DNA of 64,000 nt from the NCBI GenBank assembly GCA_036172245.1, contig JAYWIR010000067.1, positions 372,001 to 436,000 of the forward strand. The letters are read 5' to 3'. The stretch is from Raillietiella orientalis (taxonomy: Eukaryota). This document shows positions 1 to 64,000 of the stretch, piece by piece; the first letter of the stretch is position 1, and every line of letters begins with the position of its first letter. A program made the translations under genes and the position numbers. The notes under the pieces were generated by a model. The model saw nothing but the letters and a program-made list of their open reading frames with translations, did no database searches and had not been told where the DNA came from.

Positions 1-559
1 CTTTCAGTTCCTTCTGCGCATGAACAAGTTTCCTCTACAGGTGTCGTAGGATCGTTTTCTGTTCCATTGGGCACAGGTCTTGACATCAAAAAAAAATGGC
101 ACAGTGGTCTTCAAAAGTCTCCGTAATCTCATCCGGAGTGTGCCGAACCTCCTGTCGAAATTCTAATACAAAGATATCGGTGGTGATATTCTTTTTTTCT
201 TGCATACCAATCTCTCCTTTTCCGTTGCGAAATACGTATCGCCTCTCGTACTGTTCTCAGTATCTTAAGGGGGAGCGATATTCAGTGTTGAGCTTTCGGT
301 ACGCTTCTTGTCTCATCTTCCTGCATCCAAACTGCAAGTTGCCGGACATGTGGATCGTATGCTCCGTTCTGTCCCACACTGTCGACGTAGAGGATGGTGG
401 TGTACTGTAGAATAGTTTCGGCGAGTTGCTGGTGGCTAAGAAGTGTTTCGAACCAGGAGGAAAAGGTGAGTAGTGCTATTCTTGTGTCTATTCCCTTGTC
501 TCAAGTCCGGTGGACACCCGCAGCATTCCGCACGGACACCGCGGTTTGGGTTCAGACGG

Positions 560-710
560 ATGAAACAAACAAGAAAGGGAAGAGGTGAGAAAAGCAAGAG
601 GAGGTGAGGAAGGGAAGAGGAAGAGACGAGGAAGAATGGAAAAGGAGAAGGAAGGGAGGAAAAGGAAGAAAGGGAGGGAGGAAGAGGAGGAAGGGGAGAA
701 AATGGGTTAT
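560..710. repeat. GA-rich low-complexity polypurine tract
   Basis: About 150 nt almost entirely of A/G (GGAAGA/GGAAA-type units) on the + strand. Confidence 0.8.
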
Positions 711-789
711 GAGTGAGTCCACGCTAGAGAGTGAGTCCACCTTTGTTTCCGAGGGTTTGCAGTTTTCAGGGTGAACCGCACCAGGAGAT

Positions 790-2390
790 GGTCTCACAAC
801 AGGGACCGCGTGTCGCGGAATCCCTGTTGGCGAGTTCTTGGATGTACAGGACGTGATCGAGCGACTTTAGTTGTAAGCCACAGCAGTCTAAAGTCGTCAG
901 ACAGCTGCTGATACGATATCCTGCCTTGGGCATCGGTGCACTGGGAGACCGTATCCAGGAAGTGGACAATGTCTTTCGATGTGGCCTTGCTGCGCAGAAC
1001 GTTCTGCATTGCCTCCACACACCGGTGTTTTCCTCGGTGTGGTCCGTACACGTTCACCAGGAAGAGGTGAATGCTTCTAGACCCGGACATGCGAAGTCCG
1101 ACGATACGACTGGGCTACGGGGAAAAGGTTTCCAGTATGCTGTGGGCTAACTTGTTCTTCACGAGGATCGCGACTTCTTTCGTTTCCTTTTCTCTCGGGC
1201 TCAGGAACAGCATTGCGTTCAGTGGCCAGTCGAGTTTCAGACAGATCTCTTGCCCTGTCTCCTGGATTTCCTGAAGACACGCGATGTCGTCACGCTGTAT
1301 GCTCCGCGTGATCCTTCTCCTCTTGTTCTGGCTACACATGCCGTTGATATTCCCGAAAGCGATTCTAATGCTCCTGTAGGATCACAGGAAGAAAGCCATC
1401 GAGGATTATCGAACAGATTTGATCTTATTCTTTTTCTGCTTGGGAGAAGTCCATCCCATGCTTCCAGCAGATTCTTCGTTGCCGACGTCGCTTTAGGACT
1501 CGACGAAATCGGTTCTGTCGATAATATTCTCTTTTCCTCGAGCTTCAAGAATAGCACGAGTTATTTTCCCTGCGGGAGACAAGGACCGTTTGTTCTTCTC
1601 GAAGAATTTACGCTTCGCCATGTTTAGGACGTCTTCCAACTGTAGTCTTAATCTTTAATGCACTATCATGCTTTGCATTTTGTTCAGGAGCGTGGAGACT
1701 CCAAGCAGAGTCTCGTTCCGCTCTTCCTGCATGTTGTCCGGAAGGATCGTTGTGGCTGGTGTAGCTGTTTTCCTTTCTAGCTCCTTTGCCTGTTGTTCCT
1801 CTTCCTCGGTCACGCCGCTGTGCGTCGATGCTATTGAAGGAGGAGGAAGCTCTTCTTTCTTCGGTTTCCTCTGTTCTTCTGTTTCTTTTTCAGGTCTTCG
1901 ATGTGGGCCAGCTCGTTCCTGTTACCGTTGTTCCTGTTCTTGCACGGCAAGTAGCAAGGGTAGTTCTTTTGTGACTAGCCACGCTACAAGTCGTCTGTAT
2001 TCTCGCTTGGTATGTGCTGATTATTTGCCGTAGCAGCACAGTGGTGCAATCTCGAATAAAGTGGCCCTGCTGGCCACACTTGAAACAGCATTCCTACGGG
2101 CATGTGCTGATTCGATGGCCGAACTCTTTGCACCCTGAGCAGAAGGTGGGCTGCAGCCGGTACCTTACCTTCACATTTTGCGAGTGATCGTCGATGAAAA
2201 CTTCCACTGGTATCTTGACATCATCCAACAGTTTGATTCGAACCATTGCTTTGTTCGCGAAGATCTCTTCCATATTATTGCGGAACATAACCTTCTGGAA
2301 TTTGCCATACTGGGAAAGGAAGTCCCAGATGTCCTCTTGATGGATGTTTCCACGCGGTCACGTGATGGCGTTCACTGATAACAATGAACT
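790..2390 (-). mobile_element. Decayed non-LTR retrotransposon 5' part: ORF1 (CCHC zinc knuckle) followed by APE endonuclease
   Basis: ORF 2094-2288(-) ends in CSGCKEFGHRISTC (CX2CX4HX4C). Further along the same strand are NINGM...IACLQE...EVAILV (around 1350-1115) and LVNVYGP (794-1090), which are APE motifs of LINE ORF2. In-frame stops are present. Confidence 0.85.
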
Positions 2391-2399
2391 TACAACCCT

Positions 2400-2824
2400 T
2401 CCAGGTAATGTTTGCAGCCCCATCACGGCCGATTCTACAGTGGACCGGCTGGGCTCACCTCAGAGGAGGATGGGGAAAAAAAGTAAGAAGAATAAAATAA
2501 AAATGAATGAGAACAATCTGAAGGACCAGGAAGGGATTACCTCTCACTCGAGGGAGTCCTCTGCATCCTATCCAGGATACCGGAGAGGTCCGTCCGTATA
2601 CTGCGCAGGTGGGGCCCTCTGGTCGCTATCCGCAGAAAGAGAACTGCAAACTGGACGGCGTCCCTCCCGTTTCTTCCTCTGCCGGCTTCGCTCCAGGCCA
2701 CCAGAATCCCGTAAATGCAGAAAAATGCTGCTAGGGCTGCGGCTGGCTGCAGGGCGTTCCGCACAAAGAGGAGCCATGAAACGTCTCTGGGGGTGCCAAC
2801 CGAGATCCGGAGGGTCGTCCCCAA
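2400..2824 (-). mobile_element. LINE 3' fragment (ORF2 C-terminus plus T-rich 3' UTR)
   Basis: ORF 2537-2824(-) (LFVRNALQPAAALAAFFCIYGILVAW...GPHL) is homologous to the ORF2 C-termini at 32209-32532(+), 37943-38563(-) and 59090-59755(-). Confidence 0.75.
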
Positions 2825-2829
2825 ATGCT

Positions 2830-3050
2830 CCCACAGGGGTCGGAGGACAACCCAGTCCTCTAGAGATGCGGCCTCCTGCGCCCTCCCACTTCTTTTATTT
2901 ATCTTTCATTTTTTGTTTTTCTTTTTGTTTATACCACCCTTCCTCTGCTGCCGAGGTGGACCGCATCGGTCTGCGAACCGGTGATCCGGCAGACTTGGAT
3001 CACCTAGCGCGTGGCTGGACCACTGGCTGAACCTGCTGTGCAGGTTCCCG
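2830..3050 (+). mobile_element. LINE 3' UTR fragment with the conserved structured module
   Basis: T-rich tract, then CTGCCGAGGTGGACCGCATCGGTCTGCGAACCGGTGATCCGGCAG (2948-2992), nearly identical to 32610-32654, then GCGTGGCTGGACCACTGG as in that copy. Confidence 0.75.
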
Positions 3051-3559
3051 TCCATACTCCGTGGGGACTGTATTAGAAAGACTTTCTCTTGTGTTTCCTG
3101 CTTCTTCTTAGAGACAGTTCGAAACTGTTGGAAGCGATTAGAGAAACAGGATCCTGCCTAATTTTTTTTTCCCCTCCCCCCTCTCTTTTTCCGTCTTCCG
3201 GAGACCTGGCTGGACTCTTCCAGAGTGGGCGTGCTAGTGCAGCCCTGCTAGATCTCGCTTTCTACTTATCCTTAGGTGATTCCTTACTCTCTTGTAAATG
3301 AACAGCTATCGCCGGAAATGCAGCTTCGTTGCTTCCTGAATCTCTTGCAGAAATCGAATCTGCATGTAGCCCGCATGATTTTTCATGAATTCTTTGAACT
3401 CCTGTGATCGCTGCAGACTGGTGACTCGGGTGGTGAAATTTCACAAGCAGTCTAACAGACTATTAGTGACTTGCTTAGGGGATGAAGCACGAAAGAGGGT
3501 TGTGATGTCCACAGATTTTGTAAAATGTTTTATTCGAGAGAATGAACGCCCCGGCGCGC

Positions 3560-3800
3560 CGAGTGAGGATCTAGAGGTGCAGGACCTCCGCACTTGCGAC
3601 AGTCCGAACTCACCCTCCCTAGCGTTCAGTGTTGGTGTGAGTTGCAGAAAAGACCCCAGTGCAACAGCAGAAGTGCCGACTCCTGCCACTTCAATGGGAG
3701 GGTGCTGCTGTTCTTGAGCACTGGGGACCACTCCAGGTCTCCTCTAGGAATACTGAGCAGCTCGCCCAGAGCTGTAATCCTCGTAGAAGGGCACTCGAGA
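3560..3800 (-). mobile_element. LINE ORF2 fragment reaching the C-terminal zinc finger
   Basis: Minus strand reads KWQESALLLLHWGLFCNSHQH*TLGRVSSDCRKCG, matching WQDTALLVLHWGLL...HCAECG in 59090-59755(-) and DNA at about 31980-32200(+). Confidence 0.7.
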
Positions 3801-3807
3801 CCGGGCT

Positions 3808-5100
3808 TTGCCTAGGGAAGATCGCGGAGTCCTTGGTAAGTCCGGAACAGACTTATACTGTTTCCGAGAGGTCCGGGGATATCAATCTACTTTTCTCGTG
3901 CACCTGGCTGCAGTTGCGGCGACGCGTTGCACAGCAAAACCTGTCAGCCGAAAGAGCCGCTGTCGCAGGCAAGTGTTGGTGTTTATGGCCAGAGGGAAGC
4001 TGGATGCCTTGATAGTCACGGTCGATCTCCCCAAGGCGTCAGACTGCGTCAATCAGGAGCTTCTTCTGAAGCTCTTGGAACATCTTGGTCTTCCGGCTTA
4101 CCTCATCGCCTACTTGCACTCCTGCTGAAGCCATGCGTTATGTTGCGTCTCTTCCAGCGGCTGTCTTGTGTACCGCATACCGGTACGGCGGGGCATCAGG
4201 CAGGAAGACATCCCAAACCCTTTGCTTTTCAGTATCTTCTTCGAGTTGGTGCTGAAGGAGTACGGGCTGATGCTCTCCATCTTGCCGAGCTTCTGTCCAT
4301 ATACTAGAGCCTTGGCTGCCTACATAGATGACCTGCTTCTGCTGTTGTCCATGTCAACCCCGACGGCTAGTCTCCAGGATCTCTTCGAGCTGATTCATCA
4401 GGGAGCGGGCGTGCGCGTGAGTCTCTTGCAGCCGGCCTCCCACCGCAGAATGGTGCGAGCGGGGAGGCGAGTCTTCGGAAGTGGAGCTGCATCAGCCCCA
4501 TCCTTCGCAAGGGGAGGATGCTAAACCTGGCATCCCCTCGTGAGGCAGCAATGTTTCTTGAAGCGGACTCTGTTCTGAATCCACGGCAGGTGAAGAGTGT
4601 GGCTGGACAGTTCGCGCATCTTGGTTGTTCATTCATACAACAGGAACTTTAATGAGCGGACTGCAGAGTGCTTCACTTTCGTCGCCTCCTTCCCTAGATG
4701 CCTGCTTTTCTGTCCGCTTTCAACGCCTTTCTCTGCCAGACGAAGGGGTGCTGGAATCCCCGTGGGGCTTCAGGGGACCACTGGTTTGGTTCAGGGTCAC
4801 TGTAACCCCGCTTCGAAATTTCGGACTGGAAACCCTGACCATGTTGCGAATGAACCTGCAGATAAATTTCGGAAGACTCGCCTGCTGGCACAACATCGGT
4901 GTCTTCCTGATGCGCCATATGCTGAAGCGTGCTGTTGGTTGCGAGGGCCTGGCATTCCTGCTTCTGCTCAACTGCCGTAGGATGAAGCAATTTGTCTTCT
5001 CGTTGTGAGTGACCTTCTTGCTAGAGAAGTATCTTTGGATCTGTTTCAGGTTCACGAATCGCACCGCATGGCTTCAGAAAGCCTCAGATGCCTGTGCTTA
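3808..5100 (+). mobile_element. Decayed LINE reverse transcriptase domain
   Basis: VDLPKASDCVNQELLLKLLEHLGLP (DxxKAFDxV), RRGIRQEDIPNPLLFSIFFELVL (GxRQGxPLSPxLF) and AAYIDDLLL (YxDD) appear in order, broken by stops and frameshifts. Confidence 0.85.
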
Positions 5101-5257
5101 GATGTCTTCATGTATTCCCCCGTAAGAGCTGTGCCGTCACTGTTCCTTTTGGGGTAGCTCCCCTGTTGAAAGCCAAACGATAGGGATCTCGTATCCAGAA
5201 TATGTTTGTCTCCAGCGCCGTCTTCTGTAACAATATATTATATAATATATTTGTATA

Positions 5258-5392
5258 TAATATATTATCCTTTAGGATAAAATAATATATTATCCTTAGG
5301 ATAATATAATATATTATCCTAAAGATATATTATTAGATTATATCATTATCCTAAGGATAATATATTATTTTATCCTAAAGGATAATATATTA
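5258..5392. repeat. AT-rich foldback: perfect 48-bp inverted repeats around a 39-nt spacer
   Basis: 5258-5305 (TAATATATTATCCTTTAGGATAAAATAATATATTATCCTTAGGATAAT) is the exact reverse complement of 5345-5392. Confidence 0.9.
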
Positions 5393-7711
5393 CATATTAA
5401 TAATGAATGATTGTTATAAAAAACATTTGGGGTTTAGTATAAATCAAGGAATATTTTAGTGATCAGGTCTACACGAGTGAAGCCGAAGGATGGATTTTTC
5501 TGCACAGTTGCCCGAGAAACAAACTCCAGAGTGCATGAATGGCTAGCCTGCTTGAGGACGCGGTTATACTGAGTGCGTGGTTCTGTGGAATTGTCCAGTG
5601 TCCATTGGACCTTGTTTAAAATGGACTTTTTAGACAGGTTCAGAGCATGCGACGTTGAATTTACCTGATGAGTAATGGCTTGAAAATTAAAAAAGTGAAA
5701 ACGCGTCTCTTTAGAAAAAGATCGGTATCTTTCTGATTCAAGATATCAAGAAATGATGTCTTGGACCAAACACTCGGATATCTTACTGCATTACCTAAGA
5801 GCACTTACACCTTAATGAAGTAAGCGACGTTTAGACCAAGAAAAGTCAGTGAATAACTTGCTAATACCTGAATGTTTCAAGGACTCCTCTATAGCAACAC
5901 TCAATTGACAAGGGACAAACCTTTTAGTCTTCTGAAAAAGAATGAGTACAAGAAGTCTGACTCTGCATCTGCACAATCTCACTCGCGAGACTCCTTTGAG
6001 AATACTGATGTATAAGGCTCTTCCCACAGGTCAGGGTATCTTATTGCACGTCAGCGACCCTGCATCCTGCCTCCATGTCCTTCGGCCAGCAGTGTGACAC
6101 CCTAGGCTTTCCGGAGCCGAGACTTCTCCATCTGGAGAGGCTAAACTAAATGAGATCGTAAAGCAGCCTCAAAATGCCCGCCTTCTTCGACCGCTGCTAC
6201 AGATGACGTTAGCCAAAAAAAACATTGCTGTTGCATGCGCACTGGCACTTTCCCTTCATCTGAGAAGATGACGTCACACAGTGCAGTGCTGCAAAGAACA
6301 GTACAAGACAAATGCGTACAAAATATTATCAAGTCTAAAACAAAACCATTAGCTTTTCTCCGCGTCCAATGATTAGCGCTCTAGATGCATCCCGAGCCAC
6401 TACTGTCACACTACGTTTGCGTCCAAGAATCTCAAAGAAGGTTTGCAATAAAGAGGGCTTTGTTATACGAATATACTGCTTTTTTTGGATTCTCCACTTT
6501 GATACTTTCCTTAGCTGTACCTTGACTGGTAGGACTCGCACTACTGCTTTTCGCATGGCAGCACTCTGCCTTCCGAAAAGGACTTACCTGAAGAAGGATC
6601 TTTGTAGTAGGGCCACCCAGGAAGCACGGCGCATATACATGGAGCCTATTAGTCACAAGATAGTGCCCCATTTGCATCACAGAGATATCAGTGCGATGCC
6701 AGGCAGCTCTCAGCCGAGGTTCACTACCCATCCTCTAGCCTGAATCGGTCATGGAACCACTTTCAGGGAGCCATCATGGCCGAGCATGAACTCTTGCTGG
6801 AAGATGAACACCAAATATCCTCAACGGGAACCAAAGCCCGGACTGCTATACTTTTTCTCTGGTGAATACTGTTTCAGTAATGTACACCGTGCATACTTGC
6901 CCATGCCAGTGTACCTTATGCAAGGAACCATGTTACCAGCACCTGGCCATAAAGTCTTTTGTCAAAGAAAAACGAACTGAAACTTTAATCGGTGTCGAAG
7001 TTGTGACGTTTTCATTCGAAGATCAGAATGTTTCTGGAGATAGAGGGCCGTTTATTTTAAGAGAACTTTTCGTGTTTCTAATAAAGTCAGCGCGCATTAC
7101 AAATAAGGTAATAAAGGTGCATATACAAATTATCTGGATCATTGAACCATGAGAATAGAAGCTGTTTGTAGCATGCACTGAGCATTTCTATTTTTTCAAG
7201 TAGCGGCAAAAATCACTTGGTCCGTGGTGCTCTTCATTTATGAAATGATGTGAGTAACTTCTTTGCTGGCTCTGTTTGTCAGCCTTAAAATTGATCCATC
7301 AAAGTAGGTATCGAAAAGTTGAGCTCTAAACAAGCCCTCCACTCTTGCTACATCACATGCTCGCGTACAGTGAGCTCTTTATGATGCTGAAACAAATGTT
7401 TCAAGTCTGAAAACTGAGCAAAAACGGGTAACCATTCCATCACACAGCTTATCTCCATCGAATAATTTCGACGGAGCCATCCAATATCCATCACTTGCAA
7501 TCGCCAACGGCAGTGCAGCGACTTGAGGATTCAAAGGGTTGCAGTGGGAGCACAGATAATTTGAATTGGAATCCTTATTTCTAGAATTTCTGGTGCACGA
7601 GGGGTGATTTGGTCCACACCGTAAACAGTGGTCTACTGTTTTCATCGCATAACACAAAAACGGAATAATGAGAAATACCAATAAGCTGGAAAAACCAAAG
7701 GATAGCCAATA

Positions 7712-9682
7712 ATGATAGCCATTTCAAGAAAAACTCGAAAAGAAAAGAAAGATGGAAAGGCTACTCTGACAAAATTTTATATCCGAGATCAACTTTTATT
7801 AAAAGAAGTAGGTTAGGTATGCATACTTGTATGAATGGTAGATCTTGCATAAATATTAAGCGTGTTAAATGAATGTGGAAATTGGAACTTAAGGATGCTA
7901 ATTTTTTACGTTCAGTTACAAGAAATTGAGGAACATCTTCCAAACACGTGCAAGTTGATGTTTGATGATCCCAATCAGTTACATGAATTTTTCTTGTTTG
8001 TTACACCAGAGGAAGGATTTTGGTCTGGGGGAAAATTCAAATTTCACATATTTGTCACAGAGGACTATAACATTGCTGTAAGCATCTTATCAGAATCATC
8101 ATTCAGATAGTTTAAAGCATGTAGATTGAAGTGTTTTAATTATCTTTGAATGCAGTTTGAAGTAGGTTTGAAGAGGATGATGACATTCTGAGAATTATAA
8201 GCATTTGTTTTATGATGCAAAATGATTCAGTTTATTTTTGATTTGTTCTGTTGCATTCTCTTAATTCTGTAATCCAAAAAGCTTTGCTGTTAATATTTCA
8301 TTATTACTTCGAGAATGACTATAAGGCATCAGGTATTCAAGAATTTGTGCTTTTCAACTCAAGAAAATGAATGTATTGATGGAAATTGCGAAATAAATAA
8401 TGAATAGAGCTTCTAAAAGTTGAGTCTCATTGAAACTGCTGTGTTGGGGAAAAAGTTGAAATTGCCAAATGATAGAATAATTGACTTTAAATAAATGCTT
8501 TGAAAAATTGTATCTTCTATTGAGCACTGAAATGAGAATTGTCTTATTCAATTGGGTCATTATTAAGTTTTAATTACCTATACACTTAATATACACAATA
8601 TGTTAATGCTGTAGTTAAGTGTTTAGCATCTTCTCAGCCAGGAATAAGAGACAAAATAATCTTCTATATTGAATAAATGCTCAAAGACTTCTGCTCACAT
8701 TTAAAAATCACAGATGTCTGAAACTCCAAAACTTCTTTTAGAAAACGAACGTGCACAATGGTTTTAAAATTCTGTATTTTAATTGACAGCTTGGATTTGT
8801 TGTCATTGTAAAAGATGACAGTGGCATAATTATGAGTATATTAAATTTTTGTTGTCATAAATTTGGAGCAAATTACATTATCATGGAAAACGCTTGCACA
8901 GTAATTTTTTATTATATTCCTAACAGAAGAAATTTGTGAACATGATTCATTATATTTCTCAACTTTTGATGCAGATTCATGAATCTGTTGTGCTTGTATA
9001 CATGTGTTTCTATTTTGATGTGCATTTTTGAACAGGTTTCTAAATAACCCAAGGAAAAATTGAATAACAATTTAAGCATTTTGAATCCCAAATGAGGGAA
9101 AGCTACATTTAACAATGGTTAAAACAAAACGTGCGTACTGTATTTTATCAAGAATTTACCAACCCTAAGTACAAATATTGATAGCATCATTTCTGATATA
9201 GATTGGAAAGAATTGAGATTCTTTTTTCTGTGCATATAATACTTCTGATTATGTCCAGTTATTTTGCATTTCTTGTATGGTCTATTCAAAAATGTATTTA
9301 TAAGGGTATAAATAATGTAAGTCTCTGCAAATGCATAAAAATTTTTGTTATATTTTAGCCACCACGTGTAGAATGTTTGACAAAATTATGGCATCCAAAT
9401 ATTAGTGAAGAAGGAGAAGTATGTTTAAGTGTTCTAAGACAGAGTCCTTTAGATGGTATGGGCTGGGCTCCCACAAGGGGGTTAAAAGATGTTGTATGGG
9501 GATTGAATTCTCTTTTCACAGTAAGTTTATAAACACATACAATAAGATAAGCATTACTGGTATAGGATCTTCTGAATTTTGATGACCCTCTGAACACTGA
9601 AGCTGCTGAACAATACAAACGGGAGAGTGAGTTGTTCCAATCCCAAGTAAAAGATTATATTGCCCAGTTTGCTCGGAAGTAA
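7712..9682 (+). CDS. UBE2F: NEDD8-conjugating enzyme UBE2F, 4 exons, 178 aa
   Basis: Exons 7712-7807, 7916-8077, 9359-9520, 9566-9682, all GT-AG and phase 0. Protein contains [41 protein letters not shown] (catalytic Cys), [30 protein letters not shown]. Confidence 0.95.
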
Positions 9683-12639
9683 TATGAAAAATTATATAGT
9701 GAGTACACATACAGTGGAGTCAGAATTCTTTAGCAATGGATAATCTAAGATATGTTTCATTCTCAGAATGTACCTTTGAAAATTCAGCAATTATGTTTCC
9801 AAATTTTCAGTCTGTCTTTTTAATATTTTATGTAGTTCAGCTTCGAAATTTATCAGGCTATTTTAGGGACTCATTTATCCCTGTATTTGTTTTGATAATT
9901 TTATTTTCTGTCGTTCTAATTCAGAGCTTCCGCAAATGTATTTAAAAAAATTTGAAGTTTTATGTTTTTTTCTGATGAGATGAATTTCTGAAATATTTTT
10001 TAGTTGTTTGCACAGTCTTGTAACATCCACATTTCATGTATTCTAGCATGATCGAATATTTTTGATAAAAGAATAAGAACCATTAATGGTTTGACTAATG
10101 CATCTGTAAGATAATATCTATATTATATTTTGTATTTATATTATTGAAAGTGGTAAATCTTGTTCATGTGGCTATTGAAAATTCCTATATGTAAATTGGT
10201 AACATTCGAAATACAATCTTCAATTATATAATGTGACCTAATTTTCCAAGTTCTTGATTTCAAGCATTGCAGAATATAAATTTAGTTTTTTGATCATTAA
10301 TAGACAAGGTCATATGTGTAACACCATGTAACCATAGAAAGCAAACTTGTATGAATTGATAATGCTTATAGTTGTAAATGATGTATTAGATATATCTTAC
10401 AATTGTCATGTTTTATTTCTTATTTTAATCTTCAGTTTTCTTGTGATTGATTTCTTTGGATTGTACAGCTGTAATCCACAAATATTTCAGAATGAAAAAT
10501 GATGACAGCAGATCATAAATATTGAATTTCTGATCCAGTTGCACTGTTTTGGGTTGAGTTTATTCAGGTAGATGAAATTCATCTGCCATTCTTCTGGTGG
10601 CAGTCAAGAATCGGAAAACTGATTGAATGTGATTGTTTTCACGAAGCAACTACCTTACAAATGTGTATCAAATGAAAACTAGATACCATAATTGACTTGA
10701 ATACCCACAGCTTCACATCATCACTATTAAGGAAATGAATTCACTTAATACTTATTGCTTATTCAGTTTTTTATCATTAGGAATATCAACTTATGCGCTG
10801 CTTTACATTACAATGCCTATGCTTTTCGTAATCCAGTAATATATCATTTTGTATCCAGTGATTCATCAAGATAGTTAAGATGTTTGATTAGGCAGCTTCA
10901 TAGGAAGAAATGTGTAAGACAATCTGAAGCAAAAGCTTAAAAGTGTGGTTTCCTTACATGTATTGTGAGGGGCTCTTAAAATTACAATTGAGTAGATTGA
11001 ACTAGTCTTTGGATCGTTTGTGTGTGTTCAGTTGTGTTCTTAATCCCATGTCAGAATGGTATGGAATAGGTCGTAATAGACCTTAACCGTGAGCTATCTA
11101 TTCAGCATGGAAATCAGGGCAATAGTGCACAATGACACTGCATTTTCGGTCTCATGACTTTCGATGCCATAAATTTGCTTTTCGGCCGTTTCAACTCTGT
11201 CGGTCTTCACAGTTCTTCATGTCTGCACATTGCAACTACCTGGGATAGTAACAAATTACCTGTATCATGATTCCAAATTATCTCCGGCACTTCGAGAACA
11301 GTTTTCTCGCATTACCTAAAGCAAGGTTTTACCAGAGCCTTAAAGACAGACAACAGACATGCGGTGGCGCGAGGGCGTCTTTCGGTTTGAAACTGACCGC
11401 AGCGCCGTGAAAGTTGGTCAGGATGCACGGCAGATCTCAGCAATTGGGTTCGGTCGATTTCTGAGATTCCCAAATCACTCTTCATTTCCCTTCTCCGTTC
11501 TCCTGCCGTGGATTCTCGCCTTTGAGGGTTTCATCAGAGGACGCGATGTTTGCTCCTAACAAACAACTCGTCTTCCAGCTCATGTTTGATCAGATTCATT
11601 AAGCCTGCATGATCCTATAGCTCGCCTGCTAATTTTGTTTATCCTCTCCCCACTGTTCTTTCCCCATACCCTCGACGAAGTTTACAGCTTCGATTATGCG
11701 CGAAGCCTCGTTCGTTTGCGCTTCTGGAGCTGGGTGCTCATCGAATCGCACAACCGAGGAGTTGACCTTTTCTTGCGGCGGCGGTGGCAATCTCCATGAA
11801 CCTGCATGTCTCTTCTGCACACGTTTTTGGATAGTTCGTGATTCGAAGTGTCGGCAGCATTACCTGCGAGGATATTTATAAATAAATATTATCCGTTCGT
11901 TGCATCACATTCAGGCTTAGGATTCTGCAAACGAATGTTTTTTTTTGCAATCGACAAATCCTTGAACGAGAAGCGTTTTTCGAATTGCCGTGGTAGCATT
12001 GTCCTGCCCTCATCCTGAAAAGGGCTACTAGTCCTACACTTCTGCTTTCTTTGGCTGCATGACACGTCAGAGGACTTCAACAACGCACGTTCCAGCAGAT
12101 ACAGAACTCTTCTCGAAATGGTCGAGACAAAGCTTCGGTTACATGCAACCCATCAAGGAAGAGCGCAACTGCCAGACGTTAAAATCGAACTGACTCGTGC
12201 AAGGTCAGGGTGTACTTCTCAAAGGCATGCACTGACCGGTAAAGAAAGTGTTATGATGATTTGAAGCAACGTAGTCGAAACACAGCCCACTATTTCGCCA
12301 AATAGAGTGGCTGGGCAGGGGCTTCGATCGCAATAGCTTTCAACCGGATTTCCTTAAGTATTATGAATGTTCAATTACATTTCAGAGTTCGAAAAACCCA
12401 GTAGAGGGTGGGGCCAAGAATAAATCAGTGTACGCGAAATCCATGCTGCTTGATGATTTGTCAACCAAGTTCTTACAATTGACCACTCCTTTCTCTGTTC
12501 TACTTCGGAAACGCGAACGGCTGCCTTTCAGGGGGCATTTGGTATCCTCAACATTGTACGCACTGAACTCGCGCAAAAAAATCGCACTGAAAATAGAAAT
12601 CTGTGGGTGCCTCTGAAATCTGTGGAAACTGAAGGCAAG

Positions 12640-13010
12640 ACTCGAGAGGTGCAATCCGCTGAGGACCAGGCATGTCATCACAGTGAGTGCTTCGAACACA
12701 TCAGCGCTTGAGAGCACGCCGAGTAGGAGGTCTTCCAGCAGAAACTGTGACAACAGCCGGTTCATCCTTCCGTCTTCTCATGCCAAGAGGCCAGTAAGTC
12801 ATGTCCCAGATAGATGATGGATACCGCGACACAACCTCCCCCACGCTCCCCTTACTTAACCTGACGGTTCTTTTTTCCCGGATTGCACTTTCTTCTGGAT
12901 GAAATTCACCACCATCGTCATCCTGACCGTACCTTCGAATGAAGGTAGAGAGGCATTTTGCACGAAACCGCCATTCGGGAATGTAGACGTTGACTTGCAA
13001 TCGGGGAAGT
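12640..13010 (-). mobile_element. Possible relic of LINE ORF1 (gag-like)
   Basis: VNVYIPEWRFRAKCLSTFIRRYG resembles the ORF1 RRM-like motif ending in YG. It is followed in a shifted frame by a Cys/His-rich degenerate knuckle region with stops. Weak. Confidence 0.3.
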
Positions 13011-14699
13011 CTCGAAGTCCCGTTAGCAGTGATAAGAGGGACCGGCCATGAGGATGCCTGGAATGGACTGCCGCTTCAGACAGTCGGACAGATGGGAATC
13101 CGGTTTCGGGCATTTCTGGCGTTTCACATCAGCACTCCTGGTTTCATCCGTCCATTTCCAGGATGCACTATGCGGTCGGTGGATTGGATATCCAGCAAGC
13201 GTCTGCAAGCTGACAGTACGGCAGCGCGAGGACCTCCAACCTCGTCACTTGCGTTTTCTGTGTGCACCCACTGATATGGTTTCTGTATATTAATCTTCAC
13301 ATAAATATACATAACATGTATAATAAGAGTTTTCATGTATTTAGTACTCATTATATTAATCCATACAGTAATCTTTATACTGAAATTAGAAAAAGCATAT
13401 CACCAAATATCAATAGCTTATATTTCACCGTTTGGATTCATACTGCCCGAAAGCGCAAGAAACTGAGCTTAAGATGGAATAAATCTGGAGACTTTCCTGA
13501 TAAGCTACATACAACGCGGCTTAATAAACTTACTGATAGTAAACTGCAGTAAATATATGTATCAACCTATATAATAAGCATGTGTATTGGATCTTTCAGG
13601 ATATTGGTCGTTCGGGATTATGATAAGCATCGGACAACTCCCTATGCAACGCACATGGGATCTCATGAAAGGTTCTGGTTGCTAACAGCCATCGAAGTCA
13701 GAATCCGCTAAAGTCTGACACGACCTGTCTGTCCAAGGAACCAATCCTAAAAATAGACGCTCCGATGGCGCACCCACGCTCAGCAGTCGAAACAGAGACA
13801 TTCCCGATGCCTGCACTGGCCACAAGAATGCAGATCTCCAGGAAATTCTGGCGACTTCCGCTCTCGGCGCAGATCTTGGTTGAGCCGGCAAACACTCCAG
13901 TGCGAACACGGAGATCTGGAGTGGAAGCTCCAGGCGAACAACCTCTGAACGTGGTCGAAACCATCCTCAACTCCCGAAAGAACTGGAAACCACAAAGTCG
14001 CCGTTTTCACAAGGGGTGCATGGCAGGACGGATAAAAACATCCATCCTGCCGCTATCCCAGAAGGTCGCTATGAAGGATCAGAGTTCTGGAGAAATGCTC
14101 CCGAATGAGCAAACCGTTGCTAAGAAAGAAAGGAAGAAAAAAGGGAGGTGGGGGTGGGGGAGGAAGCAAACAAACAGAACAGACGCGCTGCCTCTTCGAT
14201 GCCCCAAGACAATCGCGGGATTTTCACCCAGGTTTCCAAGGGAGGGCACCACAAAAAACTCACGAACGCAGCCCTTAAGCAGCAACCTTCAGTCAGCTGA
14301 ATCTTAGAGACAGTTGCTAGACCCCTGATGGGAGCTTCGAGATCGACATCGACTCTCGCCGGCGGAACAAAGGCCCTGGCCAGTGAAACCCGAACAGAAC
14401 CCACTAAACAGAGGGCTACACGTCCGTTGTCCGCAGGCCTCTTCTTTGCGAGTGAAGCTGACCCGGGCCGGCACGCGTGACGTGCAACGGCAGCCACGAC
14501 GCCGAGCGTGAGGAAAGACGTAGGGAGCGAAGATGCGATCCCAGAAACCGACTGGACGACGCTGACGAAAGGAATGCAACTGAGGAAACCACTGTTGAGA
14601 CAGCGAAGAAACTGGAAATACCGCACACAGGTCCGCTAGCCTGCATCCGTTCACCGCTCCACGAGCCCATTTGCTCGGAGACTGTCCAAACGTGCCGAT

Positions 14700-15800
14700 G
14701 AGAGAGCCGATCAGGCGCGTAAAGAGACTCTTTCGGTAGCTGCGCGGTGAGGACCAAATGACAAAGCATCCGCGCAGGGAATGCGGAGCACACAACATCG
14801 AAAAAAGTGGCTTCATACGTGCGCGAGTCCAGCGGCGACAACACACAAATGCCGGTGACCCATCGTGGCAACAGGCCAGGGTGGAGGACAATCTACAGCA
14901 ACGCGGACGCATCGATAGCAGCTAACAAAGGCCCACACACGCAACTACAAAAGGGTCCCAGGAAGACACAAGTCGACCATCAACTAGAAGTCCTGGAACG
15001 TCAGAATTCAACCACCTCCGCGGGCGCCATCCACGAAAATACAGGAGGGGATTCCCATACAGAGGGAGCGCTTGACCAAAGTCCCCTGGTGAACACCAAA
15101 ATGCAACCCAAGGTGACGTGACATACTCCACAGGATGCCTCGCAGCGCGCCCCCAGTGGCGTTCCACAGAAGCGCTCTTTCTCCAGAATCGACGAGACGG
15201 AGCACTTGCCGACCCCACTCTTCCGAAAGCCCCGAGGCCACACGGGCCAGCCCACGCCCATCGGACCACCCCGGAGCTGGGTGTTGGCACCGCTCCGCGG
15301 AGCCTTCTCGGGCGCATACAGCAACACCGTCCACGTAGCGCCACCACCGCCTTCGCTCATGTAACGAGCTGCTAGCCTCCTCAAGACCGACAAGACCACT
15401 CGCGCAAACTCCACAACTCCACAAGACCCTCCGCCAACGGTTTCCTTCCTCGGACGGAAACCCATTCAGCATCACACCCGCCGACACCATCCAAAACCCA
15501 CACGACCGTCCGAGCACCCGGCCATTCCCTTCCAGACTTTCCGTCCGCTCACCACGTAGCGCGCAACGAAACGCGAGTCATCGACACGCTGGTCACCTAA
15601 CGCAGCTTCGCGTTCGTCCGACACCCGCCTCGCCGACGCCCCGAGCGCAGCAACGATCCACCACTTCGCAACCCACCGTGGTGCACCCCAGCGACCACGA
15701 AGCGTAGACACCCTCCGTCATCCTTGGAACGCGCAAACAACGCGGGCCGCCGCCGAGCACACGCCAGCATTCGAACGACTTTCCCCGAGAACGCAGGGAG
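14700..15800 (+). mobile_element. Heavily mutated LINE ORF2 relic inside the GC-skewed domain
   Basis: Ordered degenerate motifs: LPKAPRPHG (~15220; cf. KAPGPDG), SLLKTDK (~15374; cf. SLLNTDYK), a Q-GF-GR-like stretch (~15435) and DFPSA (~15535; cf. DFxKAFD). Many frameshifts. Confidence 0.4.
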
Positions 15801-17774
15801 CAGCACGCCGCGCCTGCGCTGTCCGCGACGCTCCCCAGGGACCTCAGCCAACGGCACGTCAGCTTGCAAGCGGCCTTCCTGCGACCACACTTCCTAGACG
15901 CACTCCAGCCGCAGGCTCACCCGGGCGACGCGAGCGCAGCCGACAATCGGCTCCCCCATTCGCTGCCAGAGGCGAGAGCTCCTCGCCGGCCTCCCTGCCC
16001 TCCCGCAATCCGACAAACGATCACCAAGGAAGCAACTCAGCATTCCGGGAGACGTGCAGACGAACTCACTCACATCGGAGAAGAATTCGGGTGCATCCAG
16101 GAAACACCAGGTGCGCGCCGCCAGCGGAGCGAGCAGCCACGCGCAGCAGCCTGGCAACAGGATACCGGTTGGCTGCGGACGAAGCGCCGAGTACCGGCCC
16201 AAGCCCACACACCGAGGGGCGGCAGGAGGACAGAAAGAGAGACGACCCAAGGAAGCACGGCCAACGGGTAGCGCCACAATCGCCCCGTGGCTGAGCCGCA
16301 CGGGCCACGGCGGCGGGGCGTAGAACAGCGCCCTCGCCAGCTGTTCGCGGCGCACTTCCCCTCCACTGACCCCCGACGCCTACGCTGCGTCACGCGCCTC
16401 CCCGATAAGCCACGCAACCGTCCAAGCACCGGCGGCACCGCTGCCACGGGAGATGCCAGCCGGGCTGCGCCTAACGACTTCCGCAAGGGCTGGAGGCGAG
16501 CGTCTCCGAGAGGGAAAGTCGGCGCGCTTCCAGGCCGAGCGAGCGGCTGCAGGTAAACCCACGTCACCGAGCGCGAGCGCTCGAGCGCCGACCGATCAAT
16601 GCCGCCGGCAGAGTCCACGGAGCATCCCGGAAGAACCTTTGCAGCGCTGGCCACGCCCCGGACGACACGCGCTCGCCCTCGCCGCGGGAGCGCAACACGA
16701 AGAACCGGCGCGTCCGCAACGCTTCGTCCAGAGCGGACAGCTGCAAGAGAGAGGCGGTCAGCCGCCGCCCGCTCACCCTTCCGGGGCCGAACCTTCGCCC
16801 CTTATTACGCACGCAATCATCGCTCAAGCAGCGCGTGCGATACCGGACCACTCCGCATCAACTCAGGATGACCACGGCAGGAATCCACGCGGAACTGCAC
16901 GCCTCCCCCCCCCCCCGACACCAAGGCGAAGCCCACCTTCTCCGGCGTCCACCTGCGGACACGCCTACTCCTTCCCTCCGACCACCCGGATCAGCACGGA
17001 CGTCGACCTCTCCCGACCCGACGACCGCCAACACAGTCAGCGCACGGCCCTTCGGTCGACAGCGCGACCCTCGCGCTTCGCGGACAAACGACCTCCGGCT
17101 CGACGAACCCGCAAAGCCACCGCCCGCAGGAGCAGGCACACAGCAGAGCAGAACGAACAAAACCGAGGCGACCCAAGCAAACCGGGTCAAGCCCTCTCGC
17201 CCTCACCTCATACCGCACCGAACGCGTCCTCCCTGACGGAGAGCCAACGCCTGCAGCCGCACCACCTCAGACCTCACGACCTGACCATCACCAGGCACGG
17301 CCGTCGATGGTGACCCCTCCAACTTCCGCGAACGCGACCGAACCCTCCGCACCCGAGCACGCGACACGCCCCACCAACCGGGTCAGCCAGCCATCCCATC
17401 CCCCTTGTTGCCAGTAGCCAGCATCCACGGCGGCCGTCTCATCAGAGAGACCGCGAGCACGCAGCAGCCCGCACTCTGACTCCCTTCCTCCGCCCCCGAC
17501 GGCAGCTGCTCCCACGCCCTCCAGCTACGCCTACACCCACACAAGGCCGCACGCGGTTCCGTACACGTCTGCCCCACGCCATCCAACCCTAACGCAACGA
17601 CCACCACGAATGAAAGCAACAAAGTGAGCGGAAAGGTCACGCCACGACGGATCTTCTGCATTTGTCCCTGCATCCACACCTTGGGCGCCGCTCCGAGCTC
17701 CGCTTCCTTCCTCCGAGCACAAGACGCACGCCGCCAAGCGCGACAGCACGACTCCGCTCCGGCAGCGCCGCCGA

Positions 17775-20700
17775 TTACAGGATCCAGTAGTTGTACGACG
17801 GAGGACAAGGCAGCCTCTGGTCCAGAGTGTGGAACATCCGCGAGTACAAGTTCCGTTCCTTCTTCGAACCCAGCTCGTTGTGCATGACCGCCTGAGGCCA
17901 CACCCGTCCACCACCGCACCCATCCCAACACCTACCAGACAGTACGCCACGTCCCTCATGCGGTACAGAGCCGGGATCTTCCCGAACAGCCTGTACGCCG
18001 CCGTCAAGTGATCCACCGCCTCCTTGGCGACGCACGCGCTCCCGCCAGACTCCGCATCCTCGTCCTCCTTCACCTCTTCCGCCTCCTCCTTTGGCTCGCC
18101 GCCGCAACTCGCACCGACACACCGACTGCGCTCCATGTTCAGCCGCGCCATCTTGCAGCGCGCCAGCACGAAGTGGAAACGAGCCTCGTCGTACGCGCCA
18201 AAGTGCGTCAGCACACGGAAACGGCAGTCCTCCGCCGTCCGAAGTGCCTCCGACGCCATGCCCAGCTTCAACTGATACGCCCTCCGTCCGCGACGACCGC
18301 AACGCCGACAACGACCACGCACTCACCTGCACCAACGCCAAGTGCAACAGGCACGTCGTCTGCAGCTGCTGCAGGTGGTGTTTCCGGGAAATCTCCAGCG
18401 CCTCCGACAAGCACGTCAGCGCCGACTGCTGCTGGCCCACCAGACGGTGGCACTGGCCCTCCACCAGCAGGCGCAGAGCCTGCTTCGGCGCCCTCAGCTC
18501 GTCCTGCTCGTCCTCGCGCGACGTCATCCCGCGCAGCTCCAGCGACAGCTCGTGCACCCGCGACAACGAGCCCTCGTACGTCGAAAGCTCCGCCTGCCTG
18601 CCGCCACGCACCCTCCCACACACCCACGACGACAAACCACCCCCCACTCACCAGTACTTGCTCTCCCACGCGTCCAGCACACGCAGAGCGCGCGCGTGCG
18701 ACCCGCACTCCTCCCACGAGCCCTGCACCAGCGCACGGAACACGCCGATCTTCTCCTCGCACAACCTCCAGTGACGGCTGTACCTGCTCCCGCAGTACGA
18801 CTTGTCCTTCAGGAAGCCCAGCACCTTCGCAGACTCGCAGAAGTGGCCCTGCAAGCGACACCGCATCCCGCGCCCCGCCCGCCACACGCAACCACCCACC
18901 TCCGTCGCCAGGGCGTACGCCACGCTGCAGCCGCACAGGTACGCCGACTCGCTCGAACGGAACTCCCCCTTCTCCCAGTCGTAGTCCAGGTACAGCACCA
19001 GCTGCGACAGCGACACCGCCATCCGCAGGTTCCCGTAGAAGCACCAGAACACGTGCTTCAGGTGCACGCACGAGAACATCAGGTCCAGCATCGAGTGCTG
19101 GAAGTTCAGCAGGTCGCACTCCGAAAGCAGCTGAGCCAGCAAGCAAGGCGGCCAGGAGGGGGAAGACGCACGTCAGCAACGCCGAAGACACCAGCGACGC
19201 AACCATCTCACCTTCATCACCATGCAAGGTTCCGCGTCCGTGCCCAGGAACATCTTCGCGTAGAACAGCACGCCCGATGACGCCAGCTGCGGCAGGCCCA
19301 GCTTGCGGCACTTCACCACCGAACTCTCCACCAGGCCCAGCTGCGGACGGCACGCCCGCGTCGCTCGCGCTCCGCGACACACCGCGCACGCCCACCTTGT
19401 CGCCGCACGGCAGCCGGTACATCAGGGAAAGCGCGTGCTGTAGCGCCACGTTGTCTCCACCCTCCTGAGCCAGCACCACCGCTTCCTTCAGGGCGTTCCG
19501 GGACATCTCGCTGCACGCAGGGGATCAGGATGATCAACCACCCACACCATGCAGCACCGACCCCTTCCCCCAAACCGTGCCCCAAATCCCCGCGCCGGCC
19601 CGCAGCTGCCGTCACGCAAACGGCCGCAGAAGCTACGACTGCGGGCTTCTCTTGCACCGAAACTCCACCGCCACCCTCATCGACCCACCCGGTCCAACTC
19701 AAGCAAGCCCTCACTACCACCACCAACAGCAGCAACCGCGCGAGCAAAAAGAAAACTTTCTCGACTCCACCCACCCACTCTCCACAGCTACGCTTCCACG
19801 CCCAGGGGCGCAGCACTCCTCCCGGACGATGCACGCCTACCCCCCTTTCGCCCCGACCCACGTTCCTCGCCCGCGCCCACGCACGCCGATCCACACCTGC
19901 ACCGGCTGCCCCGAGCCCACCTCACCGACCGCCACACACCACTCACTGGGATCCGCAGTCCGCGTAGAAGGCCGCCAGGTTCAGAGACGCCAGCCGCAGA
20001 GACTGAAACGCGTCCTCGGCAGCCGCGCCTCTGGAGCCGCCGGGAGGCGCATCCCCGGCCAGCGACGACTGCAGTCTGTCGAAACTCAAGTGCACCTGAT
20101 GCAGCGCGCCCAGGAACTCCTTCGTCTTGGCGCAGTTCACGTGGCTCACAACGTGCTGCAACCGACCGCCGTCAACACCCGTAGCGCCGCCGCCACGCGA
20201 CCGCTCACCGTGTAGTGAGGAAGGTGGTTCGTCGCCAGCAGCGCCTTCAGGTTGTGCTCCAGCACGTCCGGGGGCAGCGCCGTGCCCTCGTCCCGGTCCA
20301 GGCGCTCCGCCTGGCTAGCCAGGAACAGCTCCACCTGTTTCTTCGACGACAGCTTCATGTGCTGCGCCCTCCGGCTGCCTCACGCGCGACCCTCGCCGCA
20401 TCAGCCTCCCCTCCTCCTCCGACCAGCCCTCTCACCTAGCGCTCCCGGAGCACGCGCCGCCACACAACGCCGCGTCCGACGTCGACGTCCCGCCCACACA
20501 CGACGACTCGCACGCGGCCGGAAGCGCCCTCTGCGCCTCCAGCACCTCGTAGTACCGCTTCACCGCCCGATGCAGTCCCAGGATCGCCGAGAAGCTCAGC
20601 TTGTCGAACACCAGGTACACGCCGCGCAGGAACAGCCCTGACCACACTCTCCCCCTCTTACACCCGCCGGCACCGCCTTACCTATGATGCTGCTCTTGTT

Positions 20701-21477
20701 CAGCACGTATCTCTCCGACAATAGGTTCTCGATCTCCTGCATCAAACCGTGCACCTTTAGCGCGTCCGACGACAGCAGCCTCAGGTTCTGCTCGAACCCC
20801 TCCATCACCACGGACGGAGGCTCGCTCTTCGAGATCAGCGACACCAGCGCGTGCAGGTCCATGTGGCACCCCTGCAAGCAAAGCCACGCGCCACCTTCCT
20901 TGCATACCGGACGAGCACCAGCCACCTCCCCGAACCTCACTCACCTGGATCAGCTGAAGAGCCAGCAGGTCAAAGTTCCTCCTCGACTGCGCCGTGAACA
21001 GGAAAGAGTCCCCCAGGAACGGGTTGCTCAGCACTGCAAATGCACGAATCAGAACGACGTCTTCCAGTTGCCGACGACGACCGGCCACCAACCAGCCGCG
21101 CCCTCACAGCTCGCGCCCCCAGCACCCAACCGCCCGCCGCCCTCGCACACCGCGTCCAGCAAACGCGGCGCCGCAAAACCGCGCGCCCGCACCAGCAAAC
21201 GCTCCTCGCTTCCCCTTCCAGGCGGGCTCTCCGCACAGGGCCGGCCGCCCCGCAACGAGCGCGTCCGACCGGCAGCGCGCAACCACCGCCGCCGCCGCCC
21301 CGCTCGTCCACCCGACCACGCCGCGGGCGCGACACCAAAGCCGCAAACAAGTGCCTCCTTACCTTTCGCTCTCGCCGACACGAACTCTTTCAGGTACAGC
21401 GCCACGCAAATCTTAAACGGCGTGATGTTCTCGTACACCTTGCTCCGGTCCGCTTCCCAAGAAAACGCGTCCACCAT
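17775..21477 (-). CDS. ANAPC5: Anaphase-promoting complex subunit 5, 13 exons, 788 aa
   Basis: Exons 21477-21363, 21033-20945, 20871-20682, 20637-20436, 20374-20209, 20155-19947, 19510-19396, 19340-19212, 19130-18900, 18848-18652, 18597-18327, 18271-17936, 17891-17775. All GT-AG, phases consistent. APC5-like motifs: ITPFKICV, KSSIIGLFLR...FDKLSFS, SKKQVELFLASQA, ASLNLAA, ALKEAVVLAQEGGDNVALQHAL, ERNLYSRMF. Confidence 0.9.
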
Positions 21478-21619
21478 CCTCTCTCCGCCTGCACCTGTCA
21501 GGGCATCTTGCCGTCCTGCAACGGCAACCGGTCAACGTTCCACCCGAGACGGGCGCGAGGCCGCTTCCTCCCACTCGCAACACGCACCAACACCCCATCG
21601 CACCCAACCAAAACAACTT

Positions 21620-21625
21620 TTTATT
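21620..21625 (-). terminator. Candidate polyadenylation signal of DCAF1
   Basis: AATAAA on the minus strand followed by a GT-rich downstream element (GTTGTTTTGGTTGGGTG); the only AATAAA between the DCAF1 stop and the APC5 ATG. Confidence 0.65.
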
Positions 21626-21941
21626 CGTGTCCACGGAGGGAGGGAGGGAGGGAGGGATCCGGGCGAGTCACTTTGCGAGGGGGGGTCTCGCCTGCCCTTC
21701 CTTTCTTTCCTTTTCTTTTTTTTGCATTGTTCCTCTTGCGCCGCCTGTCCTTCTCCCTCCCCCCTCTCCCCCCCCTTTTTTTTCTTCTTCCTCCTCTGGG
21801 TGGGCTTTCTGGGTCCTGACCCTCGCTCTGCTCTTCTCGCTTCGGCTCTCTCGATGCAATCTCCACCTGCTGCTGCTCCTCGTCCTCCTCCTCTTCATCA
21901 TCATCATCATGTCCCCCCCCCCCCAACGAACACAGCACCGT

Positions 21942-23584
21942 TCACAGGTTCTCGCTGTCCACCTCGCTGTCGCTGACGCTCTCCGCGAAGGACAGATCGC
22001 CCATGGAATCGCTGTCGCTGCTCCCCTCGGCGTTCCCGCCGTCCTCGGCGTTCGGCTCGTCGTCCCCGCTCTCCGGTTCCAGAAGGTCGATGATCTCGTC
22101 CGCCAGGTCGTCCACCGTGTTCTCGTTGTCCGTGATGGACAGGTCCGAACCGTCCGAGTCGCCCAGGTCCTCCTCCTCCTCCTCTTCCTGCTCCACCTCG
22201 TCTTCCATGTCGCGGCAACGGCCCACCTCGTACACCCGCACCCAGCTCTCGTCCACCACGCCCTCGTAGTAGTCCGAGTTCTCCACGATGGCGATCTGCG
22301 TGTCCGTGCTGTTCACCGCCAGGTCGTAGATGCACTTCTTCACGTCGATCGTCGCGATGTTCGCGTAGTCCTGCGCGTCGAACGTGCGGAAGTTGCACTC
22401 CAGGTTCGAGCCCTGGCCCTCCTCCTCCACGCTGAACCCGTAGAAGATGTCCCCCTGCGAGTTGAACCGGATCACCGACTGGTCGATGCTCGACACCGTG
22501 TGCAGCAGGTGGAACGTGCGGATGTCCCACACCTCCGTGTTGCTGATGATCTCCAGCCCGTTCGGATGGAACACGCCGTTGAACGTCTGGTTCAGCTTGT
22601 CGAACTTGTGGATCACCGTGCCGCTGCACACGTCGAACAAAACACCGTCGCACAGGATCAGCTCGTCCGTCGGGCTGAACGTGCTCTTGTTCCGCGCGTA
22701 CTGGTTCGAGCACTGCGGGCTCAGGCTCACCACCACCTGGCCCGTATGGATGTCGTACACCGTCGCCGTGTAAGTCTTCGTCGCCACCACCTTGTCCTGA
22801 GACAGCTTAGAGAACTCCACGTACTCCTCGTCCTCGAACGCCAGCTTCATGTCGAAAAAGTCGCCCAGGGTCCACAGCGCCGACAGCGGGTTCCGAGACG
22901 AGTGCGGACGGATCACCGAAGACGTCAGCAGCAGCGAACCGTCACGGCTAGGAGACAGGTTCGTCAACGCCGAGTCGTGGCACTGGTAATTCGCCTCTTC
23001 CACGCCCGTCGCCGCGTTGAACAGCTTCATGTCGCCGCTGCACGTCCCCGCCATGATGAACTGCTCGCACGACGAGAAGCAGCACGTCGTGAAGAAGATG
23101 TCATCCTCGGAAGACCGGTACAGCATCAGCGGACGGAAACGGGAGTGCACCAGCTTTCTCGTCAGCTTCTCGCCCTCGGGGCCGCCGTGCTTCGGGACCA
23201 GCATACGGCTAGAGATACGCGCCGTCAGGTTGCAAGGGGCCACGTTCTTCGACTTGGGGTCGGGGCACTGGTGCGGAACCAGCAGGTCGAACTGCGGGCA
23301 CGTCACCATAGGGTTCTTGCACAGAGTGTGCTGGTTCATCAGGTACTCCGTTATGATGTTGTCCAGAGTCACCACCGTCGCTTCCGTCGCACCGAACACT
23401 TGAGACCCGTACTTCAGCACGGGACCCTGCGCCTCCCGACCGCTGATCTGCTTCTGCACCACGCGCGCGCTGGACAAAGCATCCTTCGCGCGCGCGCCCC
23501 CGGCTGTCCCCGCACGCGGCGTCAGGCTGCTGCTGCTGCTGCTGCCGCACGCCGCGTTGCACGACGAGCGCCCGTTGCTCCCGC

Positions 23585-23619
<35 letters not shown>

Positions 23620-26507
23620 AATGCTGCTGCTGCTGCTCCCCCCCCTCCTCCTCCAACTCCAACTCCTACTCCTCCCGCTGCTGCCGCCGAGACTGCAGAC
23701 ACCCATGACGACGACGACGACGAAGACGACGGAGGAGCAGCAGGAGGAAGAGGCGTCCAATACGACGACGAACCAGAGGACGACGAAGACGAAGACGACA
23801 CTGCCGTCGCCGTCCCAGCAGGGTTGATCGTCAGCGTGCGCGGCGTGCACGCAAGAGAGCACTGCGGCAACCTCGCAGCACCGCACGCACCCGGACGTCG
23901 AGGAAGCACGCCAGCCGACGACGACGACAACGAAGAAGAACACCCGACCGACACGGCGCCCAACGACGACGACGACAACGAAGAGCTGAAACAACGACCC
24001 GGCGAATACGCGCTCGCCGTGGACTTGCACAAACCCTGCAGGCTCGCCTCCCGCTGCAGCGTCACCGCCGAATCCTTGTACCCCTTGCTCAGCAGGTGCG
24101 ACGCAATCAGCTGCAGCAGCTCCTTCTCGTTGTACGTGATGCGCGTCTGCGCCACCACGTCCGCCTTGTGGATCGTCGACAGCGACACCTCGAACTCCCC
24201 GCCGCTCTTCTTCTTCTTCCCGGAGATCAGCTCCAGCAGCTCCAGAGCGAACTTGCAGAACTTCACGTGCTCCGCCCTCTTCTCCTGCAGGATCGGCTCC
24301 CGCATCAGGATCTGCAGCTGGCCCGTCGTGAACAGAGGCAGCTTCCCGATGATCTGCCGCACCGTCTCGCACCGCGCAAGACCCACCAGAGCGCGGCACG
24401 CCAGGCAGCGTAGCGCGTCCGCGTCCGTGATCGGCGTCTTCACCGTCAGCAGCTTCAGCAGCACCATGATCCCGTTGTTCGAACGCGCGCAGTTCCAGAT
24501 CTTCAGCAGCAGCTCGTCCGCCGAACGCCACATACCGTGCTTACGGATCACGCAACCCGCCGTCGTGAAGTGACCGATCACACCCTTCGAGATCTTCGAC
24601 GGCGCGCACACGCACATGATCAGCACGTTCAGCGCCGACTTCTGCACGTCCGCGTCCGCCACCACCTCCCCCACAGCCGCCCACAGCACGATGTTCAGCC
24701 CCACCGTAGAACTGTCGTCCGGAAGCTCCACCTTCTCGCACAGCTGCTCCTGCACGGACGGCATCACCGCGCACACGCACAGCACGTCCAGCGCGCTGCG
24801 CACCGTCTCCGCCCGACCGGAGTAGTTCCAGTCGTACGCCATCCCGATGATGCGCAGCAGCAGGCTCGTGCAGTTCAGACGAAGGAAAGACTCCACCGGC
24901 TGCCAACGCTTCTTGTGCGGAAGCAGCACCTGCACCAGGTGGATGTTCTCCTGCACGCCCTCCGGCGTGTACGTCATCGCCTTGTAGTTCGGCGTGCTCG
25001 GCTGCGGAGAGCCGCCCTGGTCCCTCACGTGCAGCCGCTGAAGCTGCTCCGACAGGATCATCAGGTGAGCCTCGAAGTAACGCTTCACCGCCACGCACAC
25101 GTGACGCACCGTCTGACGAGACGCGAACTCCTCGTCCTCGCTGATGAAGTCGTTCGGCTCGTCGCTGGACAGGATCAGCAGCGTGCTGACCACGTTGTAC
25201 AGCTTCCGAAGACCGTCCTGCTGGTCGAAGATCTCCAGGATCAAACGGAAACGGAACGACAGACCGAAGAACATCGTCGAGTGGCAGCGACCCGACTCGT
25301 GAGAGCACTCCAGCAGCCACAGCGCGTACTTCACCAGCTCGCCCACCACGTAGCGGGGAAGCACGCAGATGCGCTCCATCGCTTCCTCGCTGCACGCCAG
25401 GTAATACAGGCACATCGACACGCCCGTCGCCGCGATGCTCGGACGAGGAACCTCCAGCAGACGCTGCACACCGTTCACACCGATGAACTCCAGGCAAAAC
25501 TTCTTGTGGCACAGCAGCGCAGCCAGGTACTTCAGAGCCTCGAACGCCACGCGCACGTCGCGGTTCAGCTTCAGGTTGATGTACTTCAGGATCAGACCCA
25601 GCGCGTCGTACTCGAACACGTTGCCCAACAGCTCCTGGTATTCGCCCATCGGCGTCAGGTAGCGCAGCAGAAGGATCTGCTTCGTCGCCAGGGTCAGCGG
25701 GTGCACCTGGTACACCCCGATCACGTAGCTCTCCAGGTCCGCCCACGAAGAGTTGCTGCACTCGTTCGCACACGGAGCCAACTCTTCGCTCCTCTTGTAA
25801 CCGTTCGGCAGCAACGACTCCGAAAAACACTTCGACTGCCCCAACGACGACGACGACGACACCCCTGCCTCCGACGACGACGCCACCACCACCTCCGACG
25901 ACCACGCCGGACCTTCCTCGTCCGACCGCAGGAACTGAGCCTGAGCTTCGCGAATCCTCCGCAGCATCTGAGGCACCAGCAGAGCGTTCTGCTCGCGAAA
26001 GTTCGCAGCGATGTCTTGCACTTCCATCGCAGACGACAAAATACCCGCCGCGTAACTCGACAGCGGGTCCGACGTCCTCTCCGCCCAGTGGAACAGCTTC
26101 GTAATCAACCCTTCCGATTCCTTGAACACCACAGACGTTTCCAGACCCGGCATGATGTCCAGCAGCAGACGGCACGAACTCGTGTTGATCTCGCGGATCT
26201 CCTCGTGAGACAGGCGACACCACCCGCTGTCACGCATGTAGTCGTTCACCAGCTTGTTCATCAAGTTGTCCTTCTTGAACAGAGTCTTCAGCAGCAAGCC
26301 CAGAGTGCACTTCGGGTCTGCACGAGAAGGGTGCCTGTCGTCGAAAGGATCCGGATCCATCTTCAAGTAATTCTCCGTTTCCTGCTCCACCAACTCCGCC
26401 AACCGATTCAGCGTCTCCACGGGATTGAAGCTCGCGTCCCGATGCTGCTCTTCCCATTCTTTCAGAATCTCGCTCACCACGTCCGTCACCAGATCTGGTT
26501 CCTCCAT
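21942..26507 (-). CDS. DCAF1: DDB1- and CUL4-associated factor 1 (VprBP/Mahjong), single coding exon, 1521 aa
   Basis: Uninterrupted ORF with DPDPFDDRHP, ARM-like region (YLTPMGEYQE, ALLCHKKF), LisH (ELLQLIASHLLSKGYKDSAVTLQREA), HTLCKNPMVTCPQF, WD40 region (HKFDKLN...[22 protein letters not shown]) and an acidic tail. Acceptor-like site GGTTTCGTTTGGCCAG ending at 26528, 20 nt before the ATG, implies a spliced 5' leader. Confidence 0.97.
23587..23637. repeat. (GCT)11-AAT-(GCT)5 trinucleotide repeat encoding poly-Ala within DCAF1
   Basis: Directly visible; flanked by (GAC)n runs that encode poly-Ser (TCG) on the coding strand. Confidence 0.9.
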
Positions 26508-26862
26508 CGCTACACCCGATCGGATTCCTGGCCAAACGAAACCACAACCCCCCGTTAATCAAAGCAGCGAACCAACAAACGCAAGCGCCGCGTCCAGACC
26601 GGGAACGCACTCCGCCCGCGCCCCTCCCCAACCGACCACGCTCCCCTTCCCACTCCCTCCCTCCCTACGCTTCCCAACGCGCTCCCCACGAACACCTCAC
26701 TCGACACGAGCGGGCTCGCACACGACCTGCACCCCGACCGCCCAGCCAACTGCCCCTATGAAAACCCCATCCTCTACCCGCACGAAGAGGGCGCCTGCGT
26801 GTAGCAACCACCTACCTACCTCTCCGCTTCCCGTGCTCACCTCGTGTCCCCCACACACCTAT

Positions 26863-26882
26863 CTACCTACCTACCTACCTAC
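26863..26882. repeat. (CTAC)5 microsatellite
   Basis: Directly visible. Confidence 0.85.
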
Positions 26883-28161
26883 CTTCGGAAGAGCACTACT
26901 TTCGCTGGCACGTCCGGTGCACTCGGACAGGACCGCTTCCTGCATGCCTTCCCACAGTCAGTCCGACCCGCAATCTTCCTCCCCGTCGCCAAGGAGACGC
27001 ACCCTTTCTTTTCCCGACACGTCAAGTCCCGACCAAGCCCAACTGCAAACACCGGTCCCCCACGTTCGCGCGCAAAACGCCGCCGCCGCCACCACCACCG
27101 AGAAGTCCGCACAACGACTCGGCAACCAACCTCAAACCGAATCGAAACTCCAAACGAGGTCTCCGACGACGCGTCCGAGCCGCGCACCTTTCACCAACCA
27201 CCGACGGCAACCTTCGAGGGCTCCTTGGGCACCTGCTGCCTCCTTCATACTTCGCAAACAAACTTCCTTGCCCAGTCTGCGAAAAAGCGTCCTCAACAAC
27301 GCAAGCCACCACACCCACAGCAGGCAAATCCTTCCGCCTTCCATCCTGGCAGCCAGCCACCTCCGACCGCTCCATCCGAACGCACGTGCGCGCAGCCTTC
27401 GCACCCCATCGCCAGCTTGCGTCCCACCGCCTCGAGCAATCGCAGTGAACCCCAGCTCCCGAACAACATAAACAAGCCCCCCCCCCCCCCCTCTTCCGCG
27501 CATTCATACAGTCGCAACCAAGTTCGACTAGTTTGCTCCAACTACCGAAAGGCGTACGGTGGACAGCCCCCGGCAGCGGCTCGCATGGCCAACGTGTTGC
27601 GCCCACCCCGAACTGGCCCCTCATCCTTCAGGAGCCTCTCCGCAAGCACGAGAACGTCCACGTGCCCTCAACACACGCGTCGCGCCCTTTCCAGAGGCTC
27701 CCACGAGTGCTCCGTTTCCAACAACACGCAGCCAAAGCCACGCGCGGGCGCACAACCAATCTTCCGGAAACATCGCAGCCATCCGCATCCAACACACGAG
27801 GCGGGAAAAAAGCTTACTGTCAGCGCTACCTTTCCGCACTTGACCACCTCCATCCTACGCTCAAACGGTCATCTCTCCGTCCGTCACCAAACCTCGACCC
27901 ATGCCAAGTCATACGAGCACAGAGATCGCTCCCTTCGTCACCATTTCATCATCATATGTTCCCAGGCAAGTCACCTACTCGCCCCACCAACCTTCTTCCC
28001 TTTCCCCCCTTTACGAAACGGATGCCCACCCGTGAATGCAACCACGCCACGCACGTCTCCAAATTCCATTCTCCGATTCCCTCTTCAACCCATAGCTGCA
28101 CGCAGTTCACGTCGCTTCGCCGCTCGCCACTCTTGAACCAGAAAAAAATTACAGGCGAGAG

Positions 28162-28164
<3 letters not shown>

Positions 28165-28209
<45 letters not shown>
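28165..28209. repeat. (AC)22 microsatellite
   Basis: Directly visible. Confidence 0.95.
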
Positions 28210-28210
<1 letters not shown>

Positions 28211-31200
28211 TCAAGGGGAACACTGCCCGGCTGGAAAACCGTCCCAAATGTGCAGCACACACCTTCAAGAAACTCCACCCCTACCAAGAACACCATCTCT
28301 GATCTCTCGATGCACAAGCTCTCTCTGTATATCTTCTGTCAAAAAAACACACATTCAACCCCTGCCACACAATCGAACAAACACCTGTTTCCACACAACA
28401 GAGCACACAGCAATCTTGTGTACGCAGCCAGTCCAGACGTCCACCTTCCAGTGATTGCAAATCCCCTGCAAACTTGGCCCCAATTCTTTCACAAACGTGC
28501 AATCTCTTCCAGCCACCTTTGGATTTTCCTTCACTTCTTGTGCCACTCCCTTCTACAGCATTCTCCACACACACATCACCCACACACTCTGCTCCACGAA
28601 TTAGGTGGTTCAAAACGGGAGCTCATCTGCAAGCTCACAAGCTTTGCCAAGCATGCATCTTCAACCGTAAGTGCTCTGCCACCAATTTCACGAAAAAGCC
28701 AAACAGCAACATCTTCTCTGATCAACACCTTCCCGGCTCAAGCCTTTCCGTTCCACCTTCCTACAATGCAAAACCTCTCTGTCAAACAGCAAGCTGGGGC
28801 GCAACATGCACACAGCATGGTGTTGACCTTTCAAACTCAGCACCAACAACCTCTACTTGGGACTCTGGACGCAGAAGTGCAAAATTCCAGAACCAAGTCT
28901 GGTCCTTCCATTGGATCCTCAATTTCCCACCCCATGCAGCACACCACCAAAAGCCGAACCAACAAGGAGTACAAACAATCCTTGCATCCATGCAAAAAAG
29001 AAAAAAAAAAAAACCAACACCATTTCCTCATGTTGTTTGCTCCAAGAAAAACAAAAGACATTGCATCCCTATGCAAGGAAATGGGCTCTGCAAGTTTTGT
29101 GTGCATGGCCAAAATGCTTACTGCAAAAACAAACACCAAACTTTCCACCGTGCATGCTGCAATGCATTCCATTGCTCAGCTGCACATTTCCACAATTGCA
29201 AGCAGTCGATTCACCCAACCTCCAGCACCAACAACCCCCTCGCACTTCAATCCAAAATAAAACTCAAAAAACAACCATTTCTCTTCTGCTGCATCACGCA
29301 TGCACAGCATTCCCTTGCCTAAACACAACTGATCCTCTCTGCTTGCACTAGGCTCTGGCTTCCAAACACATTCTGCTTCCAGCAAAATGCCCTCTTTCCT
29401 TACTTCCTCACCCAGTACTTTCCTCTGAGCAAGCCCACGTTGCAATTTGCACCCAAGACCGACTACTGAAAAAGAAAAAACAGCTCCCTCTGCACACCTT
29501 CCGAGGCAATTTCGTTCTTCAAAGTGCTCCCAAGTCCCAACTAGACTGCACACACTTCCTACTCCTCCTGATTTGCTTCAAAAAGTGTCCCTACTCAAGC
29601 TTGGTGGTCCAGGCCTTGCAAGCTTCCAATCTTGCACGGTTCCCTGCATTACCTCCCACCAAAAACATGCAACCTCCACCTTATCCTGTTCTTCTCTTTA
29701 CATGCCTCCAGGCAGCCTTCCTTCTCCATTGCATGAGCCACACGGCAAACTCATCCCAAGAAACTGGTTGGCATCTCAATCCAATCCCCAATCTTCACAC
29801 CTCCACAACAAAAGCAATGAAAAACAACCAAAACTGGCAAACAACCAGCACTCCTTTCTTGCTCCACGTGCACATACATTCCCATACTGCCACTCTCTAC
29901 AAACTTTCTCAGCTGGCAACCGCTGAAAAAAGCATCCCAAACTCCTTTCCTTTCTACCCTCTCTGCAACAGCAGCGTTCTCGCATGCACTTTACCACATC
30001 CACACTTCCAAACCAACATCCAATTTGCAAAGTCCGTCCCAAAAACTCCTCACGGCTGCATGGCCACCGTTCCCCTAACACAAACTGCAGTCTTGGCAAA
30101 ACAGCAATGCAGCCCCACCATGCAAGCAAATCCACAGAGCCAACAACGCCACACCGACCAGCGTTTCTCCTTTCTCCCTCTCGACCCACCCCCCACACCG
30201 CTTGGACCACCCCTGCACAAAACGAGCGCGCAAACTCCAAGACGGCACGACGGACGTGCTGCAAAACGTTTCAGCCCCCAAACAAACAACCGAACGAGGC
30301 GAAACACAATTCACCTGGCGAAAACGCAACTTTTACAGCAACTTTTACATAGCAGTATTTTCTGAAACATGAATCCATACCTGGGGACCCAAGCTGCACA
30401 AATAACACATTTTTATCCTCGCACCAACTTCATCCACAATCCGCAGGACGAACCTATTCCACCTTTTCCTTTCGTAAGGGGGGGTCTCATTACCGAACGA
30501 ACCCAAAATCCACAATCACTGTGTGCCTCCGCTTACACGAAAGTGGGATTCGTCTCCGAATTTCGCAAGACGATGCTCGGCCGGTTGCTCAGCACATGGC
30601 ATCATTGGTGGCACTCATCGTCGGCAGTTCAGTCAGCCACAGGCAGACGCACGTGTTCGCCACAGCGCAAAATCCAACCTACGCCACAATACTACCAACA
30701 CCGCCGCTCCGCGACCATTTAAGCTGCGCCGAACACGGCCGTTTCGAAAGGCGCTGCACGTCCGCCGACGGCTGCGGGGGTGCCACACTACTTTTGCTTT
30801 CTTGCTGGGGTGCACTCCCTTTTCACCGGACATCGCTCCCCACACGCACGAAGCAAGCAAAAAGGCAACCGCTCTCTCTCCCGTTCGGCACGCGCCTCCC
30901 GCATGGCGCATCGCCATCGCAACCTTTCTTTTTCTCCACTGCTCCGGTGCGAGCAAACAGCACCTACGATTCCCATGCATGAGTTTGCGCCAGTGCACCC
31001 CACCTTCCATTCAGGAAAAGCAGGCTGCCATTCACCCGCTGCCTCACTCACATGCAAACCCTTTCCCGCGTTGACGCCAGCGATTTCGCACGCCCACCAC
31101 CGTGCAGCCCACGAGACGGGAGAATGCACCTTCTACTTGCACTCATGTCGCCATTGCCTGCCCGACACCTACAACTTGGCAAGCCTTCGTCGGCCATTCG

Positions 31201-31849
31201 TCCATGCTTCTGCGGGACGCAGCATGAGGCTTCGCTCAAACAAGCACGACGTCCATTCCGGGCAGTCATGTTCCCAACAGCAAAAGAACTCCTCCTTCCA
31301 CCGCTCCCAGCATCTTTTCGCGTTGCGCGCCGCGGATTTTCTCATCTCTGCAGTGCCTTTTGCCTGACGTCAGTCCCAAGAGAATCTTTGCATTCCCAAT
31401 CTTCGAATTCCTCCCGTACCACGCGCGTCCGCTATCCGGAATGTTTTCTCGCTTTCCTGCCCCTTCTCTTCCTTGTTCCACCTTCTCGTACGCAAACGTA
31501 GTGTCGTACGAAGCAGTCTCTCCTTCGGTTTTTTCGAAACGCAGTTGCCCATTTCTCTCGGCCCGAGGCTTACTTTCCGCGGAGCAATCTCTTTTTCGCG
31601 TGCCGAACTCGCAAAGTCGAACAGCAGGCGGCACTCATAGCAAACGCTTGGTGACCGACTGCGGGTTACTTTCCCGGCTTCCGAACGGATGCATGCATCA
31701 AGCTTCGGAGGGTGGGTTCTTCTTCTGGTTTGTCTGCGGAAAGCAAGCGCAACCAATGCGATTCTCGCTCTGTAACGTGCTTCTTCCTGATGCACTCGTG
31801 TGCTGCCTGCCACCCCCACCCCCACCCTGTCGCTGCTGCGCTGGCTTTC

Positions 31850-32755
31850 CTAAAGGTAGATCTGGACACCGATGTTGCGGCAAGGTGGGAGGTTACAGTT
31901 ACCTCTCCGGGAAGGAGAACTAGCAAGGAGAGTGGAAGACGGGTCAGCTAACAGACGCTGCGACCCCGAGTACGCCTCCCCATGGACTTGTGCGCTGAGG
32001 CGCGCTGCTCCATGTTCCGACTGAGCATCTCAAGTGGCCCCCGGTGCTCATGAACACCTCCACCCTCGCCTTAAAATGGCAGGAGTCGGCTCTACTGTTG
32101 CAGCACTTTGGACTCCGCTGCAACGCCTGCCGACACCACTGGACCTGAGGAGCGGTTAACCCCAATTGCTTTAGGTGTGGCGAACCGGAGTCCCTCCCCC
32201 ACCTCCTTGTGGATTCGGTTGCCCTTCGGCCCCTTTGGCTACGCTTTGCCGCGGCCATAGGAATCCCCTGCGGCAACCCCAGGGACGCAGGGAAAGCCCT
32301 CTTCGTTTCCGACGCCCTTCGACCTGTGGCCTCGTCAGCAGCCCTGTGCTGCCTTCGCGGGATCGTCGCCGCTTGGAGCAAGGCAGCGGGAGGACCTCGC
32401 GATAAGGGTGCCATCCAGAGCACCGCCGAATTTTTGGAAAGGACGACGCGATGGCCCCACCTGGATCCACAAATGCAGACAGAGCTTGCCGCCATCCTGC
32501 GAGGGATGCAGCGGCCCCAGCAGCAACAGTGATGCCTTCCCGCACCCTCCCACCTTTTCTTTTCCTTTTGATTCGTTTTTTTTCTTTCCTTGTCCCTCCC
32601 CTCCCCCTGCTGCCGTGGTGGACCGTACCGGTCTGCGAACCGGTGACCCGGCAGGCTCTGTATTGTTTCTCCGGGCGTGGCTGGATCACTGGGCCAGCCA
32701 CAGCGCGTGTTCGAGTTTGTTTGAAATAAACGCCCCGGAGACCCGGGTGAAAATC
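31850..32755 (+). mobile_element. 5'-truncated LINE with intact 3' end
   Basis: KWQESALLLQHFGL...NCFRCGEPESLPHLL (ORF2 zinc-finger region), ORF2 stop at 32532, T-rich UTR, structured module 32610-32654, then AATAAA-CGCCCCGGAGACCCGGGTGAAAATC ending at 32755. Confidence 0.85.
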
Positions 32756-33699
32756 GTGTGCTGCCTGCGCGTCTGCGTTTCCTCATGCTCGAGAGGATCG
32801 TTTCGCCACTTGCGCTCATCCCGCCAATTTCCGGTGCCATTTTCCGAGTGGGGTGTACGAAGCGTCTAGGAGCTGAACTCGTCCTGCTGACGCCACCGCC
32901 TCCACGAGTTCGCTGGCATCCACTCTGCGGAGTGGTTGTCTTCATGAGCACGAGTTCAGCCGCCGTGCCGTTCAGCCGCAGTTGCGCAAGTACGGTAGCG
33001 CAGCATGCGTGCAGGAGCCTCCGGTGCTCGCGGTCCTTGGCACCCTTCATCGAATCGCGTGCCCCCCAATCCCCTACCGTCAACAACCTTTGGACCTTTG
33101 ATGGCATTCTTCTTGTCGGGCAGAGAGTTCTTTCCCTGAGGCGATTTCTTCACGTGGCTTGCGAAGGGCGTGCTCGGTCCTGCCAGAGAACTCGTTGCGA
33201 CTGGTTCGCTGTCCAGAGTGGATCCGGCAAAGCTCTCCCTCTCGCTTCGCGTTCGCCCCCGGTTTGCGTGCTTCGCTCCTCTCCCGAGAGCTGGCTCCCG
33301 GGAACGGCTCGCTGCTCACATGCGCAGCAACCTGCTTGTCGGGGAACGTTGCAACATCGGATCCGACGTCGCACCGGCTCGCCTCGTCTTTATTCCTTTT
33401 TTCCTCGGAACTGCTATCCAGACGGTCACTCCCTGCTACTTTGCTCTTTCTCTTGCCTCAACTCTCCCGGACCGAACCTTCCTCTTCCAGGGATGTTTCG
33501 TTGGCGGGTGGAGATCCGCATCCTGAGTCTCGGAAGTCCGCTGACCTCAAGGATATCCCGCTGAATCCAGGCTGTTCCCTTTCCGTCTCCCCAGGAAAGG
33601 GTGACCCCGAGTAGACCGGGATCTCGCAAGGAATCCCCGCAGGAGGAGAGGCGCCGGTGGCCAGCGTCCTTCCACCTCACTCCTCCTGGAAACGAGGCT

Positions 33700-34800
33700 C
33701 GCTGGAAGGCAGCTGCGTGACAGGCAATTCCAAGATGGACCGTGGATCCGCTGCGGACTCAGCGTAGCCTCCAAGTCCGTTGCGCAGTGGATGGAAGACA
33801 GCAGGCGGAAGCTGCTCACCGTCATTCTCTTCCAACCGGAACGGGTCGTGCACATGCAGACACCCTGCTGGTAGCAGCGCAGCCCGCCGTACCATGGGGC
33901 TTGGCTTGGCTCCAGTTTCTGATGCGTTCACACCAGCTAGCCGCACGGTGCCAGGCCTCCTCCAGCACCGCCTCTGGAGCAGTCCAGTTCAACAGGCACG
34001 GAGGAGATTTCTTTGGGACAACAGACAGCCGTCGGTTACCGTTCCTGCGACTGGAAACGCTCCGAGCATGGTGCTGTCCGGCAGCAGAAGGAAAACGGAA
34101 GGCCCTCCGGTGCGGTTGTTGCCTTCCGAGCCAGGGAAAGTTCCTGTGGATGCTGCAGCTGCATCCGGCCTCCCGCGGCGGCGACGATTGAAATGGCGGT
34201 GCTGGACAGCGGGTCGGGTGAAGAGGACGCTTGCTTGGTGCCCATTCCGAGACCTGGCGGAGGCGGAGTGGCCTCCAGCTTAGTGCGGGGAAAGGGACAA
34301 AGGGAGCGTTTCCCCCTGTGTCTATCGTCCCGTGGATAGGAGGGATGGCACAACCTCCTGCTGGCTTCACTCCGCCTTTTTTCGGTCGTGCTGAGGTCTC
34401 ACTCGGGAAGCGCTGGCAGCGTCTGTTCTCTCCGTGCTCTGCTTCATCCCGCGATCGAAGGATCACCATCGTTTCAGGACTCCACTTTCCTGCGAGCCTT
34501 GCGTTGCTGGCCACTGGGAGAGGTTGGAAAGGGAGAGGGGGAGCTGTCAACTCAATGGCTTGGCGCATTCTCCGACCTAGTTGTCTCCCAGACAGTGGCA
34601 GCTTGTGGCATAGTGTTCTGCAGGGAACGGCGCTGTGCGGGAGCACTTGAGCTCCTCAGAGCCAAGCCTGATCCTTTCGGCCTCTGTCTCAGTGATGCTG
34701 GCAAGTGGTTCTTTCGTTCTCGGATCGTTGCACGCTCTCTTGCAGGGATTGCCCATTGGGATCTTCTGTAGCCATGACCTAGGATCAGACTGGGAAGCCC
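33700..34800 (+). mobile_element. Probable decayed LINE ORF2 segment (post-RT region)
   Basis: GC-rich and frameshifted; LETLRAWCCPAAEGKRKALR resembles RLRKWSCISPILRKGRML that follows the RT motifs at about 4470. Weak similarity only. Confidence 0.35.
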
Positions 34801-37800
34801 CGGCGTCTGGAATGGTACTCGAGTAGCATTCGGGCTTCTCTGTTGATGAAGGTGCCGTGGTGTTCATCTGGTCGACTCTCAGCAACCAGGAGCCCAAGAC
34901 TCCGGATTTGAAGAAATTCGAGTACCTATCTACTCTCCAAGATCAGTGCCCTCTTGGTGACATCGATCGCATCGCGACGTCAAGAGCGCCCAGTGAGCTG
35001 ACAGCATATCTCTGCATCATAGAAAGCGTATCCTTTCAGGGGGATAAGAGAGTGATTTGTGTAATGGCCGCGCAGTTGGGACCTTGCTCACGTCCGAGTT
35101 CCGTAGGGCGTCCACATGCCTTCGAACATGCTGGAGGCAACCGGCCACCGCACCTGTGGTTTTCTGTCAGAGTCCCCTTCAGTGTCCCTCTAGTCGTACC
35201 TTTGACACCTGCCGACCCTCATACGCTTCCGTGCACGCCTCCTCAGCCTGCTTTCTGGGTTACACCTATTTGCGAGTTTTCTGGATAATTCGTCACGGGA
35301 TGTGGATGTATCCGTAGTTGCTCGGTTGCCACAGGCATCACCTGGATGCATATTGCAACTAAGATAGAAGGTAGATGATGGTGCTGTTCTCCCTCAGCAT
35401 CCCCCTGCAGGAAATCGTAGCAGGACTCAGCGCTGCGAAAGCAAGTCTGTAAACGGGCATCTGTCTCTGGTGCCAAAGTTCTTCTCCAGTCGCAGCTGTG
35501 CTTGTCAAATGCTCACTGCTTTCTTTTTGAACGAGAAAGACATTCTTGCTGCTGCTCTTTGCATCAGAGTTCTCCAGTCATGCTACTCGATGTCTCTTGC
35601 CTGCCGTTGCAAGGTGGCTTTTGCTTAAAGAACACGAAATCTGAAGGAGTGTACGCCTCAAACAGTCATTACCTACTTCATCCCTAGTAACATCTCGTTC
35701 GTCATGTTTTTCTTTCTCTGTCTTCTCGTACCCTCTGAGTTTCAAAGGAATGATGGAATGATCCGGAAACCAGGCTGCATCCCATTTTATAATGTCTATG
35801 CTCTTTTTTGTTTGGCTGTTAAGATTCAAAGCAGGGATGGAATACGAACAAAAATGTTTCTCGAAAAGTTTTAGGAGTCGCTTCTAGATGTCAGCACACT
35901 AGTAATCATAACCACCATTTTCCGTTTTTGATTTCTTCTCATTCAGCAGGGTTGTCAGAAGCAACGGTCGAACAGACTCGCGTTGGACGCCAGATTTTCA
36001 GTCAGAATCTGAAAGCAAGAAATGCTTGTTCTCGGAAAATGCTCGTGATATGAGACCTCACCTCAACTCTAAGGAGGGAGGAATGTGTCCCCAACAGTTG
36101 CAATAGTCAAGCATGCATTCCAAGTGCACATGCTTGACATTTTTCGAATTTCATTTTGTTTCAGCTTCCTTCACGAGTTGGTCTTTTAATCAAGTCAGTC
36201 TTTGAACTCTTGTAGATGACATTCCGCTGGCCTTTTCGAAACCATTGCTTGGTTTTTAGATAGGACTCAGCTACTGTCATGGGAATGACAAAAACAACGC
36301 TATCTAGAAAATGACCTGTAATGGATATGATTCAAATTTTGCAGAGATTTCAAAGGACGGGAGGGAGGGGTAGGGCAATAAAGCTCAACTGACCTCCGTC
36401 GAACTACAGTCAAGTACGAAAATCTGATGGAACCCTACTCGGGAAGAAAGAATTTCTGCTTGTCCAGAAGTATGAATGGCGAATCACCATGCAAGAATGG
36501 CCCAAAGCGCCACATGGTTACATTTCTCGTGTGGATCGTAGTTGAAATGGACCATTTGCGATCGCTTGATGGCAACTGAATTTTCGAGTAGCGAAGAGCA
36601 GCAGCTTCCGCTCCCTGGGCGCGGTCACAGACAGGGCATATTGATCCAACTTTGCTGTTGCCGGGTCACACGGAGCCAAACAAAGCTGGCAAACAGTTCA
36701 AGCACCCATTCTTCAAGATCGCACTCCCACAGAACCGTTAATACATATTCGGTTTAGGAAATTGTAAGTTGCTATTTTTTTCTTCCATTTTTCTTGTAGA
36801 TTTCGGCTCCCTGGTAATTTCTCCCAGTGAAAATCCCCAGTAAGCAGCAGACGTATTTGCAACTCTCTCTGTATATGTATGCATGTATGTATTCTTCCAC
36901 ACGAAAGCGTGTTCAAGCAGTATGTAGTATTAGTAGTCATGCGTTACTACGTATGGTGTGTGCTCAGGAGAGAGCTCACCAGGAAGGGATGACCCCAGGG
37001 GGCGCGCTCCGGATGCACGTTCGGATGTTTGAAATTTCATGCAGCACATATTCCCATTCAGGCATGCAAGAGCTTTACAAAATGATTCCGATGATATCGA
37101 ACGCAAAAACTGGCTGTTGTCACGGTTGTTAATAACGTGCTCGGCGTCTAGTAATAACATCTGATAAGTGACCAGGTTCTGACGATATGCGAGTTCAAAA
37201 ACGCTCATGCAGTAATCGTGATGTAAGGATGAATGCTTTGAGTAAACGGATGATTGAGATGCACGTTCAGTTTCCCTCTTTTCACATACTCAAACTTACG
37301 GATGAATTCCCAGTTTCGAAACTTCGTGTTTAGGCGTTCGCGGATGGGGATCAGTCGCGCGGCTGCATCGAGAAGATTCGGCTGGAAAATACACGGCATG
37401 GCGTTTTAGAGGCACACTGAACGTGGGCTGCTTAGAAGGAACCTCTCCGAGGATTCTTCCGTTGCTCTCATTGCCCCAAGAAATCTGTTTAGAACATCAT
37501 TTCACGAACGGTATTTGAGATTTGTTCACGGCTTGGGGGATGCTCAGGATGGTGTGGATTTGTGGCATGTTGGTAGTTTCCTCGGAATTGCATTGCATCT
37601 TGAAATGTCTTTTCGTGTAGTTTGCGTGAAGAAGATGGAACGATCCCTCGAGTCTTTTTTGACACTTTGGATACTAAGTTCTTTGCTTTCGTTTTCCCAA
37701 GCATCTGGCGACTACAGGAGACGCTTGCATGAATGATTTCATCAGCGAAGAACAGACCATTCATGCCATGAGATTATTAGGAAGTGAAGTAGTTGAGCAT

Positions 37801-37891
37801 TGAAAGAAAACGAGTCATTTACCTTCACCCGCGTTTTAAAGTTCACGCCTGTAAAGTTCATATCTTGTTTATGAGGGACTTCTTGCAGTGG

Positions 37892-38480
37892 GATTTTGAT
37901 TTTCACCCGGGTGAACCGGGGCGTTTATTTTGTACAAACTTATTACAAAGGAAATTGTGGTTGAATCGGGGGTCCCGCCACGCCCAATTTAGAGGACACC
38001 TGCCGGGTGCCCGGGTCGCAGACCGGCGCGGTCCACCACGGCAGCAGAGGGGAGAGAGCAAACAAACAAACAAAAAGGAAACAAAAAGAAGAAATATATA
38101 CACTATGGGGGGTTTCGGGGAGGGATCGCTGTCCGCTGGTCTTCTCTAGGATGTGGACAAGGCCTTGCTGGATATTCCTGTCCAGGTGGGGACGTCTCTT
38201 TGCCATGCTGATGAATTGGACGGCGAAATGGAACGCATCCATGTCGCTGGATCCTCCCGTTGCTTTATTCCAGTTTGAGACCATCCCGCGTAGGCAGCAC
38301 AAGGCTGCAAGGGAGGCCGCTGGCCGAGGGGCGCCGCGAACGAAGAAGGGTTTGAGAGCGTCCCTGGAGTTGCCTCCGGGGTCTACCAGAGCCGCGGCAA
38401 TGCGTTTCCAGAAGGCCGGAGGGCAACATAGTCCAATAACAGGTGAGGTGGGGATTCCCGTACTTCGCATCTGACACAGC
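37892..38480 (-). mobile_element. 5'-truncated LINE with intact 3' end
   Basis: ORF2 C-terminus (FWKRIAAAL...AALCCLRGMVSNWNKATGG...RPHLD), structured module 38044-38000, terminal AATAAACGCCCCGGTTCACCCGGGTGAAAATCAAAATC. Confidence 0.85.
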
Positions 38481-40210
38481 TCGGGTCCACACCTCCCCGC
38501 GTCCAGTGATGACATGCATGGGATTTTGATGATGGGCACTGAGCGCACAACTCTACATGGCAAAAATTACATTCTAATCAGAGGTTGCGGGAAATTCCCT
38601 TCTGCGCTTGGATGTTGATGATTCCTAAATGATCCCTTAAGTCCGCTGAAATGGTTAAGAGTAGCAGCAGAACAATCTGCGAATAGTATGTAGACTAGAA
38701 AGCTCAAGTGCTCAGAACAGAATGACCAAGAAACAGAATGACTCAGAGAGATTAGCAAACTTCTCAATTCTTTGAAAACTGGATTCTGTGACCAGATGCT
38801 ACGAGACTCTACACAGGTTTCATGTTCTAAAACGCCAGAAGCACTTCAAATATTCTCAGAGTGTGGATACTTCCCACTATTTAAAACCCTCGTCACCACA
38901 GGGTGAAACCCTCGTCACCACCATAACTCCCTCTCACGTTGATGAATGGCTGAATTTTTCTTTTCTGTATTTTCCTGCTGAATCTCAGAGGGGCTTTCAG
39001 ATTGTCAAACTGATCAGATGTTCTCGTGAAATCTGACCTACATTTCGTTTGGTTTTGGAAACTGTTGAGGGAAGAATATGCTAAGGCCATGCATAACGGC
39101 CCAAAGGCATCGGAACGAATTTTTCCGAACGCAGGCTGACTGATGCTGCACCATCTGAAAGACAAAGGAGTTTGTATGAGTGCGAGCAACGTATGCAGAA
39201 CGAGTCGATCTCCGGAAACAACATGAATGGCACTGCTAAAGAAGTTAGGGGGCATTTCTAGGCATCGAAACGCCGTTAATAGATTCAAGATTGTCGTCGG
39301 TACACAACCATATGGCTTCTTCCATGGAGGGTCACTGAAGAAACTCATTGGATCTGCAGTGCGGATAAGAGCTTTGCGGGTCATTGAGGGATTGGTCATA
39401 CGGGTGAAAAGGCATAAAGCATCGGACTTTCTTTTCGTCATTTGAATTGCTATTCTTCACCGATTGCTAAGGCTTTTTTAAGTGATGGATTTCTCTGTGT
39501 TCCAAGCTACGAACCCCACGAAAGACAAAAGTCAAATAAAAAGAAAACGAAAACGCCGTAGAGTGGGTTGGTTTGCTGCAAATACGCAAGAAAAAAACAA
39601 AAGTGATTACGACTTTAAAAAGTGATTACGACTCACCCGGAAGTCGGTTGGTCCACAAAATGCTCAAGCGAGCTCCAGTGTTTTTGCCCTGGTTCCCTTC
39701 GCTTTCGAGCTTCTTTCTTTCGCTTTCCTATTTTTCCCAAATTTGTGGAGGCTGACATCAGGACGATGAGTATTTTGGGGAAATCGCCGGTTGTGGAACG
39801 AAAGCGATGTACATGATGCATGGTTTCACCTTTTTTTCCATTTTTGTTTGCACACTGGCGATACTTTTGGAGAATGAAACCTGAAATTACATATGGGGTA
39901 TGTGGATAACATTCGTTGCTAGTTGACGCATGCATTCCCGGCGTGACTCCTAAACTTGCCTCCTGGGGAGAGAAAGGATACGTTGTCTGAACTACATGTA
40001 ATACTTCCTGAATGAAATTCGCTGTTCGGTTGCCCAAATTGAATTTAAGAAACAAGAAACACGCTTGCATTCAGGAAACGTTACCATCTAAAACATGTTT
40101 CTAAAATTAGAACTGAGATCCACTATCTCCCCAGTACAATGATAAAATATATGTGTGTAGAATAATGATAAGGTACATGTAGCATATTGATACAATTTAC
40201 TTCCGTTAGC

Positions 40211-43200
40211 ATGGCCAAAAAGAAACAAGAAATTCAATTGCAACACGAAGTCAAAACGCAAGAAGAATGGGACGCATTCATGGCTAAGGAAGGATTAATA
40301 GGTGAGCATGAGCTTCTTGGAGTGCATGAGAATCACTTGGGGTCTCCGTGAATGTGTGGTTAAATAATCCACATCAATCGCGGAGGCGGCAGCCTCTGAA
40401 AGCAAACTGTGGTTCCTGGGTTTAAAACGGATGGTGCCAACGTGCATAGAAAAGACTTCATGTCAGCTGCACTGACTGTTCCGATTTCATCATTTCGCAT
40501 GCCAACAGAATCGACTCAATCCACAGCAGCTACTCAATTTTGAGCTTGAAAATCATTTTGTACTCCATGCAGAAAAATGAATTGGAAAAGCACTGCCCAT
40601 AATGAAACCCACAAAGAACTACAGTTCGAGATTTTTCGGAGTTGCATGCACGCAGAGAAACATTACAGTAGATTCCTACTGTAATGTTTCACTGTCACAA
40701 GATTTGCAAGAGAAACTGAACTCACTTAGCATTGTGTGTTCGGGCAAGTTCGATATCTAGTTAATGTGTGTTTTTTTTTTTCTTTTTTCTTTTCTATGCA
40801 GTGGTGGATGTCTACACGAAGTGGTGTGGGCCGTGCGAACCTATGCAATCCATTATGCGGAAAATACGGTTCGAGCTAGGAAACGAGTGCCTTCACTTCC
40901 TTAAAGTACGCTGCCATTCGTTTTGTGCTTCTCTCTCCGCCTCTCTGTACACTAATCTGTATTCGTACGAACTTTGACTCCAACCGTATTCAGATACAGC
41001 CCACCAAATCCTCAAAATGAGGGAAAGCTGACCTCACACATTCTTCTTGTTCGTAGCAGTAGCGAAATCAGCTGACTGAGAAGTAGCCGATTCCTGGCAT
41101 TCAGGGCTTTAGACTTCGGGCGAGGGCCGCGATGCCCATAAAAAACCCCGAAAGATCATAAGAAATTGACACATATGCTTGCTCTACATAGATGAACACA
41201 CTAATTTATTTTCATATACATGGGTATTCATATTTATTCACATAACTACTATTAGCAGTAATATCAATGCAACAGATGGATTTATTAAAGTTCACTGACG
41301 CAAGTTTTATTAACATAATTAATAAGTTATTGATTACATTTTTGATGTATATATTAAATGTTATAAAAAGTAAATATGTATTCTTATTATATGTATTGAT
41401 ATATATACAAAGATCAATATAAGCATATGTGTTTACTTTGTTCGAAATTTTCATCATTCGGGATTTTGAACCCGACCCGAGAGTCGAATCTCCACTGAAC
41501 GAACCCGCCTACTCTCCTCTTCTTGACCTTTCCAGTCCAGGGTTTTCTTCCTTTGTGGTTTCTGCAGGACGCGCAGACCCCCCTGCGAACGTAGTCTCCG
41601 TGGCAGCTTCGGAATTCACCTTCGAGAGCAGCGGTTTTCGGTTTGCAGAACCTCCCTCGGTGGCACAGACAAACAAATTGGGCTCGTCGGGAAAGCGTTC
41701 CCCAGCACAAACAGTTTTGGAGTTCCCGCCATCTTCGATCCGTCCCTCGAGCCGGAATCTGTTTGTATGCATCCATATAGGTACCCACCCAGAACCATCA
41801 CCACGTTTTTTCTCTATTATTTGAAAAACGGGGATCGAAAATCCGTCCGTTCCTCAATGCTCACGGCACAAACCGATGGTCACTTCGCGGAACAGGTCCC
41901 GTTTGAGATCCTCGGGATGGCCAAGTGGAGTTTCTAGAACCCGGGAAAAGACCATATGTCTCACAGGGAAACGTAGAGTTTCAATTCCAAGTATTCATAA
42001 ACTGCCACTTGCTAACAAGGAATCTTTTCTAGAAGAAAATAGATTCACTTGAAGGTGCGCTATTTGTGAGGTGAACACAAAAGCAACTTGATGCGTCCAG
42101 TCTGCCTGCACATTTGACGAACGATGAGCATTTCGTGAGCGTGTCGGTACAACTTGGGATACGCGATTGTGACTTCTTTCAAAAGCGTTGGAGTGCTAGA
42201 TGGCAAAGCGGAAGAGTAGGATTTTGTACGGTTGCTATGGTTCAGGCCGTTTCGAGACCCGTCTCCAGCACGAAACGGAAAAGCAGAGAGCTGTAATTCA
42301 GCGTGGTTTGGCACACTCACTACGGATCCGAGGCTCAGGGATCTGCTGCTTAAGAATTCTTGCGAATGGCATCTTTGCCTACAGCAAAAATGCGACTTGC
42401 TCTCTCACGTACTTATTTAAAGGCTAGGATGCTTGTCTGTGGTTGGTCTCTGGCTGGTTACGCTTGGATGATAATCTATGGTTTCTACTGCAACTATTTC
42501 TTCTTCCATTCGAATGTTCGGTTACGGATATAGTGAAAAAGTATAACAGTTGTTGACTATTCATGTTTACCAAGGCATGCTCTGAAGATATTGAAAGCTT
42601 GGCGGTTTACAGGAGATCATGCGAACCGGTGTTCCTGCTCATGGCCGTGAGTATCATCCAAAATTTGATTTCGCTGAGTTTGCAGGATCTCTTCCAGAAC
42701 GGCAAAGTAATGAAGGAAATCATTGGAGCTAATGGACCTCTGTTTACGAGATTGGTGAAGGAAGAGTATGAGAAAGAGAAAAAGGTTCTTAAGGGTTCTG
42801 GCCAACGGATACCTGTGAGTCTGTCTGCATTTATAACATATAATGTGTCTTCCGTCCTGAATCCTTTTTAATCACCTCGAAACGCCGGACGGAAGAAAAA
42901 CAAAAAACAGCGTAAGCATTCGATAAACACAGATGGAAAGGCGTTCAGTTTTTTGCCAATGCAAATTCCCTAAGGGCTCTCACACCCTCCTATGCGGGCA
43001 CTTCCGCTCTGATGTACTTTGCTCATGAAGACGGAACATCCCTGCAGGACCGGAAATCGGGAACACTGAAGCACACTTTCGCCACATGTACCGCAGTGTT
43101 CCCGATTTCTGTTTTTTCGCTGCGTTACTATCCCTTTGCTGTCATTAAGTTCGCATTTCGTAGCCAATGACCTTCCCCGTCTCTCTTACCACTCGAGCAA

Positions 43201-46200
43201 TTTGCCGCAATTCATCTCATTTCTCGCATCCACGCTTCCTGGAGCGATCGAGAAAGTTCGCCCTTGTGCCAGTCCATCCTTTCTGTGTCTCGGCTTTATT
43301 TCAGTGCGATGCCGATTCGGCGGTGCCTCGGAAGTTCCATTTTCTGAATTTGCCCCTTTCAGTAGCAACCCTCCCAGATCCAAGGCAGATCCATGCCTCA
43401 TTGAAAAGAAGTGCTGCTTGCATTGCGTCCCGATGTCATGCGGGCACCACCTCCTTCACCACCTCTCATCTCCACCTGTCCACGCTTTCGTTTGTTTTTA
43501 TCCAGTTCTCCCATCTCGTCAGTTGCCGTTTTCGAGAAAATTCGCTGAATCAAGTAAAGCAGATGCCTTCTGCAAAGAGTATTCCTCACAATGAGGAGCA
43601 GGTCTTGTAACCCATCACAAAAAAAACGTGCCCATCCGTGCATGAAGCTGCATCACCGGGCTCGGAATCTCTTTTCAAGTGCTTTGTTGTCAGATGCTGT
43701 AGGCAGCTTGAAAACTCGGGACTGGTCTTCCTCTCAAGAGGATGTATGTGCTGCACCACTGCTTTTGCATGCGTGCATCCATTAAGTTCCGGCAGAGATC
43801 ATCCCTGAATCGGTAGTGTGTGGTACACTGATTTTCCCTCCAAATGCTCTCTGATTCGATACACACCTGCCGACCCTCGTTGCATGCGTAGCAGTGTGGG
43901 ACGTTTTGCAGCCACCAGTTGCTTGACGAGATGAAAGCGTACTTTGACGTGCTAAACATCCACTGGTGAGATCCAAAAGACAACAACCTCGCAATATCTC
44001 GGAGATGTTTCCGGATTATTCAGGGATGGCAACCCAGCAATCTGAGCCTGTCATGGTCGGAATGCAAAAAGGAAGTGGATGGGAGGGGGGGGGGGGACAC
44101 ATTCAGAAGTAAGCGCTCGAAACTCTGATCAGTAAGGTTGAAAATTTTAAGATTGGAATTTCGCTCCAGGAATCGGAAGCAGGTGAAAATGGCGACTTTG
44201 GAGAGCAGACAAGTGGGTTCTTGGCTCCCCTTTTCTCGCGTTCTCAGAAGAGTTCTATGGTCCTCTTGAGGGAACTTAGCCATACAGTTAAGATACAAGG
44301 GCTTGTCCAGCCAATCGCATGGAAGTGTCCAAAAGCGTGCTTTTGGAGGGCTGTCTCAGGAGTCCTCTTGATGATGTCAAAGGGGAGCTTGGTTTAGGGT
44401 ACGACTGCACCTCGCATCCAAGTTTCGTGCATTTCGATTTCTGATTGGGAGTGCCAGTTCGAGCTCAAGGGTGAAGTGTAGTCGTTGAACATGGAGGTCA
44501 AAACAATATATTGGATCTCTTAGGGGTTGTCTGCCTTTTTCTGATTAGTGGGAGATAGGGGACTATCAGAGGTAAAAAAAAAAAAAAAAAATAGCGCTCG
44601 TCATCACTAGTGAGGTGTCATTCTTGAAAATGGTGATCATCAGCAAGTAGCTGGTCTTCCCACCGAATCGAAATCCTACCATGGAATTGAGCGAGAGCGA
44701 GGATAGAATAAGCTTTTCTCGACAGGGACAGCGCATTGAAGTGGAGAGATTTGATTGTTTTAAGGACGTTTTAGGGAGTCCCTGTGTCGTAAAAGAATGA
44801 GAGAGCTTCAATGCTTACCTATTTCGACCCTCTGGGAGTCCCCATCGCATCAGCTACGGGATACATCTTTGCCCTCACGAAAACGACCAGACTTTGCTCT
44901 GCAGCACGATCTGGAGAGGCATGCTGCTTGGTGAACGGAACTGCCTCTTCGAATACGCTTACTTACGTACACCGATGCCTCTGACGGTGGAAAGGGACCT
45001 CTTTTCGAGCCATAAACGGTATGGGGAAAAAATAGTTTCTTCATCGATTTTCATTTTAGAAACATAATTGTGTAGTAACTAGGATATGGGAAGCTTAATG
45101 GTGTTCATACGTCCTTGTGAAAGGGGTTAAGAGCCAAAGTTCCTTGCAAACATGCATGTTGGCCCCCACCTAAAAGGTGCTTTCAGTGTCCTCTGTTTAC
45201 GAATCGCATTTCCAGAGGATTTCCAGTTGCACCACTGGAATGGAAACACATTCTTCACTCCCAGAGTTAGACGTATCAGAGGTGCCATTCCTTTTAAATC
45301 GCTGTTTCTTCCAGCCTGTATAGTTTTTTGTTTTCTGTTTTATTCCATCTGCCAGTCGATTCTTTCACTTTTGTTCCACGGTCAATCAGCTACGATTCTG
45401 AATTTGGAAAAATGTACTCATTTGTTTTTCAAGCAAGAGAGCTGGCATCCAGAGGAGCTCATTTATGGATTCGTTGTTCATCTACGTATGTCCTTCCTAC
45501 CGGAAAACTACAACTTTAGGCGAAGACCTTTCCGAGTTCCACAGAGTCCGAGGATCGAAGTCATCACTCTGACCATTAATTATCGAGGTGTTAGTCAGTC
45601 CTTTCTCTCTCGTCTGGAAACTATGGAGACAAAGGACATCGTTACCGCTCTTTCTCTGCGCTCCTTTGACTCTCCGAAAGCGAAATGACTTTCAAAGAAC
45701 TCTGTATCCAACTCAGTCAAAGCCTCTGATCGTTCCTCAACAAACTGAAACTTCTCACGACGTGTTTCCGTGTTATCTAACCGAGCTTTGCACGCAACGA
45801 CCCACATGATCCACTTCTTTGCTTTTGTTTACCTTGGAGCTTCTGATATTTCAGATGCTGGAGAGCTTTAGATGCGGAGGTCATTTTTACTTGGTTGATT
45901 CCAGAGTCCTTGGGAGTGCACAAAGGGTGCCGATTCTGTGCTCAAACCTTTAGCCGTTAAGTGGGGTTGATGCATATCCATTTCTGTCTCCTCCGAAAAC
46001 AAAGATCATGCGGCTGATATCTGCGGAATCATCCACTACTCTGTAACGTCTTCTTTGATGCTACTGATTTTCCCGAACAATCAGTCTAGCGCAACTGGTT
46101 TCTCGAGTGGTACTTGTAGTCCTTGCATCCGCGACACTGCTTCATTCGATAGTAAAACCAAGAAAAATAAGAGTGCTCTTCTTTCCTGGATTTTGAAGAC

Positions 46201-49200
46201 TCCGAAACAGCAAAGATAAATCAAAATGTGCCAGATTAGGATCCATCCTTTGGCCTGATCCCCGTGGCGAATCCAGAAATGGTTGTGAAGATCCGATCGG
46301 GTTACAAACTCATTATTAGCAGAGAGCTGCTAGGGTGCTTCGGCTTACAATTTTCTTTTCGCCGTGCATGCTGTAAAGCCCACGTCTTGCTCCGACAGGT
46401 CCCTCATCTCACCCTCAGAGAACAAGTCACTGGTATCCTTCCTGCGGTTCTGGAATCCCACTTGTCCCTTCTTCCTGAATCGAGGAATACGCACTCGGAA
46501 GAGAACAGTCTTATGGAAGCATCGTAGTAGCCAGCGGGAATACTGTTGTGTTTGCAGTGTGACCCCGGAAACGGGCGTGCGGCGTTACAGATGTACTGAC
46601 CCCTGCTTGTGATCGGTGGAATGCATGACGAAAATGTTGAAGATATTTTTCAACGATGCTTGCATTTCCGCGCGTGGAACGTCGGCAAAGGAGTTCTGCG
46701 GACGTCTCCTCGCGAGCGCTTGCAACGTTTGCACGGCTTTCCAGTGAGAAAGCGCGGCACAAAACATCAGACGCCTGGACACGGGAAAAGTCTCAAAATG
46801 AAGACGACCGAGACCGCAAGTGCTCCAAAAAGATACTTTGTATACATGTGCCAGTCGTTGTGTCCATAGAGCTCCCGAGACGAGGGAAACTTGAGAGGGC
46901 AAATGAACCCTTGCTCTCGGAAGCAACGTTGTTCTGAGACAATCGCAGCGCATGAATCTTTAACACTTTTAATCACACAATGTTGGTGGAAAGGTAGTGA
47001 GTGAGCGGTCGTCGTCTTTGTGGCTGTAAAACGAGAGCTGTTGCTTTGTCTCGTAACTAAAGAAGTCATCGAGATAAGTTCTGCATGCCGTGTTACATCG
47101 AAACACAAATTTACCGTAGACGTTTCTTGCTGCTTTCTTTCAGCTTAACACTATTGCTCGCAACCAATCGAAGATTAGTGTGCATGTTGTGTTTCCCTGT
47201 CTAAGTTCGCTCGCTAGTAGCAGTAATGCAATTTCACTCTTTAAACTGATTTAGAATAGAATTTTCGTGGAGTGGGAAACACCTCTAGGAAGAGTGCGTC
47301 TCTCGAAAAGAATGAAGTTCAAGTGACACAACACTAAACTGAATATGGGCACATGAAAGTTTCACAAAGGAAGTTTTATTAGTTTGTAGCGCAAAAGTAC
47401 AGTTTTGCTTCAGATATTTCCTAATTCTGTGGTTTTAAATCCTTTCTGGTACTTTTGCAGCAATACGAAGAGATCCCCAAACCCGAAGAAAGCAAGGAAG
47501 AGGTGGAAGAAGGTAAATTGTGAAAGTCAAGGTATCCCCTCAGTTAGCTTTTGTTTTGAGGCGTGAAATATAATTTATGTTAAAAAAAATTCCCTCAAAT
47601 AACAAAGAAAGAAAAAATGCCTCCACGTTCTACTCTTTGCCGCAGTTACCATTTTAAAAGTCGACCTACTCTCCACGCGTTTCCAGTTCTTTCTCTCCCG
47701 GGAGCTCAACTTTAGACTTCCCATTGCGACCTTCGGAGCCTCCATCGCGCAGCCGTAAGAGGCAGTGTTTGCTCTCCTAAAAGCCTTCTTCTCACTCACT
47801 ATCTTTTCGTTGTTCTACTGCTTTTGGATATCTTGGAAGAGGAAGAAAAAAAGAAATGCACAGTGCACTAAGAACAGAAGGCTTGCCACTGAATTTTGGC
47901 ACCGACGATCTGAGATTGCGTAGTAAACATCGGCAGAGACGAAACAATCACACTGTACCTGTAGTTGGTCAAAACCATAGGTACAATATGATTGTTTGGT
48001 CAAAAGATGTGAAGGAAAAAAAGTTTTCACTCGTGGAATCAGAAATTGTGAAGGTTGTTTGCTGCACTCGATGACTAACGCAACGTGAAATCGGTTCGCA
48101 CTTGTTGCTAGTGGGAAAAGGTCACGGGCTGCGTCTCGAGAGTACGTTTAGATCCGCCGATTCATTGCTTCAAGCGCGACTAGCTCTCCACATGTTACAT
48201 GCATGCTAGATATCAAGCGTACAGATTCCTTCAAGGGATAGTGTAGAATCGGATCGGAATTTCCTTAAAACGAAAGTATGATTGAGAACGAGGTACGTTT
48301 ACGTTTACGTTGAGCGCTCACCAGCCGCAAATTATTACATCGTATTCTGGAAACACTCGGCAACGAGTCCCGTGTTTGCCATCAGACAAACAGTTGGTCG
48401 AGGACGCGTCGTTTCTCAGCCTTCTACTTACTTAAGCCCTTTTGCTGTAACACCTTTGCATCCTTTGCGAGCATTGACAACAGCGGCAATCGTAACACGA
48501 GATCCTCATCCGTTCCTAAATGTTCGTTCCGGTGACTTTTCCCTGTATTTCGCCTGATTCCTTCCCTTTTTTCTTACCAACAGAAATCGTCCTTCGACCA
48601 AGGAGTAAGACCAGCTCCCTACTTTTGAGAACTCTCACCAATTTTGCCTTTTGCGTGATATCTCCCACACTGGAACAGGAGAACAAAATCGACGAGATCT
48701 TGGAATACATAAAGATATCCAGGTTCGAAATCGAAACTTTGAAGCGCATTCACCTCAAAGAAGAAGAAGTTCGCCTTCTGTACAGTAAACACGTTGACAT
48801 CACAGAAGAAATGTTCCGTTTCATAGTGCGAATGTTTGCCCGAAACTCCACGAACCTAGCAACCTTCCTGGTAGTAACAAGAAAGGGTGAAAACGAAGTC
48901 AAAAAGAAGTGGAATCAGCTAGTAGGACCTCTACTAAACTATTCCTCCACATATGAAATTCAAAGAGAGACCAAAGTCTTAAAGCGAGAGAAGGGCAGGC
49001 AACAAGCGAAGAACGATAAACCCCGTAAGAGAGCGGGCAGCTCCGTTTCCCAGCCAGAGAACTCTCACAATCAGACAACGTGAGTACGCTTCCTTCGCGT
49101 CCACAAGCATCCGGGATGTGTGCGCCTGTAAACATGGGTTTGGTGTTCCTTCTAAGGGGCTCCAACATACCACCAAAAATATTCTGCCGTCAGCTTCAGG

Positions 49201-50705
49201 AAAACGAAGCAGGCGACGAAGGGTAGACACGGGAAGAAAGGAGACGTTCCTTAGACTCGACCACTCGGAAGAGCATAACGCTCTCTTAGCTATGTCTATG
49301 GCTCTTCGGAGTCAATCTTGACCTAACGCTGTTAAAAGGGAGGTGATCAAAAGTCCAAGTCCAAGCCTTAAGGTTGCACTCTCAGTTTATCTCTACAGAA
49401 ATCAAATGCACAACCGCCTGTGCGGTTGCTCAAGGGATCCCATGGGCGGCCACCGTTCGGATGCTGAACGCTGCGCAACGGACGGAGCACGCGCTTACCA
49501 CTCTGATTCTCCCTCTCTCTTTCTAGATTAAGGATGATGTATGATCGCACGAGCGAGCCTTACTCTTACTTCTGGACGCATGAGGATCCCAGCATGCACT
49601 GCGACATGATGCACAAGTTCTTCACTACATTTGTGAACCAAAATCTGCCCTTCCTGCCGTCTCGATACTCGAAAATTCTAAGCGTGGACGATATTCCCCA
49701 AAACTTTTTCCCCATCGTGATCTTCCCGCAGATCATGAGACAGTTGCCGATGATTCATTCCCACATTTGGAACTCCAATTTTTACGTCATTGCCCCAAAA
49801 CGGTTGGTTTTGTCGCTGGGAAACGCCATGCAAATGTTGGAGGAGGAAACGGAGCTGGACGACAACTCCTTCAGAGAAACGACACGCTTGATTTCTGAGA
49901 GCCATGCTCTCATCATCCTCATCAAGTGCGTGGATGCCTGGAGGGATATACAGAGCGAAGCCCGAGCACTGATCGGGCCGTTCGTTGTTGAGAAGGCTAA
50001 AGAACAGGCGCCAAACAGGTACTCACAGTGACCTCCCGCATTTGTACGTTATGCATCTTCCTCCTTTCCGCACAGCTTGCGCGCTCAGTTTGGTATAGCT
50101 GGGAGTCTCAACGGCTTTCATGTTCTGCCAGATGCCAAAGCGCAGATGGCCTTCTTGTACAAATACCATGAGGAGTTCATTCGGAACGTTCGCAAGTCTC
50201 TGGAGAGGCCCAAGCTCAGGGTCATGGCCATGTTTCCGGTGGGTGTCGAGAAGCGGCTTTCCGTACTCGAACGTCTTTTCGGAGCCATGTGTGACGTCAT
50301 TTCATGGATGGAGATCATCGAAAGCAAAGAGGAAAAAATGCAACTAATAATTGACGGTTTGCACTTGGAAGAGAAACCGTCGACGCTGGAGAATTTCTGC
50401 AACCGGCTTCAACGGTGAGCCCCCCTAAAAGCCCAGTTTTGTACAAAAGTCGCCGGTTGCCTCCCGACGGGCGGCCGAACTCGATATGCAGAGGATTTCC
50501 TGTTTTGATAGTGGTTTTCGACAAGCCACCCCACGTTGATATGGGCACGCTGTTTCCAACATTAGAGCAACCGATCATGCAAAGTTCCTTGAAGCGTGAT
50601 ATCAACTTTATATTCCCCGAGGTTGTTGTGGAAAACAGCTTGGCTGGCAGCAGGACCGAGCTGCAGCGTAGGGATGCCCCCGAGGAGGTCAAAACGCTGG
50701 ACTAA
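40211..50705 (+). CDS. NME8: NME8/NME9 (TXNDC3)-like thioredoxin + degenerate NDP-kinase repeat protein, 9 exons, ~658 aa
   Basis: Exons 40211-40301, 40802-40905, 42575-42646, 42698-42814, 47461-47512, 48584-49079, 49527-50018, 50076-50414, 50492-50705, phases consistent. MAKKKQEIQLQ...VVDVYTKWCGPC...SCEPVFL...IIGANGP is the NME8-type thioredoxin domain. WNQLVGP and ALIGP...AKEQAPNSLRAQFG are NDK-like. NME8 versus NME9 orthology is not resolved. Confidence 0.85.
44400..45300 (-). mobile_element. Degenerate LINE RT relic in NME8-like intron 4
   Basis: Minus strand shows an LKAP..G.. pre-RT-like motif (~45180) and a CTTGCTGATGATCACCATTTTC remnant (~44640; cf. YADDITIF) in the expected order. 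Confidence 0.4.
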
Positions 50706-50718
50706 CGAGCCAGGTTTA

Positions 50719-53606
<2,888 letters not shown>

Positions 53607-53770
53607 CGAAATATATTACTTTGTGTATAATTGCATTGCATTGCATATAAATTGAAATGGCACCAGCCGTAATTTAATCTGGAAACAAAAGGAAAACGAT
53701 AAAAATTCCTCTTATAACTTTAGTTTATAGGTTCATCCGCCCACGCCAGTGACTAATGGCCAAAACTGGC

Positions 53771-56700
53771 TTATGCACCATGCAATACTTTCTCTTGATG
53801 AGGAAACATCTGTTGAAACTTTTGCTCGAATGAGATCCAGTAGCCACCTGGAAAAATCAAATGGTTGTACTGATTGTGATCTCGCAATATTACCTTTAAT
53901 ATGATAGTCTTTAAAGAACTGAAACACTGAGTAAAATATTTCCTCGTGACCACAATCTGCTGCTGACTGCAGAAACTTGCGAGCCATTGAGGGTTTCATT
54001 ATTCCAGCATTGCATGCTAACCTGAACTTGGAATCAGTTACACATTTCAATTAGCACTAGTCCCTTATTCACCTCATTGCTGGTATCACCAGTTGTTTGG
54101 AAAGCAGGACTTCCACAATCTGCTCATTCACCACATGAAGGCGTTGCAACATATCCAATGCTAGCTGATATGCTGGAGGATACTTCCGTTCCAAGCACAG
54201 CAGAAGATAGGCCTATGATGACAAATAGTTCAATTTCACCCACATTGGTTTTCTCTACCAAAGACTTGGAATCAGAAGCAACATGATACTGGAACAGCTG
54301 GTGCAATTGGAAAAAGTCACCACTCTCCGTAAGTAAGTCAATAAGCAGCTCGCACAGAAAATACTGCACAGAAATATGAAAGCTGACCAAAGAAGACAAG
54401 TATTCCATCAAAGTGGAAACTATAAATTTGGATGAGGCGCTTCCTGATTTGACTAATTTGACAAACACGTGCATGTGCAGATCGGACTGATCTAAGACTA
54501 TCTGCACCTGCTGTGGTGGGAAAACAGGTTTGCTTGCTCCAGATACAGGCAAGGAAAGCTAATTGAGACATTACGATCCTACTGAAAGAACCACCAACCT
54601 GACTTTGGAAAGATATTTCCAGTTGGTGACAGTATACTTTGTTCAGTATTTGAAACACTTTAGCAAACAAATTCAGCTGACTACTGCTTTCTACACTTGA
54701 TAACTCCTGCAAAACTTCCAAAATAATAGGCTTTGCATTGCTTCTATAGATTAAAATTTGGATCAGTCTGAGAGGATCTGTTATGATTTTGGCCAGATCC
54801 TGTAGGCAGATTTTCAAGTGCCACAGGCAGCCAATTTTAGCATCAATTATAATATTGGGAAGGAAGATGACCCATAAAGGGGAATCTTCTCTAAGCTCAG
54901 GTGAACAAAACAAATTTGTACATGCAACAAAAGAAGGGAAAAAATGAAGCAACAGTGCAACTATTTGGAAAACATACCATCAGATATGTTCAAGAAAAAG
55001 CAATCCACAGACACACAAAAGTAAATATAGGACCTGAAGTAATTATTGTAACCTATTCTGACACAAAACTGAAGCGATTGATAAAAGGATACATAAATCG
55101 CAAATCATCTCATTATTGCCATTTGTTACAGTTGGGACAGTAGGAAGTTTTAATGTAAATGAACGAATAGAAAGGGGCTCTGCAATGGGATGATGGAATG
55201 TCACATAGCCATCTGATTCTCCTGGTAGACTGATGTCAAATAGAAAAGAACACTAAAAAAAGAAAATAAATTACTCTAATTTTTTCAACTACCTTTAAAT
55301 CTTGGTGATGCACAACAACCAAATTATCAACAATGTTCACACCTAACCTTCCCGAATGATCTAACTTCAGAATGTGATTTTTCCTTGTAGGTCCATCTCT
55401 GAAAAATTGCTGGAATTTTTCCCCCAACCTTCATGTTTTAAAATTGACCTGCTGATTAGGTACACATCGATTTCAACACCACAGTCGGGAATTCCAATAC
55501 TGTGATGGCAAAGAACTAACAAACATTCTTGATGGTAAATTGTAGCAACAAACACGTCCTTCTCCAATAAACCTTGACTTGCAGGATCTGCTGAACAAGT
55601 TTCAACTTCAAATTTATTCTGCTTATAAATGTGGTTCTCTTGCAGATAAAAAGAATAAACTGTGCAATTTTTGGATCCCGCAAACACCAAAAGAAGTTTA
55701 GTAGCATTATTGTATCGATAAAAATTAATAGACAGGCTATAGCTTTTGACTATCTTCACCAATTTCTTTTCCGGGACTACCTTCAAAGAAATGCATCATG
55801 AGATGTGATGGAAGAATGATATTGGTTCATTTCATTTGAAACAAACATCAAAAACAGGGTATGAATTGTTCAAGAAAAACAATAGCATAACTTAATAATA
55901 GGATAGCATGAAAATATCAGGATTTCACTGCTAATACTTTCAGGTTCATATGTTGACTGATCCTAAATAGAAATGGCAATGTTCACTAATGGAAGCACCA
56001 TCATTATTCACAACAGCCCAGTTTTGATTTTCACATGAAACAAGTACATCTAACATGAATGAAACAAATGTCAATCTTCAATGCTCATCTTTCCAAATAC
56101 TCAATGCAAAATATGCAGCGAGGGAAAGAAAACACATATCACAATAAGCACAGCTAACTTGCTTATCTCCCCAAAAGATTCCAACAGTTCAACCTAGATA
56201 ACTTCGTTTTAGATTGGTTACCCCAATTCACTGCAGTCAACAGATTACAAAACAAAATCTCTGACACTAACATATCCTCAGAAACATAGTAAAAAATACT
56301 GATGAGAACCAAGTCTTAATTCTAGTTCTGCCACTGCTGCATATGTGTTTACTTCTTTATTGTTGCAAAAACTACTAGAATATTCAAGAATGCACTTTTA
56401 CAAACTACCATGTGCACCATTCAACTTTGACTGATTTACAGCCAACCTATAAACTACATGCAGGGGATGTAAAAAGGTAACAAGAGCTAGGGAGAAATAC
56501 CACTGTCTAAACTTTGATGGTAATTTTTAAACTCAATTTGCATGCTTTCTTTCCTGATGTGATCTAAAACCACTGAGATAACTAATATAAATTATTCCAC
56601 ACTTTTTTTACATTTTTTTTAACACCCATTTCATAAATTTCATTGTCTCAATCCCAACACTTTCAGAAAATTGGTGTGACTAACATAATAAAAAAATTAA

Positions 56701-58223
56701 GGATATCCCTCACACAAGTTAAAATAAGTATTCAAAATAAATTTGGGCTTACGACATAAAGTTCTACTCCATAGTTGTTGATCATAAGGATATGGGAATC
56801 AAAACACCACACAAATCCTTTAATGCATGTATTTTTGCGCTTGCAGACAAGCTGATATTCTGTAGGATCCAGCTGGCCATCAGCAAAATTGTAGAAATTC
56901 TATTTTTGAAATCAGTTATGATAAAATAAATATCTGAATTCAAACACAAAAAACACAAACAAATAAGGATGAATATGCACAGAATCAATATGGTGAAATA
57001 TGAGAATGACTGCATTTACTTTCTGTGCAGAAGCATTTCAAAACATTCTTTTGATAACACGATCAGTTTTGATGCAAATGGACTTACTATACTACTTTTC
57101 TCTAATAGCATGATTTCATAAATTATACAGAAAACACAGAAAATGCTTGAATTCATGATACTTTTTAAGACCATTAATACTTGAAATGAGACTCTTGAAA
57201 GCAGTACTAACTATGCATGATTTACTGCGCTGTATGGCAAGTATGTTTAAATGGGGTGAAAACTTGATTGCTGTTAATGGACCTCTGTCATCCATTCTGA
57301 AGGATACATTATTATTAAACAATCCTTTTACTATGACACCAGTCGTCCCTCGGGAACGGACAGAAAAAATCTGAAATTTAAATCATTATTTATACTCTCA
57401 GCATAAGATTTGCAATAAAACAACCAAAAATGTCTCATCATAAAACACTTTCAAGGATTCATTGATTAGCTTTTCTAAACCATCCCTTGAATGTGTGACA
57501 TTTAAAAATGCACTACTTTGAAGTAACATCTTTTTTTAGAATGAGTGACAAACATTTTGCATCAAAATTCATCTAAATAGCTAGGATAATAAAGTAGTTC
57601 CTATAATAATGAGAGTCATTCTTTTCTTTTTTTTTTTCATTACAGTAGATGTCCTTTTAATGATTTCTAACCCCTTTTTTTAATGTAGTAGGCTCTAACA
57701 CCTCTGGTGTCTTTAAGGAGCAGCTCAGCACTCCAGGAACCAAATTAACTGTGGATTACTGTAGTACTACAATGTGTTTCATACATTCATTGAAACTTGT
57801 CACTTTGAAATTCACATATTTTGGAATATCTAAACGAAAGAGATTAACGATAATCCATCAAACGGTGCCCTAATAGTACAAATACAGCTAGTCAGCTTCA
57901 ACAGCAACTTTTTCTGTGGAAATGATACAACTGAAAATACCCAATTTTATCTGATGAACATATACACCGTGAAAGGCATACACCCTATGCATTATGCAAC
58001 ACATGCGTTAAGATAGCATATATATGTGTACATGGAGAAACGGCAGTTGAGAAAAACAGTCACTAGATAAAAAAACTGCAATCCCCACTTTGAACAATGT
58101 GGTTAAAGCAAAACGCTTCGGGAGCTACCGTACCTGGCCATTCACTTCGTCGAAAAACACATCTGTAATATTGCTAACTGGTTCAAACTCGATCACGTTC
58201 GTATCGAATTCAAGATAATGCAT
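53771..58223 (-). CDS. RMC1: Regulator of MON1-CCZ1 complex (RMC1/C18orf8/Mic1), 11 exons, 641 aa
   Basis: Exons 58223-58134, 57370-57212, 56899-56753, 55780-55449, 55398-55293, 55252-55093, 54885-54599, 54558-54259, 54212-54073, 54021-53894, 53847-53771. Motifs VFFDEVNGQIFSVRS, SFRMDDRG..IKFS..ILAIQR, NIVDNLVVVHHQ, QLHQLFQYHVASDSKSLA, QLALDML, ARKFL. Confidence 0.92.
54886..55092 (-). other. U12-type (minor spliceosome) GT-AG intron in RMC1
   Basis: 5' end GTATCCTTTT matches the U12 consensus RTATCCTTT. The 3' end GCTTAGAGAAG has no adjacent polypyrimidine tract. Splicing restores ...CDLYSPLW. Confidence 0.8.
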
Positions 58224-58829
58224 ATCTGCCGGTTAAAGAGAGTTCCTATGCCTACCAACTCATTGTGTGCATGCACTTTTATAATGGCTCAACGGCCGTC
58301 CACTGACTGATGGGATGCACAGCAGGATCAAATGCAACACGCCCGTTGTCATAGCAGGACGATCCACAGGGACGAGGAACGCGTGCATCCCGTGGATTCG
58401 ATTCCCGAATGCAGAGGGAACGCGTTCGAAATCGGGACGACCATCTTAACCGCGTGGCTTTCTCAGTGGGCAACCAAAGCTCTGCTCGGGCAAGATGCAC
58501 CCTCCTCGCCCTTTGTTTGCAGTTACTTCGGTCACTGCAACCCCTCTGCTCCCACAGCAGACCCCGGGAGGGCCAAATTGACCACGCGTGTCCGCAGCTC
58601 GCGCCGTGGGCGTTGAAAGTGACCGCTCTGGCATAAAGCACGATACCCAAAAACGTGGCTAAGGAGAAAGAGGAAGACATGACACGTGTGCATGCAGAGG
58701 AGGTTTGGCACAGACATTCCTCAAGCCAACTTCTAAACTGGCTGGCATGCTCTTTCGATTCCAGCAGCTCTTCCAGAAAATCACAAACATGGAGGACAAT
58801 GCTGGACGTAACTTCTGGTCTGTGCAATG

Positions 58830-59755
58830 TTGATTTTCGCTCGGGTAAGCCGGGGATTATGAAAAATTTTACAATTATGTATTTTATAATGAAGTCCTGT
58901 CGTCTGTACTTGTGTTCCAGTCAGAACACATTGTTCTTATTGTCTTATGCACTTGTCCTTTCCGACTTGTATGCCGGTAAGGTCCTCTCCACTGGCGAAG
59001 GGGACGGGAAAAAGAGAAAAAAACAAAAACAAAAAAAAGAAAAACGCTTGGGGGACAATGTTTATAGGGAGGGGAGGGAAGGGAAGGGATCACGGTACGC
59101 CGTGGGGAGGTCTCTGCATCTGGTTCTGGATGTGAACAAGTGCTGGCAGAATTTTCCTTAGCCGGCGCCAACGGGAAGCCTTCTCCATGGAGATGACTGC
59201 CCAGTGGATGGCATTCCGACTACTGCGGCCTCTTATCGATGCGTTCCACTTGTCCAATATTCCCCGTATGCAGCAGAGAACTGCAACACACGAGGCACCT
59301 GGCAGGGAGTTCCGCATCAGGAGGCGACGAAAAATATTTTTAGGGTTGCCCACCGGTACGTTTATGGCCGACGAGAGTCGATCCCACGTGAGGCGGAGGG
59401 CAGCACACTCGATTATTAAGTGGGGGAAGGTCTCCCTTTCCCCGCACTCTGCACAATGGGCATCCGATCTCCCCAATGTCCAGTGAGAGAGGCGTGCTCT
59501 GCTTAAAAGTCCCCAATGGAGCACAAGCAGCGCCGTATCCTGCCAATCCAAAGGGAGGGTGCCACTGTCCCAATACGCCCGGGGCCACTTCACCTCCTCC
59601 GGAGGCATGCCGAGCAGCTCGCCCCAGCACACAATTCCTTTGGCGGGACGCTCGGGGTTGTAGCGTCCTCTAGTTCCCGGGACGTCCATGCCTTCATCAG
59701 TTTTTTCCTGCCTCCGATGAGGCAAGACACTTCCCACGATGCCTCCTCTGTGCAA
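58830..59755 (-). mobile_element. 5'-truncated LINE (divergent subfamily) with 3' end
   Basis: ORF 59090-59755 has the complete CCHC finger CAECGERETFPHLIIEC, then a T-rich UTR and terminal CCCCGGCTTACCCGAGCGAAAATCAA. Confidence 0.85.
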
Positions 59756-60779
59756 TGTTGAAGACTAATATTTTTGACCTTTTTCTACCAAACACATAAT
59801 CAAATGCCAAATAATGAGATCCCACAACAGTATCAACTTATGCATATCCAAGCATTATGCAAGCATTTTTTAACCAGTCCTTGCGACACGTTCCAACAAA
59901 TGTCGTCCTGAGAAATGGAAAATTTAACAAAAGAAGAGTAAACGAAATTGCTTTACCTTCACGTTGTGGAAACTCTTACGAAGACCTCAAGGAAACTGGG
60001 TCTCTTGGAGCAAAATAAATTAAAATGTGCTGTAACCATGTGAGAAGCAAGAGATCTCAAAATGCTTAAAGAAAACCATCGCGAGGAACCGAAAATGGAC
60101 CCAATCATGGCTTGCTTATTTTAATTTCTCCTGCTTCTGATTTCCCAAAATGAAGAACCAAAAAAAGAAAAAACAGGATGAACGAGTTACTGAGTCCGCA
60201 TCTGAGACAAAGTTACAAGACAAGTCGAAAGCATGTGAAAACTAATTCTAGAGCACTGGCGACTAAGTACATCCTGTCTCTGAAAAGTCTCGTTGAGCAA
60301 GATATTTATGTGAATAATATAACAGAGAGGAATATTTTAATACAGACATATGTTGCCATGATCTCTCAGTCATGTATATCATAAAGTAGAAAACTTCATT
60401 AGATGGGGCAAGAAATGTGGAAACAGTAAGGAAACAGTAACAAAAGGTTTCTGTTTCAACACTCAGTTTTAACATTGCAGTTTTAGTTTCAGTTTTAATA
60501 CAAGCTTTTGTGCAAGCGTCTGAGATTAAATAAAGCTTTGAGTTTTTTTTAATCTGGTTTTGTTGATGCACTGGACAGAGTTTATATCACTTAAACTTTT
60601 ACCTTGAAGAAAATATTATTGAAGAATCATTCTCATCAAGTAAGAAGCAAACAATATTAAAGCTATATTGTTTTCTGGAAGTTACAAACATTTATAATTG
60701 GCCAACCATATTTTACCAATGCTTCCAACGTATTCACAAGACCCATCTTTCGTATGTCTGTATTCTTTAATATGTCTCA

Positions 60780-61650
60780 AGTCGTATCACTTCCTTGAAG
60801 GCAACTCCGAGATATCATCCACAGCTGCATCAATTGTCAATCCGCTCAGATCTCTTCGAATGTTGCAGACTACCCAAATCGTCTTTCCAACTCATATGAT
60901 GCTCAACCTCAAAAATTCTTCAAATGGTCCCTGAAGCATCTTTATCACACCTTGCAATCCCTTCGATGGTAAAATAGTTTGACTTCGGAACACCTCCATG
61001 TATGAAAGTTGCACACGCCTAGAAGCCAGGCACTAACCACTTCTATCTTTAAGAAACATGAATACGAGACTCCAGCACAACGTCCATCTGATCTCAAAGA
61101 ATGCTCTGCACACATTCATATCCCAGTGAATCTATCTCTAAGCTTCAATATCAGTTTGTGCTCTTCATGAAAATCAAATTGCCACTCCGAAGGTGAGCTT
61201 TTTGTCTCAAGATCACACCACCTCAATTTATTAGCCATTCGTTCTTTATCATGATTAACATTTCACATGTTTTTCAAGTTTCTTCAATAAGCAAAAAACG
61301 CACACTCTTAAGGCCTCATCTTGCTTTAAGATCAGCTTTACCCGATGGGATGAATTTATTTAAAAACAACATGTTTACAGTAAATCAAACACAGTGCTCT
61401 TTCACAATTCCCTCGGAAGTTCTCACAGAAAGTCGTACTCCGGTTCTTCGTTCCAACACTTTACGATCGTGCCACTCAAAGAGAAAGGATAGTAGGAGCA
61501 ACTTGTACTCCTCTGGCTACTTGAAATTCAGAATGTAGCTGAGTGTCCAGACAGGCACCTTTTTGCAGCTGTGTATCTCAAATCCCTTTTTGTAGATTTC
61601 CATAGATGCCACATCCTTGCCTGGGAGCACATTTCACCTTTTGATCACTT
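60780..61650 (-). mobile_element. Old AT-rich LINE RT relic
   Basis: Minus strand, in order: PGKDVASMEIYK (~61620; cf. KxPGxDGxxxExYK), ENFRGI (~61420), a D-E-A-DRI-W-like stretch (~61140) and AAVDDI (~60820; cf. YADD). Confidence 0.5.
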
Positions 61651-64000
61651 TCTTCACGATGCTCGTCTTAAAGGCTAGTGTAACTCACACCATGGGGTTG
61701 TCTTCAGGAACCACTCCATTGTCTTGGATGAGGCTTTTCGGGTTATCTGTTTAAGTCCTGAGACCTGTTTTGCAGGATTGTCGCCCACCGCACCACTCTC
61801 CAGTCGTGGTTTTCCTTTTCCTTATATGCTTTGCAAGTCTCATCCTGGGCTTCTCCCGTCATATACTGGAGACGGACTTCTCACGAGATACTCCTTTCAT
61901 AAAACAGCAGAAGATCGTCTTATGTTTCCAATAGCAAATCCATTTTTCAAATGACCGTGCCAATGTCTCTCAAGTTCACTTGTGTTTCCGGAAACGATGG
62001 ACTACTCTAAGAAAGGATTGGTCCTTCTGTCCTTGGAACCCATGATAGGACCCTTCACTAAATTCGACAATATGAAATAAATTTGTTTGATTTCACGAAT
62101 TCTTTCATACATTCCACCATTCAAATGGTTAACTGTTGTCCTTCAAGCTTCAATCATATGAATTATTGGGAACAAGCATTTCTGAGCATGTCACCCTACA
62201 GAAATTCATTTTTCCCCTGATTTATTTCGAAATCACCGCTCCGATTCATTTTTTTTCCACATCATCTATTCGCAAACTTTCATATTTTTCCGAAGTGCAT
62301 TGTAGTTTCAATTGCATTTATCCCCCTGATATTCGGAGCATCGAACAGGCACCTATACCCAATTATTGTCTAGTAGAAAACAATTAGGAGCATGGCTCTT
62401 GATACTTTTTGTTCATCTGTAGAATCTTCCTCTCTGTACCTTTCTATATTCATACATCATTAATCAGATTACAAGCAATAACTCCATACTGGAAATGTAC
62501 ACAGAGACCATGATCATCGACGTGAACACACAGAGCATTCCTTCAACAACTCCATCCTATGCTGAGCTTCACCTTCCTTCAAGTCCACTTATTCAATCTC
62601 ATACTAGAGGCGGGCTCTTTATACCTGATGGTTTCAATATTCATCTTACCCGTCTTAATTGAATTTAAAATAAAACTCAAAAGAACACTGTACTGCAAGC
62701 TAGCTAATTAGCTGCTCAACATGAAATTCAGTTTATATATCCATAGATTTTATTGTGGTCCATTTTCATCCTTCCTATGAACTGCGTCCTGATTGAAATT
62801 TCCCTTTCTCTATTTAAAAAATCTCTATTTAGAATATGTTTGTGCCCAAATAATCAAAATACGAGATCATATACCAACACTGCAACCAAATTTCTCTCGT
62901 AGATTCAGTTTCAAAATAAAATCCTCCAACAACTCTGTTTGCCATCCAATGCTTGGGATCTCCTTCCCTTCCTCTTTAATGTAACATGGAGCCTCATGTT
63001 TCTTCAGGATAAACTGTCACTTGTTCAAAGAACATAAAATCCTTCCATCCAATGAAGAATACGTTACCCTTATTCGTGTGTTCAATTGCAACCACAACTA
63101 GTAAAACGTAGTAAAATTTAATATCGACCAGCAACTCAAATTATCGGTATAGTGATCACATTAAATACGACTCCTCTTTTTTAAAGTTACACATGATGTC
63201 TTCAGAATTAATGAGAACATTAAATGTAGAAATATCCCTTTGTTGACAGAGAAAGCATAATAAAATCTGAAATTCGATCAAAGTATTTTGGTTTCCTTAA
63301 CGTGATTAAAAAAAACCACTGTATGGCTTGTAAAGCAGTGTCTACATAGGTCAAGTCTGCTTCCTGGCCTTACATAATGTCGACAAACATCAATAATAGC
63401 ATCTCATTTAGCTAATGAATAATTGGAAAGCATAGATTAATACTTTTATTTCTTCTTTAAAGATGATGCATCGCGCATAAATTCCTTCTATTATTCGGGT
63501 TCTTCGGCCAATTTAAGCATTGCATAATATATTTATGTTGTATTCTATGCATGCAAGATTTTCAAAAGGTAATTATACTAGTAATCTTTCATCTAAAACC
63601 TGCAACTCTAACTATTATATGAAAGTCAAATGAACTAGGAATACGGTAAATTCTTATCACTACATTAGTTAATGTGTTTGAAAAATACGTGCAGTCAGGT
63701 GCGTATTAATATCTTAAAAACAGAACTGCATTCAATGCTCTTATTAGCTTTAATGCATAGAATCTAAAACATATCCTTCTCCATCATCATTCACATATCC
63801 TATATGGAAATATTATTATTATTACTACTACCTTAAACATAATTCCTTTTTATTGATAATGTCATTATTCAACACTTCTTATACGTACCTGTACCGAGGT
63901 TTTATAAATATATGAGGCATCACTTGATAATTACACTGATTAATAGCTCTCAATAATGTGCATAATGTTAGAAATAAAGATTCACTTAAGCTTTATCTTT

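What the first reader, a model, noticed from the sequence alone, without database searches (positions are those of the whole stretch)
14400..31800. ~17 kb strand-skewed, GC-rich domain spanning DCAF1, APC5 and their non-coding flanks
Seen: composition here differs sharply from the AT-rich UBE2F, E(z) and RMC1 loci. Hand counts on +: 17041-17100 gives C26 G17 A9 T8; 29821-29880 gives A22 C20 T12 G6. The sense (-) strand is therefore G(+T)-rich and TA dinucleotides are scarce. The bias affects codon third positions (TCG/GCG/ACG/GTG), introns, about 5 kb upstream of DCAF1 and about 3 kb downstream of APC5, including a probable LINE relic, so codon selection alone does not explain it. Established: transcription-associated asymmetry gives G+T excess on the sense strand, but usually weakly. 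Inference: a localized strand-specific A>G mutational or conversion process tied to one long minus-strand transcription unit, or a translocated block from a different compartment.
Basis: partly seen in the sequence, partly recalled or inferred. Interest (0 to 1): 0.75.

Follow-up and report, generated by a model that had tools for sequence, protein, structure and literature searches.

The report
Strand-skewed GC island over two genes
A 17.6-kb stretch of an insect-like genome carrying the DCAF1 and APC5 genes is GC-rich and has far more G and T than C and A on the gene-sense strand, a strand bias several times stronger than the published transcription-linked biases I compared it with, and its cause is not settled.

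Summary
Segmentation puts the strand skew at 13701-31300 (G+T on the minus strand 0.602 against 0.498 outside) and the GC rise at 13701-35500 (0.604 against 0.429). Both genes lie on the minus strand: DCAF1 has one intronless ORF, and APC5 has 13 exons and 12 GT..AG introns. Sense-strand 4-fold sites are 69-73% G and 2-4% A. APC5 introns are 50% G and the flanks 36-45% G. CpG is not depleted, whereas neighbouring AT-rich gene bodies have CpG o/e 0.16-0.34. E(z) and RMC1 lie on the same strand in the same window and lack the bias.

Two-fold sites are equally GC-driven for purines (0.91-0.92) and pyrimidines (0.90-0.92). The asymmetry sits where transversions are free (G>>C, T>A).

My best reading (about 0.4) is a strong strand-symmetric AT-to-GC drive plus loss of C and A from the sense strand by transversion, tied to minus-strand transcription of an unmethylated island. 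Codon or mRNA selection is a serious rival, because exons are more skewed than introns. I found no positive sign of a chimeric assembly, though the edges could not be checked with reads. No LINE relic was found inside the skewed part. Polarised substitution spectra, germline RNA and read coverage could not be obtained.

The parts
13701..31300 (-). Strand-skewed segment: G+T on the minus strand is .602, against .498 outside it.
   Evidence: Likelihood segmentation; 500-bp profile.
13701..35500 (.). GC-rich segment (.604 against .429). Its last 4.2 kb (31301-35500) is not skewed.
21942..26507 (-). DCAF1 (mahjong/VprBP) coding sequence in a single ORF without introns. ATG at 26507, stop TGA at 21944-21942, 1521 codons. 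Sense-strand 4-fold sites: A .044, C .104, G .686, T .166. ENC 29.9.
   Evidence: PDB DCAF1, E=0. No RNA joints lie inside it.
17775..21477 (-). APC5 (ANAPC5): 13 exons, 788 codons, 12 GT..AG introns of 44-436 nt. ATG at 21477, stop TAA at 17777-17775. Sense-strand 4-fold sites: A .022, C .141, G .733, T .104. Introns: A .087, C .206, G .495, T .212. ENC 29.6.
   Evidence: PDB APC5, E=7e-8. Seven introns are confirmed by spliced RNA contigs of a relative.
21478..21941 (-). Spacer between the DCAF1 stop and the APC5 start. It is purine-rich (A .27, G .40). It holds the only minus-strand AATAAA found between 12000 and 33000 (first base 21625) and a ttgcag acceptor about 38 nt before the APC5 ATG.
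13701..17774 (-). Non-coding stretch downstream of APC5. Over 14401-17777 the sense strand is A .11-.13, G .36-.40 and T .22-.25. It has no Pfam-recognisable ORF and no minus-strand AATAAA or ATTAAA.
26508..31300 (-). Non-coding stretch upstream of DCAF1, with the strongest G>C skew (+.30 to +.43). It includes a sub-part at 28001-30000 with GC .48 and, over 28501-30000, CpG o/e .29-.36.
31999..32755 (.). Copy of a dispersed repeat family. Other copies lie at 2862-3767, 37898-38511 and 59505-59624, the last beside a zf-RVT ORF. This copy lies in the GC-rich but unskewed part.

Best explanation
The domain is a regional, strand-asymmetric substitution regime laid over a co-oriented pair of housekeeping genes (DCAF1 then APC5, both on the minus strand) in a stretch that has escaped CpG depletion. 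Two forces seem to be superimposed. (1) A strong, strand-symmetric AT-to-GC drive, which could be GC-biased gene conversion or an equivalent mutation bias. It pushes both transition classes to about 91% GC. (2) A strand-specific loss of C and A from the sense (non-template) strand through changes that such a drive does not see: C to G and A to T. This leaves G>>C and T>A. The sense-strand orientation, the G-rich non-template strand and the lack of CpG depletion fit a long unmethylated, R-loop-prone transcription unit whose displaced strand is preferentially damaged. The composition is shown. The link to transcription, R-loops, methylation and conversion is inferred.
For: The skew covers every sequence class on the sense strand. 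G:C is 6.6 and 5.2 at 4-fold sites, 2.4 in APC5 introns and 1.5-2.5 in the flanks. T:A is 3.8-4.7 at 4-fold sites, 2.4 in introns and 1.3-2.0 in the flanks. Two-fold sites show equal GC drive on both strands: C/(C+T) is .92 and .90, and G/(G+A) is .91 and .92. At 4-fold sites and in introns T>=C (for example CTC 0 against CTT 12, and GCC 6 against GCT 17), which fits C being drained to G. RNA contigs of a 90-99% identical relative differ from the window by C in the window and G in the relative at 28 places, against 7 the other way (+ strand). This means the window carries sense-strand G where the relative has C (binomial p 5e-4). On the sense strand, G<>T differences (45) and G<>C differences (35) are as common as the transitions (40 and 43). 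Three of 4 other gene stretches in the window show the same sign of sense-strand G>C, whichever strand they lie on: the UBE2F locus (+ strand) +.10, RMC1 (- strand) +.12 and E(z) (- strand) +.05, with the TXN/NDK gene at 0. CpG o/e is 1.0-1.3 in the core 15001-28000, against .16-.34 in the UBE2F-locus bins 8001-11000 and the RMC1 bins 54001-58000. G runs of 3 or more number 21.1 per kb on the minus strand and 6.2 on the plus strand inside the domain, against 7.4 and 7.9 outside. All 4 minus-strand G4 motifs of the window lie inside the domain. A repeat copy at the GC-rich edge has S where its 38-kb sister copy has W at 99 sites, against 64 the other way (p .008). This shows that GC enrichment also acts on non-genic sequence.
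Against: Exonic 4-fold sites are much more skewed than introns or flanks (G .69-.73 against .50 and .36-.45). Codon use is close to one codon per amino acid (ENC about 30). A purely regional mutation regime predicts equality across classes, so some codon- or mRNA-level force may be added. The equal GC drive at two-fold sites could also be codon selection for NNC that happens to match. E(z) and RMC1 lie on the same strand 20-30 kb away and have no comparable bias, so transcription alone is not sufficient. Nothing here says why this unit differs. In Drosophila the intronic coding-strand skew has the opposite G/C sign (C>G by 1.2%, or 4.2% in the most highly expressed genes, section read), so there is no insect precedent for this sign at this size. 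No transcript extent, R-loop, methylation or recombination data exist for this organism. The differences from the relative are not polarised and come from contigs of a metatranscriptome. GARP amino acids are not raised at aligned sites. They fall by .040 in DCAF1, much as in the control E(z), where they fall by .037.
Confidence: 0.4

Rival explanations
1. Selection acts on the mature mRNA or on codon choice (G-ending codons in 4-fold boxes, C-ending codons in 2-fold boxes, G/U-rich UTRs). The introns and near flanks follow through a weaker regional GC effect.
For: The 4-fold sites are the most extreme class: G is .69-.73 there, against .50 in introns. One codon dominates for nearly every amino acid: GTG 102 of 113, ACG 68 of 76, CTG 132 of 166, and NNC 330 of 360 at 2-fold Y sites in DCAF1. 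ENC is 29.9 and 29.6. The bias is even along both genes. If the flanks are UTRs, they are part of the mRNA.
Against: The introns are spliced out, yet they have G:C 2.4 and T:A 2.4. About 9 kb of flank is skewed as well. DCAF1 and APC5 are not classic highly expressed genes, and E(z) and RMC1 in the same window show no such codon preference. Gly and Arg boxes do not prefer G. Frequent G<>C and G<>T differences from a close relative are not expected at strongly selected sites.
Confidence: 0.2
2. One reading: a strand-specific A>G (sense-strand adenine) mutation or conversion process tied to transcription is the main cause.
For: Sense-strand A is the most depleted base (.09-.17 in 500-bp bins) and G is the most enriched. 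[quoted passage not shown]
Against: At two-fold sites G/(G+A) is .91-.92 and C/(C+T) is .90-.92, so transitions are symmetric. At 753 conserved DCAF1 columns, A>G-type replacements (20) do not exceed G>A-type replacements (23). A>G alone cannot give G:C of 5-6.6 at 4-fold sites together with T>=C.
Confidence: 0.1
3. The composition is a relic. The block evolved in another compartment, such as a high-recombination chromosome end or a small chromosome, and was moved here together with its genes and flanks.
For: The difference from its neighbours is sharp. Both edges lie in non-genic DNA. A repeat-rich stretch sits at the upper edge.
Against: It does not explain the strand skew; it only moves the question elsewhere. 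The lower edge is gradual over about 1.5 kb. The relative's RNA shows the same composition, and the window is if anything more G-skewed than the relative (28 against 7). That suggests the process is still running.
Confidence: 0.1
4. The asymmetry comes from replication-fork direction: the region is replicated in one direction from a fixed origin near one edge.
For: The G+T-rich strand pattern is the one known for leading strands (recalled). An unmethylated GC-rich island at 31.3-35.5 kb could be an origin.
Against: There is no mirror-image skew on the far side of either edge. G+T on the + strand is only .45-.59 in the 250-bp bins of 31501-36000, and 11-13.7 kb is flat. The size is far above the published eukaryotic skews I read. 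Exons are more skewed than introns.
Confidence: 0.07
5. The window is an assembly chimera: the skewed 17.6 kb comes from another organism.
For: The composition, the CpG state and the codon use all change together.
Against: It would need two false joins, and the window has no N. The lower edge is gradual. E(z) outside the domain has the same tiny introns as APC5 inside it. DCAF1 and E(z) are about equally distant from the same 15 insect species.52-.57 and .56-.62 identity. A repeat family links 32 kb to 3, 38 and 59.5 kb. Spliced RNA of a close relative confirms the GC-rich genes.
Confidence: 0.05

Closest known systems
Transcription-associated strand asymmetry (G+T excess on the coding strand of mammalian introns; weak skews in Drosophila introns)
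   Same: The skew is oriented with the sense strand and is present in introns and near flanks. The sign (G>C, T>A) is the mammalian one (passages read).
   Different: The size is far larger. Here the G-C skew is +.41 in introns and +.68 to +.74 at 4-fold sites. In mammals it is below .06 along transcripts and above .1 only at 5' ends. In Drosophila it is 1.2% overall, and 4.2% in the top expression class, with the opposite G/C sign. Here the transitions look symmetric and the asymmetry sits in transversion-accessible sites.
Local runaway-GC regions ascribed to GC-biased gene conversion (gerbil ParaHox region and other gene clusters)
   Same: A sharply bounded cluster of conserved genes has extreme GC3 (.85-.89) beside ordinary neighbours, and non-coding DNA is affected too (abstract read).
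   Different: Conversion bias is strand-symmetric and cannot give G:C of 5-6.6. The gerbil regions are large (clusters are seen at the megabase scale), and related abstracts report radical alteration of conserved genes there (search listing). Here the domain is 17.6 kb and aligned residues show no rise in GARP amino acids. In butterflies GC3 averages .40-.53 and B at 4-fold sites is .46 (passages read).
GC-skewed, R-loop-forming unmethylated CpG-island promoters, and immunoglobulin switch or hypermutation regions
   Same: The non-template strand is G-rich (36-50% G in non-coding parts), CpG is not depleted while neighbouring gene bodies are depleted, and C and A are lost from the non-template strand, as described for hypermutation (C>T/G/A and A>T, passages read).
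   Different: The domain is 17.6 kb long and spans two whole genes, not about 1 kb at a promoter (recalled). It has no switch-type tandem repeats. The AID enzyme is a vertebrate feature (recalled). No R-loop or methylation data exist here.

Membership tests
Transcription-associated strand asymmetry | The sign of the skew follows the sense strand of genes on either strand. | tested here: met
   Sense-strand G-C skew by gene: DCAF1/APC5 (- strand) strongly positive, RMC1 (-) +.12, E(z) (-) +.05, UBE2F locus (+) +.10, TXN/NDK (+) 0.00. There are only 5 units, and one of them is flat.
Transcription-associated strand asymmetry | The skew is confined to the transcribed interval. | not testable with these tools
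   No sequencing run of the organism itself was served. Contigs of a relative cannot show transcript ends.
Transcription-associated strand asymmetry | [quoted passage not shown] | tested here: not met
   Composition proxy only: G/(G+A) is .91 and .92, and C/(C+T) is .92 and .90, at two-fold sites. A>G-type replacements number 20 and G>A-type 23 at conserved columns. No polarised DNA spectrum was available.
Transcription-associated strand asymmetry | The size is a few percent. | tested here: not met
   +.41 in introns and +.17 to +.43 in flanks. The literature values are at most about .06-.1 in mammals and .01-.04 in Drosophila.
GC-biased gene conversion island | AT-to-GC bias is seen at synonymous and non-coding sites alike. 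| tested here: met
   GC3 is .85 and .89, introns .70, flanks .62-.67. This compares with .43 for the window outside 13001-36000.
GC-biased gene conversion island | The bias is strand-symmetric. | tested here: not met
   G:C is 5.2-6.6 and T:A is 3.8-4.7 at 4-fold sites.
GC-biased gene conversion island | The recombination rate is high. | not testable with these tools
   No map or population data are available.
R-loop / GC-skew CpG island | CpG is not depleted, GC is high, and the non-template strand is G-rich. | tested here: met
   CpG o/e is 1.0-1.3 in 15001-28000, GC is .60-.68, and minus-strand G runs number 21.1 per kb against 6.2 on the plus strand.
R-loop / GC-skew CpG island | RNA:DNA hybrids form and the DNA is unmethylated. 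| not testable with these tools
   This needs DRIP-type mapping and methylation sequencing.
Replication skew domain | The sign of the skew inverts across an origin. | tested here: not met
   No mirrored skew is seen beyond 31300 or below 13701.
Switch-region-like repeat | Tandem G-rich repeat units are present. | tested here: not met
   Only 3 short arrays lie in 13000-36000, and there is no dominant k-mer.

The most novel reading that the evidence does not exclude
An insect-like germline has a hypermutation-like process without AID. In a long, unmethylated, R-loop-prone transcription unit, the displaced sense strand loses C (to G) and A (to T and G). A strong AT-to-GC fixation bias hides the transition part of this. 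Together they drive two essential genes to about 70% G at free sites and nearly one codon per amino acid, within 20-30 kb of ordinary genes on the same strand.
Probability: 0.2. Interest if true: 0.8.

Novelty: new variant of a known kind. Interest (0 to 1): 0.6.

Why it matters
Strand skews of nuclear genes are normally a few percent and are used as faint footprints of germline transcription and replication. A 17.6-kb island with G:C of 5-6.6 at free sites, beside ordinary genes on the same strand, would give an unusually strong natural signal. With it, mutation on the non-template strand, GC-biased fixation, codon selection and gene-body methylation could be told apart. It is also a practical warning. 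Such islands distort codon-usage, dN/dS and phylogenetic analyses of the genes inside them, and they look like contamination to compositional filters.

Tried and rejected
- No whole genome is held for this window, so I could not test whether such islands recur.
- Earlier notes of the scan held nothing by place, sequence or words.
- A 'longer' homologue search with an APC5 C-terminal exon found nothing. APC5 orthologues were therefore not compared.
- The run search found only one run, a metatranscriptome with a word share of .06.
- When that run was laid, its contigs belonged to a 90-99% identical relative and covered 17502-26839 plus one bin at 29508-30174. The stretches without cover say nothing about transcription.
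- I did not test whether that run also holds relatives of E(z), RMC1 or UBE2F.
- The metagenome scan gave one distant, AT-rich (GC .33-.43), intron-rich DCAF1 contig, L001, which is useless for polarising changes.
- The loose end before the APC5 ATG looked like a possible spliced leader. It is only the relative's diverged 5' UTR.
- Polarising amino-acid changes at 753 conserved DCAF1 columns showed no A>G excess.
- DCAF1 is richer in amino acids with G/T-rich codons than all 116 orthologues.
- Against 15 matched species, however, the control E(z) shows most of the same shift (+.024 against +.035). This is largely a lineage effect, not evidence for the domain.
- The E(z) exon search gave mostly Lepidoptera among the named hits at 31-56% identity, with salamander, hemichordate and lancelet hits at 42-48%. 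It therefore has no power to place the organism.
- I first thought the lower edge coincided with the 3' end of UBE2F. The last recognisable UBE2F exon is at 9566-9679, 4 kb away, so that idea is dropped.
- The k-mer enrichment search found only (GT)n and (GGTA)n traces.
- Papers. I read section 5 of PMC5786239. I read passages of PMC2927911 and PMC10462419. I read abstracts and outlines of PMC10978632 and PMC7403616. All others were seen only in search listings.
- Those five searches turned up no report of a nuclear insect domain like this one. That is not proof that none exists.
Full report
**What is there**

The window is eukaryotic and insect-like. The large minus-strand ORF 21942-26558 is DCAF1 (mahjong/VprBP). 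It matches human DCAF1 chains in the PDB at E=0. It matches arthropod orthologues at only 47-63% identity, so no close relative is in the protein collection.

Immediately downstream on the same strand lies APC5. It has a Pfam ANAPC5 hit and matches human APC5 at E=7e-8. I modelled it as 13 exons and 788 codons, with 12 GT..AG introns of 44-436 nt. Spliced RNA contigs confirm seven of the introns.

Other genes in the window:
- UBE2F on the + strand, with exons at 7853-8107, 9359-9529 and 9566-9679.
- A thioredoxin/NDK gene on the + strand, between 40.7 and 49.1 kb.
- E(z) at 50762-53597 and RMC1 at about 53736-57382, both on the minus strand.

E(z) and RMC1 therefore share the orientation of DCAF1 and APC5.

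Likelihood segmentation places the strand skew at 13701-31300. G+T on the minus strand is .602 inside and .498 outside. It places the GC rise at 13701-35500 (.604 against .429). Of the 17 one-kb bins inside, 14 exceed the most skewed of the 42 bins outside.

TpA o/e is .35 inside against .64 outside, and CpG o/e is 1.09 against .79. In the AT-rich UBE2F-locus and RMC1 bins, CpG o/e falls to .16-.34. The domain is therefore an island without CpG depletion among CpG-depleted gene bodies.

The domain is not built from tandem repeats or from one motif.

**Composition by sequence class (sense strand)**

| Class | A | C | G | T |
|---|---|---|---|---|
| DCAF1 4-fold sites (n=796) | .044 | .104 | .686 | .166 |
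| APC5 4-fold sites (n=404) | .022 | .141 | .733 | .104 |
| APC5 introns | .087 | .206 | .495 | .212 |
| 3' flank 16001-17777 | .109 | .266 | .404 | .221 |
| 5' flank 26511-27500 | .146 | .179 | .449 | .225 |
| E(z) 4-fold sites, same strand (n=85) | .26 | .29 | .26 | .19 |
| RMC1 4-fold sites, same strand (n=89) | .27 | .20 | .18 | .35 |

The bias is even along both genes, and ENC is 29.9 and 29.6.

**What the flanks are**

None of the 108 ORFs of 75 aa or more in 13214-17589 and 26233-35285 hits Pfam at E<=0.01. The skewed flanks have no blastn or tblastx match to the rest of the window.

A dispersed repeat does have a copy at 31999-32755, in the GC-rich but unskewed part. Its relatives lie at 2862-3767, 37898-38511 and 59505-59624, the last beside a zf-RVT ORF. 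That copy has G or C where its 38-kb sister has A or T at 99 sites, against 64 the other way (p .008). GC enrichment near the domain therefore also acts on non-genic DNA.

**Independent support, and the chimera question**

Only one public run was offered, a metatranscriptome with a small share of the query words. Twenty-four of its contigs were laid. One is at least 99% identical, 10 are 95-99% and 13 are 90-95%. They belong to a relative, and they carry both GC-rich genes with APC5 correctly spliced. The GC-rich coding sequence is therefore real.

Against a chimera:
- Two false joins would be needed, and the window has no N.
- The lower edge is gradual over about 1.5 kb.
- E(z) has the same tiny introns as APC5.
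- DCAF1 and E(z) are about equally distant from the same 15 insect species.
- The repeat family ties 32 kb to other parts of the window.

Read coverage at the edges could not be checked.

A sense-strand A>G process predicts that purine transitions are more GC-driven than pyrimidine transitions. They are not. At two-fold sites G/(G+A) is .91 and .92, and C/(C+T) is .92 and .90.

The asymmetry appears only where transversions are allowed. In 4-fold boxes NNG >> NNT >= NNC >> NNA: GTG 102 of 113, ACG 68 of 76, CTC 0 against CTT 12, GCC 6 against GCT 17. In introns C/(C+T) is .49 and G/(G+A) is .85. Gly and Arg boxes are exceptions.

At 753 conserved DCAF1 columns, A>G-type replacements (20) do not exceed G>A-type replacements (23).

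The window differs from the relative by C in the window and G in the relative at 28 places, against 7 the other way on the + strand. The window thus has sense-strand G where the relative has C (p 5e-4). On the sense strand, G<>T (45) and G<>C (35) differences are as frequent as the transitions (40 and 43), while C<>A (7) and A<>T (4) are rare. These differences are not polarised, and they come from metatranscriptome contigs.

**Best reading (inference)**

A strong, strand-symmetric AT-to-GC drive saturates both transition classes. The strand-specific part is then visible in the change classes that such a drive does not act on: sense-strand C to G and A to T. The result is G>>C and T>A.

This is the pattern described for damage to the non-template strand in hypermutation (passages read). 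It fits a G-rich non-template strand: G runs number 21.1 per kb on the minus strand against 6.2 on the plus strand, and all 4 minus-strand G4 motifs of the window lie inside the domain.

Other gene stretches in the window show a modest skew of the same sign relative to their own sense strand: the UBE2F locus +.10, RMC1 +.12, E(z) +.05 and TXN/NDK 0. The domain may therefore be the extreme end of a transcription-linked skew in this genome.

**What this reading does not explain**

Exons are far more skewed than introns and flanks, and codon use is close to one codon per amino acid. That points to an added codon- or mRNA-level force, or to a process centred on exons.

Nothing in the window says why this unit differs from E(z) and RMC1.

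The stretch 28001-30000 is a CpG-depleted, lower-GC insert that is nonetheless skewed.

At the protein level the domain has little specific effect. DCAF1 exceeds all 116 orthologues in amino acids with G/T-rich codons, but E(z) shows most of the same shift against matched species (+.024 against +.035). GARP amino acids are not raised.

**Comparison with what is known**

- In Drosophila introns the coding-strand skew is C>G by 1.2% and T>A by .8%. It rises to 4.2% and 2.3% in the genes most highly expressed in the ovary.
- In mammals the G-C skew is below .06 along transcripts and above .1 only at 5' ends.
- The skew here is several-fold to more than 30-fold larger. It has the mammalian sign, not the Drosophila sign.
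- Local runaway-GC gene clusters ascribed to biased gene conversion are known in gerbils (abstract). Biased conversion is thought to shape insect GC, most strongly in Lepidoptera (abstract). In butterflies GC3 averages .40-.53 and B is .46. Such conversion is strand-symmetric.

I therefore class this as a new variant of known kinds, not as a member of any one of them. My five literature searches turned up no report of such a nuclear insect domain. That is not proof that none exists.

**Verdict**

The finding is real, strong and only partly explained. The mechanism I favour has a confidence of about 0.4. It can be tested with polarised spectra, population data, germline RNA, R-loop and methylation maps, and a genome-wide scan, none of which was available here.

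Noticed in passing
window 21942-26507 (-); L001: The DCAF1 coding sequence has no intron over 1521 codons. In contrast, a distant marine-metagenome DCAF1 contig (L001) is split into exons of about 30 aa, and neighbouring APC5 keeps 12 introns. This suggests wholesale intron loss in this gene.
   Followed up: partly
window 19212 and about 21515 (-): One RNA contig of the relative joins the donor end of APC5 exon 8 to the sequence just after the ttgcag acceptor that precedes APC5 exon 1. This could be a back-splice (circular RNA), a duplication in the relative or an assembly artefact. It also implies that APC5 exon 1 has an upstream acceptor about 105 nt after the DCAF1 AATAAA, so the two genes may share transcripts.
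   Followed up: partly
window 8001-11000, 54001-58000, 28501-30000: CpG o/e is only .16-.36 in these AT-rich stretches, against 1.0-1.3 in the core of the domain (15001-28000). The pattern is bimodal, as expected for heavy germline methylation of some gene bodies next to an unmethylated island.
   Followed up: partly
window 17775 down to 12000 (-): No AATAAA or ATTAAA occurs on the minus strand downstream of the APC5 stop codon. The only minus-strand AATAAA between 12000 and 33000 follows DCAF1 (first base 21625). The depletion of A may have removed canonical poly(A) signals.
   Followed up: no
window 23300-23900 (-), DCAF1 residues about 861-1070: This linker is low-complexity and made of 51% Ser, Ala and Gly. 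It includes a 17-copy trinucleotide array at 23587-23637. Ser, Gly and Val contents of the protein exceed those of nearly all 116 orthologues.
   Followed up: partly
window 2862-3767, 31999-32755, 37898-38511, 59505-59624; 1118-1381; 59093-59764: There is a dispersed repeat family whose copies are 67-75% identical. There are also fragments of non-LTR retrotransposon proteins: an endonuclease fragment at 1118-1381 and a zf-RVT fragment at 59093-59764. These elements are more GC-rich (.5-.6) than the AT-rich host DNA around them.
   Followed up: partly
window 40765-40974 and 48520-49080 (+): Thioredoxin and nucleoside-diphosphate-kinase domains lie on the + strand about 8 kb apart. This is probably one TXNDC3/NME8-like gene. 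It shows no sense-strand G-C skew.
   Followed up: no
window 28165-28209; 26860-26900 (-): An (AC)22 microsatellite and a short (GGTA)n run lie in the upstream flank.
   Followed up: no
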